Of a DNA stretch of 64,000 nt, positions 1 to 64,000 are shown piece after piece (positions within the stretch are counted from its first letter, which is position 1; each line of letters starts with the position of its first letter). The notes below the pieces were generated by a model that did not search any database, was not told the origin of the DNA, and worked only from the letters and a program-made list of their open reading frames with translations. The stretch is from Deltaproteobacteria bacterium (GTDB lineage Bacteria; Myxococcota; Kuafuiibacteriia; Kuafuiibacteriales; Kuafuiibacteriaceae). The stretch spans positions 128,001 through 192,000 of the forward strand of contig JAVJQW010000041.1 in NCBI GenBank assembly GCA_040218735.1, given 5' to 3'. A program made the position numbers and the translations under genes.

Positions 1-834
1 ATCGACTTCGGGAGCGTGCGGATCGGCCAGCAGGTCGGCGCGCGCATCACGCTGCAGAACACCGGGATGTCGCCGCTGATCGCGTCGCACGCGTTCGCGA
101 GCATGGGCGCGGCGGGTGAGATGACGACGCCGCGCGGGCTCCCGGCGGCTCTGGCGCCGGGCTCGGTCGTCGAGCTGAACGTGCTCTACGCGCCGACGCG
201 CGCGGGCGTGGCGAGCGACGTCATCACCATCTCCACGAACGATCCGGTGCGCCGCACGATCACCGTGCCGGTGATGGGGACGGGGGAGGCGAGTGGGCAG
301 GACATCGTGCGGGTCGACATGACGTTCGACAACGACTCGGACAGCTTCCTCGACTTCGACCTCCGCGACGTGGACCTGATCCTCGAGAGCCCGGTCGGCC
401 AGATCGCATCGAAGGCGATGCCCGGCCCGAACTGGGGCACGTACGGGCGCCCCACCTGGGCGGGCACGGCGCCGAAGGAGAATCCGGAGCGCATCATCCT
501 GCCGGACGCGATGGAGGACGGCCGCTACGCCGTGAGCGTGAGTTACGTCGAGGACTGCAAGACGCTCCCGACGGCGCTGACGGCGTCGCTCCTGGGCATC
601 GGGACGGACGCGCTCGTCGACTACCTCTCCGACGGCGAGGTCCCGCTCGACCCCAACCAAGTCGCCGCCGCGGTGAGCACCGCCTGCGCCGAGCGCGGCT
701 CGACGAACGTGGACATCGCGATCTACGTCAACGGCGCTCCGGCCGGGACGCGAAGTGTGCGTTTGGCCCAGAAGGGTGAGTTGGTGGAAGCCGCGGCCGT
801 CGTTCGCTCGAATGGTTTCTTCTCGGTAGAATGA
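1..834 (+). CDS. Secreted Ig-like (ASH/choice-of-anchor D) domain protein, 5' truncated by the window edge
   Basis: Frame is open from base 1 (IDFGSVRIGQ...ITLQNTG...YAPTRAG...TISTNDP...GTG), a typical choice-of-anchor D repeat. It is followed by a D-x-D-L...NPERI module. Confidence 0.7.
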   Translation: MDFGSVRIGQQVGARITLQNTGMSPLIASHAFASMGAAGEMTTPRGLPAALAPGSVVELNVLYAPTRAGVASDVITISTNDPVRRTITVPVMGTGEASGQDIVRVDMTFDNDSDSFLDFDLRDVDLILESPVGQIASKAMPGPNWGTYGRPTWAGTAPKENPERIILPDAMEDGRYAVSVSYVEDCKTLPTALTASLLGIGTDALVDYLSDGEVPLDPNQVAAAVSTACAERGSTNVDIAIYVNGAPAGTRSVRLAQKGELVEAAAVVRSNGFFSVE

Positions 835-896
835 CCCACTCCGCCTGATCCGTCTCCGCGCCCCGCTGCGTACGTGGCGTGAAAGGAGACACCACA

Positions 897-1211
897 ATGA
901 AAAAACTCTTCATCTCGGTCGCAGCGCTCTTCGCGGTCTGCGGCAGCGCCGAGGCATTCGCAAAACCACCCACCTGCAAGGCCTTCACGACCCACGTCGT
1001 GACGATCATGGAGCGGGACATGAAGGACGACTCGATGTTCACGAAGTCCGACATCCCGGAGCTGGTGAAGCTGTGCGGGAAGGTCGGGAACCTGCCCAAG
1101 CACCCGAAGACGGTGGCCTGCGCGATGGCCGCGAAGGACGCGAAGGCGCTGTTCGGGTGCCGGCCGAAGGTGAACAAGGTGATGGGGCCGTGGCTGAAGG
1201 CGGGTAAGTAG
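897..1211 (+). CDS. Small secreted Cys-containing protein
   Basis: AAAGGAGA RBS before ATG 897; signal peptide MKKLFISVAALFAVCGSAEA; 4 Cys in the mature part; strong GC3 bias. Confidence 0.75.
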   Translation: MKKLFISVAALFAVCGSAEAFAKPPTCKAFTTHVVTIMERDMKDDSMFTKSDIPELVKLCGKVGNLPKHPKTVACAMAAKDAKALFGCRPKVNKVMGPWLKAGK

Positions 1212-1215
1212 GAGA

Positions 1216-1269
1216 GGGGCCGGATCGGGTTCGGGGCCCGAGTCCGAATCCGAATCCGAACTTAGCCCC
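1216..1269. repeat. Intergenic hexamer repeat/imperfect hairpin (TCCGAA x3) between convergent genes; possible bidirectional terminator
   Basis: GGGGCCGGATCGGGTTCGG...CCGAGTCCGAATCCGAATCCGAACTTAGCCCC. Confidence 0.4.
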
Positions 1270-1989
1270 CTACTCCACGTTCAGCTCCGGATACGCGCGG
1301 AAGATCCCGTCCGCGTTGAACGCCAGCCTCCGCGGCGACGCCAGATACGCCGCGACCCGCTCCCTCGCGCGCACCAACTCCACCACGTCCGCCCACCGCG
1401 GCCGCTCCACCGCCGCGAAGCCCTTCGGGAACGCAAACGCCAAGCCCTCCGCGAGCTGGAACAGCGCGAGGTCCACGTACGTACAAACGTCACCGAGCAC
1501 GAACGGCCCACCGGACCGCTCCAACACACGCTCGAAGTACGCCGTGTAGGCCGGCAGTCGCTCCCGCACGAACGCGGTCGCCGCCGCGATCGCCTCCGTC
1601 TTCTGGTCCTCGTAGTACAGCGCCGTCGACACCGGATGGTGCGTGTCGTGCGCCTCCGCGAAGACGTCCATCACCGTGAGCATCAGCTGGTTCAGCTGCC
1701 ACGGGACGTGCTCTCCGGGCGGCAACAGGTCGTACCGCTGCGCGAGGTACATCAGGATGTTCGCCGTCTGCGCGATGCGCAGCGTCCCATCCTCGAGGAT
1801 CGGCGGTGCATAAGGCAGGAACCCATCCACCTCCCCGCGCCGGTACGCGAGGATCGAGGCGAACCCACCGCCGTCTTCCTCCGGCAGGCGCGCGACGTCC
1901 ACGTACGCGAGCCCCGCGTCCTCCAACAGCAGGCGCACCGGCTCCCCGCGCCCCTGCAGGACGGGCCAGTAGATCAGCCGGAGGCTCAC
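1270..1989 (-). CDS. Glutathione S-transferase family protein
   Basis: LIYWPVLQGRGEPVRLLLED...APPILEDG...IAQTANILMYL; C-terminal TYVDLALFQL. GTG start overlaps the stop of the upstream peptidase (GTGA). The true CDS is the 3' part of track ORF 1270..2832. Confidence 0.9.
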   Translation of the reverse strand: MSLRLIYWPVLQGRGEPVRLLLEDAGLAYVDVARLPEEDGGGFASILAYRRGEVDGFLPYAPPILEDGTLRIAQTANILMYLAQRYDLLPPGEHVPWQLNQLMLTVMDVFAEAHDTHHPVSTALYYEDQKTEAIAAATAFVRERLPAYTAYFERVLERSGGPFVLGDVCTYVDLALFQLAEGLAFAFPKGFAAVERPRWADVVELVRARERVAAYLASPRRLAFNADGIFRAYPELNVE

Positions 1990-3362
1990 GCCCCGTACCG
2001 CGACTCCAACATCGCGTAGGCCGCGCGCACGCCCATGGCTTCGCCGCCGACCGGGCGGCCCGGGCGGTTCTCCAGGTTGTAGGCCATCAGGTCGACGTGC
2101 GCCCACGCCGTGGAGCTCGAGACGAACGACTCCAGGAACAACGCCGCCGTGATCGCGCCGCCGTAGCGCGAGCCGCCGACGTTGTTGATGTCCGCGATCG
2201 TGCTGTCGAGCGAGCGTTTGTAGGGCTGGTGCAACGGCATCCGCCACAACAGGTCCCCGGTCTTCTGACCCGCCGCGAGGAGCTCGTTTGCGAGGTCGTC
2301 GTCGTTGCTGAACAACGCCGGCATGTCCGTTCCCAACGCGACCCGGGCTGCGCCGGTCAGCGTCGCGAAGTCGAGGATCAGCTCCGGCTTCTCGCTGTCG
2401 GCCTCCGCCAACGCGTCGCACAGGATCAGACGCCCCTCGGCGTCGGTGTTGCCGACCTCGACCGTCAGGCCCTTGCGGGTCTGCAAGACGTCTTGCGGGT
2501 GGAACGCGTTCCCCGCGACCGAGTTCTCGACCGCCGGCACCAACACACGCAGCCGCACGTTGAGCTTTGCGTCCATCACCGCGCGCGCGATCGCGAGCAC
2601 CATCGCGGCGCCGCCCATGTCCTTCTTCATGAGCAGCATCCCCGACGAGGGTTTGATGTCGAGGCCGCCGGTGTCGAAGCAAACCCCCTTGCCGACCAAC
2701 GTCACCTTCGGCGCCGCGGCGTCGCCCCACACGATGTCGATCAGGCGCGGCGCGTCCGTGCAGGCGCGGCCGACCGCGTGCACCGCGGGGTAGTTCTCCG
2801 CGAGGAGCTTGTCGCCGACGATCACCGTGCACTTGGCGCCGAACTCCTTCGCGAGCGCCTTCGCCGAGTCGGCGAGCGCGGTGGGGCCGAGGTCACCCGC
2901 CGGCGTGCTCACGAGGTCCCGCGCGTAGGCGGTCGACGCCGCGAGGCGCTCGACCTTCGCCTGGTCCGCCGCTTCCGGCCACACCAGGGTGCCGAACTTC
3001 GTCGACGACTTCTTGTAGCGATCGAAGACGTATGTGCCGAGCGCCCACCCGAGCGCCGCGTCGTTCGCCGCGGCGTCGTCGAGCGACTTGTCGAACGCCC
3101 ACCTCCCCGAACCGAGCGCCGCCGGGAGGTGCGCGTAAGGGAACGGCGACCCGTCCGGCTCCACGCCGACCACGACCGCCTTCACCTTCTTGTCGCCGCT
3201 GTAGATCTTCGCGATCTCACCCTGTCGGCCGGAGAAGTCCTGCGCGCTGACCCAGCCCTTCACGGTCGCCTTCTGCGATCGCAGCCAGGATCGGAACCCC
3301 TTCGGGCTCACGACGGTGATGGTCTTCGTGCTCTTGGTCGGACGGGGAGCGAAATGGTTCAT
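1986..3362 (-). CDS. Leucyl aminopeptidase, M17 family (PepA/PepB-like)
   Basis: VGKGVCFDTGG, MKKDMGGAA and NTDAEGRL motifs. Confidence 0.95.
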   Translation of the reverse strand: MNHFAPRPTKSTKTITVVSPKGFRSWLRSQKATVKGWVSAQDFSGRQGEIAKIYSGDKKVKAVVVGVEPDGSPFPYAHLPAALGSGRWAFDKSLDDAAANDAALGWALGTYVFDRYKKSSTKFGTLVWPEAADQAKVERLAASTAYARDLVSTPAGDLGPTALADSAKALAKEFGAKCTVIVGDKLLAENYPAVHAVGRACTDAPRLIDIVWGDAAAPKVTLVGKGVCFDTGGLDIKPSSGMLLMKKDMGGAAMVLAIARAVMDAKLNVRLRVLVPAVENSVAGNAFHPQDVLQTRKGLTVEVGNTDAEGRLILCDALAEADSEKPELILDFATLTGAARVALGTDMPALFSNDDDLANELLAAGQKTGDLLWRMPLHQPYKRSLDSTIADINNVGGSRYGGAITAALFLESFVSSSTAWAHVDLMAYNLENRPGRPVGGEAMGVRAAYAMLESRYGA

Positions 3363-3410
3363 CGCCGACCGTACTAGGTCAGACCGAGGTTTCTGTAAAA
3401 CGAGCCCGAC

Positions 3411-4520
3411 TCACTCACACGCCGGGAGCGGCGCCTTCCCCGTCGCCTCGCGACACTCACCGAGCTGATCGAACGACAGGAACGACGGCGCGCGACGCGC
3501 CCAACGCACGATCTCCTCGGGCCCCTCGTGCGACCAGACCCGCCGCACCGACCGCCGCGCTTGCCGCCCGCACGCGACGTCCGCCGCGATGCGTCGCGCC
3601 GCGTCGACCGGCGCCGGCTCGACGACCACCACCAGCGAAGCGGCCTCCGTCTCCGTGACGAACAGCCCGGCCTCGCGCAGCGCCGCCGCGTAGATCTCGG
3701 CCCGCGGATCGAAGCCCGCGCGGTGCACCACCCGGACGTCGTAGCGCGGCGTCGCGAACCGCGCGGACCAGAAACACACCGAGAAGATCGCCACGCCGAC
3801 CCACACGAACAGCCCGCGGGTCGCGAGGCGGCGCGAGCGCGGGAACGCCACCGCAGCCACCTTCGCCGCGAAGCTCGCCGCGAGGTGAAGCCACAGCCAC
3901 ACCGAGGTGAGGAACGTGCTGTACACGTAGATCCCGGCCGCGTCGTAGTTGAGCGTCGCGGGCGGCGTCTGGAACGTGAGCCCCGCGACGAAGATCGACC
4001 ACGCGTCCGACAGCGTGAAGCTCGACGCCGTGAAGCACCCGACCTCGATCATCACGCGCTCGCCGAGGAGCGGCAGCACCAGCTTCGCCCCGAAGTAGAT
4101 CGCGCCGAACGCCACCGCCATCGTGAGCACCGCGTCCAACACCAGCCACGCCAGCCACCCCAACGGCCCGCGGTGACGCGTGATGCGCCCGATGACCCAG
4201 CGGCTCTGCACCAGGGACAGGTAGTCCGGCACCCAGTTCGTCACGACCGTCGCGCCGCCGTAGACCAGGAGCAGCCACCGCGTTTGCGCACCCCACAGCG
4301 TCCCGACGCCCTCGAACCGCAGGTGGCGCGAGAGGGTGTCCTTGTCGATGACCCACAGGGTCGCGAGGATCAGCAGGCTCGCGCAGGAGACGAGCACCGA
4401 CCGCGAAAAGCTCGGGAGCACGATCCCACGCACCGTTCGGACCCGGAAGAACCGGTCGAAGCCCGCTACGAACGCCTCGACCCCGGACTCGGGGCGCAAC
4501 TCACCGTCTGCGAAACCCAT
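3411..4520 (-). CDS. Multi-pass membrane protein of unknown function, with a possible degenerate TIR-like C-terminal region
   Basis: About 5-6 hydrophobic helices (NWVPDYLSL, STFLTSVWLWL); soluble tail beginning YDVRVVHR... Confidence 0.65.
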   Translation of the reverse strand: MGFADGELRPESGVEAFVAGFDRFFRVRTVRGIVLPSFSRSVLVSCASLLILATLWVIDKDTLSRHLRFEGVGTLWGAQTRWLLLVYGGATVVTNWVPDYLSLVQSRWVIGRITRHRGPLGWLAWLVLDAVLTMAVAFGAIYFGAKLVLPLLGERVMIEVGCFTASSFTLSDAWSIFVAGLTFQTPPATLNYDAAGIYVYSTFLTSVWLWLHLAASFAAKVAAVAFPRSRRLATRGLFVWVGVAIFSVCFWSARFATPRYDVRVVHRAGFDPRAEIYAAALREAGLFVTETEAASLVVVVEPAPVDAARRIAADVACGRQARRSVRRVWSHEGPEEIVRWARRAPSFLSFDQLGECREATGKAPLPACE

Positions 4521-4568
4521 GGAGAGGTTGTACGCATCAGCGCCGAGAACGTTCCCCGAAAAAACCTA

Positions 4569-5291
4569 TCAGACGCGCTCGACGTGTTTGGCCAGGAGCC
4601 AGCCGGTCGTCCCGTCGGCGTTCTGGACCTCGAGCCAGCCGGCCTCTTCGCTCACGACGCGCACCCGCGCCCCCGCGCGTGCGTCGCCGCGGCTCTCGTA
4701 GCGGGCGTTCGGACCGCGCTTCAGGGGCAGCGATTCGAGCACCACGCCCCGGCCGTCGCGCGCGACGACGACGTGTCCGGCCGTCAGCGCGAGGAGGACG
4801 AAGGTCAGCACCCCCGCGACCGTCGTGAGGGCGCGTTTCTTCCGCCACGCGAGGAGCGCGACCCACAGCGCGTTCAACACCAACAGCGCGATCAGGAGCG
4901 GCACGCGGGGCAGGGGCGCGACGATCGGCTCGACGACGTCCGCGAGCCCGAGCTGCTCGGGCACCTCCTCGGCGTCGCCGAGCATCTCGGCGCGCACCGC
5001 GGCGAGGTTCTTCTTCACGTCGCCGTCGTGCGGCGCGAGGCGCAGCGCGCGTTCGTAGGCGATCACCGCGTCGAGGTGGCGGCCGTCCCGCGCGTAGGCG
5101 TTGCCGAGGTTGAAGTAGACGTCCTCGTTCTTCGCGCCGCGCTCGAGCACCGACGCGTACAGCGCGATGGCCCCGGCGCGATCGCCGGAGAGCGCGCGGT
5201 CGTTCGCCGTCTCGAAGTCCTTCGTCAGCTCCGCCGGGCCCGCGAAGGCGGGGGTCGAAGCCAGCAACAGGCCCAGCACGAGCGCTCTCAC
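4569..5291 (-). CDS. batE: BatE-like TPR + TM + SH3b protein
   Basis: Signal peptide; TPR (VYFNLGNAY...AYERALRLAP); 2 TM helices; SH3-like end (WLEVQ...TTGWL). GTG start coupled to the batD stop. Confidence 0.8.
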   Translation of the reverse strand: MRALVLGLLLASTPAFAGPAELTKDFETANDRALSGDRAGAIALYASVLERGAKNEDVYFNLGNAYARDGRHLDAVIAYERALRLAPHDGDVKKNLAAVRAEMLGDAEEVPEQLGLADVVEPIVAPLPRVPLLIALLVLNALWVALLAWRKKRALTTVAGVLTFVLLALTAGHVVVARDGRGVVLESLPLKRGPNARYESRGDARAGARVRVVSEEAGWLEVQNADGTTGWLLAKHVERV

Positions 5292-7081
5292 GACTTCACC
5301 TCCATCGCGTCGATCCCCGCGAAGATCTGCTCCCATCGCTGGTGCAGGTCGCCCGGGTCCGCGTTGGCCACGGTGCCCGGCGCGAAGCGCGCGTAGTCCG
5401 CGGCCTCCAGCTCCTCGGCGAGCTGCTGCGCGAGCGCCGCAGGTGCGCCGCGCTCGACCAGCGCCGTCCGTACACCGTCCGCCGTCAACCCGCGCAACGG
5501 GACGCCGCACCGATCGCTCCCGTACTCCGTCACCGCCTCCGCGAAGCGCGCGTAGGCGGCGGGGAGGTCGCGTGCGTCGAGCGCCGCTTTCGCTTCGCCG
5601 AGCTGCGAGTGCGCGGCCTGTTTCACCGCGCGCCGTTTGTTCTCCGGCGTCTCGACCTGCGTCCGCGCGCGCAGGCGCATGACCCCGAACCCCGCGAGCA
5701 GCAGCGCCCACGGCGCGATGAGCCCGCCGACGAACCACGGGCGACGCCAGGGCGCCGGGTCGCGCGCCGCGAGGCTGCTCTTGAATCGCACCGGAATCAG
5801 ATCGAGCCCCGCGTTGGTGTCCGGCTTGGCCGTGTCCTCGGGCGGCGGCGCGTCCGTGGGCGTCGGCGTGCCTTCGACGACGACGCGCATCGTCTCCGTC
5901 GTCCTCCGCTCGTACGCGTTCGTCGACGGGTCGAAGACCGTCATCGCGAAGCTCGGGACTTCGAGTCGCCCGCCGCGCTGAGGCATCAAGAGGATCTCCG
6001 CCGTCTTCGTCCCGCGCAGCCCGTTCGGCGTGACCTCTACGTTGTCGACCACCGTCGGCGGGAACACGCGGAAGCCGTCGATCGCCTTCACCTCCGGGAG
6101 CCGCGCCGCCTTGATGTTCCCGACCCCCGAGACCGACAGCCGGAGCAGCACGGCCTTGCCCGCCTTCACACGATCGGTGTCGAGCGCGGCCGTGAGCAGG
6201 TACTGACCGACGTTGTTGTTCGAGAAGTCCGACGGCCGCCCGGCCGTGGGGAGCGGCTTCACCGTGAGCGACAAGGGCACCGTCCGCCGACGAATGCGTT
6301 TGCCCGAACCGAAGATCGAACGGTTCTGCGACATCGTGATCGGGTGCGCCGGGATCGTCACCTCACCCGCGTCGAGCGGGAACAGCGCGACGCGCCACAG
6401 TCGGTAGACGTGGAAGGTCTGCCGCCCGACCGACTCCACGCGACGAGTCAAACGCTGCGGCCGGTCCACGACCTCCATCCAGAACCCATCGAACGACGAA
6501 GGCGGGGCCGCGGAGTCGACGTTGAACGAAGTCCCCGGCGCTGCGAAGACCTCGCAGTCGAGGAGGATCTGCTCGCCGAGGTACGCCTCGGTCTTGTCGA
6601 TGCGCAGCCGTACGAAGACGTCGCGCTCCCCCGCGCCGGGGGGTGTCACTTCGCCGGCCGCCGGACCCTCGCCCGGGGGCGGCGTCATCGTCGCGCCGAC
6701 GTTGAGCGCGAGCGGCACGGACTTCGCCGAGTGTTTGCCGACCCGCGCGACGATCGGCGGGATGTCCAGGCGACCCGAACGATCCGCCTGCAGCTCGATC
6801 ATGATCGTCCGCTCGCGCGTCACCGACTGCCCGGCGTTGGTCCAGGAGATCGACGTGCCCTCGCTCTGCGAGCGCGACAGCTCCGACAGCCCGTCCACCC
6901 GCGGCACGTCGACGACGATCTGCCCGTCGACCTTCGCGATCGCACGAACCTCCAACGTGACGATGTCCCCGACCGGCACCGTGGTGTCCGACAGGCTGGC
7001 CTGCACGGTCAGCGCGTCCGCCGCGAAGACGATCCGGGGCGCGCTCGCGAGGAGCGCCGTGATGAGCAAGGCGAACCGCAT
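5288..7081 (-). CDS. batD: BatD-like protein (oxygen tolerance operon)
   Basis: Signal peptide; repeated beta-rich BatD domains (YLGEQI, VKPLP...VGQY); C-terminal TM; position in the operon. Confidence 0.85.
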   Translation of the reverse strand: MRFALLITALLASAPRIVFAADALTVQASLSDTTVPVGDIVTLEVRAIAKVDGQIVVDVPRVDGLSELSRSQSEGTSISWTNAGQSVTRERTIMIELQADRSGRLDIPPIVARVGKHSAKSVPLALNVGATMTPPPGEGPAAGEVTPPGAGERDVFVRLRIDKTEAYLGEQILLDCEVFAAPGTSFNVDSAAPPSSFDGFWMEVVDRPQRLTRRVESVGRQTFHVYRLWRVALFPLDAGEVTIPAHPITMSQNRSIFGSGKRIRRRTVPLSLTVKPLPTAGRPSDFSNNNVGQYLLTAALDTDRVKAGKAVLLRLSVSGVGNIKAARLPEVKAIDGFRVFPPTVVDNVEVTPNGLRGTKTAEILLMPQRGGRLEVPSFAMTVFDPSTNAYERRTTETMRVVVEGTPTPTDAPPPEDTAKPDTNAGLDLIPVRFKSSLAARDPAPWRRPWFVGGLIAPWALLLAGFGVMRLRARTQVETPENKRRAVKQAAHSQLGEAKAALDARDLPAAYARFAEAVTEYGSDRCGVPLRGLTADGVRTALVERGAPAALAQQLAEELEAADYARFAPGTVANADPGDLHQRWEQIFAGIDAMEVKS

Positions 7082-8922
7082 CACCAATCCTTCGTCACCT
7101 TCTTACCGCGGAACCGCTCCAGCTTCCGCTTCCGTTCGAGCGCCTTCTCCTGTTCGGCGAGGGAGTCGAGGATCTCCTCCACGTCCTGCTCGGAGCGCTC
7201 CTCCTCGGAGGCCTCCTCGTTCGGCTGCGGCTGCGACGCACCCGCGTCCTGCACGCCGCCGTCGCGCCCGTCCGAGTTGCTGCTGCCGTCCTTGTCGTCG
7301 GAGCCACCGTCGCCCTGATCGTCGTTCGAGCCCGAGTCCTGCGTGCTGGAGTCCGAGACCCCGGCGTCCGCGTCGGTGCCGCCGTCCGGATTCTCTTTGT
7401 TCTCGTCGTCCGACTTCTCGTCGCCGTCCTCGCTCTGCTCGCCGTCCTGGTTCTCGTCCTTCGGCTGCAGCGCCTGGATGATCTTCTGCTGCCGCGCGAT
7501 CTCCAGGTTCTTGCGCGCGCTCGCGTTCGTCGGGTCCTCGATGAGCGAGCGCCGGTACGACTTCAGCGCGTCCTCGTACTTCTTCAGCTGCCGGTACGCG
7601 TTCCCCAACGCAAACGCCGCCTGGCTGCGCATCTTGGGATCCGTCGACGCCTCCATCGACGACTTCAGCGAGTCGATCGACTTGTCGAGCTCCCCGGCCG
7701 CCGCCTCCGCGAGCGCACGGTCGTAGAGCAGCCGCGGGTCCTCGCCGAGCCGGTCGATCGCGCGCTGGTACGCCTTGGCCGCCTCCTCGGGCTTGCCGTC
7801 CTGGAGCGCGCGTGTGCCGGCGCGGGCGTCCGGATCCTCCTTCTCGAACGGCGCCGCCTCCGCGGTGCCCGCGAAGAGCAGCAGCACCACGAGTGACTTC
7901 ACCACCACGCGCGCCACGCGCCGCGTCGGCCGGACCACCGTCGCGAGCAAGAGCAGCAACAACGCCACCGCGAGCGGCCACTGGTAGCGCTCCTCGTAGA
8001 TGCGCACCACGCGGTCCTCGAGCTCGGCCTTCTTGAGCGTCGCGAGGTGGTTCCGCACCGGCGCGAGGTCCAACCCGCCGTTCTCGCCGGGCAGCGCGAC
8101 CAACCCGCTCCCCGCGCTGGCGATCGACGAGAGCATCTCCTCGTTCAGGCGCGACACCACCGTGCGCCCCTGGTTGTCCTTGAGGTAACCCGTCACCTTC
8201 CCGTTCTCCGACAGCGGGATCGGCTCGCCCGTCCGCGAGCCAACGCCGACCACGTGCACTTCGATGCCCGCTTTCTCGGACTCCTCGGCGAGCTTCTCGG
8301 GCTCACCTTCGTGCTCCTCGCCGTCCGTCACGATCACGATCGCGCGCGCCGCGCCGGTCTCGGGCGCGGACTCCAGCATCTGTCGACCGGCGCGGATCGC
8401 GTCGCCGATGGAGGTGCCGCCGCGCGGGAGATCGTCCGGCGTCGCGGAGCGGAGCTGCAGCTTCAACGCGGCGTGGTCCACGGTGAGCGGGCACAGCGGC
8501 AGCGCGATCGAAGTGAAGCCGACGAGCCCGATCCGGTCCCCGGGCAAGCGGTCGATCAGATCCTCCAGCTCGATCCGCGCGCGCTCCAGCCGCGACGGGA
8601 CGACGTCACGCGCGAGCATCGAGCGCGACAGATCCAGCGCCACGACCACGTCCATGCCACGCGCCTTGCGGACCTCGGAGCGCATCCCGAGCTGCGGACG
8701 CGCGAGCGCAAACGCCATGAACAACAGCGACCCTGCGAGCAACATCGCCTGCACGGCGCGGCGCTGCTTGTGCGCCGGCCCTTCGCTGAGGCGGTCGATC
8801 AGGTCCTTGTCCCCCGCGCGCTCCACGCGACGATCGCGCCAGCGCTCCAGCGACGCCCAGACCACCAACACCAGCGGCGCCAACGCGAGCAGGAACAACA
8901 TCCACGGTGCGCCGAGCCTCAC
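7081..8922 (-). CDS. BatB-BatC fusion: vWA domain + TM + TPR + acidic low-complexity tail
   Basis: N-terminal ALARPQ; MIDAS DLSRSM; PLTVDH; TDGE; then TPRs and a KDW C-terminus typical of BatC. Confidence 0.85.
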   Translation of the reverse strand: MRLGAPWMLFLLALAPLVLVVWASLERWRDRRVERAGDKDLIDRLSEGPAHKQRRAVQAMLLAGSLLFMAFALARPQLGMRSEVRKARGMDVVVALDLSRSMLARDVVPSRLERARIELEDLIDRLPGDRIGLVGFTSIALPLCPLTVDHAALKLQLRSATPDDLPRGGTSIGDAIRAGRQMLESAPETGAARAIVIVTDGEEHEGEPEKLAEESEKAGIEVHVVGVGSRTGEPIPLSENGKVTGYLKDNQGRTVVSRLNEEMLSSIASAGSGLVALPGENGGLDLAPVRNHLATLKKAELEDRVVRIYEERYQWPLAVALLLLLLATVVRPTRRVARVVVKSLVVLLLFAGTAEAAPFEKEDPDARAGTRALQDGKPEEAAKAYQRAIDRLGEDPRLLYDRALAEAAAGELDKSIDSLKSSMEASTDPKMRSQAAFALGNAYRQLKKYEDALKSYRRSLIEDPTNASARKNLEIARQQKIIQALQPKDENQDGEQSEDGDEKSDDENKENPDGGTDADAGVSDSSTQDSGSNDDQGDGGSDDKDGSSNSDGRDGGVQDAGASQPQPNEEASEEERSEQDVEEILDSLAEQEKALERKRKLERFRGKKVTKDW

Positions 8923-9935
8923 GGGAACCTCCTCAGGCGCGTCGCCGACAACAGCAGCTCCAGCGCCAGCAGCGCGAGCCCGAGCGCGAGCACGTACACG
9001 AACAGCTCTTCGCGCGGCGTCGTGTACACGGTGTTCTCGAGCTGCGTCTTCTCCAGCGTGTCGAGGACCTCGGACAGGCTGGAGTCGAGCTCCTCGCCGT
9101 CCTTCGCTTCGTAGTAGACGCCGCCGGTCGTCTTCGCGATGTCCTTGAGCAGCGCCGGGTTCGTCGGGATGACCTGGCGCGAGTACACGGCGCGTCCGAA
9201 CAGATCCTTGCCGGCGGGGAAGGGCACCTCACCGCCGCGCCCGATCAGGATCGGGTACACCGCGATGCCGAGCGTCTTCGCGAACTCGGCCGCGCGCTTG
9301 GGGGTGATGCTGCCGGAGTTGCTGTCACCGTCGGTGAGCAGCACGACGACGCGCGACGTAGCGTCGCTCTCGCGTAGCCGGTTGAGCGAGGTGGCGATCG
9401 CCGAGCCGATCGCCGTTCCGTCCGGGAGCATCCCGACTTCGACCTCGTCGAGCATCTCGACGAGCAGCGCGTAGTCCAGCGTGAGCGGCACCCACGACGC
9501 CGCTTCGCTCCCGAACACGACCAACCCGATCCGGTCCACGGAGCGCTGCTTCACGAGCTCGGCGATCGACTGCTTGGCGACGAACATCCTGTCGCGTGGC
9601 TGGAAGTCCGCGGCGCGCATCGAACACGAGGTGTCGAGCGCGAGGATGATGTCGATGCCTTCGCTGTCGTCGGCGTACGGCTTGCCGAGGATCTGCGGCC
9701 GCGCGAGCGCGACGACGACCAACACCAGCGCCGTGATGCGCAGGGCGTCGGGGAGCCAAGCGATCTGCGCCCACACCGATCGCGGGAGTTTGTCCACGAG
9801 CTGCGTCGCCGAATAACGGAGCGCCGGTTCGAGGTGTCGGCGCCGCCGCCACACCAGGTAGGCGCCCGCCGCCGCGACGGGGATCAGGCCGAGGAGGAAC
9901 CACGGCGAGCCGAACGCGATCGTCCCGTCCGTCAC
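8919..9935 (-). CDS. batA: BatA-like vWA domain membrane protein
   Basis: FGSPWFLL...ALARPQ; DTSCSM MIDAS; PLTLDY; GTAIG; LLTDGD. GTG start coupled to the upstream stop. Confidence 0.9.
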   Translation of the reverse strand: MTDGTIAFGSPWFLLGLIPVAAAGAYLVWRRRRHLEPALRYSATQLVDKLPRSVWAQIAWLPDALRITALVLVVVALARPQILGKPYADDSEGIDIILALDTSCSMRAADFQPRDRMFVAKQSIAELVKQRSVDRIGLVVFGSEAASWVPLTLDYALLVEMLDEVEVGMLPDGTAIGSAIATSLNRLRESDATSRVVVLLTDGDSNSGSITPKRAAEFAKTLGIAVYPILIGRGGEVPFPAGKDLFGRAVYSRQVIPTNPALLKDIAKTTGGVYYEAKDGEELDSSLSEVLDTLEKTQLENTVYTTPREELFVYVLALGLALLALELLLSATRLRRFP

Positions 9936-11089
9936 GCCTCGGCCTCCGGTCGCTGCTGTGTGCGCGTCGCGTTCACGAGGCCCACGGCGTCGTCGAGGAG
10001 CACCTCGCCGTCCTTCGGGGACGGGACGAACTTCGCGTACTTCACCTCGTCGGCGAGGCGGAGGAGGTGCGTCATCTTGTCGAGGTCGAGGCCGTCGGTC
10101 TTGCGCGCACGCAGGATGTCGATCAGCTCGTCGACCGTGAGATCCAGCGAATCGAACGACCACCGTCCGCCCGCGTACGCACGGAGGATCGCGGACAGCT
10201 CCGTGTAGAACGTCTTGTGGTCGCCGCGTTCGAGGTGCGCCGCGGAGCGCAGCGCGGAGAGCGCCTCCAGCGCGATCTCGTGCGCCGGACGCGGCGGGGG
10301 CGGCGGCGGCGCAGGTTTGGCGGCCTCGCGACGCTTCGCGACGACCCGCGCGGCCCACAGCACGAGCCCCAACAGGAGCACCGCGCCGAGCACCCAGAAC
10401 AGCGTCCAGTCGTCGACCATCACCGCCTGCGGCGGCGGGTTCTGCGCGACGAGCGTCTCGAGCGCTTGCATCGCTTCGGCCTCGGTCGAGCTGACCGCCG
10501 CGAGCTCTTCACCTTCGAAGCCGGACTCGATCGTCAGCTCCATCGGCGCGGTCGCCGCCGTCGTGGCGCCGAGCGCGAGCGGGATCGACGGGATGGTGAC
10601 CAAGCCACGGTCGAACGCGATGAGCTCCAGCTCGTAGCGATCGATCTCGACGTCTCCCTCCACGTTGCGGAGGTGTTGCCGCGCGGAAGCGCGCTCTTCG
10701 ACGGCGCTCCCCAGGTCGAGCGGGGATGGCAACAACGCGATGCCCCCGGGCGGGTGCTTCGCGATGACGACGAACTTGAAGGGCTCGCCGATCTTCACGA
10801 CCTCGCGCCCTTCTTCGATCGCGAAGTCGGCCTCCACTTCGAGGCCGCCCGCGGCGTTTGCGGCGGTGGGGAGGGCCGCGAGGATCACGGCGATGAGGAA
10901 AGCTCGCAGCCTGCGGCCCGCAGCCGGCAGCCGGAGGGAGGCCGGTCGCCGCCCCGGCGGTTCGTCCTGCCCGTGTGCGTACGCGGGTCGTCGAGAGCGA
11001 CGTCGCTCGGCGCGCTGCACGGCAGGGTCCGCAGGTACGAAGCCTCCGGCTAGCGGCGGCGCGCTGCGAGCTGCTCGCTTCACCGTCAC
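9932..11089 (-). CDS. Bat-operon accessory membrane protein (BatD-like N-terminus, TM, helical C-terminus), carrying an in-frame palindromic insertion in its signal peptide
   Basis: PAHEIALEAL...FYTELSAILRAY...ADEVKYAK C-terminus; located between DUF58 and batA. Confidence 0.75.
   Translation of the reverse strand: MTVKRAARSAPPLAGGFVPADPAVQRAERRRSRRPAYAHGQDEPPGRRPASLRLPAAGRRLRAFLIAVILAALPTAANAAGGLEVEADFAIEEGREVVKIGEPFKFVVIAKHPPGGIALLPSPLDLGSAVEERASARQHLRNVEGDVEIDRYELELIAFDRGLVTIPSIPLALGATTAATAPMELTIESGFEGEELAAVSSTEAEAMQALETLVAQNPPPQAVMVDDWTLFWVLGAVLLLGLVLWAARVVAKRREAAKPAPPPPPPRPAHEIALEALSALRSAAHLERGDHKTFYTELSAILRAYAGGRWSFDSLDLTVDELIDILRARKTDGLDLDKMTHLLRLADEVKYAKFVPSPKDGEVLLDDAVGLVNATRTQQRPEAEA
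10901..11072. mobile_element. ~171-bp nested palindromic element (MITE/RPE-like) inside a CDS
   Basis: Terminal IR AGCTCGCAGC/GCTGCGAGCT; inner IR AGCCGGAGG/CCTCCGGCT; central palindrome GAGCGACGTCGCTC. Confidence 0.55.
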
Positions 11090-12017
11090 CGTCCCGACCT
11101 CAGGCGCGCGGAGCGCGTGCGGAAGAAGCTGATGAGCGGGGCGACGTAGTCGGCGTCCGTCGACAGGTCGATCACGTCGCAGCCGAGCTGGCGCAGGCGG
11201 CGGTCCGCGTCGTCGAGCGCGCGGCGTCTTCGCGCCGTGAAGGCGTCGCGCACCTTCTTCGACGACGAGTCGACCAACCGCACCTCGCCGGTCTCGGCGT
11301 CGACGAGCTCGAGGAGGCCGAGGTCCGGCAGCTCGATCTCCGCCGGGTCCTTCACGCGCGCGGCGACCACGTCGTGGCGCGCCATCGCGATCTTGAGCGG
11401 CGAGTCGAAGCCTTCGTCGAGGAAGTCGGACAACAGGAACACCACGGCGCGCCGCTTCATCACGCGCGACAGGAACGCGAGCGCTTCGCCGATGTTCGTG
11501 CCGCGGCCCTTCGGTCTCGCCTCGACGATCTCGCGGATCACGCGCAGCACGTGCGGCTTCCCTTTGCGCGGTGCGAGGTACAGCTCGACCTCGTCGGTGA
11601 ACAACACGAGGCCGACGCGGTCGTTGTTCTTGATCGCCGAGAATGCGAGCGTCGCGCCGAGCTCCGCGAGGAGGCGGCGCTTCGGTTTGACCTTCGTGCC
11701 GAAGTCACCGGAGCCCGACAGGTCGACGAGGAGGATCACCGTCAGCTCGCGCTCCTCCACGAACTGCTTCACGAACAGCCCCTGGTCCTGGTGGCGCGCG
11801 GAGACGTTCCAGTCGATGTGCCGGATGTCGTCGCCCGGGGCGTACGGCCGCACCTCCGAGAACGCCATGCCCTGGCCCTTGAAGACGGAGTGGTAGCGCC
11901 CCGCGAGCTCCGCGTTCACGGCGCGGCGGGTCGCGATCTCGATGCGCCGGACCGTTCGGAGCAGCTCGCGCGCGTCGGAGGGTGCGCTCGTCTCGCCGGC
12001 GGTCTGGGCGTCGTCGT

Positions 12018-12021
<4 letters not shown>
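11086..12021 (-). CDS. DUF58 domain protein (MoxR partner)
   Basis: YHSVFKGQGMAFSEVRPYAPGDDIRHIDWNVSAR; LLSDF. Confidence 0.92.
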
Positions 12022-13034
<1,013 letters not shown>

Positions 13035-13107
13035 CGCTGAATGACCCTCCTCGCGCTGATGGACACGCGTCCTAGCACAGTCATTCCCGAGACGTGAACA
13101 CGAGCGC

Positions 13108-13136
13108 TTGACTTGTCGCCGACCCGTACGTACCTC
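13108..13136 (+). promoter_or_regulatory. Possible sigma70-type promoter for 13145
   Basis: TTGACT-N17-TACCTC; the -10 element is weak. Confidence 0.3.
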
Positions 13137-13144
13137 GCTGACCG

Positions 13145-13417
13145 ATGACCGATGACGTGAAGCTCGACACCCGAACGGTGGAGCGCCACATCGCGGCGGG
13201 ACGCCTCAGTCGCGCCGACTACGACAAACACCTCGCCAGCCTCCCGGACCTCGCCGAAGAGGCGGAGTTCGTCGACTACGCGCAGCAGTTCCGCGAGGAG
13301 GCGCAGCAGGAGCAGGCCGAGGCCCAGGCCGCCGAAGCCGGCGAGGCCGCGCCTGCCGCCGAAGGCGAGGCACCCGCGCCCGCGCCGAACCCCGGCGGAT
13401 CCACGCTCCTCGGCTGA
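13145..13417 (+). CDS. Small hypothetical protein
   Basis: LDTRTVERHIAAGRLSRADYDKHLASLPD followed by an acidic Ala/Glu tail; good codon bias. Confidence 0.75.
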   Translation: MTDDVKLDTRTVERHIAAGRLSRADYDKHLASLPDLAEEAEFVDYAQQFREEAQQEQAEAQAAEAGEAAPAAEGEAPAPAPNPGGSTLLG

Positions 13418-13428
13418 GACGCGGCGCG

Positions 13429-13710
13429 ATGAGCGACGCACCGGACAAGACCGAACGCCGCGGCCCCACGCTCGGCTTCTCGGAGTTCATCCTGTCCATC
13501 GGGACGAACGCGCTCGAGTTCTTGGGCCACAAGGACGACGACATGGTCCCCTCCGCCGCCGACCTCGCGCAGGCGGCGCAGTTCATCGACATCATCGCGA
13601 TGCTCAAGGTGAAGACCGCCGGCAACCTCGACCCGGAAGAGCAGAACCTGATCGATGCGCTCCTGTACGACCTCAGGATGAAGTACCTCGAGGTCGCCAA
13701 CGCGCAGTGA
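13429..13710 (+). CDS. DUF1844 family protein
   Basis: FSEFILSI...A..ID...L..KT.GNL..EE..L....LYDLRMKY pattern. Confidence 0.85.
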   Translation: MSDAPDKTERRGPTLGFSEFILSIGTNALEFLGHKDDDMVPSAADLAQAAQFIDIIAMLKVKTAGNLDPEEQNLIDALLYDLRMKYLEVANAQ

Positions 13711-13745
13711 CGCGCGTCGGCTCGTCGATGTAAGGTGCGACGGAC

Positions 13746-15257
13746 GTGGCGGGCATGACGCCGGTCCTACTCATCGACGACAACGTCGAGTTCGTCGGCC
13801 TCCTCGGCACCCTGTTCGAAGAACAGGGCCTGCTGCCCCACCTCGCACACTCGGGCACCGCGGCGCTCTTCGAATGTGAGCGTCGCCGGCACGCGGCCAT
13901 CGTCCTCGATCTCCTCCTCCCCGACACCACCGGGCAGCGACTGCTGACGTCGATGCTGGAGCGCGGCTGGGCGCTACCGCCCGTGTTCGTGATGACCGGC
14001 GTGTTCAAGGGCGACAACCAGCGCTCGAAGGTCGAGGGGGTCCACGCGATCGCGGGCTGGTACGAAAAGCCCTTCGACACGCGTCTGCTCGTCGAGAAGG
14101 TCGTCGCGACGATCGGCCGCGACGTCGTCGCGCGCGGCCAGCACCAACCGGTCGGCCAGGTCGTAGGCGACTACGAGATCAACATCCTCGAGCCGTCGGA
14201 CGATCTGATCGTCGACATCGATCTCGGGGAGGAGGACGTCGTCCACGAGCCGCTGATCGATCTGTCGGTCGAGCAGCCGTACTGGGAGTCCGAGACCGCG
14301 GCGCCGATGGGGCTCCCGGAGGAGCCGACCGCGAAGCGGATGCTCCCGCCGCGCAGCGCCGACCTCGGCGAGCTGAGCGACGACGATCCCTCGATGGTGA
14401 CGGTGATGCCGAGCGCGCGCCCGCCGCCCACGCCGCCTCCGCCGCCCAAGGATCCGTTCGCCGACAACTCGAGCGGCTTCGGCGCGAACACGACGCCTTC
14501 TCCGGGGCCGTCGCCCGCGCAGGTCCGCGAGGATCTGCGGACGTCGCTCCGCTCCGGGGATCTCGCGACCACCACCGTCCCGCGGCTGATCAACGCGTTC
14601 TACATCGCGCAGGAGACGGGGGAGATCGCGTTCGAGCGCGCGAACCAGCGCAAGGTCGTCTACTTCGAGAAGGGGCGCCCGGTGTACGCGGTCTCGAACC
14701 AGGAGACGGACCGGATGGCCGTGTTCGTCAAACGCGTCGCCGGCATCACGCACAAGCAGCTCCTCGCCGGCCTCAACGAGGCGAAGGCCACCAAGCAGAT
14801 CCTCGTCGACGTGTTGATCGATCGCGGGTTCATCGAGGCCGACAAACGTCAGGACCTGATTCGCGAGCAGACCCGAGGGCTCGTGCGCAGCCTCTTCACG
14901 TGGACGTCGGGGCGCTACGTCGTAGGGTTCAACGCCGACGCCGCCACCGAGCGCGTCGAGCTGCAGGAGCACCCGGGCGCGTTGGTCCTCGCGGGGGTCC
15001 GCGACCTCTTCGAGCTCAAGCGCCTCCGCGAGCTGCTCGCCGACGAGCTGTGTCCGATCCCCGCGCCGAACCCGCCGTTCGGCCTCGAGGAGCTCCCGCT
15101 CGGCGACGCCGAGGCGGTGCTCCTGCTCCAGGTCACGGGGAGCCGCACGGTGCGCGAGCTGGTGGAGGGCCAGGGGACCCGCCTCGACGAGCGCGCGGTC
15201 CGCGCGACGCTGTACGCGTTACTCTGTCTCGGGGTCTTCGGGCTCGTGCCGGGGTGA
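13746..15257 (+). CDS. Response regulator: REC domain + Pro/acidic linker + DUF4388
   Basis: LLIDDN...VLDLLLPD...MTG...EKPF receiver; SGDLATTTVPRLI...TGEIAF...VYFEKG...LFTWTSGRY DUF4388-like domain. Confidence 0.85.
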   Translation: MAGMTPVLLIDDNVEFVGLLGTLFEEQGLLPHLAHSGTAALFECERRRHAAIVLDLLLPDTTGQRLLTSMLERGWALPPVFVMTGVFKGDNQRSKVEGVHAIAGWYEKPFDTRLLVEKVVATIGRDVVARGQHQPVGQVVGDYEINILEPSDDLIVDIDLGEEDVVHEPLIDLSVEQPYWESETAAPMGLPEEPTAKRMLPPRSADLGELSDDDPSMVTVMPSARPPPTPPPPPKDPFADNSSGFGANTTPSPGPSPAQVREDLRTSLRSGDLATTTVPRLINAFYIAQETGEIAFERANQRKVVYFEKGRPVYAVSNQETDRMAVFVKRVAGITHKQLLAGLNEAKATKQILVDVLIDRGFIEADKRQDLIREQTRGLVRSLFTWTSGRYVVGFNADAATERVELQEHPGALVLAGVRDLFELKRLRELLADELCPIPAPNPPFGLEELPLGDAEAVLLLQVTGSRTVRELVEGQGTRLDERAVRATLYALLCLGVFGLVPG

Positions 15258-15692
15258 GACGGGCTGAAGCGACGCGAACAGGTCGACCTTCCACGCCTCG
15301 CCTTCCTTCACCATCCGGATGTCCGCGCTGTCGCCGCTCTTCACGGCGACGCGGAGCAGGACTTGCTCGTCGTCGGGCCGCGAGGCTTCGGCGATGCTCT
15401 CGGGGGTCGAGATCCGCTCGATGTCGAGCGTCTTGAAGATGAGGTACGCGGGGGAGGCGTCCTCGTCGCCGCCGCCGGCTTCGACGAGCGCGAGGTGGCG
15501 ACGGCGCAGCTCGGTCTTGCTGCCCTCCGAGAGTTTGTCGAAGGCGCGCTCGCCGCGGCGTGCGTGAATGTCCTCGAGGAATTGCTCGCACGTCTGTTTG
15601 GCGTCGAGGCTCTGTTTGGGACACGCCCACAGTGCCGACGCGGCGAGGATCGTGGCGACGATGTACAGGGGAGAACGCACGGCACGCGACAA
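15219..15692 (-). CDS. Putative lipoprotein (NTF2-like fold possible)
   Basis: Lipobox LWAC; C-terminal MVKEGEAWKVD. Confidence 0.7.
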   Translation of the reverse strand: MSRAVRSPLYIVATILAASALWACPKQSLDAKQTCEQFLEDIHARRGERAFDKLSEGSKTELRRRHLALVEAGGGDEDASPAYLIFKTLDIERISTPESIAEASRPDDEQVLLRVAVKSGDSADIRMVKEGEAWKVDLFASLQPVSPRHEPEDPETE

Positions 15693-15717
15693 AATCGACG
15701 CACCGCGACGCTACACG

Positions 15718-15746
15718 TTGACAGTCGCCCTGTGAATCTTTTCTAT
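15718..15746 (+). promoter_or_regulatory. Sigma70-type promoter for the tRNA-Gln/prs operon
   Basis: Perfect TTGACA at 15718, 17-nt spacer, weak -10 TTCTAT, then the tRNA 18 nt later. Confidence 0.5.
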
Positions 15747-15764
15747 CGCACCCGAAACGAGTCC

Positions 15765-15838
15765 TGGGGCGTCGCCAAGTTGGTTAAGGCATCGGTTTTT
15801 GGTACCGACACGCGAAGGTTCGAATCCTTCCGCCCCAA
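15765..15838 (+). tRNA. tRNA-Gln(TTG)
   Basis: Acceptor stem TGGGGCG/CGCCCCA; D loop AAGTTGGTTAA; anticodon arm TCGGT-TTTTGGT-ACCGA; T loop GGTTCGAATCC; CCA not encoded. Position upstream of prs is the classic one. Confidence 0.95.
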
Positions 15839-15868
15839 TCTCGGACATCGCGGACGAAGGGGTCCTGG

Positions 15869-16813
15869 GTGGTAGGCAACGTCCTCAAGATCTTCACGGG
15901 TAACAGTAACCCGGACCTCGCCGAGGCGGTGGTCCAACAGCTCGACGTACCGCTCGGGCGCGCCAAGGTCGGGCGCTTCTCCGACGGCGAGATCAACGTC
16001 ACGATCGACGAGAACGTTCGGTCCTCCGACGTGTTCTTGATCCAGTCGTCGTGCTCGCCGGCCAACGAGAACCTGATGGAGCTGCTCGTCATGCTCGACG
16101 CGCTCCGTCGGGCCTCGGCGGAGCACATCACGGCGGTCATCCCGTACTACGGGTACGCGCGGCAGGACCGAAAGGTCGCGCCGCGTACGCCGATCACCGC
16201 GAAGTTGATCGCGGATCTGATCGGGACCGCCGGGGCGACGCGGGTGCTGTCGATCGACATGCACGCCGGGCAGATCCAGGGGTTCTTCAACGTGCCCTTC
16301 GATCACCTCTACGCGATGCCCGTGCTGCTCGATCACATGCGGCAGCAGTTCGATCCGAGCGTGGTGATCGTGAGCCCGGACGCCGGCGGCGTCGAGCGCG
16401 CGCGCGCCTACGGCAAACGGCTCAACTGCTCGATCGGCATGATCGACAAGCGGCGTCCGCGTCCGAACGAAGCCAAGGTGATGAACGTCCTCGGTGACGT
16501 CGAGGACAAGGACGTCATCATCCTCGACGACATGATCGACACCGCCGGCACGCTGTGCGCGGCGGCGGGGGCGCTCCGCGAACGCGGGGCCCGGAAGATC
16601 TTCGCGTACGCTTCGCACGCGGTGTTCTCCGGACCGGCGGTCGAGCGCATCGAGGCGTCGGTGATGGACAAGGTCGTCATCACGAACACGATCCCGCTCT
16701 CGGAAGCGGCGCAGGCTTGTGCGAAGATCGAGCAGATCTCCGTGGCGCCCCTGATCGCGGAAGCGATTCGGCGCATCCACCACGGCGATTCGGTCTCGAG
16801 CCTGTTCGTATGA
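15869..16813 (+). CDS. prs: Ribose-phosphate pyrophosphokinase
   Basis: FSDGE; PYYGYARQDRK; VSPDAGG; DDMIDTAGT. Confidence 0.97.
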   Translation: MVGNVLKIFTGNSNPDLAEAVVQQLDVPLGRAKVGRFSDGEINVTIDENVRSSDVFLIQSSCSPANENLMELLVMLDALRRASAEHITAVIPYYGYARQDRKVAPRTPITAKLIADLIGTAGATRVLSIDMHAGQIQGFFNVPFDHLYAMPVLLDHMRQQFDPSVVIVSPDAGGVERARAYGKRLNCSIGMIDKRRPRPNEAKVMNVLGDVEDKDVIILDDMIDTAGTLCAAAGALRERGARKIFAYASHAVFSGPAVERIEASVMDKVVITNTIPLSEAAQACAKIEQISVAPLIAEAIRRIHHGDSVSSLFV

Positions 16814-17454
16814 AGCGCTGCTCCCGCCTCGCCCTCTTTGCGGTCGTCACGGCTTCGGTGCTGGGCGCGTGCAAGGGCGAGTCGGGGCCGTCGGGGAACC
16901 CGGGTTCGGTCGGTGCGCCCGGCGCGGACGGACCGGCGGGACCGCCCGGGGCGATGGGCCCCGCGGGGCCGACGGGCCTGGCAGGCCTCGACGGCCTCGA
17001 AGGCGGCACGCCCTACCTGCTCACCAACCCGCTCGAGGGTGTCATCCAGTTCGGCGACGGTGCGCAGGTGGTCGACCTCGGGTCGGTGGACCTCGTCCCC
17101 GCCCAGGACGGCGCGTACCTGGTGCGCGTCCACTACCGGGGCACCGTAGCGAAGCGGGATCAGACGGGATTTTGTCGGGTGAGCGTCACCGTCCTCCAGG
17201 ATGGGATGCCGGGGCCGCTCCTCGAAGAGCTCGTCGGCGTGCACGGAGCGCCCGTCGCGGGGCGGCTGGAGCTGTCGGTCGGCGGGACGATGCAGACGCT
17301 CGTGCAGGCGATCGCCGGGGTGCCGATGACCGTCCGGGTGCAGATCCAACGGTTCGACGACAACTGCGCGGACGGCGCCGGACCGGAGCAGATCGCCCGG
17401 ATCGCAGCGCAGGTCGACGCGACCTTCCACCGCTTCGCGCTCCAGGCCGAATGA
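16810..17454 (+). CDS. Collagen-like (G-X-Y)14 lipoprotein with a beta-rich C-terminal domain
   Basis: ATG overlaps the prs stop (ATGA); lipobox LGAC; GESGPSGNPGSVGAPGADGPAGPPGAMGPAGPTGLAGLDGLE. Confidence 0.8.
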   Translation: MKRCSRLALFAVVTASVLGACKGESGPSGNPGSVGAPGADGPAGPPGAMGPAGPTGLAGLDGLEGGTPYLLTNPLEGVIQFGDGAQVVDLGSVDLVPAQDGAYLVRVHYRGTVAKRDQTGFCRVSVTVLQDGMPGPLLEELVGVHGAPVAGRLELSVGGTMQTLVQAIAGVPMTVRVQIQRFDDNCADGAGPEQIARIAAQVDATFHRFALQAE

Positions 17455-17500
17455 TCGATTGACGACCTCGATGGTGCGTGCTACCTGCGCCCACTCCGCG

Positions 17501-18142
17501 ATGGAACACGAGGTCTTGCAAGTCGAAACACGTACCACGGGCAAGAAGGGCCTCGCGCGCAAGATGCGTGCGGCCGGCCGTGTGCCTGGGGTTCTGTACG
17601 GGCACAAGGAAGCGCCGGTGCACCTTTCGGTGGACCCGCGCGCCATGTCCAGGAGCATTCGCTCGACGGGTAAGGGCACCAACACCTTGTTCAAGGTGGA
17701 GGGCCTCGACCGTGAGGTGCTCGCGCTCGTCAAGGACGCGCAGATTCACCCCGTGAAGCGCAACCTCCTGCACGTCGATCTGATCGAGGTGCGGGACGGC
17801 GATCGCCTCGTCGTGGAAGTGCCGCTCGAGTTCAAGGGCAAGCCGGCTGGTGTCGTGCTGGGTGGTGCCCTCGAGATCGCGCGGCGCACGGTGAAGCTCG
17901 ACGTGAGCCCGCTCGCGGTGCCCACGTCGGTGACGGTCAATCTCGAGCCGCTCAAGATCGGCGACAACCTCCACGTCAGCGACCTCACGCTGCCGGAGGG
18001 GACGTCGGCTCCTGATCCGCGGCTAGCGGTCTGCGCCGTGAAGGCGCCGAAGCGCGAGGAGACCACAGAGACGGCAGAGGGCGAGGAAGGCGAAGAAGGC
18101 GCCGCGCCCGCTGCGGAGTCGGCGACCGCCGCCGACTCCTGA
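17501..18142 (+). CDS. rplY: 50S ribosomal protein L25/Ctc
   Basis: RTTGKKGLARKMRAAGRVPGVLYG; QIHPV...LHVDL; C-terminal Ctc domain. Confidence 0.95.
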   Translation: MEHEVLQVETRTTGKKGLARKMRAAGRVPGVLYGHKEAPVHLSVDPRAMSRSIRSTGKGTNTLFKVEGLDREVLALVKDAQIHPVKRNLLHVDLIEVRDGDRLVVEVPLEFKGKPAGVVLGGALEIARRTVKLDVSPLAVPTSVTVNLEPLKIGDNLHVSDLTLPEGTSAPDPRLAVCAVKAPKREETTETAEGEEGEEGAAPAAESATAADS

Positions 18143-18157
18143 TTCAGGTTCGTCGTC

Positions 18158-18826
18158 GTGTGGCTCGTGGTGGGGCTCGGGAATCCGGGCCGCGAGTACG
18201 AGGACACACGGCACAACGTGGGTTTCAAAGTGGTGGAGGCGCTCGCCGACAGGGCGGACGCCGGGATCTTTCAAAAGAAGTTCAGAGCGCGCACGGCCCG
18301 CGCGACGATCGGCGGTCAGGATGTCTGGCTGCTCAAACCGGAGACGTTCATGAACCTCTCCGGCGAGTCGGTGGGTCCCGCTACCGGGTTCTTCAAGATC
18401 CCGACCTCGAACGTGATCGTCGTTCACGACGACATGGACATCGAGCTCGGGTCGGTGAAGCTCAAGCAGGGTGGCGGACACGGCGGGCACAATGGCCTTC
18501 GGAGCTTGAAGGCCCACCTCCCGGACGATGGATTCCTCCGGGTTCGGGTCGGCGTGAGTCGGCCGCCGCCGCAATGGGACCCGGCTGATTGGGTCCTCAG
18601 TCCCTTCCACCGCGAGGAGGAAGAGGCCCTCGGGCGTGCTCTGAAAGAGGCCGCGGGTGCGGTCTCGACGATTCTCCGCCAAGGCATGGCCAAGGCGATG
18701 AATCGCTACAACCGCACCCCGAAGAAGCGGGCGAAGAAGCCCGGAGACGAAACGCAGGCAGCGCCGCCGAATGACGGGGCCGTCGAAGACAACGAAGCGA
18801 AGGCTGAAAGAGATACGAAGTCATGA
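18158..18826 (+). CDS. pth: Peptidyl-tRNA hydrolase
   Basis: VGLGNPG..YEDTRHNVGF; KPETFMNLSG; GGHGGHNGLRS. Confidence 0.97.
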   Translation: MWLVVGLGNPGREYEDTRHNVGFKVVEALADRADAGIFQKKFRARTARATIGGQDVWLLKPETFMNLSGESVGPATGFFKIPTSNVIVVHDDMDIELGSVKLKQGGGHGGHNGLRSLKAHLPDDGFLRVRVGVSRPPPQWDPADWVLSPFHREEEEALGRALKEAAGAVSTILRQGMAKAMNRYNRTPKKRAKKPGDETQAAPPNDGAVEDNEAKAERDTKS

Positions 18827-19254
18827 GCGAAGCGCTGGGAAATCTCCGAGAGTACGAGACGGTGTTCGTCGTGAACCCCGAACTGACCGAAGACGCCCTG
18901 AATTCTGACGTCCTGGACCGCCTGAAGGGTGTCCTGGAGAAGAAGGGCGCCGAGCTCCTTCGCGAGGACGTCTGGGGCAAGAAGAAGATGGCCTTCGAGG
19001 TCAACAAGAACCCCCGCGGCAACTACATCCTGTTCCACTACGTGGGCACGGTCGGCGTCGTCGAAGAGCTCGAGCGCATCATGCGCAACGCCGAGCACGT
19101 GTCCCGCTTCATGACCACGCTCCACGGCGACGTCGCGGACGTCAACGCCAAGCGCGCCGAGGTCGAGAAGATGGTCGAAGAGCGCGCGCAGAAGGCCCGT
19201 GAAGAGGCCGAGCGTGCCGCCAAGGAAGCCGCCGAGGGCGGCGAAGAGGAGTAG
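18823..19254 (+). CDS. rpsF: 30S ribosomal protein S6
   Basis: REYETVFVVNP...WGKKKMAFEV..N.RGNY...ELER. Confidence 0.93.
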   Translation: MSEALGNLREYETVFVVNPELTEDALNSDVLDRLKGVLEKKGAELLREDVWGKKKMAFEVNKNPRGNYILFHYVGTVGVVEELERIMRNAEHVSRFMTTLHGDVADVNAKRAEVEKMVEERAQKAREEAERAAKEAAEGGEEE

Positions 19255-19260
19255 CTCGCC

Positions 19261-19947
19261 ATGATGAAGGTCATCCTCCGTGAAGACGTGCCGAACCTCG
19301 GCGTGGTCGGTGACATGGTCACCGTGCGCGACGGTTACGGCCGCAACTATCTCATCCCTCAGGGCAAGGCGATCTTCGCTTCGGTGAAGTCGATCGCGCA
19401 GCTCGACCACCAAAAGCGCCTCGCCGCGCACCACCGCAAGCAGGCGACCAAGGACGCCGAGGTGGGCAAGCAGAAGATCGAGGGGCTCTCGGTCGTGATG
19501 CAGGCGAAGGTCGCGCCGCCGCAGCTGGACGACGAGGGCGAACCGATCATCGAGACGCTTCAGAAGTTGTTCGGGACGATCACCACGCGCGACATCGCGA
19601 AGGTGGTGAGCGACTCCGGGACGAAGGTCGACCACCGTCGCGTGACGATCACGACGCCGGTGCGCACCGTCGGTAAGTTCTCCGCGTTGGTGCGCCTCGA
19701 CGGCGGCATCATCGCGACGCTCCCCTTCTGGGTCGTGCCGGAGGGAACGTCGGACCTCGAGGCCGGCAAGAAGAACGTGGAGCAGGCGCAGATCGACGCG
19801 AAGCGCGAGGCCGAAGAGGCCCAGGCCGCCGAGGCCGCGAAGCTCGCCGCCGCGCGGGCCGCCGCGGACGCGGAGGCCGAAGCCGCGAACGCCGCCGAGG
19901 AAGAAGGCGACGCCGAAGCCTCGGACGACGCCGAAGCCGACGCCTGA
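19261..19947 (+). CDS. rplI: 50S ribosomal protein L9 with an internal insertion and an acidic tail
   Basis: MKVILREDVPNLG..GD.V.VRDGYGRNYLIPQG; KLFGTIT..DI. Confidence 0.95.
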   Translation: MMKVILREDVPNLGVVGDMVTVRDGYGRNYLIPQGKAIFASVKSIAQLDHQKRLAAHHRKQATKDAEVGKQKIEGLSVVMQAKVAPPQLDDEGEPIIETLQKLFGTITTRDIAKVVSDSGTKVDHRRVTITTPVRTVGKFSALVRLDGGIIATLPFWVVPEGTSDLEAGKKNVEQAQIDAKREAEEAQAAEAAKLAAARAAADAEAEAANAAEEEGDAEASDDAEADA

Positions 19948-19996
19948 TCTTCGAGGCACGCGACTCGGGCAAGACCCGACGCATCCGCAAAAAACG

Positions 19997-20032
19997 AAAG
20001 GCCGGCGTTTGGAACGCCGGCCTTTTTGTTTT
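19997..20032 (+). terminator. Rho-independent terminator after rplI
   Basis: AAAGGCCGGCGTT-TGG-AACGCCGGCCTTT followed by a T-tract. Confidence 0.9.
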
Positions 20033-20085
20033 GGGCAGGGTTGCTCGACCGCGCCCACGTCGACAGAGTGAGCGGCCTTCCTTCC

Positions 20086-21561
20086 ATGCATCCTTCCGAC
20101 GAGCCGCCGCCCCACGTCTACGATGAAGGCCCGCCCCCCGGACTGGACATGGGCCCCGAGGATCCGCGCGGGCCTCCGCGCGGCGGTGGGTCCAAGGGGC
20201 GCAAGGGTGGAGGGCCGCCGGCGCGCGGACCGATGGGGCGCGTCCCGCCGCAGGACCTCGACGCCGAGCGCGCCGTGCTCGGGTCGGTGCTGCTGACCAA
20301 CGACTCGATCAACGTCGCGGTCGAGCTGCTCGGGCCGGACGACTTCTATCGACCGGGCCACCGCATGGTCTACGCGGCGATGACGGAGCTGTCGCAGAAG
20401 GGCGAGCCCGTCGATGCGGTGACGTTGTCGTCGCACCTCAAGGCGCGCGATGAGCTGGACTCGGCCGGCGGCATCGAAGGGATCATCGCGCTCGCGGAGA
20501 CCGTCGCGACGGCGGCGAACATCAAGTACTACGCCGAGATCGTCAAAAAGAAGTCGACGCTGCGGAAGCTGATCGAGGCGGCGACGCAGATCGTCGCGGA
20601 GGCGTACGACACGTCGGACCCGGACGGCGCGGTCGACGAAGCCGAGCGCCAGATCTTCGAGATCGCGAAGACGAAGTCGAAGGGCGGCATCACGCCGGTC
20701 TCCGAGATCGTCGTCGACGCGTTCCAGATGATCGAGAAGCGCGCGGACCAGCGTCAGGCGGTCACGGGCGTGCACACCGGCATCACGGACCTCGACCACA
20801 AGACGGCGGGGCTGCAGCCCTCGGACCTCATCATCGTGGCCGGTCGCCCCTCGATGGGTAAGACGGCCTTCTCGATCGGTATGGGGCTGCACGCCGCGGT
20901 CAACACCGGCAAGGCGCTCGCGATCTTCTCGCTGGAGATGTCGAAGGAGTCCCTCGTCATGCGTATGTTGTGCAGCGAGGGGCGCGTCGACTCGGCGCGT
21001 CTGCGTGGTGGCTTCCTGAACGAGGAGGACTGGCCGCGGCTCGGGCGCGCGGCGGGGCGGATCTCGGAGGCGCCGATCTACATCGACGACACCGGTGCGA
21101 TCTCCGTGCTCGAGGTGCGCGCGAAGTGTCGGCGGTTGGCGTCGGAGCACGGACTCGACGTCATCATCATCGACTACCTCCAGCTGATGCGCGGGAGCCC
21201 GAACTCCCAGAGCCGCGAGCAGGAGATCTCGGAGATCTCGCGTGGCCTCAAGGCGCTCGCGAAGGAGCTGAACGTCCCGGTGGTCGCGCTGTCGCAGCTG
21301 AACCGCGGCGTCGAGCAGCGCGTCGACAAGCGGCCTGGCCTGTCGGACCTTCGTGAGTCCGGCGCGATCGAGCAGGACGCGGACGTGATCATGTTCGTGT
21401 ACCGCGACGAGGTCTACAACCCGGAGACCGAGGACCGCGGCATCTCGGAGATCATCGTCGGTAAGCAGCGCAACGGTCCGATCGGGACCGTGCGCTGCCG
21501 CTTCTTCCACGAGTTCACGCGCTTCGACAATCTGACCGAGGAAGACCGCGCGGCGCCGTGA
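20086..21561 (+). CDS. dnaB: Replicative DNA helicase
   Basis: [13 protein letters not shown]; AGRPSMGKT; IDYLQL; [14 protein letters not shown]; KQRNGP. No intein. Confidence 0.97.
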
Positions 21562-21818
21562 GCGACGACGGCCTCGAGTGGTACGTCTACCTGCTGGAGT
21601 GCGCGGACGCGACGCTGTACTGCGGCGTCGCGAAGGACGTGGACCGTCGGATCGGTGAGCACAACGCGGGCAAGGGCGCCAAGTACACGCGCGGCCGTGC
21701 GCCGGTGAAGCTCGTCGCGAGCGCCGGTCCGATGCGCTGGGGGGACGCGCTGCGGATGGAGCGCGCGGTCAAGAAGTTGGACCGGCAAGACAAGGCGGCG
21801 GCGTTCGAAACGGGGTGA
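21558..21818 (+). CDS. GIY-YIG nuclease family protein (UPF0213/YhbQ-like)
   Basis: [15 protein letters not shown]...[16 protein letters not shown]. Confidence 0.9.
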
Positions 21819-21880
21819 GGGGCCGGACTTGGTCGGGCATTTGACGCGGTACCCCCATCCGGCGATCGTCGTCCGCGCCG

Positions 21881-23539
21881 ATGGCGTTCACCGTCCAATC
21901 GCGGCTGGGGAGGGGGCGCTCGGTCGAGACGTTCGCGGCGGTCCTGGAGATCGGCGGCGAGCGGCTGGACGTCGTCGTGAAGCGGGCGCGCCCCGAGTTC
22001 AAGAGCAACGACGCGTTCGAGCGAGCGCTCGAACAGTGGGGCAACACACAGAAGGACGCCGACCACGAGCACCTCGTCGCGGTCCTCGAAGCCGGGCGCA
22101 CGCCGGAGGGTGTGTACGTCATCCAGGAGAAGGTCGACGGCGCGGCGCTCGTGACGCTCCTGTCGATGTTGCGTCGTCGCAAGCGTACGTTGAAGCCGGA
22201 GTTTGCGCTGGTGGTCGCCGAGCAGGTCGCGTCGGCGCTCGCGTACCTGCACACGCAGGTCGGGACGGCGCACGGCGGGATCGATCCGGGGGAGGTGCTG
22301 CTCGGTTACGACGGCACCGTGAAGCTCGGGGACCAGAAGCTCCGCGAGCTCGACCAACACATCGGCAAGGACCTCCTCGAGGCCGACGATCGCACCGACT
22401 ACCTCTCACCCGAGCGGCAGCGCGGGGACCCGCCGTCCAAGAAGAGTGACCTGTACGCGTTCGCGCTGCTCGTGCTGGAGATGTTGATCGGACACCCGGT
22501 GTGGACCGCGGAGTCGATGACGGTCGACGGCACGCTGAACGCGCTGCGTGACTTCTCACCCGTCGGCCAGGCGAAGCCGGAGCTGACGAAGGCGCTCGTC
22601 GAAGTGATCGGCGGCTGTCTCGCGGAGCTCCCGGCGAAGCGCCCGATCTCCGCGCTCCCCGTCGCGGGCGCGATCGCGGACCTCAACGAACGCTACGGCA
22701 TCTCCGCGTCCGACGCGGGGCTCGGTAAGTTCGTCGAAGCGCTCGTGCCGCCGCCGGACGCCGAGGAGGCGCCGACGCAGATGGTCGACGCCGCGTTTGC
22801 GGCGGAGCTGGAGAAGAAACGCGACGAGCAGTTCGAAGGTGCATCCGTCGCGATCGACCCGGAGATCGAGCGGCAAGCTGGCTTGCCGAAGCGCGCGACG
22901 CCGCTACTGGGGCAGACCGTGGAGTTGGACCGCCTCGGTGGGCGAGGGGACACCGCGATCCCATCCCCCGCCGCGCCGAAGCCGGCGGAAGCGGCGCCGA
23001 AGTCGCTGCACGCCTTGGCGGCGGACAAGAAGCCGCCGTCCGCCCCGGCTCCAAAACCTGCGCCGGCCCCGAAGCCTGCACCTGCTCCCAAGCCGGCGCC
23101 CGCCCCGAGGCCTGCGCCGAAGGCTGCGGCCGCTCCGATGGCGCCGTCGCGCAAACGCGAGGTGTCGGTGCCGCAAGTGCACCGCGTCGCCGCGAAGGCG
23201 TCGTCGGAGCGCGACGAGGATCAGAAGAAGGTCCTGCAGATCGTCGGCGCGGTGATCGCGGTGGTGCTCGTCGCGATCGTCGCGATCGCCGCGCTGTCCG
23301 GGGAGGAGCGTACGATTCGTCTTCGTGCGACGTCGGCGCCGCCGGGCGCGGAGGTCTACGAGGAAGAGGCGAACCGCCTCTTGGGGCGGACGCCCGTGGA
23401 GACGGACGTGGTGATCGACGGGGAGCTCATGAAGCTGCGCTTCGAGCTGGAGGGCTACCAGGTCCACCGCGTGACGATCGGGAGCGAGAGCGGTGAGGTT
23501 CGCTACGAAGCGAAGATGACATCGGTCGGGACGCCGTGA
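21881..23539 (+). CDS. Ser/Thr kinase-like pseudokinase with Pro-rich linker, TM and PEGA-like domain
   Basis: Kinase scaffold (LGRG, VVVKR, YLSPE, SDLYAF) with HRD changed to HGG and DFG to DQK; (PAPAPK)n linker; S.PPGAEV...LGRTP PEGA-like domain. Confidence 0.85.
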   Translation: MAFTVQSRLGRGRSVETFAAVLEIGGERLDVVVKRARPEFKSNDAFERALEQWGNTQKDADHEHLVAVLEAGRTPEGVYVIQEKVDGAALVTLLSMLRRRKRTLKPEFALVVAEQVASALAYLHTQVGTAHGGIDPGEVLLGYDGTVKLGDQKLRELDQHIGKDLLEADDRTDYLSPERQRGDPPSKKSDLYAFALLVLEMLIGHPVWTAESMTVDGTLNALRDFSPVGQAKPELTKALVEVIGGCLAELPAKRPISALPVAGAIADLNERYGISASDAGLGKFVEALVPPPDAEEAPTQMVDAAFAAELEKKRDEQFEGASVAIDPEIERQAGLPKRATPLLGQTVELDRLGGRGDTAIPSPAAPKPAEAAPKSLHALAADKKPPSAPAPKPAPAPKPAPAPKPAPAPRPAPKAAAAPMAPSRKREVSVPQVHRVAAKASSERDEDQKKVLQIVGAVIAVVLVAIVAIAALSGEERTIRLRATSAPPGAEVYEEEANRLLGRTPVETDVVIDGELMKLRFELEGYQVHRVTIGSESGEVRYEAKMTSVGTP

Positions 23540-24744
23540 AGATCTATCGCGTCGCCACCGGGCGCACGATCGCGCCGTTCGGTGACCTCGCGCGTGACCT
23601 GTTCATCGGCACGCAGACCCTCGCGGCGTGGCACGAGGCTGCGGCGCAGGCGACGGGCCTCGAGCTGGTGGACGTCGACGACTGGTCCGAGGTCGTCGCG
23701 CCCGCGTACGCGTTCGCGGACGACGTGTGGTTCACGGAGATGGTGCTGAGGCACTTCGTCGCGGACACGATGAAGGCGAAGACTTCGTCGCGCCTCGCGC
23801 TCGACAAGTCCCTCGTCACCGAGCTGTGCGAGCCGCTCCAGGACGCACACGTCGACGGTGATCGTGTCGGCTTCGACGTGTTCTTCTGTGCGGCGGATCC
23901 GGAACAGCTCGAAGGTGCGCCGATGCACGTGGTGAAGGCGCGCGAGATGAAGTCCGAGATTCGGCTCCCGCCGTCCGCGATCGCGGGCGAGGGACGGAGC
24001 CGCGATCGCGCGGTGCCGCTCACCGCGCGTGTCGTCGCCAACGTTCGGCACTGGATCCACCTGCTGAAGCTGTCGCAGCTGTCGATCGGCGTCTCGATCA
24101 TCGATGCGCTTCGGCGGGAGCCGCGGCTGATGCTGAAGCTGCGCCTGATGCGGAACAAAGATCCGTGGGAGCTCGGTCCGCACTTGCGGTTCGTGCACCC
24201 GACGGCGCGCGTGCATCCGACGGCGCACATCGAGTCGTCGGTCGTCGGGCCGAACGTGGTGATCGAGGCGCACGCGCACGTGCACCGATCGGTGATCGGC
24301 GCGAACGTCCGGCTCGGCGATCACGCGGCGGTCATGGGCTGCACACTCGCGGACGGCGTTCAGGTGCTGCGCGGATCGTACCTCGCGCACTGTGTGTCGA
24401 TGCCGGACGCGACGCTCGCGAGCTACAAGGTGCAGCTGTCGCTGTTCGGGCGGGAGGTGTTCCTGACCTCGTCGGCCTGGTTGATCGACGCGAAGCTGGT
24501 CGGGGAGGTCGCCGTGAAGTCCGACGCCGGATTGGTCCCCGTGGGGCCGTTCTTGGGGTGCTGCCTCGGTCACCGGGTAACCCTGGGCGCGCAAGTCGCG
24601 ATTCAGGCGGGGCGTGCGGTTCCGAACGGCTTGACCATCGTGGGTCCGCCGGAGCATTTCCTCTCCCATGTCGAGGCACTGCCGGAGGGAACGGTTCTCG
24701 CAGTGCGAGGCGGTCGTGCAGAGCCGATCGGCGGGGGCGGATAG
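23536..24744 (+). CDS. Left-handed beta-helix (hexapeptide repeat) protein, transferase-like
   Basis: VHPTARVHPTAHIESSVVGPNVVIEAHAHVHRSVIGANVRLG; coupled to the pseudokinase (GTGA overlap). Confidence 0.8.
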   Translation: MKIYRVATGRTIAPFGDLARDLFIGTQTLAAWHEAAAQATGLELVDVDDWSEVVAPAYAFADDVWFTEMVLRHFVADTMKAKTSSRLALDKSLVTELCEPLQDAHVDGDRVGFDVFFCAADPEQLEGAPMHVVKAREMKSEIRLPPSAIAGEGRSRDRAVPLTARVVANVRHWIHLLKLSQLSIGVSIIDALRREPRLMLKLRLMRNKDPWELGPHLRFVHPTARVHPTAHIESSVVGPNVVIEAHAHVHRSVIGANVRLGDHAAVMGCTLADGVQVLRGSYLAHCVSMPDATLASYKVQLSLFGREVFLTSSAWLIDAKLVGEVAVKSDAGLVPVGPFLGCCLGHRVTLGAQVAIQAGRAVPNGLTIVGPPEHFLSHVEALPEGTVLAVRGGRAEPIGGGG

Positions 24745-24780
24745 GGGCCCCTCCGGGGCACGGAGCGGGGACGGGTTCCC

Positions 24781-24814
24781 CATCGGATCTTCGTCCGATC
24801 TCCCAGATCCGATG
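24781..24814. promoter_or_regulatory. Inverted repeat upstream of the large lipoprotein gene
   Basis: CATCGGATCT-N14-AGATCCGATG, perfect 10-bp arms. Confidence 0.45.
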
Positions 24815-24859
24815 AAGTACAATCATCCCTGCCGGGGCGGGGGCTTAGGAAGTGACGAC

Positions 24860-27226
24860 ATGACTCCAGTACGAAGGGCGGCCGCACGGGCGCCCCGGAT
24901 CCTCGCGGTCGCCATGGTGCCGGTGATGCTGGGCCTGGCCGCGTGCTCGGGTGAGGAAGGCCTCGTCGTCATCCGCCCCGAGATTCAGACGAACCCGGAA
25001 CCCGGGTCGATCATTCGCTTCGACGAGGTGGTCGTTGGTGGGCCGGAGGGCGAGCCGCGGATCATCGAGGTGACGAACGTCGGTGAAGGTCCGCTCGTCA
25101 TCGAGAGCGCGACGATCGAGGGCGCGAACGCGGAGCTGTTCCGGGTGTCGAGCACGCCCGGACCCCTCGCTCCGAATCAGACGGGAGAGATCTTCATTCG
25201 ATTCAGCCAAGCCGATCCCGGCGAGTTCGAAGCGCGCCTGACGGTGCGGTCGAACGATCCGAACAACGCGAGCCTCGACTTCACGCTCGTGGGACCGGCG
25301 CGTGAGTCGTGTGCGATCGCGGTGTCGCCCGGCTCGCAGAAGTTCCTCCTCGGCGAGGTCCGCGACATCACCATCACGGCGGTGACGACCTACGAGTGTG
25401 AGATCGTCCGCTTGTTCACCGACGAGTCGTTGTTCGAGATCGTCGATGCGCCCGAGCTGCCGTTCGACATCGCGGCGGGCGGCTCGCAGACCATCCAGGT
25501 GCGGTACATCCGCGTCCCGCGCACGCAGGGCATCCCGGTGCGTGAGTTCCGCGTGAAGGAGAGCGAGGGGCAGGAGGTCCTGGTGACGCTCGAGGGCGAG
25601 CCGCCGGTGCAGGACTGTTTCTCGGTGTTCCCGGACCAGATCATCTTCCCGAACACGATCGTCGGGCTGCAGGAGACGCGCTTCGTCACGGTGCGGAACC
25701 GCTGTGGCCGCGAGGCGTCGATCACCGCCGTCACGATCGGTGATGGCTACTACTTCTACGACGTCGACGGTGACGCGTACCCGCAGGTCGTCCCGCCGCT
25801 CGGGACGACGCAGATCGCCGTCACGTACACGCCGTTCTCGCCAAGCGGTGACTCCGGCAACCTGTACATCTCGACGAACGACGCGCTGAACCCGCGCTTC
25901 ACGGTGCGGCTGTACGGTGAGGCGTCCATCCCGGGCATCGATGCGTTCCCCCAGACGGTCAACTTCGGGACGGTGGTCTACAAGAACCCGCAGGGGGCGG
26001 AGATGCGGAGTGAGTGTGCGTCGCGCTCGTTGTTCGTGCAGGTCTACAGCACGGGCGGTGCGCCGCTGACCGTCGACCAGCTCGAGATCGATTCGGACGG
26101 CGACCAGCTGTTCATCGTCACCGGTGTGACGATCGACGGGGTGCCGGTGGTCGACATCAACCAGCCGATGGTGGTGCCGCCCGAGAAGGAGATGCGCGTC
26201 TCGGTGCAGTTCTTCCCGGTGCGATCGATGCCGACGGATCACCAGGGCACGTTGATCATCCACCACAACGCCGACCAGACGGGGAGCGCGACCACGGAGA
26301 TCACCTTGGTCGGTACGGGTAAGGAGGACGGCCTCGTCACGGACACGTTCGAGCAGCTCGAAGGTCCGAAGGTCGACATCCTCTGGGTCATCGACGACAG
26401 CTGCTCGATGTACGACGAGCAGGCGCGGCTGATTCAGAACCTCTCGCAGTTCGTGAGCTACGCGGACACGCAGGCGGCCGACTATCAGATGGCGGTGACG
26501 GACACGGACGGGCAGTCGCGCAACGCAGGGAAGTTCGAGCGCTGCTTTCCGCACCCGGCGGTGATCGGGTCGGACTACCTGGACAGCGCGGCGCGTCAGG
26601 AGGCGTTCGAGTGCACGTTCGACGTCGGGACCTCGGGTGTCGGCATCGAGGCGGGGCTCGCGGCGGCGAAGAAGGCGCTGGAGAAGGCGCAGGACCCGCT
26701 GCTGTCGCCGAACGTGAACCGCGGGTTCCTTCGCGACGACGCCAACCTCGCCATCGTCGTGATGAGTGACGAGGACGACCAGTCGCTCGAGTCGAACGAT
26801 GTGCTGCGCGACTACTTCTGGTCGGTGAAGGGCTACCAGCGCGACCGTGTCTCGCTGCACGCGATCGCCGGGCCCGTGACGGAGGCCTGCCAGACGGGGC
26901 CGTTCAACGCGGTGCCGGGCGTGCGTTACTCGCGTATGGCGATGGACCTCGGCGGCATCTTCTTCAACATCTGCCTGCAGGACTGGCAGCCGGTGCTCAC
27001 GCAGCTCGGGCTCGACGTCTTCGTGCCGCTCGACGAGTGGACGTTGTCGCAGGCGGCCGACCCGAACAGCATGGTCGTGACGGTGGACGGCATCGCGGTG
27101 CCGTTCGACCCCAACGACGGTTACACCTACGACCCGGTCCTCAACACGATCAAGTTCCACGGCGCGGCGCTTCCGGTGCCTGGTGCGCAGATCGTCGCTT
27201 CGTACACCGGCCTCTGCCGTCCCTGA
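24860..27226 (+). CDS. Large lipoprotein: several choice-of-anchor D/Ig domains + vWA domain (CglD-like)
   Basis: Lipobox LAAC; repeated N.G..PL.I / SNDP motifs; PKVDILWVIDDSCSM...FLRDDANLAIVVMSDEDDQS. Confidence 0.85.
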   Translation: MTPVRRAAARAPRILAVAMVPVMLGLAACSGEEGLVVIRPEIQTNPEPGSIIRFDEVVVGGPEGEPRIIEVTNVGEGPLVIESATIEGANAELFRVSSTPGPLAPNQTGEIFIRFSQADPGEFEARLTVRSNDPNNASLDFTLVGPARESCAIAVSPGSQKFLLGEVRDITITAVTTYECEIVRLFTDESLFEIVDAPELPFDIAAGGSQTIQVRYIRVPRTQGIPVREFRVKESEGQEVLVTLEGEPPVQDCFSVFPDQIIFPNTIVGLQETRFVTVRNRCGREASITAVTIGDGYYFYDVDGDAYPQVVPPLGTTQIAVTYTPFSPSGDSGNLYISTNDALNPRFTVRLYGEASIPGIDAFPQTVNFGTVVYKNPQGAEMRSECASRSLFVQVYSTGGAPLTVDQLEIDSDGDQLFIVTGVTIDGVPVVDINQPMVVPPEKEMRVSVQFFPVRSMPTDHQGTLIIHHNADQTGSATTEITLVGTGKEDGLVTDTFEQLEGPKVDILWVIDDSCSMYDEQARLIQNLSQFVSYADTQAADYQMAVTDTDGQSRNAGKFERCFPHPAVIGSDYLDSAARQEAFECTFDVGTSGVGIEAGLAAAKKALEKAQDPLLSPNVNRGFLRDDANLAIVVMSDEDDQSLESNDVLRDYFWSVKGYQRDRVSLHAIAGPVTEACQTGPFNAVPGVRYSRMAMDLGGIFFNICLQDWQPVLTQLGLDVFVPLDEWTLSQAADPNSMVVTVDGIAVPFDPNDGYTYDPVLNTIKFHGAALPVPGAQIVASYTGLCRP

Positions 27227-27241
27227 TATATCCTTCGGCCG

Positions 27242-28480
27242 ATGCCGAAGGCCCATGTCCTCGCGATCGGTGACGAGCTCCTCTCCGGGGAGACCGTCGA
27301 CACCAACTCGAGTTACCTCGACGGTTTGCTGGAGCGAATCGGGTGGACGGTCACGCGTCACCTGACGGTCGCCGACGATCTCGACGCGATCGCCGCGGCG
27401 TTCACCGAGGCGAGCAAGGACGCGGATCTGATCCTCTCCACGGGCGGCCTCGGTCCGACGCGCGACGATCTCACGCTGGAGGGGCTCGCGATGGCGCTCG
27501 GGTGTGGCCTGCGACGCGACGAAGGGGTCATCGAATCGATCCGCGCGCGCTTCGCTTCCTTCGGGCGCGAGATGACGCCGAACAACGAGCGCCAGGCGAT
27601 GGTGCCGGAGATCGGCGAGGTGCTCGAGAACGAGGTGGGGACGGCGCCGTCCTTCACGGCGGAGCTCAACGGGGCGCGTGTGTTCCTGATGCCGGGGGTG
27701 CCGCGTGAGGTGCGTTGGTTGATGGAGCACCGCGTGTTGCCGAGGATCCGGCCGGGCGATGTGTTTCGGCTGCGGCGCACGATCAAGGTGGTGGGCCTCG
27801 GGGAGAGTCGGTTGGAGCACTCGATCCGGGAGATCGTCCTCGCGCACCGGCGCGACGTGACGTTCGGTTTTCGAACGCTCGGTCTGGAGAACCACATCAA
27901 GCTCCTCGCGGAGGGTGACGACCGCGAGGAGAAGCTGGGGCTGGCGCAAGCTGCGTTGACAGAGCTCCTCGGCGATCGAATCTACGGCGTCGACGAGGAC
28001 ATGCACGCCGAGGTGACGATGCGTGCGCTCGTCGCCGCGGGGGCGACGGTGGCGTTCGCGGAGTCGTGCACGGGCGGGCTCGTGGCGAAGCTGCTGACGG
28101 ACGTGCCGGGATCGTCGGCGTGTTTCCTCGGCGGGGTGGTCGCCTACGCAAACGCGGCGAAGGTCGCGCTGCTCGGGGTGTCGGAGGCGACGATCGCGGA
28201 GCACGGTGCGGTGAGCGAGGCGGTCGCGGCCGAGATGGCGGCGGGGGCGCGGGAGCGCTTCACCTCGACGTGGGCGGTGTCGACGACGGGCATCGCGGGG
28301 CCGACGGGCGGGACCGAGTCCAAGCCGGTCGGGACGGTGTGTCTGGGGATCGCGGGGCCGGAAGGCGTCGAGGCGAAGACGCTGCGGTTCCCGGGCGAGC
28401 GCACGTGGGTGCGCACGGCGACCGCGACGGCGGCGTTGGATGTGTTGCGGACGCGGGTCGGCGGCGTGCTTTTGGCTTAG
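27242..28480 (+). CDS. cinA: Competence/damage-inducible protein CinA (MoCF-binding domain + NMN deamidase)
   Basis: IGDELLSG...DTNS; TGGLGPT.DD.T; AESCTGG; TGIAGPTGG...KPVGTV. Confidence 0.95.
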   Translation: MPKAHVLAIGDELLSGETVDTNSSYLDGLLERIGWTVTRHLTVADDLDAIAAAFTEASKDADLILSTGGLGPTRDDLTLEGLAMALGCGLRRDEGVIESIRARFASFGREMTPNNERQAMVPEIGEVLENEVGTAPSFTAELNGARVFLMPGVPREVRWLMEHRVLPRIRPGDVFRLRRTIKVVGLGESRLEHSIREIVLAHRRDVTFGFRTLGLENHIKLLAEGDDREEKLGLAQAALTELLGDRIYGVDEDMHAEVTMRALVAAGATVAFAESCTGGLVAKLLTDVPGSSACFLGGVVAYANAAKVALLGVSEATIAEHGAVSEAVAAEMAAGARERFTSTWAVSTTGIAGPTGGTESKPVGTVCLGIAGPEGVEAKTLRFPGERTWVRTATATAALDVLRTRVGGVLLA

Positions 28481-28485
28481 ACGTA

Positions 28486-28544
28486 GGAGCGTGTGTCGGA
28501 TAGCCGGACCTGGGCACTCCCCCCGGCGATCTGACACACGCTCC
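28486..28544. repeat. 59-bp hairpin element with 16-bp terminal IRs between convergent genes (IS-end/MITE remnant or bidirectional terminator)
   Basis: GGAGCGTGTGTCGGAT...ATCTGACACACGCTCC (1 mismatch) with an inner GCCGG/CCGGC stem. Confidence 0.6.
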
Positions 28545-28548
28545 GAGA

Positions 28549-29049
28549 TTAGAGCTCGGGGATGCGGAGCGACTGGCCCGGGTAGATGAGATCCGGGCTC
28601 TTCAGCATCGGCTTGTTGGCTTCGAAGATGGCGTTGTACTTCATCTTGTCGCCGTAGTGCTTCTCGGCGATCTTGCTCAATGTGTCGCCCTTCTCCACGA
28701 CGTGGAAGACGGGGCGCACCTCGATCTGATCGTCGACGCGGCCGACGCCCTGCGAGTTGCCGATGGCGAGGATGACCTTCTCGCGCTCCGACTGTGAGCG
28801 GGTCGTGCCGCGGACGGTGGCGAGGTCGTGGTCGAACTGGATGTCGAGCTCTTCGATCTTCAACTCCAGCCCCTGGACGATGCCGACGAGCGCTTCGGCG
28901 ATGGCCTTGTCACGCGCTTCCTTGGCGATGCGGGCGGCCTCGGCGCCTGCGGCCTGGGCGGCGGCGGCCTCTTCGGCGGCCTTCTTCTCTGCTTCGTCGT
29001 CCCCAAAGAGCTTGGTGCCGACGTCCTTCACGAAATCGAAAATTCCCAT
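28549..29049 (-). CDS. kbp: BON + LysM protein (Kbp/YgaU-like)
   Basis: MGIFDFVKDVGTKLF; EKVILAIGN..GV..VDD; HVVEKGDTLSKIA..HYG...Y..IFEANKPML..PDLIYPGQ.LRIP. Confidence 0.9.
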   Translation of the reverse strand: MGIFDFVKDVGTKLFGDDEAEKKAAEEAAAAQAAGAEAARIAKEARDKAIAEALVGIVQGLELKIEELDIQFDHDLATVRGTTRSQSEREKVILAIGNSQGVGRVDDQIEVRPVFHVVEKGDTLSKIAEKHYGDKMKYNAIFEANKPMLKSPDLIYPGQSLRIPEL

Positions 29050-29164
29050 GGTGCAGCACTGCTCCCAGGGATCGGGGTGCCGCGCAAGGGCGGCGCCGTC
29101 GTGAAACCCGGTGCACATCATGTGGGGGGCTTCGAGAAATCGACCCGCTACATGTCGATCCATC

Positions 29165-29193
29165 TTGACGGGTGTACTGAACGCCTGTAGCGT
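29165..29193 (+). promoter_or_regulatory. recA sigma70 promoter overlapped by putative LexA boxes
   Basis: TTGACG-N17-TAGCGT; contains TGAC-N4-GTAC and CTGAAC-N4-GTAG. Confidence 0.55.
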
Positions 29194-29204
29194 CCGACGC
29201 CACG

Positions 29205-30311
<1,107 letters not shown>

Positions 30312-30317
30312 TCCCCG

Positions 30318-31067
30318 GTGACGCGGACCTTCCATCTCGGCCAGCAGGACGCGATCAGCTGGCTGAGGACGATCGGTTCGGGGACCGTGGACCTCGTGAT
30401 CACGGACCCGCCGTACGAGTCCCTCGAGAAACACCGCGCTCGGGGGACGACCACCCGCCTCAAGAACAGCAAGGCGTCGAGCAACGACTGGTTCTCGATC
30501 TTCCCGAACCAACGTTTCCCGGAGCTGTTCGCCGAGCTGTACCGCGTGCTCGCGAAGAACGCGCACCTGTATTTGTTCTGCGACCAGGAGACGATGTTCG
30601 CCGTGAAGGCGATGGGGGAGCTCGCCGGGTTCAAGTTCTGGAAGCCGCTGGTGTGGCGCAAGGACTCGATCGGGATGGGCTACCACTACCGGTCGCTCTA
30701 CGAGCTCGTGCTGTTCTTCGAGAAGGGGAAGCGCCGCCTCAACGATCTCGGGATCGCGGACGTGCTCGACGCGCCGCGGGTGCGCAGCGGCTACCCGGCG
30801 GAGAAGCCGGTGTCGCTGCTCGAGATCTTCGTGCGCCAGAGCAGCGAGCCGGGTGAGGTGGTGCTGGATCCGTTCATGGGATCCGGGACGAGTGGCCTCG
30901 CCGCGCTCGGGCAGGACCGGCACTTCTGGGGCACGGACCTGTGCAGCGAAGCGGTCGACATCACGCAGCAGCGCATGCTCCAGGCGCACGGCGTCCCGCA
31001 GGCCTTGGCGCCCGCCGAGGACGCGCCGACCACCGCCGGTGGCCAGCTCTCGATAGGGCTCTACTGA
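30318..31067 (+). CDS. Orphan DNA amino-methyltransferase (N4-C/N6-A, beta class)
   Basis: Motif IV TDPPY near the N-terminus, YPAEKP, then motif [11 protein letters not shown]. Confidence 0.9.
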
Positions 31068-31127
31068 TCTCAGTGATCGTTTGGGACGGTTTCGCTTGAC
31101 GGGGACCCGTCCGCGCGCCATGAATTA

Positions 31128-31153
31128 GACCAGTGGTCGAACCGCCGGTTCGA
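31128..31153. promoter_or_regulatory. Tandem palindromic operators for the adjacent TetR
   Basis: GACCA-G-TGGTC (31128-31138) and TCGAACCG-C-CGGTTCGA (31137-31153), downstream of TTGACG at 31096. Confidence 0.65.
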
Positions 31154-31171
31154 CCGAAGGCCTCCCGGACG

Positions 31172-31798
31172 ATGCCCCGACCCCGATTCAGCAAGCTCGA
31201 GCCTGATAAGCAGTCGAAGATATTAGCGATTGCGGCCTCGGAGTTCGCCGAGAACGGCTTCGAGGGGGCGTCGTACAACCGCATCATCGAGCGCGCCGGG
31301 CTGTCGAAGGGCGCGATGTACTACTACTTCGACGACAAGACGGACCTGTACGTCACGGTGCTGCAGAACGCGGTGGGCGACATGATGGCCGCGGTCTCGG
31401 AGGGCCTCGAGTCGGTCGGCGGCTACTGGGGGCAGTTCGAGCACATGTTCAAGCGGAGCGTCGCCTTCGCGCTCGAGCACCCGGAGTTCGGGGCGCTCGC
31501 GCGGGGATTCATGAACGCGCCGGAGCGCCTCCGCACCGAGGGGGCGCTGGAGTCGATCGTCGAGACCTACCGCCAGCAGATGACGGAGATGATCGAGGCC
31601 GGCCAGGCGCTCGGTGAGGTGCGGACGGATCTACCGATGCCGCTGCTGGTGTCGGTGACGTTCGCGATGGGCGAGGCGATCGACCGGTGGTGGCTCGACC
31701 ACATCGAAGAGTTCGAGGACGCCGACATCGACAAGTGGGCGCGTGAGCTCATCGGACTGTTCCGCCGCGTCGCGGAACCGAGAGGAGACGAACCATGA
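31172..31798 (+). CDS. TetR/AcrR family transcriptional regulator
   Basis: ILAIAASEFAENGFEGAS...IIERAGLSKGAMYYYFDDK. Confidence 0.95.
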   Translation: MPRPRFSKLEPDKQSKILAIAASEFAENGFEGASYNRIIERAGLSKGAMYYYFDDKTDLYVTVLQNAVGDMMAAVSEGLESVGGYWGQFEHMFKRSVAFALEHPEFGALARGFMNAPERLRTEGALESIVETYRQQMTEMIEAGQALGEVRTDLPMPLLVSVTFAMGEAIDRWWLDHIEEFEDADIDKWARELIGLFRRVAEPRGDEP

Positions 31799-32550
31799 AA
31801 CGGCTGCTGATGATCGCGCTGATCTGCGCGCTCCCCGCGTCCGCCTCCGCGGACGAGACCAAGAAGGATCGTGTGTCGCGTCTCATCGAACACGTCGACG
31901 ATCTGTGGCGTGGTCGATCCTCCGAGGGGGTGTTCGAGATGCGCGTGGTGACGAAGCACTACACGCGCACGATGCGGATGCAGTCGTACTCGCTCGGGAA
32001 GGACTACTCGCTGGTTCGGATCCTCGCGCCCATGAAGGAGAAGGGGACGACGACCCTCAAGTCGAACGACGACATCTACACGTACCTCCCCAAGACGGAC
32101 CGCACGATTCGTCTGACGTCCGGGATGATGATGGGGTCGTGGATGGGCAGCCACTTCACGAACGACGACCTCGTGAAGGAGTCGCGCCTGCTCGATGACT
32201 ACGACGCGAAGCTCACCTTCGAGGGGGAGCGCGGCGGCGAGTCGCTCCTGGAGATAACGCTCACGCCCAAGCCGGACGCCGCGGTGGTGTGGGGCAAGAT
32301 CGTGCTGACGCTGGACGCGAAGACCGAGCTGCCCAAGTCGCAGGTCTACTACGACGAGGACATGCAGGTGCAGCGGACGATGACGTTGTCCGACGTCGCC
32401 AAGATGGGCGGCCGGACTATCCCGACGCGGATGCGCATGGTCCCCGCGGACAAGCCGAAGGAGATGACGGAGCTCGTCTACGAGAAGATGCGCTTCGACA
32501 CGGGCCTCGGCGAGAGCTTCTTCTCCATCTCCAAGCTGCGCCGGCGATGA
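31795..32550 (+). CDS. Outer-membrane lipoprotein-sorting (LolA-like) periplasmic protein
   Basis: Signal peptide; P.KEKGT..L...YTYLP...SWMGSHFTNDDL signature. Confidence 0.85.
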   Translation: MKRLLMIALICALPASASADETKKDRVSRLIEHVDDLWRGRSSEGVFEMRVVTKHYTRTMRMQSYSLGKDYSLVRILAPMKEKGTTTLKSNDDIYTYLPKTDRTIRLTSGMMMGSWMGSHFTNDDLVKESRLLDDYDAKLTFEGERGGESLLEITLTPKPDAAVVWGKIVLTLDAKTELPKSQVYYDEDMQVQRTMTLSDVAKMGGRTIPTRMRMVPADKPKEMTELVYEKMRFDTGLGESFFSISKLRRR

Positions 32551-33764
32551 ACGCGTTCACGATCGGTGCCCGCAGCATCGGGCGGAACAAACGACGAACC
32601 GCGGCCACGGTCGGTGCGATGGCATTCGCCGGGTTCTTCTGCATCTTCTACGGCGCGCTGATCGAGGGGATGGTGAAGGCGCTGGAGCGCAACGCCCTGC
32701 GCATGGAGCTGGGCGCGCTCCAGATCCACCACCCCGGGTACCGCGAGGACCCGGACCTCTACAAGCGCATCGAGGACACGGACGCGATCGTCGCCGCGCT
32801 CGACGCCAAGGGCTACGGCGTGTCCGCGCGGTGGTTCGGCGGGGGCCTCGTCGCGGGGAAGACCACGTCGTCGGGCGCGCAGCTGCGAGGCATCGATCCG
32901 GAGCGCGAGGCGGGCGTGACGGTCGTGGGATCCCACGTCCAAGCCGGCGCGTGGATCTCGGCGGAGGCCCCCCAGGGCGTGGTGCTCGGGAAGCGGCTCG
33001 CCAAGACCCTCCGCCTCGGCGTCGGCGACGAGGTCGTCGTGTTGTCCTCCGCGGCGGATGGCTCGATGGCCAACGCGCTCTACACCGTGCGCGGGGTGCT
33101 GGGGCCGATCAACGAAGCCGTGGACCGGGGTGGTGTCTTCATGACGCAGCAGGCGTTCCTCGAGCTGTTCGTGCTGGACGGCGGGGCTCACGAGATCGCG
33201 GTCGCGCTCCCGGACGGGGCCACGCTGGAGGGGGCGAAGGCGGAGGTCGCGCAGCTCGCAGGGGGTGCAGAGACCCTCACCTGGAAGGAGCTTCAACCCA
33301 CGCTCGCGGACATGCTCGAGATGAGCGCGGCGGGGCAGTTCATCATGATGATCGTCGTCTACCTCGCGATCGCGATGGTGGTGCTTAACGCGATGTTGAT
33401 GAGTGTGTTCGAGCGCATTCGTGAGTTCGGCGTGATGAAGGCGCTGGGGGTGACACCGCGGCAAGTCGCGACGGTGGTGTTCGTCGAGGCGACGGCCCAG
33501 GCCACGGTCGCGAGTGTGATCGCGGTCCTCGTGGCGTGGCCGGTGTCGAAGTATTTTCAAACGAACGGAATCGATCTCACGGCGTTCGTGCAGGACGTCT
33601 CGGTCATGGGCGTCGCCATGGATCCGGTCTGGTACGCCTCGCCCACCGTCTCGAACCTCGTGGTGTCGGTGGTGGTGCTGGTCATCGTGACGCTGGTCTC
33701 CGCGCTGTATCCGGGCGTGAAGGCGGCCATCATTCGGCCCGTCGAGGCCATTCATCACCGGTAG
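32547..33764 (+). CDS. ABC transporter permease (LolC/E, MacB/FtsX-like)
   Basis: RNKRRT; large periplasmic domain; MSVFERIREFGVMKALG; ALYP...IRPVEA. Confidence 0.92.
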   Translation: MNAFTIGARSIGRNKRRTAATVGAMAFAGFFCIFYGALIEGMVKALERNALRMELGALQIHHPGYREDPDLYKRIEDTDAIVAALDAKGYGVSARWFGGGLVAGKTTSSGAQLRGIDPEREAGVTVVGSHVQAGAWISAEAPQGVVLGKRLAKTLRLGVGDEVVVLSSAADGSMANALYTVRGVLGPINEAVDRGGVFMTQQAFLELFVLDGGAHEIAVALPDGATLEGAKAEVAQLAGGAETLTWKELQPTLADMLEMSAAGQFIMMIVVYLAIAMVVLNAMLMSVFERIREFGVMKALGVTPRQVATVVFVEATAQATVASVIAVLVAWPVSKYFQTNGIDLTAFVQDVSVMGVAMDPVWYASPTVSNLVVSVVVLVIVTLVSALYPGVKAAIIRPVEAIHHR

Positions 33765-33776
33765 GAGGGTGCGGAC

Positions 33777-35009
33777 GTGTTGTTACGCATGGCGTGGAGG
33801 AATCTGTGGCGCAGCAAGCGCCGCACGCTGATCACGTTGGGCTCCGTCGCGTTCGGCGTGTGGCTCGCGGTCACGTTCATCGGCGTGGGTGAGAACTCGT
33901 ACTCCGGGATGCTCGAGACCGGGGCGCGCCTCGGTGCCGGCCACGTGACGATCCAACCCGCCGGGTATCAGGACACGCCGGGGCTCGACCACAGCCTCTC
34001 GGACGCGAGCACCATCCGCGAATCGCTGGCGAAGGATCCGACCGTCGAACGCGCCGTCGCGCGCATCAACGGGCAGGCCATGTTCGCCACCGCACGACGT
34101 AGCCTGGGCGGAGCGTTGTTTGCCATCGACCCGCGACACGAGGGGGCCGAGGACAACGTGCTCCTCGACGCGATCGTCGAGGGGGCCGTGTTCGAGGCGC
34201 CGACCGCCAAGCAGATCGTCATCGGCCGCGGGATGGCGAAGAAACTCGGCGTCGGGCTGAAGAAACGCGTCGTCTACACCCTCGTGGACGAAGAGGGCGA
34301 GCTGGTGAGTGACGTCGCCCGGGTCGTCGGAATCTTCGAGACGGGGGTCGTCGAGGTCGACTCCGGCGTCGCGTTGGTCCCGATCGACACCGCGCGCAAG
34401 CTCCTGAGCTACGGCCCAGAGGAGGCGACGATGGTCGCGGTGTTCCTCGCCGACCACCGCGAGGCGGCCGAGGCGCGAGACCGGTTCCTCGGGACGTACG
34501 ACGGCGAGGGCCGCGAAATCCTCACATGGCGACAGACGCAGCCGGAGCTCGCAGGGATCATCGCGATGGATCGCACGATGAACTACGTGTTCCAGATCCT
34601 CATCGGGCTCCTCATTGGCGCCGGGGTCTTCAACACCTTGCTGATGAGTGTGCTCGAGCGGCGCCGTGAGTTCGGCGTGATGATGGCCATCGGTACGCGC
34701 CCCCGGGAGCTGTTCGAGCTGGTCGTCGCGGAGTCGGTGCTCGTCGGCATCGCGGGGCTGATCGTCGGGGCCATCGCGACCGTGCCCTGGTACTGGTTCA
34801 TGCGCACGAAGGGGATCGACATCTCCCAGGTCCAGGGGATGCAGACGAGCGTCAACGGCGTCCTCGTCGATCCCGTGATGCGCCTGTTGCTCTACCCGTC
34901 GAGCATGGTCGCCATCCTGTGTGGCGTGCTCGTGCTGACCGTGCTCGCGGGCCTCTATCCGGCGTGGCAGGCGGGGCGTGTCCCGCCCGTCGAGAGCCTC
35001 AAGGTGTGA
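33777..35009 (+). CDS. ABC transporter permease (LolC/E, MacB/FtsX-like)
   Basis: MAWRNLWRSKRRT; MSVLERRREFGVMMAIG; GLYPA. Confidence 0.92.
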   Translation: MLLRMAWRNLWRSKRRTLITLGSVAFGVWLAVTFIGVGENSYSGMLETGARLGAGHVTIQPAGYQDTPGLDHSLSDASTIRESLAKDPTVERAVARINGQAMFATARRSLGGALFAIDPRHEGAEDNVLLDAIVEGAVFEAPTAKQIVIGRGMAKKLGVGLKKRVVYTLVDEEGELVSDVARVVGIFETGVVEVDSGVALVPIDTARKLLSYGPEEATMVAVFLADHREAAEARDRFLGTYDGEGREILTWRQTQPELAGIIAMDRTMNYVFQILIGLLIGAGVFNTLLMSVLERRREFGVMMAIGTRPRELFELVVAESVLVGIAGLIVGAIATVPWYWFMRTKGIDISQVQGMQTSVNGVLVDPVMRLLLYPSSMVAILCGVLVLTVLAGLYPAWQAGRVPPVESLKV

Positions 35010-35014
35010 ACGTC

Positions 35015-35707
35015 ATGAACGAACCGATCGTCAAACTCGACGAAGTCACGAAGACCTACCCACAGGGCAACCAGACCATCGCCGCGGTGGCCGGGTTGTC
35101 GCTCCAGATCGAGCCCGGAGAGTTCACGGCGCTGTGCGGGCCTTCCGGTTCGGGCAAGACCACGACCCTGAACCTGATCGGCGCGCTCGACGTACCGACT
35201 TCGGGGACCATCGTCGTCGAGGGCCACGACATCTCACACATGTCGCGGGCCGAGCTCGCGACGGTCCGGCGGGACCGCATCGGGTTCGTGTTCCAGGCGT
35301 ACAACCTCATCCCGGTGCTCACCGCGTACGAAAACGCGGAGTTCGTGTTGGCGTTGAAGAAGGTCCCCGCCGACGAGCGGCGTCGTCGCGTGATCGACAT
35401 GCTCGACGCCGTCGGCCTCGCGGGCCTCGAGGACCGTCGGCCCGACGAGCTGTCGGGCGGCCAGCAGCAGCGGGTCGCGATCGCGCGCGCGATCGTCGGC
35501 AAGCCCGCGATCGTGCTCGCCGACGAACCGACCGCCAACGTCGACTCGGAGAACGCCGAGGCGCTCCTCGACATCATGCAGGACCTCAACGAGACCCACG
35601 GCGTGACGTTCCTGTTCTCCACGCACGACGAACGGGTCATGCGGCGCGCCAAGCGGATCGTTCACCTCCGGGACGGCGCGCTCGACCACGAGGAGAACCG
35701 CGCGTGA
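35015..35707 (+). CDS. ABC transporter ATP-binding protein (LolD-like)
   Basis: GPSGSGKTT; GFVFQAYNL; LSGGQQQRVAIARA; ADEPT. Confidence 0.95.
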   Translation: MNEPIVKLDEVTKTYPQGNQTIAAVAGLSLQIEPGEFTALCGPSGSGKTTTLNLIGALDVPTSGTIVVEGHDISHMSRAELATVRRDRIGFVFQAYNLIPVLTAYENAEFVLALKKVPADERRRRVIDMLDAVGLAGLEDRRPDELSGGQQQRVAIARAIVGKPAIVLADEPTANVDSENAEALLDIMQDLNETHGVTFLFSTHDERVMRRAKRIVHLRDGALDHEENRA

Positions 35708-36963
35708 GACGCGCGGCGGCACTCGCGGCGATCGCGGTGCTGCTCTCGCCGCGTGCCGCGGATGCGTTCTATTCGAAATACGGCGACGACTACCAGGTCG
35801 ACGTCACCAGCATCGTCCGAGTCAACGACACCCTGGGCCGGTTCCCGACCATCGAAGGCCTACCGTTCGAGATCGACCACGGCCTGAACATCGCGGGCGC
35901 GCTCGGGCGGGTCATGGGGACCGTCGTGATCGGCGAGCACCTGTCTTTCGAGGCCCACGTGTTCGGGCTCGCGTCGGGGCAAGCGGTGTCGCCGCTCCTC
36001 GCGGGGACCACCACGGCGGACGGCTTCGGCGCGACCGACCAGGGGCGCTGGGCGGGGCTCGTCTACCGGCCGTACCTGCGCGGCGGCACCGTCACCGAGA
36101 TCGCGGCCGACCGCCTCAACGTCCGACTGAACGTCGGGCCGCTCGAGCTGACGGTCGGGCGTCAGCCCATCAACCTCAGCGCGACGTCCTTCTTCGTCCC
36201 CAACGACTTCTGGCAGGCTTTCTCGGCGCAGACCTTCTTCCGCGTCTACAAACCCGGCGTCGACGCGGTCCGCGCGGAGGTCGAGCTCGGTGCCTTCACG
36301 CGACTGTCGCTGATCGGCGCGCTGGGATTCGATCGCACGGGGGAGGGCGCCGTCGACGATCCGATCTCCGCCGAAGACAGCTCCGGCATCGCTCGTTTCT
36401 CCACGGTGCTGGGGGACTTCGAGCTCGCCGTGCTCGGCGGCGCCGCGCCGCAGCGCTGGGTCGTCGGAGGCGCGGTGCAGGGCGAGCTGTTCTCGGGGAT
36501 CGGCCTCCGCGGTGAGGGGCATTGGGCGATCCCGCACGACGACGCTCAGGACCCGCGCGCCGAGATCGCGGTCGGTCTCGAGCGGAGGTTCGAGAGCTCG
36601 CTGATGCTCAGCGTCGAGTACTTCTTCCACGGCGCGGGCGCTACGGATCCCGACGACTACCTCGCGCGGAGCGCGGACCCCGTGTTCTCGGCGGGGCCGC
36701 CGTACTTCGGACGCCACTACGTCGCTGCGGCGGCGACCTACGAGCTCACGCCGCTCACCAACGGGAGCGCGCTCCTCCTCGCCAACCTCGCGGACGGATC
36801 GTTCCTCGCCTCGGTCTATCTGGTGCGTTCCCTCGACGACGAAGCGGAGGCCTCGCTCGTCGTCTCCGTCCCGGTCGGATCCGCGCCGACGATCGCCGGC
36901 CCCACCAGCGAGCTCGGCGCCGCACCCATCACGGTCGGCCTCGAAGTCAGGCGCTACTTCTGA
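35704..36963 (+). CDS. Putative outer-membrane beta-barrel protein
   Basis: GTG coupled to the upstream stop; signal peptide; DRL...LTVGRQPI...GVDAVR; amphipathic strands; ends in YF. Confidence 0.75.
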   Translation: MRRAAALAAIAVLLSPRAADAFYSKYGDDYQVDVTSIVRVNDTLGRFPTIEGLPFEIDHGLNIAGALGRVMGTVVIGEHLSFEAHVFGLASGQAVSPLLAGTTTADGFGATDQGRWAGLVYRPYLRGGTVTEIAADRLNVRLNVGPLELTVGRQPINLSATSFFVPNDFWQAFSAQTFFRVYKPGVDAVRAEVELGAFTRLSLIGALGFDRTGEGAVDDPISAEDSSGIARFSTVLGDFELAVLGGAAPQRWVVGGAVQGELFSGIGLRGEGHWAIPHDDAQDPRAEIAVGLERRFESSLMLSVEYFFHGAGATDPDDYLARSADPVFSAGPPYFGRHYVAAAATYELTPLTNGSALLLANLADGSFLASVYLVRSLDDEAEASLVVSVPVGSAPTIAGPTSELGAAPITVGLEVRRYF

Positions 36964-36988
36964 CGCGCACCGGCGGCGCGGGAGGGCC

Positions 36989-37837
36989 TCAGGCCGCCTC
37001 GCCCTGCGGGCGCACGATCTCCAACGTCTCGTAGGGCATCACGACGCCCGCCGTGCGCAGCGCCTCGAAGAGCTGCTCGCGTAGCGCGAAGCGCTCGCGC
37101 ACGTGTGACTTCTCGTCCTGCAACCAGGCCTGCAGCTCGACCTCGACGTTGTAGTCGTTGAGCGCCTTAACGACGAGGCGGGGCGCGGGCTCGGAGAGGT
37201 ACGCCTCGTTGTCCTTCACGAGGTCGAGCGCGAGCTGGCGCACCCGCCCGAGATCCTCGTTCACACCGACCGTCGCGCCGACGTCGAGCCGGAGGTTCGG
37301 GAAGTTCGTGTACGAGACGACCGTGGAGTTCACGATCGTCGTGTTCGGGATGGCGAGCATCCGACCGTCGACGGTCACGACCCGGGTGCTCCGCAGCGTG
37401 ATCTGATCGACGCGCCCGTACTGCCCGTCGATCTCCACGAGGTCGCCCAGCACGAACGGGCGATCCCAGAAGATGAACAGCCCGGCGATGATGTTGGACA
37501 ACGCGTCCTTCGCCGCGAAGCCGATCGTCAGGCCGGCGACGCCGAGGCTCGCGAGCACCGAGCCGGTGTTGATGCCGAGCTGCCCGAGCGCCATCACCCC
37601 CGCGACGATGAAGATCGCGGCGCGCGCGACGCCGGTGACGAACGAGTGCGCGGTGCTGTCGATCGCCGCGCGCTCCATGAGCGCACCCGTCGCGCGACGC
37701 ACGACTCGCCACAGGAGCCAGGCGACGAACAGGACGAGCAACGCCACCGCCAGGTCCGGCAGGCGATCCGCGACCCAGTTTGCGAGTTGTCGGGGGTCGA
37801 AGCGTTCGGCGAGGCGCGCCAGGAACTCGTTCATCAT
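36989..37837 (-). CDS. mscS: Small-conductance mechanosensitive channel
   Basis: GVAGLTIGFAAKDALSNIIAG...RPFVLGDLVEI...IPN. Confidence 0.9.
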   Translation of the reverse strand: MMNEFLARLAERFDPRQLANWVADRLPDLAVALLVLFVAWLLWRVVRRATGALMERAAIDSTAHSFVTGVARAAIFIVAGVMALGQLGINTGSVLASLGVAGLTIGFAAKDALSNIIAGLFIFWDRPFVLGDLVEIDGQYGRVDQITLRSTRVVTVDGRMLAIPNTTIVNSTVVSYTNFPNLRLDVGATVGVNEDLGRVRQLALDLVKDNEAYLSEPAPRLVVKALNDYNVEVELQAWLQDEKSHVRERFALREQLFEALRTAGVVMPYETLEIVRPQGEAA

Positions 37838-37881
37838 GGAACGAGAGGTAGCTCGTTCCCGGCGCGCGTTGAAGGGACCGC

Positions 37882-39192
37882 TCAGGCGAAGGCGGAGAGC
37901 ACCGGCTTGCCGACGCCGACGGCCTCGTTGAGCTTCGACTCCGGAACGCCGAGCGCGAGGCCGAGGGTCTTGGCCATCGATCCGAGCGTCTCGTCGTACG
38001 GGATGTCGCCGCCGGAGGCGCCGCTCGCCGAGTCGATGGACGTCGCGCGGTAGTCGTTGCCGTTGCGCTCGATGCCGCCGATGACGCCGCCCTTGAGGAC
38101 GTCGCCGATCATCACCGTCACGTGGTGCCCGCGGTTGTGGTCGCGCCCGTTCGTCCCCTTCTTGCGGAGGGTCCGACCGAACACGTTCAGCGTGCCGACG
38201 ATGACTTCGTGCCGCAGGACACCCTCGGACCGCAGCCCGTCGAGGTCCGCGACGAGCTGACCGATGCGCGCCACACCCGACACCGTCTGCGCGGTCTCGG
38301 CCACGAGGTCAGTGTCGTTGTGGTTGTCCCCGCCGAAGCGCCCCTTGATGGTGATCGCGGGCGTGATGTTCATCGCCGCGAGGATCGAGGCGGCCAGCGC
38401 CTGGTTGTCCTCGTCGTTGTTGTCGATGGCGTCGAGCCGCGTGAGCAGCACGTCGCTCACGCCGCGGACCTCGTCGCGCGAGCGAGCCCACGCGTCGAGC
38501 AGCGCGATGTCGCGCTTCGTCCCGTGGTCCTTGTACAGCCGGTAGAGGCGATCGATCTCCCGGTCGCGCAGCGGGGCGAGCGAGGCGAGGGGCCCCGTCG
38601 CACCACCGAGCGCCGCCTTGATCGAAGTCGGGCCGACGTTCGCCAGTACCTGGCCCGACGCCGACAACAGCTCGGAGCCGTTGCGCGCGCCGAGGCTGAG
38701 CGGGAGGTTCTGCACCGCGCCCTGCCGCGGCCCGAGCTCACGCGCGAGGATCGACACGAGCATCTCGTTGTCGTCCGTCGCGCCCATCATGCGCATGACC
38801 TTGTTCTGGTCCTGGTGCACGGGCGTGTACGTCGCGTGGTGGAAGAACACGGTGCGGTCGAGGACGTTCTGCGGGAGGTCCGCCCACGGCTTCGCCGCGG
38901 TGTAGTTCCGCCCCGAGAGACGCAGCTGCGTCGGCGCCATGAGCGGGTCCGCCGGGTGCGCCGCCTCGGACGCCGCGCCGCCGTACGTGCCGGGCACGTT
39001 GGCGTTGATCGGGTCGCCCGCGTTGGACGTCATCAGGATCAACATCCGCCCGGGGCCCTCGGCCAACTCGGAGGGCGACGCGCGCCCGGGGCGCGGGTTC
39101 AGGAGGATGCTCGCCGGGACACCGGTTGCGAGCGCGCGCAGCGCGATGCCCCCGGCGGCCGACTTCAACAGGTTACGTCGATTGAGCTTCAT
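37882..39192 (-). CDS. Tat-exported DUF1501-type protein
   Basis: Twin-arginine signal NRRNLLK; GGDNHND; FGRT...GRDH...GGVIG motifs. Confidence 0.8.
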   Translation of the reverse strand: MKLNRRNLLKSAAGGIALRALATGVPASILLNPRPGRASPSELAEGPGRMLILMTSNAGDPINANVPGTYGGAASEAAHPADPLMAPTQLRLSGRNYTAAKPWADLPQNVLDRTVFFHHATYTPVHQDQNKVMRMMGATDDNEMLVSILARELGPRQGAVQNLPLSLGARNGSELLSASGQVLANVGPTSIKAALGGATGPLASLAPLRDREIDRLYRLYKDHGTKRDIALLDAWARSRDEVRGVSDVLLTRLDAIDNNDEDNQALAASILAAMNITPAITIKGRFGGDNHNDTDLVAETAQTVSGVARIGQLVADLDGLRSEGVLRHEVIVGTLNVFGRTLRKKGTNGRDHNRGHHVTVMIGDVLKGGVIGGIERNGNDYRATSIDSASGASGGDIPYDETLGSMAKTLGLALGVPESKLNEAVGVGKPVLSAFA

Positions 39193-39206
39193 GACCGTTG
39201 TTCCTC

Positions 39207-41342
39207 TCAAAAGCCCACGCCGGCGACGCCCGGCGACATGCAGGCCACGACCAGCGCGCTCCGTCGCGCGTTGTACGGGGTCGCGCCGGCGTCGATGCCG
39301 TCCGCGACGTGCTCGGTGAGGATCTGAATCGCGGGGTCGTGGCGCGGGTCGCCCTCGGGCAGACCCATCACGTCCGTGACCATCTTCGCGACGGCGTCCT
39401 CGTTGTTCAGGCCATCGAACGCAGCGGCGTACGCCCGCTCGCCGATCTCCTTGCAGACCACCTCACGCGTCGCGCGGGTGAACAGGCCCGTCTCCGAGAT
39501 CGTGATGGGCTCCGGCTCTCCGCGGCTGACCGTGTCCGCCGGGATGGAGCCGACCGCGTTGAGCATCCGGGACTGCAGGCCGCTGCGCTCGCGGGGCAGG
39601 GTGTCGATGCCGCAGACGTCCGCGACGCCGAGGCGGTTCGACAGCTGCGCGCAGAACTGCTCGCGGCGGCTGATCGACGGACCGCGCTGCACCTTCTCGT
39701 CGACGCACTTCGCGTTCGTCACGAGCGGCGAGGCGAGCAGCTCACGAATCAGGACCTTGAAGTCGAACTCGGAGCCCTCGAACGCGGCGATGACCCGCTC
39801 GAGCTCCGCGGAGTTCTGACACGGCGCTGCGTTGGCGTAGTAGCAGAGCTTCTGCGTCCACCCGCGCGCGAAGTCGGGGTGGTTCGCGAGGATCGTCGCG
39901 AGGTCCTGCACGCCGGTGCCGGTCTGCTGCACGCCGCGGAAGACAAACGTCGCCGGGAGGTCGATGCGCTCCTGGTCGTGCTGCTGGCCGTACGCATTGG
40001 TGTACGAGTTGCGGAAGAACTCGCGCATCGGGTCGAGCGTCTGGTGGCAGCCGTAACACGGCGAGCCGGGCGCGGAGTGCTCGGCGTCGAGGTTCGGCGG
40101 CGAGAAGTCCGTGACGGTCTGCCCGTCGAAGCTCTCGCCGAGCGCGGTGATGAGCGTCTGGTTGAGCGTGACGCGGGACGAGTTGTCCTCGTTGGTCGGC
40201 CACGTCGCGAAGAAGCCGAGCGTCGTGAAGAACCCGACGCGGTCGCCGTGGAGCGCGAGCTCCTCGGCGTTGCGCAGCTGCGGGAGGCGGTAGAAACGAA
40301 TCGGCGTCTCGCCGTTCCCGGCCTTGCGGATGCGAATCGGCCGCCAGTCGTTGAAGTCCGCGCGGGTGAGGAGCGGGTTGCGACGCGCCGGGCGGGCGCG
40401 GCAGTTGTTGCCGGCGCCGACGTTCCGGACGTTGTCCATCCGGCCGAGGATCGCCTGGAACAGCCAGAACGCCTTGTTCGGGATCGCGTTCTGCTGGAAC
40501 CCCATCTCGTTCACGTTGTTGGCGAGGCAAAGCTCGTCGAAGTTCGGCACCCAGATGCGCAGGAAGTTGGGGCTGTTCGGGTTGAGGATCTGGTTCGCCG
40601 GCGGCTCGTCCGCCTTGTTGCGGAGCGCGGTGAAGTCCGTGACCTCGTTCATCGCGCGCGTGAAGACGGTGTCGTCGTCGCGCACGTGGCGGTGGTCGAG
40701 GTACGCGTAGAAGAACATCAACGCGGTCGTCATCTCGAACGTGTCGGTGGTGACCACGTCCTTGAAGGGGCGACCGGACTTCGCGATCGACAGCGCGGTG
40801 CGCGCGAAGCTCTCCTCGATGTTCTTGATCATGAGGTTCTCGCCGAGCTCGCGGTTGTCGTCGAAGCGACCCCACGCGATGTTCCGCGACTTGAGCATCG
40901 GCATCAGGCCCTCGCCGGTGACCTGGTCCTGCTGGAACGCCATCATGAAGAAGCGCCGCAGCACGGTCTCGGCTTCGGGGGTGTCGAACCACGCCTCGAC
41001 GAGCTCACCGATCGCCTCCGGGTCCTCCTTCAACGTCCGCAGCTCGGCGGACGTGAGCGGCAGGCCCGTGAGGAGTGTCTTCACCTTCGCGCCGTACACG
41101 TGCGGCCCCGAGAGCTGGTCGACCGCGCAGTTCTCGGCTTCACCGACCGGCGTCGTCCCGACGGGGAACGTCGGGATCGGCTCGACCGGATCCGGGTCGG
41201 GCATGGGGTCCGGATCGGGTTTGGGATCCGGCTTCGGATCGACGATCGGATTGGGCTCGATGTTGCCGTTGACCGTCGGCTGCGCGTTGCAGCCGACGAG
41301 CGCCGTCATCACCCCGAGGGTCATCCACAGCTCGAGTTTCAT
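39207..41342 (-). CDS. DUF1585/1588/1592-type lipoprotein with a c-type heme motif
   Basis: Lipobox LVGC; Pro/Asp linker; KVKTLLTGLP.T..E; GFFTT..F...WPTN; CYGCH..LDP. Confidence 0.8.
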   Translation of the reverse strand: MKLELWMTLGVMTALVGCNAQPTVNGNIEPNPIVDPKPDPKPDPDPMPDPDPVEPIPTFPVGTTPVGEAENCAVDQLSGPHVYGAKVKTLLTGLPLTSAELRTLKEDPEAIGELVEAWFDTPEAETVLRRFFMMAFQQDQVTGEGLMPMLKSRNIAWGRFDDNRELGENLMIKNIEESFARTALSIAKSGRPFKDVVTTDTFEMTTALMFFYAYLDHRHVRDDDTVFTRAMNEVTDFTALRNKADEPPANQILNPNSPNFLRIWVPNFDELCLANNVNEMGFQQNAIPNKAFWLFQAILGRMDNVRNVGAGNNCRARPARRNPLLTRADFNDWRPIRIRKAGNGETPIRFYRLPQLRNAEELALHGDRVGFFTTLGFFATWPTNEDNSSRVTLNQTLITALGESFDGQTVTDFSPPNLDAEHSAPGSPCYGCHQTLDPMREFFRNSYTNAYGQQHDQERIDLPATFVFRGVQQTGTGVQDLATILANHPDFARGWTQKLCYYANAAPCQNSAELERVIAAFEGSEFDFKVLIRELLASPLVTNAKCVDEKVQRGPSISRREQFCAQLSNRLGVADVCGIDTLPRERSGLQSRMLNAVGSIPADTVSRGEPEPITISETGLFTRATREVVCKEIGERAYAAAFDGLNNEDAVAKMVTDVMGLPEGDPRHDPAIQILTEHVADGIDAGATPYNARRSALVVACMSPGVAGVGF

Positions 41343-42865
41343 GGTCTCACTCCTCCACCGAGCCACTCTTCGATGATCGTGACTTGGTCCTCGCCCCAGC
41401 TGGGGCTGCGCGATTGCCTGGGCGGCATGTCACCGAACTCGATGACACGCGCGCGAATCTTGTCGGCGCGTTCGACCCACGCCTCGTAGGAATCGATCGT
41501 CGGCGCCGCCGGGTTGGCGCCGTCCGCGTGGCAGCTCGCGCAGTGCTCTTGGTAGATCGGGCGGACGTCTTCTTCGAACGTCCGGATCACCGCGGGCTCG
41601 CGCTTGAGCGCCAAGGTTCGTTGGGTGTCGCCGGCGGCGAGCGTCAGCTCGTGCCAGCCGAGGGACAGCGCGCCCGAGAACTCGAACCAGCCGTCCGTCA
41701 CGCGCGTCGCCGGCACGTCGGTGTCGCCGTCGGTGAGCGTGACCATCGTGGCGCCGTCGCTCGCTTGCACGCGGAGGGCGAAGGTCTCGTCGACGCTTCG
41801 GGTGCCGCTGCGGAGCCCCGCGATGCGCAGCATCGTGGCGGGGGCGTAGTGACAGACCTCGGCTTCGGTCGCGGTCCACAGGCCGCCGGAAGCGTGCGGG
41901 TGGAGGGCGCCCGTCGCGCCGGCGACCGCGAGGAACGTCTCGCCGTCGAAGCGGAGCACCTGACCGTCGACGACCACCCACGCGTAGGCGCCGGCCGTCG
42001 CGAGCGCCGTCGCGTCGCCGGCTTCGAAGCGGTACTCCGTCCAGGGTTCGGGGCCCACGAAGAGGTTGCCGTCGGCGAGGACCAGGACGCGGTCGCCGAG
42101 GAGCGCCGGGTCGTGGCCGGACTCGATCGCGGCGGGTCGGGTGAACGCGGCCGGCTGCAAGCGCCACAGCTCGAGGTCCTTGGTCTCGAACCACACGCCG
42201 TCGTCGATGCCCGCGCACTCGTTGTCGCGGGGGAGGAGGGCGGCGTCGGTCGCGAGCGCGTCCTCGAAGCCGGTCCACTCGATCCAGCTGTCGCCGTCGC
42301 GCTGGAACACGGCGCCGTTCGAGGTGATGAACGCCGAGGCGGTGGGGTCGCCGCAGAAGGAGGCGTCCGGGGCGAGCGCCATCGGCGCCGACACGACGGT
42401 GCGGTCACCTTCGACGACCGAGAACAGCTGGCCGTCCGCGAGCATCGACGCGGTCGTGGCGGACCAGGCGCGGACGACGCTGATGTCGGTCGCGGCGAGG
42501 CGGTAGGTGGAGACCTCGCCGATCGCCCAACCGTCGACGACGCGCACCGTGGCGGCTTCGGTCGTGCTGGTGGTGGCGAGCCAGAGGTGGCCCTCGGGGC
42601 TCACGTCGAGGATCTGTTCGGCGGCGCCGCGCGCAGCGCAGGTCGCCGTGGTCGTCAGGGCGCCGGGCGCCGAGACGGTGATCCAAGGGTCCGGCATGGG
42701 GTCGGGGTCGGGATCCGGATCGGGATCAGGGTCCGGATCGGGATCCGGGTCCATCACGTCGGGCGGCGGGGCGATGACGCCGGGGCAGCCGTAGGCGCCC
42801 GCGAGGACCAAGGTCAGGATGGTGATTTGCCCCCATCCGGGGCGGCGTTTCGTGACGATGCGCAC
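41339..42865 (-). CDS. Lipoprotein with a beta-propeller-like body and C-terminal cytochrome c domain
   Basis: Lipobox AYGC; (DP)n linker; TFEEDVRPIYQEHCASCH...GDMPP...IEEWL.GG. Confidence 0.8.
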   Translation of the reverse strand: MRIVTKRRPGWGQITILTLVLAGAYGCPGVIAPPPDVMDPDPDPDPDPDPDPDPDPMPDPWITVSAPGALTTTATCAARGAAEQILDVSPEGHLWLATTSTTEAATVRVVDGWAIGEVSTYRLAATDISVVRAWSATTASMLADGQLFSVVEGDRTVVSAPMALAPDASFCGDPTASAFITSNGAVFQRDGDSWIEWTGFEDALATDAALLPRDNECAGIDDGVWFETKDLELWRLQPAAFTRPAAIESGHDPALLGDRVLVLADGNLFVGPEPWTEYRFEAGDATALATAGAYAWVVVDGQVLRFDGETFLAVAGATGALHPHASGGLWTATEAEVCHYAPATMLRIAGLRSGTRSVDETFALRVQASDGATMVTLTDGDTDVPATRVTDGWFEFSGALSLGWHELTLAAGDTQRTLALKREPAVIRTFEEDVRPIYQEHCASCHADGANPAAPTIDSYEAWVERADKIRARVIEFGDMPPRQSRSPSWGEDQVTIIEEWLGGGVRP

Positions 42866-42876
42866 CTACTGAAACC

Positions 42877-42905
42877 AGTGGTCGGGCGTCGCCAAAACGG
42901 CCCAC
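42877..42905 (-). promoter_or_regulatory. Putative ECF-sigma target promoter, copy 1
   Basis: GTGGGCCGTTT-N13-CCACT on the minus strand, 11 nt before the GTG at 42865. Arms and spacing are identical to the copy at 48745-48773. Confidence 0.7.
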
Positions 42906-42956
42906 TCCACGTGCGGTTTTTTGGGGCTTTTTGTCCCGCCGACCCGCGGAGGCCGA

Positions 42957-45900
42957 TCAGGGCGTGAATTCGTGGTGTCCGATGTCCACGCGGCCGCCCT
43001 GGGGGCGCGCCGTGGCGAACCGATCGACCTCGGGCGCGCCGTCGGAGCGCCCGGCGTCACGCGCCGGGGAGCGGGCCGACAGGCGGGAGATCGAGCGTCG
43101 ATGTTCGAGGCCGTGCGCCTGGAACAGCGGCGGGAGGATGAGGTTTTCCCGCCCCTGGACCTCCGCCTCGTACGACACGAAGTCGGTCGACGTGTACCGC
43201 GGTCCGTCCTCGACGCGGACGTACGAGCCCCCCTCGCCGCGCTCGGCGGACTCGACGAACAGGAGGTTGTTCTCCAGCCGGCCCACCGCCATCACGGCGC
43301 CGCCGGAGCGCTCGAAGATTGCGGTCGGGTCGGCGGTCAGCGCGCCGTCCTCGCGGATGAGGACGATGTTGTTGAACAGCGCCGCGGCCCCCTGCGTCAC
43401 CCGGTCGAAGACGATGCCGCGTTTGTCGACGGAGCGGTCTTCGGCGTCGAGCGCCTCGACCTCGATGACGTTGTTCCACAGCTCGAGCGAGGAGACGCCC
43501 GTGGCGTAGAGCCCCACGAGGTCCACGCCGCGCGTGGCCGCGATGTAGTTGTTCGCGAGGTACGCGTCGTTGCCGCTCAGCACGATCAGGCGCGCACCGA
43601 CGGCGTCGATGTTCGGCACCGTGTTGAAGTTGCCGCGTCGCCCCGTGTTCACGCCGTTGCGCTCCAGCCGGAGCCCGCGCGACGCGAGCGGCGGCTCGAC
43701 GTAGGGGGCGAGGCCGTCGCGGATCGCCGAAACCCACGGGCGCACCGCGGGCGGGCACTCGAGCGGTACGGAGAGCACGCCGGTGCGGACTTCGCTCTGT
43801 TCGATCGTCACGTTCGTCGTGTCGACGGTCCAGATCCCCGGGACCGCCGGTGGAAGCACGCGGTCCTCGCCGTCCCACACGCCGCTCGACGCGCCGCCGA
43901 AGACGCCCGTGTCGCGCGTCGAGTTGCGGCCGTTGCGCGCGAGCGTCGCGGTGGACGTGCCGACGAGCAGGATCCCCGCGGCGACGTCTGCCCCCTCGCG
44001 CGTCGCGGGCTCCGCGTTGCAGTCGACGCCGGTCCACGCGTACGCGGAGCGGCCCGCGACGATCTGGCGGTTGTCGAGGATCGCGAGGCGTCGCGAGCCG
44101 CCGACGATGACGGTGCCGTCGCGGAGCACTTCACCGTCCGCGATACCGGCGGAGAATCGGTGACCCGACGGCTGCCACGTCGCGCCCACGATGTTGTTGT
44201 TCGAGATCTCCAAGTCGTCCGTCGCTCGGGTGCGAATCGCGACCGTGGTGTTCGCGGGATTGCCGTTGCGCGTGTACGCGGCGATGCGGGTGAGCCCGCG
44301 GATACGTCCGGTGGGGCGTCGACCGGCGCGCGCTTCGACGTAGATGCCGTACGCGCGTGCGTTCGCGCCGTAGGCTTCGACGTCGATCGTGTCGCCGAGG
44401 AGATCGATGTCGACGTTCCCGCGTGCGTGGATGCCGCGGCAAGTTCCGTTGCAGGAGAGGAGCTCGATCGAGCTGTCGTCGTTCCAGACGAGCTGCGCCG
44501 GGGCAGCCGTCTCCGCGGTCACGACGATCCCCGTCGCGCCGTTCTGGTTCCCCTCGGAGCGGACGTCGGTCCCGACGAGCCGAACGTTGGAGGCGATCGT
44601 CTCCGCGTCGATCGCCATACCTACGCTCCCGACCCCCGTCGGGAGCACGAGCTCGGCACCTTCGAAGCGCGGCGACGCATCGACGACGCGCACCAGCGTT
44701 CGTTCGCCGGTGCCGGTGAAGATGATGTTACGCAGCGTCGACGTGTACCCCGCGGCGAAGCGCAGCTCGCCGGTGTTGTTGAAGTGCAGGCGCGCGCGAG
44801 TGGTGTTCGGGTGGCCGCCGCCGCCGAACGCGGCGTTGGCGCCGACACCGACCGGCAAGGTCAACGGCGTGCCGCGGTTGAAGCGCCCGCCGGCGGCGAC
44901 GCACACGTCGCCGCCGGTGTTCTGCGCGCGGGTGATCGCGGGCCCCACGTTCGGGAGCGCATCGGCGACGGCGGGGCCCGTGCCGTCGCCGGTGCCGCCG
45001 ACGCGGACCCACGAGCAGTCCCGGACGATCACCCGCAAGGCCCGCGAGGTCTCCACGCCGTCGAAGCCGTCGCGCGCGAACAACGTGAGGTTGTAGGTCC
45101 CGGCGGGGAGGGCAGCGTCGAAGCGCATCTCCTCACCCTCGCAAGGTGCGTTGCAGGTGAGCCGGTCCGCGTCGGGGCCGCCCCAACGGATCGTGACCGG
45201 GTTGTCCGGGTCCGTCGGGACCACCGGACGCAGCCAGGTGCGGATGCCGGTGCTCGCGTGCACGATGATGCGGCCGCCGTCGAGCACGCCGCCCGCGAGC
45301 TCGGAGACCCTCGGGCGGGTGTTGCGCATCCGGACACGAATCGTGTCGGCGTGAACGCCGGCGATGCGCAGCTCGATGGTGTACTCGCAGTCGAGCTTGG
45401 CGGGGTCGTCGACGATCGCGACCGTGCGTTCGGTGGTGTCGATCGTGTCGCGCGGCTCGGTGAGGACGACGTCCGTCGGGCTGCAGGTGTCGTCGGGGAC
45501 GGCGCCGATGACGGCCCACTTGCGACCGAGCTCGAGCGTCGGCGGTGTCAACACGGCTTGCACGACGCGCGTGGTGCCGTGCTCGATGACGATGACGCCA
45601 TCGCCGTCCTGGAAGGATGCGGTGATGTGCGTGCACCCGTTGAAGTCGAGGTAGTCCGCGAAGCCGTTGCAGTCGTTGTCGATGCCGTCGTCGCAGATCT
45701 CCGTGCGTCCCGGGTGCTGCGTGATGTCGTTGTCGTTGCAGTCGTTGGGACCGAGCGGGCAGATCAGCGGCTCGAGGTCGTAGTCGACGGTGGAGTCGCA
45801 GTACCCGTCGCGATCGTCGTCGCAGCCGTTGTCGACGACGCCGTCGCAGTCGTCGTCGAGATCGTTACAGCGTTCGACGCGGGGCGCGAGCGGGATGCAG

Positions 45901-46097
45901 GTGTTCGCGACGTCGCCGACACACGCGGGGACCGAGCGCCGACAGATGCCCTCGCCGCACTCCAGATCGGGCTGCGTGGCGTCGCACACCACCGGGGGCG
46001 GTGGCGGAGGCGGCGGAGGATCACGTTCTTCGAGGAGCGCGCCGACGTCCTTGCCGGAGCACCCCGCGAGCAGGATGAGGATCAGCGCGCGCCTCAT
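42957..46097 (-). CDS. Large surface lipoprotein: Cys/Asp-rich putative metal-binding (MopE-like) repeats, beta-helix-like region, choice-of-anchor Q-like end
   Basis: Lipobox LAGC; poly-Pro; ERCNDLDDDCDG.VD; DCNDND...HPG..EICDDGIDNDCNG; C-terminal SPARDAG...RPQGGRVDIGHHE. Confidence 0.8.
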   Translation of the reverse strand: MRRALILILLAGCSGKDVGALLEERDPPPPPPPPPVVCDATQPDLECGEGICRRSVPACVGDVANTCIPLAPRVERCNDLDDDCDGVVDNGCDDDRDGYCDSTVDYDLEPLICPLGPNDCNDNDITQHPGRTEICDDGIDNDCNGFADYLDFNGCTHITASFQDGDGVIVIEHGTTRVVQAVLTPPTLELGRKWAVIGAVPDDTCSPTDVVLTEPRDTIDTTERTVAIVDDPAKLDCEYTIELRIAGVHADTIRVRMRNTRPRVSELAGGVLDGGRIIVHASTGIRTWLRPVVPTDPDNPVTIRWGGPDADRLTCNAPCEGEEMRFDAALPAGTYNLTLFARDGFDGVETSRALRVIVRDCSWVRVGGTGDGTGPAVADALPNVGPAITRAQNTGGDVCVAAGGRFNRGTPLTLPVGVGANAAFGGGGHPNTTRARLHFNNTGELRFAAGYTSTLRNIIFTGTGERTLVRVVDASPRFEGAELVLPTGVGSVGMAIDAETIASNVRLVGTDVRSEGNQNGATGIVVTAETAAPAQLVWNDDSSIELLSCNGTCRGIHARGNVDIDLLGDTIDVEAYGANARAYGIYVEARAGRRPTGRIRGLTRIAAYTRNGNPANTTVAIRTRATDDLEISNNNIVGATWQPSGHRFSAGIADGEVLRDGTVIVGGSRRLAILDNRQIVAGRSAYAWTGVDCNAEPATREGADVAAGILLVGTSTATLARNGRNSTRDTGVFGGASSGVWDGEDRVLPPAVPGIWTVDTTNVTIEQSEVRTGVLSVPLECPPAVRPWVSAIRDGLAPYVEPPLASRGLRLERNGVNTGRRGNFNTVPNIDAVGARLIVLSGNDAYLANNYIAATRGVDLVGLYATGVSSLELWNNVIEVEALDAEDRSVDKRGIVFDRVTQGAAALFNNIVLIREDGALTADPTAIFERSGGAVMAVGRLENNLLFVESAERGEGGSYVRVEDGPRYTSTDFVSYEAEVQGRENLILPPLFQAHGLEHRRSISRLSARSPARDAGRSDGAPEVDRFATARPQGGRVDIGHHEFTP

Positions 46098-47029
46098 GCG
46101 CCCCCCCAGCGAGCGTCCAACGCGAGCGCGCCGCCGAGCCACGCGCCGTACAGACCCGCGCGTTCGTCGCCGGCGTCGCCGAAGACACCCGACGCGGTGT
46201 ACCCGCCCTCGACTTCGAGCGCGACGCCCACGTCACCACCATAGCGGATCCGCCCGCCGATCCGCGGACCGAACCACGGCCCGCTTCCGGTGCGAGTGTC
46301 CACGTTGTCCGACTCGGTGCGCCCGGAGAGCCACGCCCATCCGCCGCGGAAGCCGATCGAGACCAGCCCGTCGAGGCGCGGCAGCAGCGCGCGGCGTCGC
46401 CCGACGACGAAGGCCGCCGAGACGAAACGCGTGCGCACGTCGCCGAGCGCGACCGTTCCGTCGGACTGCGAGAAGCCGCCGTCGACCGCGACGGTCCAGC
46501 CGTCGAAGTCCACCGCGACACGCCCTCGCGCGCCGAACGCAACCGGGGTTGCGCCGGGCATCACCCGCACCGTTGGCGCCGCGGCGATCGACAGGTCGAG
46601 GGGGCGCGCCACCGTCGCCGAGACCGGCGTCGAAACGACGCTCGGCGCCGGCGCTTCCGTGACGAACGCGCGGCGCCGCTCCACGATCGGCACGTCGTTC
46701 ACGAGCTCGACGATGTTCAGCGCGACGAGCCGCGCGCCGCCGCTCGCGCGGACGTCGTCGAGCGCGATGCGTCGCTCCGCGATGTCCTGCACGACGCGAT
46801 CGCCGAGCGCGCGATCGCTGGCGACGAAGATCCTGAGCAGCTCGGAGGTGCAAGCCGTCCTGACGACGAGCTCCGCGTCACCCTCGGTGAGGCGCGCGAC
46901 GCCGATTTCGATACCGACGAGGTCGTGGACGAGGTCGGGCGAGGGAACGCACTCCGCCAGGTCCAGGCGCACGGGACCGTCCGTCGCGCCGACGGCCAGC
47001 CACACCAGGAGCGCCTGGGTCGCGATCAT
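46094..47029 (-). CDS. Secreted protein with a C-terminal beta-barrel-like region, partner of FecR/ECF
   Basis: Signal peptide; N-terminal domain with 2 Cys; Gly/aromatic alternating strands; translationally coupled at both ends. Confidence 0.7.
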   Translation of the reverse strand: MIATQALLVWLAVGATDGPVRLDLAECVPSPDLVHDLVGIEIGVARLTEGDAELVVRTACTSELLRIFVASDRALGDRVVQDIAERRIALDDVRASGGARLVALNIVELVNDVPIVERRRAFVTEAPAPSVVSTPVSATVARPLDLSIAAAPTVRVMPGATPVAFGARGRVAVDFDGWTVAVDGGFSQSDGTVALGDVRTRFVSAAFVVGRRRALLPRLDGLVSIGFRGGWAWLSGRTESDNVDTRTGSGPWFGPRIGGRIRYGGDVGVALEVEGGYTASGVFGDAGDERAGLYGAWLGGALALDARWGGA

Positions 47030-48174
47030 CGCGCTCGCCCGGCCAGCCTCCTCATGCTCTTCACTTTACGGCCCTCCGGGTAGCGCGTCAGATACGTCGA
47101 CGCGCGGTCCTTCGCCTTGTCCCGCTCCCCCGCGAGCGCCCAGCACTCCGCTTCGTGGGCGAGGGCGTCCTCGGCGAGGGACCCGGTGGGGCCGAGCACG
47201 CGCGCCTTCGCAAAGGCCTCCGCCGCGCGGCGCGGCTCCTTGAGCTCGTTCTGCCAGAGGCGTCCGAGCGTGAAGGCCGCGACGAGCGCGCGCGGGTGGT
47301 TCGGGTGCCGGTCGACGACGATCTTCAGGTACCGCGCGGCGTCCCGCGGGTGCCCGGAGAGGCGCGCGACGTCGGCCGCGAGCATCAGGTCCTTGGTACC
47401 GCGCGGCGCGCGGGTGGTGCGGTCGAGGGCGTCGAACGCGTCGTCGAACTTTCCGTCCTCCGCGAGGGCGGTCCACCGCTCCTTCTTCTGCGTTTGTTTC
47501 TTCTTGCGCGCGCGCTTCCGACGTTTCTTCCGCTTCTTGGGTTCGGGCTCGGGCTCGACTTCGTCTTCGGCGGCTTCGTCGACGACGACGCGTCCCGCGA
47601 CGAAGGCCAGCTTCATGTCGCGGCCGAGCTCGTACCGGTTGTCGCCGGCGAACACGGCGACCCGGCCTTCGTGCACGGAGACGTCGACCTCGTCCTCGGG
47701 CCGCACGGCGACGGTGAACGAGGTGCCGATGACCTCCACGTACAGGTCCTGCGCGCGCACCCGGAACAGGCGCGTGTCGCTCGGGACGACCTCGAAGCGC
47801 GCTTCGCCGGCCGCGAGGCTCAGCTCGAGCAGATCTTCCTGCGACGCCTCCACGCGGACCTCGGTGCGCGGCTGCATCAGCGTCGCGTGGGAACCGTCCG
47901 CGAAGTAGACGACGCGCTGCTGCGGCGCGACCGGCTTCGGGTCCGTCGCGGCGATCGGCCTGGCGGGGACGACGATCGGGTCCGCGCCGGGGAGGCTCAT
48001 GACGACCGCGGCGACGAGCGCGACCGCCGCGACGCCGCCGGCGCCCATCTGACGACGGCGTCGACGAATGCGCCGCTGCTCGAACCGGTGAAGCGCGCGT
48101 GCGGTGTCGCGCTCCGAGGCGTCGACGACCAGAAGGTCGCGCGCGCCCGCGAGATCGCGCTCGAGGTCACGCAT
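47026..48174 (-). CDS. FecR-domain anti-sigma factor with TPR C-terminus
   Basis: TM helix; F.DGS...LAAGEARFEV...VEVIGTSFTV...VSVHEGRV; TPR-like end (YL.RYPEG). Confidence 0.85.
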   Translation of the reverse strand: MRDLERDLAGARDLLVVDASERDTARALHRFEQRRIRRRRRQMGAGGVAAVALVAAVVMSLPGADPIVVPARPIAATDPKPVAPQQRVVYFADGSHATLMQPRTEVRVEASQEDLLELSLAAGEARFEVVPSDTRLFRVRAQDLYVEVIGTSFTVAVRPEDEVDVSVHEGRVAVFAGDNRYELGRDMKLAFVAGRVVVDEAAEDEVEPEPEPKKRKKRRKRARKKKQTQKKERWTALAEDGKFDDAFDALDRTTRAPRGTKDLMLAADVARLSGHPRDAARYLKIVVDRHPNHPRALVAAFTLGRLWQNELKEPRRAAEAFAKARVLGPTGSLAEDALAHEAECWALAGERDKAKDRASTYLTRYPEGRKVKSMRRLAGRAR

Positions 48175-48730
48175 CGACGGCCGCCTGGATCCGGGCCTGC
48201 GCCGCGGCGAGGAGTCGCTTCACGGTGCTGAGCCCCATGTCGGTGAGTTTCGCGATGTCCTCCAGCTTCTCACCTTCGATGAAACGGAGGACCCAGACCA
48301 CCCGTGCTTTCGCGGGGAGGTCGTCGAGGGTCCGGTAGACCTGCAGAAGGAGCGTCGCGTGCTCCTGGCGAGGGTTGTGGAAGAAGGCGTCGAGGTCGAT
48401 CGGCTGGTCGAGGCCGAAGGTCGCCGCGAGCCGGAGGCGGCGCAGGCGCTTGATGGCGACCCGGACCGCGATGGACCGGACCCACCCCTTGGCGGCGCGA
48501 CGGTCCCGGAGCTTGCCGAAGCCGCGGTGCACTTCGAGGAAGACGTCTTGGACGAAGTCGTCGACCTCGCTCTTTCGACCGAGCATCCTGAGGCCGATCG
48601 TCGCCACGAGCCGGTGGTAGCGGCTGAAGCACTCCTCGAATGTCGCTGGCCCTTCATCCGGTGGCTCGACCGCCTGACCCTTCACCAGCCGCAGACCGAC
48701 GTCTTGGGAGCTGGGCTTGGTCGGAGGCAT
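48167..48730 (-). CDS. ECF RNA polymerase sigma factor
   Basis: DDFVQDVFL (region 2); W...IA; L..LP...R..WVLR..EG..LEDIA......STVKR.L (region 4). Confidence 0.93.
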   Translation of the reverse strand: MPPTKPSSQDVGLRLVKGQAVEPPDEGPATFEECFSRYHRLVATIGLRMLGRKSEVDDFVQDVFLEVHRGFGKLRDRRAAKGWVRSIAVRVAIKRLRRLRLAATFGLDQPIDLDAFFHNPRQEHATLLLQVYRTLDDLPAKARVVWVLRFIEGEKLEDIAKLTDMGLSTVKRLLAAAQARIQAAVDA

Positions 48731-48744
48731 CCCTCAACCAGCAT

Positions 48745-48773
48745 AGTGGGCCCGGCGTCCAGAAACGGCCCAC
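48745..48773 (-). promoter_or_regulatory. Putative ECF-sigma autoregulatory promoter, copy 2
   Basis: GTGGGCCGTTT-N13-CCACT, 14 nt before the sigma ATG at 48730. Confidence 0.7.
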
Positions 48774-48892
48774 GGAACCATCAAATTTTCGAGACGTGGT
48801 CCCCAGCCGTGATCCAACCCGGGACTTTGGGCGTGGGCCAGCGCACGAAAGAGAGAAATCACGCCCTCGCGACGTCTCTGTACAGGGATGAA

Positions 48893-49666
48893 ATGAAGAT
48901 GCCGATAGAACGGTCGATGAATGGGCACGTGATGTATCGGATCCCCGCCGAGCCCCCGCAGGCCCACGCTTTTGGCGGACGGTTGAAATCCCTGTCGCTC
49001 GCGGCTATCTACCGAACCTTGACCGGCGACCTCCCCATCCCGCGGCAGCCCTCGGTCAAGCCGCCCAACCTGTATGGGGACCACTACGGGGCCTGGGCCC
49101 AGGCGGCCCGACAGGCTCGCGCCGGCACTCAGCACCCGATCGACGAGCTCCTCGCCGAGCACCATCTGATGCGTCGGATGTTCGAGGCGATGCGCACCGA
49201 GGCCGTCGAGATCGCCCGGCGGCGCCCGATGAACCTCGACTTTTGGGCCAACGCCGTCGATGTCATCGGCAACTTTGCGCTCCTGATCCACTGGCGCAAG
49301 AAGGCCAACCACCTCTTCCCGCTCATCCGCGACCGCGGCTTCGCCGACCACCTCGCGAAGCTCGAAAAAGAGCAGGACCAGGACATCGCCAACACGCTCG
49401 AGCTCTGCGACGCCGTCCAAGACGGTGACCGCGAGAGCGTGGTGCGCCTCGTTTCGCTCTACACCGGCGCGAAGCAGCGCCACATGGAGCGCGAGGAGCA
49501 GACCGTGTTGCTCCCGTCCAAGGACGTGCTCACGCCCGAGGACGTCGCGACCCTCCGCGCCAAGTTCGACGAGGTCGACGAAGGCGCCATGCCCGGCGCC
49601 GGCCGCGCGCACTACTACGGCGTGGCCATCGACGTGATGAACCACGTCGGCATCGACCCGGACTGA
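48893..49666 (+). CDS. Hemerythrin-like domain protein with degenerate iron ligands; start uncertain
   Basis: PIDELLAEHHLM...HWRKKANHLFP...EKEQDQD...HMEREEQTVL. The true CDS is the 3' half of track ORF 48104..49666. Confidence 0.75.
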   Translation: MKMPIERSMNGHVMYRIPAEPPQAHAFGGRLKSLSLAAIYRTLTGDLPIPRQPSVKPPNLYGDHYGAWAQAARQARAGTQHPIDELLAEHHLMRRMFEAMRTEAVEIARRRPMNLDFWANAVDVIGNFALLIHWRKKANHLFPLIRDRGFADHLAKLEKEQDQDIANTLELCDAVQDGDRESVVRLVSLYTGAKQRHMEREEQTVLLPSKDVLTPEDVATLRAKFDEVDEGAMPGAGRAHYYGVAIDVMNHVGIDPD

Positions 49667-49675
49667 CGCTCTGAC

Positions 49676-51232
49676 TCAGCGCCAGTCGCCGGTCACGTAC
49701 AGCGCCGACGCGCCGATCAGGAACCGGCCGTCGTCGCGCGCTTGGAGCGAAGTGATCGCCACGGTGTCGAGGACCTTCGGCAGGCAGATTCGTTCGAACG
49801 ACGCGCCCCCGGGTGCGATGCGGAACAGGTTGGGCGTCGCGGTGGCGATCCACAGCGCGCCCGACGGGTCCGCGGTGATCGCGGTGAAGATGATCGGCAT
49901 CTCGGCGTCGACGCGTTCGTCGGCGAAGAGCGCTTCTTCCAACCCGGAGGGGGCGGCGGTTGTGACCGAGCCTCCGCTGCGGTCCACGAACAACAGCTGT
50001 GCGTCGGCGCCGCCGATCACGGCGACGCGCGAGTCCGAGGCGGCGCCCGCCCACGTCGCGACGAAGCTCGTGCACAGCGGCTCACACCCCGCGTTGATCG
50101 ACGCTTCGTAGACCGTGCGCCACCCGCGGGACTCGAGCTCCCAGACCGAGCCCGCAAGGTCGGTTGCGATCGGTGGGGAGCTCGGCGAGGTCACGATCGA
50201 CGTGACACCGAACGAACGACCGAAGTCGTAGACGGTCCAGTCCGACGCGCCCTGTGGTCGACACCAGATCGCCGCGCGCCGGTCCGAGCCGAGCGCGCCG
50301 CCGAACGTGCACAGGTTCTCGGTGCCCTCGATCGTCACCGTCTTCACGCCGTAGAGGTAGCGCGGGAACGTGTCCGGGTTCGGCGGGGTGTCGTCGACGT
50401 ACGCGCGGCGCGCCGCGTTCCAGGTCAGCATCGCGCCGACCGTGCCGAAGCCACGGCCGGAGTAGTTCACGACGAGGTGGCGCGGCCAGATCTCTCCGTC
50501 GATGTCGACCTCCGGTCCGCCGAGCCCGAGCACCACCGCGCGTTCGCCGGTCTGGAGCGCGACGGTCCCGGTGCGCACCGCGCGTGCTTCGAGCTGCGTG
50601 CCGTTGGGCGGGACGAAGCCGAGGAAGATGGTGCTGGTGGAGGTGAAGCCGATGACGGTCGTGCCGTCGCTGAGCGTGGCCATCGAGGAGAGGGCGTCGA
50701 TCGGGAGCTGCGGGGTGGTGACGTCGAAGGGCGTGGTGGGTTCGCGGCACGGGCTCGCGATCGCGAGGTCGGAGATCAGCGTGCGCAGTCGTGCGTCGCG
50801 TTCCTCGGATCGTTCGCGGCTGACGCCGGGCCCCTCGATCGGCGCGAGCGGCGTGGGCGACTCCGCGGGGGAGGGCACGTCCATGACGTGGGGGTCGTAG
50901 AGCGGGGGGAGCGGTCGTGCGCCGTCGGCGTTGCTCGCGACGAGCATGAGGTCGAGCGGGGAGATGTTCGCGGGGAGGTCATCCGCCGAGAGGCCGGCGT
51001 ACATCATGTCGACGTCGGTGCCCGCGATGACCTCGGGTTTCAGCACGTCGATCGACGTGGTCGCGACGATGCGCACCGAGTTCGCGGCGAGCGCGCGTCC
51101 GGCGGGTGCGGTGCCGTAGATGACGAAGTCGGTGCCGACCGCGGGTCGGTCCAGCACGCCGGAGTCTTCTCCCGAGCACGCGGCCGAAGCGACGAGCAAC
51201 AGAACGAACGAGGTCTTGGCTGGCGACGGCAT
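49676..51232 (-). CDS. Lipoprotein of unknown function (beta-propeller-like)
   Basis: Lipobox SAAC; strand-rich; AITADPSGALWIA-type blades. Confidence 0.7.
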   Translation of the reverse strand: MPSPAKTSFVLLLVASAACSGEDSGVLDRPAVGTDFVIYGTAPAGRALAANSVRIVATTSIDVLKPEVIAGTDVDMMYAGLSADDLPANISPLDLMLVASNADGARPLPPLYDPHVMDVPSPAESPTPLAPIEGPGVSRERSEERDARLRTLISDLAIASPCREPTTPFDVTTPQLPIDALSSMATLSDGTTVIGFTSTSTIFLGFVPPNGTQLEARAVRTGTVALQTGERAVVLGLGGPEVDIDGEIWPRHLVVNYSGRGFGTVGAMLTWNAARRAYVDDTPPNPDTFPRYLYGVKTVTIEGTENLCTFGGALGSDRRAAIWCRPQGASDWTVYDFGRSFGVTSIVTSPSSPPIATDLAGSVWELESRGWRTVYEASINAGCEPLCTSFVATWAGAASDSRVAVIGGADAQLLFVDRSGGSVTTAAPSGLEEALFADERVDAEMPIIFTAITADPSGALWIATATPNLFRIAPGGASFERICLPKVLDTVAITSLQARDDGRFLIGASALYVTGDWR

Positions 51233-51578
51233 CCTCGGGGACAGGGTACCGAATCTGGGAGAAATGAGAGGCCCGGGAGACACGGCCCATCCGTGCCTCC
51301 CAGGGTCCCCAACCGCCGACGCACGGACCTGGGACGGGACTTGGGGTTTATCGAGTGTGCGCCGACTGTCGTGGTGGTCTAGAGCACGGTCGGTGCCAGG
51401 CGTGCCTCGACGCAGAGTCCTTGGATTTCGATGAGTTAACGGACGGGTGTCCGTTTTGGATCGAACGCCAACGTTGCGAGCGTTCGGTTCTTTACGGTTC
51501 GGCGATCGTCCGCGCGCGGGGTCGTGAATGCAAACCGGGGCTCATTTTGCGGTGAGCGATCTGCTATCGGGTCCCGCG

Positions 51579-53132
51579 ATGACCGAGGCCCGAGACAACG
51601 TCACCACCCTCGAGACCCTCCTCGCGAAAGCACGCGCGGGCGGCGGCGAGAAGCGGATCGAGAAGCAGCACGCGCAAGGGAAGCTCACCGCGCGCGAGCG
51701 CATCGAGATGTTCCTCGACCCGGGTTCGTTCATGGAGCTCGACGCGCTCCGCACGCACCGCTGCCAGGACTTCGGCATGGCCGACAAGAAGATCCCCGGT
51801 GACGGCGTCGTTACTGGGTATGGCAACGTCGACGGGCGTCAGGTCTTTGTGTTCGCGCAGGACTTCACCGTGTTCGGCGGCTCGTTGTCCGAAACGTACG
51901 CCGAGAAGATCTGCAAGGTGATGGACATGGCGATGCGCACCGGCGCGCCGGTGGTCGGCCTCAACGACTCCGGCGGTGCGCGCATCCAGGAGGGCGTCGC
52001 TTCGCTCGCGGGTTACGCGGACATCTTCCTTCGCAACACCCTCGCGTCGGGCGTCGTGCCGCAGATCTCTTTGGTGCTCGGTCCGTGCGCGGGCGGTGCG
52101 GTGTACTCGCCGGCGATCACCGACTTCATCATCATGGCGAAGGAGACGAGCTTCATGTTCGTCACCGGCCCGGACGTGATCAAAGCGGTCACGCACGAAG
52201 ACGTCACGAAGGACGACCTCGGCGGCGCGGTCCCGCACAACATGAAGAGCGGCGTCGCGCACTTCGCGGCGGACAACGAGGCGGCGGCGATCCAGACGGC
52301 GCGTGAGCTCATCTCGTTCCTTCCGTCCAACAACGCGGAGGACCCGCCGAAGATCGCGTCGGACGACGACCCGAACCGGCGCGACGAGAAGCTCGACACC
52401 GTCGTGCCGCCGGTCCCCGAGAAGCCGTACGACATGCGCGACATCGTGAAGGGCGTCGTGGACGACGGCTACTTCTTCGAGGTGCACCGCGACTTCGCGA
52501 AGAACATCGTGGTCGGCTTCGCGCGCCTCGGCGGTCGGTCGGTCGGTGTCGTCGGCAACAACCCGATGGTGCTGGCGGGCTGCCTCGACATCGACGCGTC
52601 GGTGAAGGCCGCGCGCTTCGTGCGGTTCTGCGACTGCTTCAACATCCCGATCGTCACGTTCGTCGACGTGCCGGGCTTCCTCCCCGGCACGAAGCAGGAG
52701 CACGGCGGCATCATCCGCCACGGCGCGAAGCTGTTGTTTGCATACGCAGAGGCGACGGTCCCGAAGATCACGCTCATCACGCGCAAGGCTTACGGCGGCG
52801 CCTACGACGTCATGGCGTCGAAGCACATCCGCGCGGACATCAACTTCGCGTACCCGACCGCGGAGATCGCGGTGATGGGCCCCGACGGCGCGGTGAACAT
52901 CATCTTCCGGAACGAGCTCGCGGAGGCGGCGGACCCGGTCGCGAAGAAGGCGGAGCTGGTCGCCGAGTACCGGAAGAAGTTCGCGAACCCCTTCAAGGCA
53001 GCGGAGCTCGGTTACATCGACGAGGTCATCTTCCCGCGCGACACGCGCCCGAAGCTGATCCGTGCGCTGACGATGTTGAAGAACAAGCGCCAGACGAACC
53101 CGCCGAAGAAGCATGGGAATATCCCGCTGTAA
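51579..53132 (+). CDS. pccB: Acyl-CoA (propionyl-CoA) carboxylase beta/carboxyltransferase subunit
   Basis: [13 protein letters not shown]; PGDGVVTG; [10 protein letters not shown]; DVPGFLPG; KKHGNIPL. Confidence 0.93.
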
Positions 53133-53310
53133 CCGACGGCGACGCAGTCAGCCGTCCCCTTGCCCATGAACTTGCCCTCGCCCCTGCCCTCACCAACGAA
53201 GGTATAGGCGCCGCGGAGTAAGCCCGCGAGCCGAGATCAAACTGCCCCGAATCCGTCCCGGTGCCACCGTCCCCTGTGCACTCCGGCGACCCGCCCCCCT
53301 CCATCCCGCT

Positions 53311-53325
53311 TGGATCGCCGGTTGC
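53311..53325 (+). promoter_or_regulatory. Putative sigma54 (-24/-12) promoter
   Basis: TGGATCG-CCGG-TTGC, exact GG-N10-GC spacing, 14 nt before ATG 53340. Confidence 0.55.
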
Positions 53326-53339
53326 TCTTGCACCGTTCG

Positions 53340-56300
53340 ATGGCCCCCCGCGTTCCGCCCAGGTCCCCGCCCCGCCCCGCGCCGAAGCGCAAGGCGCGCA
53401 GCCCGGTGAAGAAGAAGGTCACGCCGCAGAAGAAGCGCGCGCCCAAGGCGACGTCGGGGAAGCGAACGTCGAAGCTGGGGGCGGCGAAGAAGAAGCGCAC
53501 GCCGACGGCGAACCGTCAGCGCGCGGGAGGCGTGAACGGGGCGGCGAGGTCGAAGCGCGGTGGTGCCGGCGGCGTCGGCGCGACCGCAGCCCAACGCGCA
53601 AGGCCGGCTACGGGCGTGAATCCACCGAACGGCGTGGCCGCGCACCGCGCGAACGCTATGCGCGGCGCAGGCGCCGCGGTCGGAGCGAACACTGCGAACG
53701 TCGCGGCGGGGAGGAACGCAGCGACGCGGGTCAACGCGGCGACGGGCGTCAACGCGGCGACGGGCGTCAACGCGGTGACCGGCGTGAACACGGCGAATGC
53801 AGTCCTCGGCGCGAATGAGACGACCGCACGTACCGGCGAGAACGCCGGCAACGGCGCGAGCCGCGGTAACGGAGCCAAGGACACGAACACAGCCGACGGA
53901 GCCCACGGCAAGAACGGCGGCAACGGCGCGACCGGCGGCAACGACGCCAACGCCCGGAACAGCGTGAACGCCGGCAACGCCGCGAACGGCGCGAACGGAG
54001 CGAACGGCGCGAACGGCGCGAACGGCGCGAACGGCGCGAACGGAGCGAACGGAGCGAACGGAGCGAACGGAGCCAACGGCGCGAACGGCGCGAACGGCGC
54101 GAACGGCGCGAACGGCGCGAACGGCGCGAACGGAGCCAACGGCGCGAACGGCGCGAACGGCGCGAACGGCGCGAACGGAGCCAACGGCGCGAACGGAGCC
54201 AACGGCGCGAACGGAGCCAACGCCGCGAACGATAAGAACGCCGGCAACGGCACGAACGCCCCCCAAGACATCCCCGAGCGCGATCGCCCCGAGCCCGTCG
54301 GCGACGGCTTCGTCCCCAACCGCGAGGCGCGCGATCGCATGCGCGGCGTGGTCGACCAGCTCGTCGAGCGCGGCGAGGGCCTCGGCATGGACACCAAGCG
54401 CTTCTCCGCCGCGGCGAACGACTTCTTCGACAACCCGACGCCCGAGGGCTGGGACAAGTTCCGGACCGAGTTCGACGAGCTGCAGGGCATCGGCCCGCGC
54501 AGCGACGCGGCGCGCGCCGAGCGCGAAAAGAAGGAGGCCGCAGAGCGCGAGCAGTCACGCCTGCGCCGCGACGACGACCGGCAGACCGCCGACCGCCTCC
54601 GCGACGGCACCCTGACCGGCGAGCAGTTCGTCGATCGGCTGGGCGGCGACGACCAGGTCTTCGACCGCTTCCGCGAAGGCGAGCTGAACTACAAAGACCT
54701 CGAGCGCGCCTACGGCGACAACGGCCGCGCGCTCGACAAGGCCCGCGAGATCGGTGGTCGCGACCTCCACGACGAGGTCTACAAACAAATGACCACCGAC
54801 GTCGTGCAGCGCTACCAAGGCACGCGCAACCTCGACCAAGACGTCGGCTACGCGCGCACCGGCGAAGCCGCGCAGGAGAAGCTCGACGCCGCCGCGAAGC
54901 AGTACGGCTTGAGCCCGGCCGAGAAGGAGGGCGTCGCAAAACGCGCGGGCCGAACGATGGACGAGCGGCGCCGCTACACCGACGCGCACGAGCTCGTCGA
55001 GGGGGCGTCCCGCGAGCAGCGACACGCCGCCGATCTGCGCGACGTCAACCAAGCCGCCGCGCGCCTCGACCCGGACAAGACCGAGAACTTCGACGCGATC
55101 CGCGCCACCGATCAGCGACAACAGGACCTCTACGACCAAGTGCGCAACGCGGAGAGCCTCACGCCCGCCGACGTGGACCGCCTCGGGCGCGAGTACGACG
55201 AAGCGCAGAAGCAGTACCTCGCGGACACGTACGGCGCCGACGGGCCCGCGTTCGGTGAGGGCGCGGACGGACGCGCGGTGAACGACTATCTGAGCAAACC
55301 GGGCTCCGCGATCGTCGACGAGGCGATCCTCCGCCGTGCCGAACACCGAAACCGCGCCGGCCTCCAACGCGGGGAGCTCCCGCGCCGCGACAACGTCAAC
55401 GCCATGTTCGGGCGCGCCGCGAACAACCCGGACGCCGACCTTCGCGACCTCCAGATCGGGCACCCCGCGAACCCGGAGCACAAGAAGGAGGACTGGCACC
55501 GCACCGAGCTGAAGAACCACGACCTCACCGGGCGCGACCTCACGGGCTCCGACCTTCGCAACACGCGGCTGTCGCGAATGAACCTCCAGGACGTGAAACT
55601 GACCGGTGCCGATCTCACGGGCGCGAAGCTCGACCGCACCAACCTCGGCGGCGTGGACCTGACGACCGTGCGAGGTCTGAAGCAGGCCGACCTGAAGGGC
55701 GCGTACTACGACGGTCAGACCCGCTTCCCGCACGGCTTCGATCCAAAGGCGGCGGGGATGATGCGCATGGTGACGCCGAAGGACGACTTCGCGACGCACC
55801 AGCAGCACACCGCCGAGATGTTCCGCCCGCAGCTCAACGCGCGGACGCTCCAGGAGGCCGGCCACTTCCCGAACCCGCTCTTCGGTGACCAGGGGCAGCC
55901 GCTCACTGTCGGGCGCGACACGTTCTTCGACAACCGCCAGCAGGATCTACGCAACACCGTTCGCGATCAGGCGTCGGCCGAGCGGAAGCTCCTCGAGGAA
56001 CACGGCGGATGGGCGGGCGCGCAGCGGCACGTCGATGGTCTCGCGAACCGCGCGGCGCGCGATGTCCTCACCGCGCGTGGCCTCGACCCGAACGATCCCG
56101 AGAACGCGGAAGCGCTGCGCACGGAGCAGACGAAGGCGCGCGAGAACGTCTCGCAGATGCTGCTCCCGATGCACGGCGAGGCCGCGCAGCGCGCGCGCGA
56201 AGCCGGCCTCGAAGGGAAGGCGTTCGACGACGCGCTCGGGAAGAACTTCTCGGACATCGAGAAGGAGCGGTGGCGCGCCGCGGGCGGCGGCGACGGACTG

Positions 56301-59117
56301 AACCAGGCGGAGATCGATCGCTACTACGCGGGCCTCCCGCAGGACCGTCTCGCCGCCGAGGCCGCAAACGCTTGGGACGACGAGCTGACCCCCGAACAGC
56401 GCGAAGCCACGATGGGTCGGATGATCGGGGAACGCGCCGACCTCGCGCAGGGCGTCCTCAACGGGTTCCGCGACACGCAGCGTGCGATCTCGGGGACCCG
56501 AACTTCGCTGCACGAGAACGCGTCGCTCGCGTACGCGCTCGGTGGTGACTACCGCGACGTACGGACGGCGGAGAAGGACAACGCGCTCTACAGTCGCGTC
56601 TCCGACAGCCTCGATCACGGCCGCGAGGCGCTCGACCAGATCCGCGACCGCGCGACGAACGGCAACGCCGCGTACGCGGACGCGATGTTCCGCGACATGA
56701 TCTCCGGCGAGGGCGCGAAGGGACCCTACCGCCCGTTCGATCACACGCAGCAGGCGCTGAAGCGCTACGCCGAGGACGTGCGGCCGAGCTTCGAGGACCT
56801 TCAGAACGCGGCGCTCCGCGGCGGCGTCGGTCACATCGCCGGCATGGCCGAGACGGCGGCCGAGAACCCGGGCACGACGGCCGGGCTCGCGGCGGTCACG
56901 GCCGCGGGTCTGTACTTCGCGCCGGAGGTCGCGCTCCCGGTGCTGTTCGCGGTGGGGGCGAAGTCTGCCTACGACAACGTCCGGCAGGGCATGGACCTGT
57001 ACCAACAGGGCATGAAGAACAACAACATGAACCAGATCCTCGCGGGCGCCGGTCACTTCGGTGCGGCGGGGGTCGACACGGCGTTCCTCGCCGCCGACGG
57101 CGCAGCGACGCTCAACGCGTTCAAGTCGATGCAGGCGGTGCGCGGCGCGAAGGGGCTGTCGGTCGGGCAGTACGCGAAGTACCAGCTCGCGGAGCGCTCC
57201 GCGAACCTCGCGCGGACGGCGCGGAACGCGCGCAACTGGGTCATGCGGCGGCCACAGATCGAAGCGCCGCCGCCCGGTGCGCAGAACGTGGCGCCGCCGC
57301 GTGACGTGGCCGGCGCGCCGGACGTCACCGCGCCGCGGGATGGTCCGCTGCCGGGCTCGCGTGAGCACAACGCGCTCACCGAGCAGCTCCAGACGAAGCA
57401 GACACGGCTCGATCGCATGCGTCGTGGCCTCGCGCAGCGCGAAGCCGCGGGGGGCCCGCTCCCCGGCGGTCGCGGTCACGGCATCGACGGCCTCCCGTCG
57501 AACGCGACGCCCGAGCAGGCGCGCGCGGCGGTGAAGAAACTCGAAGCGGAGATCGCGGATCTGCAGGGGCAGGTCGGCAAGATCGAAGGGGGCTACCTGA
57601 AGGAGCGTCAGCAGCTCGAAGGTCTGATGGAGCAGGGCTACCACGGGCGCAAACCGGCGTACGAACACGCGACACACCACGACCCGAGTCACCCCGACTT
57701 CCGCGGGCGCGGCAGCCTCACCACGCCGATCCCCGCCGACGCGGCGCAGGTGTATCGCAACGCGGTCCCCGATCCGTCGGCGAACGGACGAACGTGGTGG
57801 GGGCGGGGCGAGAACGGCGATCTCTACCGCTTCCAGTCCACGCCCGACGGCAAACACATGCACTGGAACGGCGCGACCGGGAAGGCCGGCGGCGACCGTG
57901 CGATCGCGATGGACAACGTCCCGGGTTACGTACGCCAGCGGCTCGGTCTCGGCGAGACGACACCGAGCCCCGCAGACGCTCGTGCGCTCCAAGCCGCGCG
58001 CACGCAGCTGCGCGCGACCGAGGATGCGATCGACGGTGCGCGCGCGCAGGGCGGCTACGCCGGTACCGCGAAGGGCACGCTCCCGGACGAGCCCCGGCTG
58101 ATGCTCGATGAGATGACGCAGATGTGGGACGGCCGCATGCCGAAGCTCGACAGCAAGACCGCGGAGGCGCTGCGCAACCTCGAGCCGAACCGGCGCGTTC
58201 AGGTGGACATGGGGAACGGTCCGGAGTGGACGACGGTCGACGACGCGATTCGACGGGCGTACGAGGATCCGAACGTCGGCTCGATGCGCGTCAACCAGGT
58301 CGAGCCGCGCGCGTCGTCGCTCGTGAGCGACAAGGCGGTCCGCGACAAGTTCCCGAACAACTGGCTCGCCGAGATGCCCGCGTCGGAGGCGAACAAACTC
58401 CACGAGGCTGTGGTCACCTTCGACTCGGGCGAACGTGCGGCGGTGTCCGGCAGTCGTCAGATGCTCGAAGAGATCGCGTCGTCCCCGAACGTGCGCACGG
58501 TCGACAGCGGCTACGGCGCTGCGGGGTGGACGCGGCCGCTCTCCGAGATCCCGCTCGAGCAGCGCGTGATGGGCTACGACGCGGTCGGCGCGCGGATGGA
58601 TCAGCTCGGCGACGCGTTCCGGGGCAAGCCCTCCGACGTCACCGGGCTCCCCGTCCGCCACGGGACGGTCGAAGGGCTCGCCGACAGCGTTCGGGGAGGA
58701 CCGCAGGACGTCGGCAAGGGCTTCGGCGGACCGGGCCTCTACCTGTTCGGCGCAGACGACGCCCACCTCGCGCGCAACTACGCCGAGTTCGCGCGCGACG
58801 CGGCCGGCGCACGCGCGAGGGAGGTGGGCGCCGCGAACGTCGACCCGACGCCGACGGTGCTCGAAGGCCAGATCGCGAACGACCCGAACTTGCGCGTCGG
58901 TCGATTCACGCTGAAGCGCGACGGCGCGCCGGACTTCGCCAACGGCGTGCTCCCTGCGAACTGGGCCGACGATCCGCTCCTCGTCCAGGCGATGCTCGGG
59001 AAGTTCGACGTCCTCGACGTCCGAGGCGCCAAGGCCGCGGGCCTCAACCTCGACACGGACCGTTTCTTCGTCGTGCACGGCAGCGCGGGGCCGCGATCGG
59101 TGCTCTTCGATCCGTGA
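53340..59117 (+). CDS. Giant polymorphic-toxin-like protein: basic N-terminus, (ANG)n repeat, pentapeptide repeats, hydrophobic segment, RNase-like domain, C-terminal ART-like domain
   Basis: Single ~1925-aa ORF with good GC3 bias; motif details are given in the findings. Confidence 0.75.
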   Translation: MAPRVPPRSPPRPAPKRKARSPVKKKVTPQKKRAPKATSGKRTSKLGAAKKKRTPTANRQRAGGVNGAARSKRGGAGGVGATAAQRARPATGVNPPNGVAAHRANAMRGAGAAVGANTANVAAGRNAATRVNAATGVNAATGVNAVTGVNTANAVLGANETTARTGENAGNGASRGNGAKDTNTADGAHGKNGGNGATGGNDANARNSVNAGNAANGANGANGANGANGANGANGANGANGANGANGANGANGANGANGANGANGANGANGANGANGANGANGANGANGANGANAANDKNAGNGTNAPQDIPERDRPEPVGDGFVPNREARDRMRGVVDQLVERGEGLGMDTKRFSAAANDFFDNPTPEGWDKFRTEFDELQGIGPRSDAARAEREKKEAAEREQSRLRRDDDRQTADRLRDGTLTGEQFVDRLGGDDQVFDRFREGELNYKDLERAYGDNGRALDKAREIGGRDLHDEVYKQMTTDVVQRYQGTRNLDQDVGYARTGEAAQEKLDAAAKQYGLSPAEKEGVAKRAGRTMDERRRYTDAHELVEGASREQRHAADLRDVNQAAARLDPDKTENFDAIRATDQRQQDLYDQVRNAESLTPADVDRLGREYDEAQKQYLADTYGADGPAFGEGADGRAVNDYLSKPGSAIVDEAILRRAEHRNRAGLQRGELPRRDNVNAMFGRAANNPDADLRDLQIGHPANPEHKKEDWHRTELKNHDLTGRDLTGSDLRNTRLSRMNLQDVKLTGADLTGAKLDRTNLGGVDLTTVRGLKQADLKGAYYDGQTRFPHGFDPKAAGMMRMVTPKDDFATHQQHTAEMFRPQLNARTLQEAGHFPNPLFGDQGQPLTVGRDTFFDNRQQDLRNTVRDQASAERKLLEEHGGWAGAQRHVDGLANRAARDVLTARGLDPNDPENAEALRTEQTKARENVSQMLLPMHGEAAQRAREAGLEGKAFDDALGKNFSDIEKERWRAAGGGDGLNQAEIDRYYAGLPQDRLAAEAANAWDDELTPEQREATMGRMIGERADLAQGVLNGFRDTQRAISGTRTSLHENASLAYALGGDYRDVRTAEKDNALYSRVSDSLDHGREALDQIRDRATNGNAAYADAMFRDMISGEGAKGPYRPFDHTQQALKRYAEDVRPSFEDLQNAALRGGVGHIAGMAETAAENPGTTAGLAAVTAAGLYFAPEVALPVLFAVGAKSAYDNVRQGMDLYQQGMKNNNMNQILAGAGHFGAAGVDTAFLAADGAATLNAFKSMQAVRGAKGLSVGQYAKYQLAERSANLARTARNARNWVMRRPQIEAPPPGAQNVAPPRDVAGAPDVTAPRDGPLPGSREHNALTEQLQTKQTRLDRMRRGLAQREAAGGPLPGGRGHGIDGLPSNATPEQARAAVKKLEAEIADLQGQVGKIEGGYLKERQQLEGLMEQGYHGRKPAYEHATHHDPSHPDFRGRGSLTTPIPADAAQVYRNAVPDPSANGRTWWGRGENGDLYRFQSTPDGKHMHWNGATGKAGGDRAIAMDNVPGYVRQRLGLGETTPSPADARALQAARTQLRATEDAIDGARAQGGYAGTAKGTLPDEPRLMLDEMTQMWDGRMPKLDSKTAEALRNLEPNRRVQVDMGNGPEWTTVDDAIRRAYEDPNVGSMRVNQVEPRASSLVSDKAVRDKFPNNWLAEMPASEANKLHEAVVTFDSGERAAVSGSRQMLEEIASSPNVRTVDSGYGAAGWTRPLSEIPLEQRVMGYDAVGARMDQLGDAFRGKPSDVTGLPVRHGTVEGLADSVRGGPQDVGKGFGGPGLYLFGADDAHLARNYAEFARDAAGARAREVGAANVDPTPTVLEGQIANDPNLRVGRFTLKRDGAPDFANGVLPANWADDPLLVQAMLGKFDVLDVRGAKAAGLNLDTDRFFVVHGSAGPRSVLFDP
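53730..53783 (+). repeat. 18-bp tandem repeat x3 (VNAATG)
   Basis: GTCAACGCGGCGACGGGC repeated; the third copy is slightly diverged. Confidence 0.85.
53982..54215 (+). repeat. 9-bp coding tandem repeat x26 (GCS AAC GGM = Ala-Asn-Gly)
   Basis: 234 bp; variation only at synonymous third positions. Confidence 0.95.
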
Positions 59118-59188
59118 GCGTCGGGCTCGATGCCGTGCGTCCCGAGTGACGATTGGCGTTCGGAGCGCGGCCATAGGACCCTCGCGCC

Positions 59189-61735
59189 ATGAGCTGGTCC
59201 GAATCCCGATCCGCGGAGGCGGCGGAGCGCTTCGACCGCTTCTTCGTCGAGCTCGACACGGCGTTCATGGAGCGCGACGAGACACTCCTGCAGTTCGGGC
59301 TCGCGTTGTTGTCGCGTGAGCACGTGCTGATGACGGGACCTCCCGGCACCGGCAAGAGCCAGCTCGCCGACGCCGTCCTCAACCGTGTCCTCGACGAGCG
59401 CACGGGGAAGCCGAGTGTGTTCGCGCGGCAGTTCTCCGAGAGCACGGTGCAGACCGACCTGATCGGCCCCATCGACTTCAAGACGCTGATGGATACCGGT
59501 CGCACCGAGCACTTCACGGACGAAGGCATGCTCGGCGCCGTGCACGCCTTCCTCGACGAGGTCTTCGACGGACGCGACATGTTGTTGCGCTCGACGCTGA
59601 ACCTCCTCCACGAACGCGAGCTCAAGCAGGGCGCGCGGACGACCTCGGGACACATCGAGGTCGCCTTCATGACCAGCAATCGCTACATCTCGGAGATCCT
59701 CGAGTCGTCGCGGCAGACGCTGCTCGCGTTCCTGGACCGGGTGGCGTTCATCAGCTTTCTGCCCCGCGGGTTTGCTCGGCCGGAGAACCTCTCGAAGGTG
59801 GTGCGCCGCTACGCCGGCGGCGTCGGCAAGCCGACCCTCGTGCGACCGCTCTTGGTGCAGGATCTCGACGCACTCCAGGCGGAGGTCGAGGACGTCTACA
59901 TGTCGCCCGAGATGTGCGACGCGCTCGTGAAGCTGGTCGAGTCGCTCGACACCGCGCTCGCCGCTGCGGTCCGCGCGGACCCCGACTTCACGCCCACGCG
60001 TTACTTCTCGACGCGAACCGTAGTTCGCGCGGCGAACGTGCTGCGTGCGCACGCCATCCTCGACAAGGCGCGGCGGGATCCGAGCCGGCCTCGCGAGGTG
60101 TTGTTCGAAGATCTCGGCTCGCTCGCGGTGCACTTCCTGTTGGCCGGGCTCCCACCGGACATGGTCAAGATGCGGCTCTCACACGAGGGCGACGAGCGCG
60201 AGCGACGGCAGCTCGAGATCATGCGCACCGAGCGCGAGATCTTCGACAACTGCCTCCGCGGACTGTCGGCGGTCCGCCGGTCGCCGCGGCCCAAGATCGA
60301 CGTCGCGAACCTCGAAGCGGCGGCTCACCGGGGACGCGAGAGGCACGATCCGAAGGCGCTGATCGACGCGACGTACGAGCTCGTATCCGCCGCACGTTCC
60401 AAGGCGGACGGCGCGGCGCGCGCCGAGCAGCTGCTGTTGGAGACGATCTCCGCGCTCGGCGACGAAGTGCTCCGTCGCGGGCTGACGCCGCACCTCGGGC
60501 GCGGTGAGGACCTCATGGCGGTCGGACGGTCGCTGCGCGACCTGGCGTCCGACATCGAGCAGAACGCGCCGGCGACCGCTCCGCTCGCGCGTTGGCTGCG
60601 GGGTCGCGCGGTGACTTTGCTCGAGTCGCAGCTCGCCGCCGTGGCGGGGCGCTCACCTCGGGCGCTCGCGTTGCTCTCGGAGCCGACGACGACGGCGGAG
60701 CAGCTCGAACAAGCGGCGGCCACCGAGCTGGCCTCGATCGAGGAGATCGTCTTGCTCATCGACGCGCTGTCGGTCGCCGGGGCGCAACTCGACGACGCCG
60801 AGGACCGTCCGCAGGCACGCGAGCCGGGGCTGGTGCGACTCGAGGACGAGCAGGTTCGGCTCTGGGACGCCTACTTCTTCCGAACTGCAGCGGACGTCCT
60901 CGCGGTCGTCGAGGAGCAAAACCTCCACGACGCGTTGCAGCGCCTCGGGCCGTCGATCGAGCGAATCGACGAAGCGTCGGCGCGTATCACGAAGCTCGGC
61001 AGAACGAGTGATCTCGCGCAGCGGGTCGTCGCGCCGCGTCTTTCGCCGCTGGTTCGAGCCGCCTTCGGTCGCCTCGGGGCTTCGTCGAGTCTGAGGCTGA
61101 TCGACGAGGTCGCCCACCTGATCGGGGAGCTGGACGAGCACCGATTGCATGGCGTGATCGGCGCCGTCGACCTCGTGACGTGGTCGGCCGAGCTCGCGCT
61201 CGAGCGCGATGCGGCGCGCGCGCGTGACACCCACGAGATCCGCGTGCGTGAAGACTTCTTGCGCGCGTGTGGAGGCGAAGAGGCCTTGTCGCTGACGGAG
61301 ACCCTCGTCGAGATCGCGGTCTACGCGACCCCGCCGACCGACTACCGGAGCGTCGCGCCGAACGACTGCATGGCCGGCATCCTCGCGACGCTCCACGCGC
61401 TCCCGGAGGCGTTGATCGCGCGCATCGGCGAGCACGACCGGCGGCGCGTCGACCACGCGCTGTCGCACCTCGAGGGGTGGTGGGCGCAGCTGGCGTTGGA
61501 GCCTGAGCTGTCGCGGATCGAGTACACCGGGTTCCTGCGGGTGATGCGTCAGGAGTGTGTACCGCTGAGGTTGTTCCTCGAGCTCGACAACCTCGTCCGG
61601 ATCTTCCCATCCGAACGTAGCTCCAGCGAGCCTCACTTCGCGCGGCTCGCGCATCTGGAAGAGGACGTGGCCAATCGGATCGGCGCGTACGTAGACGACA
61701 AGTCGAACGAGGCCTGGCGGAAGATCCTCGGGTGA
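59189..61735 (+). CDS. RavA/MoxR-like AAA+ ATPase with a long helical C-terminal extension
   Basis: EHVLMTGPPGTGKS Walker A; AFLDEVFD Walker B; LNLLHERE; TSN; LDR. Confidence 0.88.
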   Translation: MSWSESRSAEAAERFDRFFVELDTAFMERDETLLQFGLALLSREHVLMTGPPGTGKSQLADAVLNRVLDERTGKPSVFARQFSESTVQTDLIGPIDFKTLMDTGRTEHFTDEGMLGAVHAFLDEVFDGRDMLLRSTLNLLHERELKQGARTTSGHIEVAFMTSNRYISEILESSRQTLLAFLDRVAFISFLPRGFARPENLSKVVRRYAGGVGKPTLVRPLLVQDLDALQAEVEDVYMSPEMCDALVKLVESLDTALAAAVRADPDFTPTRYFSTRTVVRAANVLRAHAILDKARRDPSRPREVLFEDLGSLAVHFLLAGLPPDMVKMRLSHEGDERERRQLEIMRTEREIFDNCLRGLSAVRRSPRPKIDVANLEAAAHRGRERHDPKALIDATYELVSAARSKADGAARAEQLLLETISALGDEVLRRGLTPHLGRGEDLMAVGRSLRDLASDIEQNAPATAPLARWLRGRAVTLLESQLAAVAGRSPRALALLSEPTTTAEQLEQAAATELASIEEIVLLIDALSVAGAQLDDAEDRPQAREPGLVRLEDEQVRLWDAYFFRTAADVLAVVEEQNLHDALQRLGPSIERIDEASARITKLGRTSDLAQRVVAPRLSPLVRAAFGRLGASSSLRLIDEVAHLIGELDEHRLHGVIGAVDLVTWSAELALERDAARARDTHEIRVREDFLRACGGEEALSLTETLVEIAVYATPPTDYRSVAPNDCMAGILATLHALPEALIARIGEHDRRRVDHALSHLEGWWAQLALEPELSRIEYTGFLRVMRQECVPLRLFLELDNLVRIFPSERSSSEPHFARLAHLEEDVANRIGAYVDDKSNEAWRKILG

Positions 61736-64000
61736 GCGCGAGGTCTAGAGCGCGGCTCGACGAGCTGAGCCTGCGGATCGAGCGTCTGGTGCTCGAACCC
61801 GAGGCGATTCGCGCGCGATGGACCCGCATGATTCGACCGCTCTTGTCGGCGGTCGGATGGACCCCGCGGACATGCGTCGACGCATCGATTGCTTTGCTCG
61901 AACGACTCCGTGAGCTCACGCCCGGCGTGGCGCCGACCGACGCCGACGCGTCGCTCCTCGCGCGCGCGATCGCCGAGCTGGAGGACAACGTCGAGCAGGT
62001 CGAACGCCTCACCGTCGTCCGACGGCAACCGCTGCTCCGCCACGCGACGTGGCTGCGTCGCCTGCACGACTTCGTCGAGGGCGCCGCGCGGGCGATCGAC
62101 AACCCCAGGGATCCGCTCGCTCCGCGCCTCGCGGTCGGCCGACACGAGCTCGCCGTGCTGCCCCCGCTCGCGGCCCTGGAGAGGAAGAAGAGCTCCGACG
62201 ACGCCGAGGTCCCGCCGGCCCGCGCACAGGAGCTGCAGCTCGCGGCGATCGATCATCTCCTCGTCGAGGCCGACGACGTGCTGCACACACTCGGGCGGCG
62301 TCGCCGGCTCCTCGAGGCTGCACGACAGGTGCTCCTCGAAACGGCAGCGGCGATCGACATCGAGGCTGCCCCGACGGCGGCGCGCTTGAATCACATTCAG
62401 CGTGAGGTCACGCGCATCGACCGGCTCGAGGCCGCTGGCCTACGCGCGGGCGTCGGGCTCCTCTACCAGGCCGAGCGTGCGCTCGCGCGGGACAATCATG
62501 AGCTGCTCTACACGGCGCTCGTCGCGCTCGAGGAGCGCGCCATCGCGGGTGGGGAACATGCGCTCGCGACCGCCGCCTCCGAGGCGCTCGATACGTTGGG
62601 CGACGCGGAGACGTTCTCGGAGGCGTCCCGTCAGGCGTCGTTGACCCGATCGGCGGTCCAGATGCTCTCCGAGGAGGCGGTGGAGGCGACCCGACGGGGC
62701 TACGAAACGGCGCAGCGGGAGCATGGTCCGCCCGGTCTGGCCGACGGAGGCTTCTACGAGCTCGTGCGGAAGTACTACGTCGCGGGGGCCGAGCGGCACA
62801 CGTTGGCGTGTGCGCTCGCGGTCGACGGCGCGTTCGAGGTCGGCGGCGTGATGTCCCCGGTTCGTGTGAAGGAGCTACGAACCCGTTATCGGGCCGTGCG
62901 TCAGCCGACGCAGCGCCTCGAGCTCGTTCCGGCACAAGGCGTCGAAGATCTCGCCGACGCCGTGATCAGCGATCCGCGCAGCGTGATCCTCGAGCTCGCC
63001 GCAGGGCGCCTTCTCACGCGGCGCTACCTGACCGCGGAGCAGTACGAAGACGAACGGATCGAGATGCGCGGCGAGGTTCGCGTGTACGTGCTCGACGGGT
63101 CGGGTTCGATGGTCGGACCGCGCGCACGTATGCGCGACGCGATCCTGATCGCGGAGCTGTCGACGCTCGCGCGCCGGCTGTCGGACCGGAGCAACAACGC
63201 CCGCGTCGTGCTCTTCTATTGTTACTTCGACACGGAGGTCTCGGAGCTCGTTCGGATCGACACGTCCCAGCGAGCCATCGCCCACATCGAGTCGGTCGCC
63301 GCGACGTTGAGGACCGGTGGCACCAACATCGAGAAGGCGCTGCTCGAGAGCTTTGCCGCGGTGCGGCGCGCGAAGAGCCACGATCCTGATCTCGCGCGCG
63401 GCCAGATCGTGCTGATCACCGACGGTGAGTCGGACATCGACGAGGCGAAGATCCTCCGAGCGCGTGCGTCCGTCGGTGAGCTCGACCTGGGGGTCAGCGT
63501 CATCGCCTTGGGCCAGGAGAACCGCGTGCTGCGAGCGCTCGTCGCCGGGCAGCGCGCGCGCGGCGAGCGGGCGTTCTACCACTTCGTCGAGGACGAGACG
63601 TTGGGCCGGCTCGAAGCCGGGCGCCTCGACTTCGGGCGTGCGTTGCACCTGCCGAAGTCTCGGTGGCTCGGCGCCGGTGATCAGGTCGACGACGCGGCGC
63701 TCGCGGATACGCTGCGCGCCGCGCTCGACGAGATAGCCGACATCGAGCGCGCGTACCGGCGGGAGCGAACGGCGGACGACGGTCCACGCTGCGCCGATGC
63801 GCGAGCGCTGAAGCGGCGCTTCAACCGCTGGTTCCCGGCCCCGTCCGACGCGGCGCCGCAGTGGCCGGAGGCCGAGACACTCGAGCGAGACGATCTGGAG
63901 GCCGCCGTGGTGTTGCTCACGACCATCACCGAGGTCGTCGAGCTCGTGGAGGGGACGACCGCGGAGCGCCAGGAGGACGCCGTGGCGCTCCTCGAACGGA
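61732..64000 (+). CDS. vWA-domain protein (ViaA/CoxE-like partner), 3' truncated; absent from the ORF track
   Basis: GTG at 61732 overlaps the ATPase stop. The same frame reads VYVLDGSGSM (~63080), GGTNIEKAL and IVLITDGE, and stays open to the window end. Confidence 0.85.
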   Translation, partial: MSARSRARLDELSLRIERLVLEPEAIRARWTRMIRPLLSAVGWTPRTCVDASIALLERLRELTPGVAPTDADASLLARAIAELEDNVEQVERLTVVRRQPLLRHATWLRRLHDFVEGAARAIDNPRDPLAPRLAVGRHELAVLPPLAALERKKSSDDAEVPPARAQELQLAAIDHLLVEADDVLHTLGRRRRLLEAARQVLLETAAAIDIEAAPTAARLNHIQREVTRIDRLEAAGLRAGVGLLYQAERALARDNHELLYTALVALEERAIAGGEHALATAASEALDTLGDAETFSEASRQASLTRSAVQMLSEEAVEATRRGYETAQREHGPPGLADGGFYELVRKYYVAGAERHTLACALAVDGAFEVGGVMSPVRVKELRTRYRAVRQPTQRLELVPAQGVEDLADAVISDPRSVILELAAGRLLTRRYLTAEQYEDERIEMRGEVRVYVLDGSGSMVGPRARMRDAILIAELSTLARRLSDRSNNARVVLFYCYFDTEVSELVRIDTSQRAIAHIESVAATLRTGGTNIEKALLESFAAVRRAKSHDPDLARGQIVLITDGESDIDEAKILRARASVGELDLGVSVIALGQENRVLRALVAGQRARGERAFYHFVEDETLGRLEAGRLDFGRALHLPKSRWLGAGDQVDDAALADTLRAALDEIADIERAYRRERTADDGPRCADARALKRRFNRWFPAPSDAAPQWPEAETLERDDLEAAVVLLTTITEVVELVEGTTAERQEDAVALLER

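Follow-up and report, generated by a model that had tools for sequence, protein, structure and literature searches.

A candidate promoter shared by an ECF sigma operon and a heme-lipoprotein/DUF1501 operon, and a predicted outer-membrane barrel partner for the FecR/TPR anti-sigma factor

Which genes does an ECF sigma factor control, and what stands beside its FecR-type anti-sigma factor where a TonB-dependent transducer would be expected? Both questions are raised by a locus in the window, that is, the whole stretch of 64,000 nucleotides that was analysed. The initial annotation proposed a novel regulon in which one promoter motif precedes a sigma operon and a heme-lipoprotein/DUF1501 operon, with a small barrel and a surface lipoprotein replacing the transducer. 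Domain and sequence checks agree with the gene content that it gave for the two operons, and neither the cluster nor the scanned ORFs of the window include a TonB-dependent transducer. Start/stop overlaps of 4 to 8 nt run throughout both gene sets, which comprise the following features:

48745..48773, minus strand: P1, bipartite promoter-like motif GTGGGCCGTTT-N13-CCACT, ending 14 nt upstream of the sigma ATG (48730)
48167..48730, minus strand: ECF sigma factor, 187 aa, sigma-2 and sigma-4 only (Pfam Sigma70_r2, Sigma70_r4_2; TIGR02937)
47026..48174, minus strand: single-pass FecR/TPR anti-sigma factor, 382 aa (Pfam FecR, weak TPR matches)
46094..47029, minus strand: 311-aa envelope protein, predicted outer-membrane barrel (AlphaFold2, Foldseek, gene linkage)
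42957..46142, minus strand: MopE-motif lipoprotein, 1061 aa from the first GTG (Pfam Cu-binding_MopE, NF041518, sequence)
42877..42905, minus strand: P2, second motif copy, ending 11 nt upstream of the cytochrome c lipoprotein GTG (42865)
41339..42865, minus strand: cytochrome c lipoprotein, 508 aa (Pfam Cytochrome_CBB3, CxxCH)
39207..41366, minus strand: divergent PSD/PSCyt (DUF1592-type) lipoprotein, 719 aa (Pfam PSD2/DUF1585, local profile)
37882..39210, minus strand: predicted Tat-exported DUF1501 protein, 442 aa (Pfam DUF1501, twin-arginine motif)

The joint reading that we regard as probable is a cognate pair of ECF promoters together with a FecR/TPR anti-sigma factor docked on the barrel, with no TonB-dependent transducer. 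Its support is comparative and predictive, coming from the motif, its uniqueness and conservation, gene linkage, predicted folds and a predicted interface. The motif would be the cognate promoter of the adjacent sigma gene, with GGGCCGTTT as the -35 element and CCAC(T) as the -10 element; taking GGGCC as the counterpart of the canonical GGAAC puts 17 nt between the elements. P1 would drive the sigma factor, the anti-sigma factor, the barrel protein and the lipoprotein in positive autoregulation, and P2 would drive the second operon, with its genes for the cytochrome c lipoprotein, the heme lipoprotein of PSD type and the DUF1501 protein with a Tat signal. At rest, the anti-sigma factor would restrain the sigma factor with its short cytoplasmic N-terminus, and its TPR domain would clamp the N-terminal domain of the 311-aa barrel protein in the periplasm. 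The three proteins would thus span the envelope as in FecA-FecR-FecI. We infer the signalling direction, the proteolytic release and the nature of the signal: an outer-membrane event would alter the TPR/barrel contact and open the anti-sigma factor to proteolysis, and the sigma factor would be freed.

The sigma factor gave 50 bits with Sigma70_r2 and 31.7 bits with Sigma70_r4_2 in Pfam, and 69.2 bits with TIGR02937 (cut-off 42.9). The NCBIfam FecI models gave 46 and 41 bits, below their cut-offs of 260 and 185. The anti-sigma factor has a cytoplasmic segment of ~43 aa, a transmembrane helix near residues 44-62 (a hydrophobic window in the sequence) and a FecR domain at 85-172 (46.5 bits in Pfam), followed by a linker rich in Lys/Arg and, near 240-382, a C-terminal TPR domain with weak matches in Pfam and further weak matches of the YbgF/CpoB type. 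The FecR domain can be aligned to PDB 4M0N/4M0H ("putative anti-sigma factor"), and its G150-T151 is invariant in the ortholog alignment.

This pair resembles ECF267 as that in-silico group is described (ECF Hub; Casas-Pastor et al. 2021, PMC7826278): its anti-sigma factors are FecR-like and carry a TPR fusion, no FecA-like receptor accompanies them, and the group occurs in Polyangia-type myxobacteria (Sorangium, Chondromyces) and lies far from the FecI clade. Both are myxobacterial ECF systems with no FecA-like or other TonB-dependent receptor. That description includes neither a conserved promoter nor a barrel partner, whereas the present loci show a conserved motif, linkage to a barrel gene and PSD-type targets that recur. 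It also places 1-3 protein kinases in the ECF267 context (PMC7826278), while the only kinase among the window ORFs scanned lies ~25 kb from the sigma locus. The word "novel" was therefore too strong for the sigma/anti-sigma pair, since ECF267 has already been described, but the promoter motif and the barrel partner go beyond that description. Myxococcus xanthus has an ECF sigma factor, DdvS, whose single-pass anti-sigma factor, DdvA, carries TPR repeats in its periplasmic part; release by regulated proteolysis has been proposed for this pair (PMC11506125). As presented there, DdvA differs: its anti-sigma domain is zinc-associated, its periplasmic domain (~900 aa) is TPR-CHAT and protease-like, it lacks a FecR domain and a barrel partner, and it controls CBASS/CRISPR-Cas genes.

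The 311-aa protein has no Pfam or NCBIfam match. Its AlphaFold2 model (mean pLDDT 78.3, 8 strands) comprises a signal-like N-terminus, a periplasmic alpha/beta domain at ~20-121 with conserved Cys27/Cys60, a linker and a barrel at 145-308. Foldseek matched this model to Ail, OmpA, OmpX and OmpW (E 1e-7 to 1e-4; target TM 0.6-0.73), and the protein is accordingly predicted to join a periplasmic domain to an 8-stranded outer-membrane barrel. Its occurrence was followed in 80 loci of the family, the best 80 of 153, which were picked via two TPR peptide patterns and are a non-random sample. A barrel homologue lies beside the sigma/anti-sigma pair in 48 of these 80 loci, directly after the anti-sigma gene in 39 and directly before the sigma gene in 7, with identity falling below 35%. 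None was found in the other 32, several of which are short contigs, and the ORF filter may also miss genes.

For the barrel N-domain and the anti-sigma TPR domain, the complex prediction that the initial annotation had suggested returned a score of 0.66, against 0.09 for the best control; this score is a model confidence and not a measurement. Of 157 solved complexes, 116 reach the predictor's pass mark, as do 2 of 215 mismatched pairs. The runs share at least 78% of contacts, and partner pLDDT was at least 75. The predicted interface residues are invariant columns in both the barrel and the anti-sigma families, and the interface is the most conserved surface of each protein. The models thus predict that the barrel N-domain binds the TPR domain.

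It is conceivable, if unlikely, that the motif is the sigma promoter and the barrel provides no signal input, being an envelope protein that is just co-regulated, or one that passively anchors or stabilises the anti-sigma factor. The anti-sigma factor would then sense the cue directly through its own FecR/TPR periplasmic part, or outer-membrane protein assembly would be monitored in the manner of sigma-E/RseA. The barrel gene sits inside an autoregulated operon and could be a mere regulon member, it lies upstream of the sigma promoter in 7 of the best 80 of 153 loci, and the TPR domain is weakly like the envelope TPR proteins CpoB/YbgF and BamD. Moreover, in the published account of Fox, the signalling domain of the receptor is bound to the anti-sigma factor when no signal is present and shields it from proteolysis (PMC11637429), so a TPR/barrel contact need not carry a signal. 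Nevertheless, the three genes stay linked over wide divergence, and a predicted interface on the most conserved surfaces is expected of an obligate partner rather than of one target among many.

The module, with the barrel as predicted docking partner, shares a three-part logic with FecA-FecR-FecI and FoxA-FoxR-FoxI: an outer-membrane protein with a periplasmic domain, a single-pass anti-sigma factor with a FecR domain and an autoregulated ECF sigma factor. FoxR is reported to cleave itself at a Gly-Thr site (PMC11637429), and G150-T151 is likewise a Gly-Thr pair, which may occupy the same alignment column. The partner in Fec and Fox is a 22-stranded TonB-dependent transducer, whereas here it is a predicted 8-stranded barrel. 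Unlike those transducers, its periplasmic domain showed no clear STN likeness in structure comparison, the best matches being TraT, LptE, TolB-N and similar (Z at most 7.5). The anti-sigma factor also differs in carrying TPR repeats where FecR_C would be, and in its short cytoplasmic part.

In the transducer's proposed replacement, gene linkage and the predicted interface give computational support to the barrel; a sensing role of the lipoprotein is not supported, as it was found in this clade's loci only. It has the lipobox LLAGC, a poly-Pro linker, Cys/Asp-rich MopE-type repeats (Cu-binding_MopE 40 bits in Pfam; NF041518 30.7 bits), beta-helix-like repeats and a C-terminal choice-of-anchor Q domain. 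The ATG at 46097, in overlap with the barrel stop codon, is probably its true start and gives the 1046 aa first proposed. Orthologs occur in four close relatives only, and the lipoprotein is, by its sequence distribution, clade-specific. In one relative (G006), neither the barrel gene nor the lipoprotein gene stays in a single frame.

Both motif copies were located exactly where the initial annotation had placed them, P2 within a 91-nt intergenic gap. When the whole 11.6-Mb assembly was scanned, as had been proposed, the full pattern occurred at P1 and P2 only, and so did the core GGGCCGTTT-N13-CCAC. The chance expectation is 0.02 copies, and two or more copies appeared in 0 of 100 shuffles. 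A weight matrix built from the clade's own sites gave these two 30.7 and 28.0 bits, and the next best score in the genome was 20.6, 7 bits below. The clade consists of this genome and four relatives (G001, G004, G006 and G011) that share 50-79% identity with it in the anti-sigma protein. P1 and P2 are kept in all five genomes, with conserved arms and 13-nt spacers that are free to vary. The four relatives hold eight exact core matches, seven of which are at the sites of sigma or cytochrome c genes; the one remaining site that was expected, upstream of the G006 sigma gene, carries a single mismatch. GACGCC is indeed present in both of the window's spacers, but it is not kept in those of the relatives and looks like a chance detail.

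Among 73 more distant loci from Myxococcota, most have a related consensus, TGAGCC(G/A)TTT-N13-xCxC(T), ahead of the sigma gene. TGAGCC was found in 53 of these 73 upstream regions and in 252 of 3000 random windows, and 66 of the 73 exceeded the null 95th percentile when held out in five-fold cross-validation. The family weight matrix reached at least 8 bits in 64 of 75 sigma-upstream regions; it was trained on the regions that it scores, a concern lessened by the cross-validation and k-mer counts. The shared, ECF-promoter-like character first proposed for the motif therefore extends through the clade and, in related form, the family, and the motif is very probably the sigma factor's own bipartite promoter. 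We infer that this particular sigma factor recognises it and that transcription would start ~8-10 nt after CCAC, giving leaderless or nearly leaderless mRNAs. The start codons lie 12-15 nt downstream of CCAC at P1 and P2, and the promoter reading thus requires such mRNAs or very short leaders.

Binding by another factor, either a dimeric transcription factor at an operator or a different ECF sigma factor, seems very improbable. An operator would suit the GTGG...CCAC symmetry (at P1, GTGGGCC and GGCCCAC are reverse complements), but GTTT has no symmetric partner, one clade site begins with ACGG instead of GTGG, and the family consensus, TGAGCCGTTT ... TCTCT/GCAC, is asymmetric and non-palindromic. 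As for another sigma factor, the genome is ECF-rich, with paralogous modules on contigs C54, C67 and C9, and cross-recognition by related ECF sigma factors is compatible with the sequence. However, the motif always faces the downstream gene and accompanies this sigma family, and the C67 module carries GTGAGCC in place of GTGGGCC, which would fit a separate version for each sigma factor. That the motif is an RNA element of 5' leaders (a translation or stability hairpin) or a duplication remnant is scarcely credible: it lies 11-14 nt from start codons and a 7-bp stem is possible at P1, but the consensus fold of 10 clade sites has -3.75 kcal/mol with an unfavourable covariation term of +0.38 and only 5 predicted pairs closing a 20-nt loop, the family consensus lacks complementary arms, and the flanks of P1 and P2 are unrelated.

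With the motif read as a sigma promoter, second sites elsewhere point to recurring targets. In the best 80 of 153 loci, 35 further matches of at least 16 bits were found, many shortly upstream of a same-strand ORF. Among 13 downstream ORFs checked, 7 encode PSD3-PSD5-PSD4-PSCyt3 proteins and 1 a DUF1552 protein. Of 23 operon starts with PSD or cytochrome c genes, 15 have a site of at least 12 bits; among 383 random windows of 600 nt, the share is 4.4%. In other lineages, second sites often precede pairs of PSD/PSCyt (DUF1592-type) and DUF1552 genes, which are relatives of the window's operon 2. This genome has ~15 PSD-type genes, and one alone, in operon 2, adjoins a module of this sigma family, so the link is not general.

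In operon 2, the 508-aa lipoprotein combines a linker of (Pro-Asp)n type with a c-type cytochrome domain at the C-terminus, with CASCH at residue 442 (Cytochrome_CBB3 22.8 bits in Pfam, under the cut-off of 27). The PSD/PSCyt-type lipoprotein, which probably starts at the ATG at 41342 (711 aa), carries CYGCH at residue 437. It is divergent: PSD2/DUF1585 alone exceeds its Pfam cut-off (29.1 bits against 25.8), DUF1800 matches weakly, and a local profile from PSD-type proteins of related loci gave E 6e-36. The DUF1501 protein scores 27.0 bits, exactly the Pfam cut-off of 27, and has an N-terminal RRNLLK twin-arginine signal; orthologs 70-92% identical hold the same position in G011, G006 and G001. 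To call operon 2 a redox module is a guess from its CxxCH motifs.

As in the "planctomycete-specific" pairs of PSD/PSCyt genes with DUF1552 or DUF1501 genes, the CxxCH protein with the PSD2 match adjoins a DUF1501 protein; in the related loci, PSD3-PSD5-PSD4-PSCyt3-PSD2 proteins adjoin DUF1552 proteins. The function of such gene pairs is stated to be wholly unknown in a paper on Verrucomicrobia (PMC5615132). What is added here is the prediction that some of them have a regulator and promoter dedicated to them.

The best-supported reading of the cluster is an autoregulated ECF system, in which two promoters are combined with an envelope-spanning module of sigma factor, anti-sigma factor and outer-membrane barrel. 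Its support is comparative or predictive and consists of the motif, its uniqueness in the genome, its conservation at both places, the family consensus, the recurring target class, the linkage of the barrel gene, and the predictions of fold and interface. The genes form two sets, all on the minus strand and with neighbours overlapping by 4–8 nt, which are separated by a 91-nt gap that contains the second copy of the motif. The features are as follows.

48745–48773, minus strand: motif copy P1, before the ECF sigma gene
Set 1, minus strand: ECF sigma factor, 187 aa; Sigma70_r2 (50 bits) and Sigma70_r4_2 (31.7 bits), no r3 or r1 match
Set 1, minus strand: anti-sigma factor, 382 aa; about 43 cytoplasmic residues, one transmembrane helix, FecR domain at residues 85–172, Lys/Arg-rich linker, C-terminal TPR
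46094–47029, minus strand: set 1, predicted barrel protein, 311 aa; no Pfam or NCBIfam match
Set 1, minus strand: large lipoprotein, about 1046 aa; MopE-type Cys/Asp repeats, beta-helix-like repeats, choice-of-anchor Q end
42877–42905, minus strand: motif copy P2, before the cytochrome c lipoprotein gene
Set 2, minus strand: lipoprotein with a C-terminal CxxCH cytochrome domain
Set 2, minus strand: CxxCH lipoprotein, 719 aa; PSD2 (DUF1585) match, weak DUF1800 match
Set 2, minus strand: DUF1501 protein with a twin-arginine signal
48893–49666, plus strand: hemerythrin HHE-domain gene, divergent from the sigma gene
49676–51283, minus strand: 535-aa protein beside the hemerythrin gene; no Pfam or NCBIfam match

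With only the sigma-2 and sigma-4 regions, and a length within about 160–220 aa, the first protein of set 1 is classed by its sequence as an ECF (group IV) sigma-70 factor. It reaches 69.2 bits with TIGR02937 (cut-off 42.9), and the NCBIfam matches to its core are generic ECF models below the equivalog cut-offs. The large lipoprotein is found only in the window's clade (the window's genome and four related ones, G001, G004, G006 and G011), and it is treated here as cargo of the autoregulated operon rather than as a demonstrated sensor.

There are two copies of GTGGGCCGTTT-N13-CCACT in the window, P1 and P2, both on the minus strand, just as the initial annotation had claimed. The chance expectation is 0.02 copies, and two or more copies were obtained in none of 100 shuffled sequences. 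P1 ends 14 nt before the ATG of the sigma gene and P2 ends 11 nt before the GTG of the cytochrome c lipoprotein gene. In the whole 11.6-Mb assembly (70 contigs, 69% G+C), of which the window forms C58:128001–192000, neither the full pattern nor the core GGGCCGTTT-N13-CCAC has a third place, so the motif is not one that is common at random sites. A weight matrix built from the clade sites gives 30.7 and 28.0 bits at the two sites and 20.6 bits at the next best place in the genome; in this search of the whole assembly, no further regulon member scored near the two sites. When GGGCC is matched with the GGAAC of the textbook ECF consensus, 17 nt lead to CCAC.

The anti-sigma protein was searched against 40 related genomes and the window's own. 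Clear orthologs are present in four of the 40, namely G001, G004, G006 and G011, at 79, 57, 54 and 50% identity, and as far as their contigs show it, the genes from sigma to DUF1501 stand in the same order. In all four, the motif lies upstream of the sigma gene and again upstream of the cytochrome c gene. The clade sites share both arms, GGGCCGTTT and CCAC, apart from one site with GGACC and one that starts with ACGG, and the 13-nt spacers are unrelated when aligned. GACGCC, which had been pointed out in both spacers, is indeed present in both window copies; it is not kept in the spacers of the relatives, and it was dropped as a spacer element. Conserved blocks joined by a free spacer of fixed length, and always aimed at a downstream gene, have the look of a bipartite promoter. 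The four whole relative genomes contain eight exact matches to the core, seven of which are sigma or cytochrome c sites; the eighth site expected in the relatives has one mismatch to the core. Matches with one mismatch are about as frequent in these genomes as matches to a reversed control pattern.

Three smaller observations belong to these sites. The extra exact match lies in G004 at the end of a contig (C67:14306–14331; 5307–5332, plus strand, of locus L099), 83 nt upstream of a pair of small ORFs (one of 120 aa, the other truncated, 88 aa) that have no Pfam match, and it may mark an extra regulon member in that genome. In G006 (locus L013, 12486–13770 and 13646–16640), the barrel and large lipoprotein genes are each split over two frames, which could reflect assembly errors or decaying genes; both promoter motifs are retained there. 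In the window itself, GGAACC-N15-CGTGG at 48775–48802 (plus strand) adjoins P1, resembles a canonical ECF promoter and is aimed at the divergent hemerythrin gene. It was dropped as probable chance because it is not conserved in G001, the closest relative. The hemerythrin and 535-aa genes also adjoin the sigma gene in G001 (60% and 77% identity) and were not seen in the loci of the other relatives.

The promoter can be followed into a wider family. A scan with the anti-sigma alignment, with one genome per species, gave 153 confirmed places; the analysis went on with the best 80 loci, which include those of the four relatives. Because the scan relied on two peptide patterns from TPR, its sample is biased towards that domain. 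Judged by record title, the best 80 of the 153 come almost entirely from Myxococcota, among them cultured strains of Myxococcus, Corallococcus, Hyalangium, Archangium and Vitiosangium. An iterated weight matrix finds a site of at least 8 bits in 64 of 75 sigma-upstream regions (95th and 99th percentiles of the null, 7.1 and 10.5 bits), and the consensus before the sigma genes is xTGAGCC(G/A)TTT-N13-xC(A/T)C(T). Since this matrix was trained on the same regions that it scored, two controls were added, which used 73 regions outside the seed clade. TGAGCC is present in 53 of these 73 regions (mean length 341 nt) versus 252 of 3000 random windows (280 nt), and when the 73 regions were held out in turn in a five-fold cross-validation, 66 scored above the 95th percentile of the null. 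The window's clade has GGGCC where most other family members have GAGCC. A paralogous module on contig C67 of the same genome carries GTGAGCCGATT-N13-CCTCTAT about 95 nt upstream of its own sigma gene, in the family-typical form GTGAGCC rather than GTGGGCC. For this reason, the promoters of related sigma factors within one cell seem to be distinguishable. Paralogous sigma and FecR-TPR modules of the window's genome lie on C54 (43.6–46.8 kb), C67 (5.4–8.7 kb) and C9 (79.7–81.3 kb), and those on C54 and C67 also contain a barrel gene.

The 311-aa protein has no sequence-family match in Pfam, NCBIfam or the ESM Atlas. Its AlphaFold2 model, made with an alignment of 12 homologues, has a mean pLDDT of 78.3 and consists of an alpha/beta domain (residues 20–121), a disordered linker and eight long strands (145–308), most of the strand blocks being predicted at pLDDT 76–96. 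The strands are predicted to be antiparallel and to close an OmpA/OmpX/OmpW-like barrel. Foldseek matches them to Ail (1.5e-7), OmpA (3e-7), OmpX (2e-6) and OmpW (8e-5), and also to OprF-N and NspA, with E-values from 1.5e-7 to 1e-4 and target TM scores of 0.6–0.73 overall. The N-terminal domain reaches pLDDT 84.5 when folded alone. Its structural matches in a VIA search are only middling, with Z-scores up to 7.5; TraT is the best (7.5), and the others include CinA, VtrA, the TolB N-domain, LptE, CsgG, PelC and PqiC. No STN signalling domain is among the VIA matches listed, and Foldseek gave no match at E ≤ 0.001 for this domain.

The barrel gene is linked to the module well beyond the clade. 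An iterated profile finds a homologue in 48 of the best 80 of the 153 loci; the 32 loci without a match include short contigs. It stands directly after the anti-sigma gene in 39 cases, overlaps the called end of that gene in two and directly precedes the sigma gene in seven. Among 1.84 billion representatives, 804 belong to the family at E ≤ 0.001 and 276 at E ≤ 1e-10, mostly full-length proteins of about 300–350 aa. The ESM Atlas contains them only as clusters of "hypothetical protein", without a common Pfam family, and Myxococcota is the commonest phylum.

The periplasmic part of the anti-sigma factor (residues 63–382) was co-folded with the N-domain of the barrel protein (17–125). The score of the complex between TPR and N-domain is 0.66 versus 0.09 for the best control, the runs agree in at least 78% of contacts, and the partner pLDDT is at least 75. 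Of 157 solved complexes, 116 reach the pass mark for such predictions, as do 2 of 215 mismatched pairs, counts that are rough, since own alignments were used. The predicted interface is made up of TPR residues 260–272, 293–305 and 331–336 together with N-domain residues 36–41 and 86–112. It falls on columns that are invariant in the anti-sigma alignment (LAADVARL, AAFTLGR and GSLAED) and in the barrel alignment. In 49 family members, the most conserved positions of the N-domain are C27, C60, E41, R100, A103, L104, E108 and L109, and E41, R100, L104 and E108 lie in the predicted interface. This supports a putative binding of the TPR domain of the anti-sigma factor to the N-domain of the barrel protein. 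The FecR domain of the anti-sigma factor (46.5 bits) aligns with PDB entries 4M0N and 4M0H ("putative anti-sigma factor") at E 6e-8. In this alignment, EV(I/L)GT(S/R)F with its invariant G150-T151 lies opposite VLG(A/G)SF; the two entries are unlike one another precisely at the A/G residue. A FoxR-like self-cleavage of the anti-sigma factor at Gly-Thr is only a lead, suggested by analogy.

In the proposed mechanism, the motif would be read by the adjacent sigma factor, and transcription would begin about 8–10 nt past CCAC. With start codons 12 and 15 nt past CCAC, the mRNAs would then be leaderless or nearly so. A signal would pass from the barrel to the anti-sigma factor, and the sigma factor would be released by proteolysis. 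The main rival keeps the promoter and regards the barrel protein as a passive partner or a mere member of the regulon. The other rivals concern the motif itself and are unlikely. Against an operator for another regulator stands the asymmetry of the family consensus. Against an RNA element stands the weak predicted structure (−3.75 kcal/mol, covariation term +0.38), and a hairpin was rejected on these values. Against a duplication stand the unrelated flanks of the two copies.

The proposed autoregulated ECF system also has a recurring class of putative targets, which became visible when second sites were sought in the best 80 of the 153 loci (2.41 Mb counting both strands, spacer 13, at least 16 bits). 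There are 76 matches, 41 in sigma-upstream windows and 35 elsewhere, many of the latter divergent from the sigma promoter or just past the barrel gene. An ORF start lies within −30 to +200 nt of 16 of these 35 sites. Pfam was run on 13 ORFs behind second sites: seven have the architecture PSD3-PSD5-PSD4-PSCyt3(-PSD2) (DUF1587/1595/1592/1588/1585), one is a DUF1552 protein, three are of secreted type (FG-GAP, fucosidase and aspartyl protease) and two have no significant match. With local profiles, PSD-type genes are found in 17 and DUF1552 genes in 14 of the best 80 of the 153 loci. A site of at least 12 bits precedes 15 of 23 starts of PSD or cytochrome c operons, compared with 4.4% of 383 random 600-nt windows, and three more starts have sites of 10.7–11.6 bits that show the same words by eye. 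In loci L048, L044 and L069, a single sigma module has two or three PSD/DUF1552 pairs in its neighbourhood, with the motif on some pairs only (two of three in L048).

The 719-aa protein of set 2 matches the local PSD profile at E 6e-36 over two stretches, so the label "DUF1592-type" given to it earlier is reasonable, and operon 2 is, as judged from this profile, a divergent member of the recurring target class. Its PSD2 (DUF1585) match scores 29.1 bits (cut-off 25.8), CYGCH stands at residue 437, and the other PSD and PSCyt models of Pfam do not match it. The DUF1501 protein scores 27.0 bits, exactly at the cut-off of 27, and has the twin-arginine motif RRNLLK; its gene overlaps the stop of the PSD-type gene. 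For the DUF1501 protein, the PSD-type protein and the cytochrome lipoprotein, no sequence relative with a solved structure was found at E ≤ 0.01. The genome has about 15 PSD-type and 11 DUF1552 ORFs, of which only the 719-aa protein's gene adjoins a module of the family, and no general link between PSD-type genes and the ECF family was found in it.

ECF sigma factors rank among the commonest signalling devices of bacteria, and in myxobacteria there are dozens of them with obscure inputs and targets. By description only, the closest account of the window's sigma/anti-sigma pair is that of ECF267, a group from Sorangium and Chondromyces in the 2021 ECF reclassification. In that source, ECF267 has an anti-sigma factor that resembles FecR and is fused to TPR at position +1, no FecA-like or TonB-dependent receptor, 1–3 kinases per context at positions that are not conserved, and no conserved target promoter (PMC7826278). 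Likewise, the gene after the window's sigma gene overlaps its stop by 8 nt and encodes FecR (46.5 bits) and C-terminal TPR matches, and the cluster has no FecA-like or TonB-dependent receptor. The absence of a TonB-dependent transducer from the cluster, noted in the initial annotation, was borne out: no receptor or plug domain is present in the seven cluster genes, eight flanking ORFs and 31 further window ORFs. The kinase context of ECF267 is different, since the sole Pkinase match in the scanned window ORFs is at 21881–23539, about 25 kb and roughly 19 genes from the sigma gene. The module resembles FecIRA as cell-surface signalling in outline. Unlike FecIRA, it has no TonB-dependent STN transducer in the cluster or the scanned window ORFs, and the linked outer-membrane protein is a predicted eight-stranded barrel; the anti-sigma factor has TPR repeats in place of a FecR_C match; and the FecI models are far under their cut-offs (NF041727, 46.1 vs 260 bits; NF007232, 40.9 vs 185). 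DdvS/DdvA of M. xanthus was rejected as a relative, as its domains differ (PMC11506125). A literature search with most subscription journals outside it found no study of the module, its promoter, its regulation or its link to PSD pairs. The sigma/anti-sigma pair appears to have been described in silico already. Novelty seems to lie in the conserved promoter, the barrel partner and the target class.

Tentatively, and with a little less than an even chance of being right, sigma factor, FecR-TPR protein and N-domain/barrel protein may be taken as a class of trans-envelope signalling that does without TonB and is found widely in Myxococcota. An OmpA-like barrel with an LptE/TolB-N-like domain would be the transducer, TPR would replace the FecR C-terminal domain, and the output in several lineages would be a PSD/PSCyt heme protein with a DUF1552/DUF1501 partner. 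The finding gives a testable promoter to a family whose closest described group, ECF267, had none conserved, and a third component is proposed, in the outer membrane, for which a defined interface is predicted. The system is also tied to PSD/PSCyt and DUF1552/DUF1501 pairs; these are frequent in Planctomycetota, Verrucomicrobiota and Myxococcota and still lack a known function. PSD/PSCyt genes and their unknown neighbours are called functionally unknown in PMC5615132. If the reading is true, it would open the regulation of these widespread pairs to study for the first time. Because related modules occur in the cultured myxobacterial genera, the predictions can be tested genetically.

The surroundings of the module are ordinary chromosomal genes, such as those for ribosomal proteins, DnaB, RecA and a carboxyltransferase. 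A set of the aerotolerance-operon type (BatA-BatD, MoxR AAA, DUF58 and VWA-TPR) lies at 5288–13034 (minus strand), and a second MoxR-VWA pair lies at 59189–63999 (plus strand). An ORF of 1935 aa at 53310–59117 (plus strand) contains repeats of the collagen triple-helix and pentapeptide types, and an N6/N4 DNA methylase gene at 30318–31067 (plus strand) directly follows recA.
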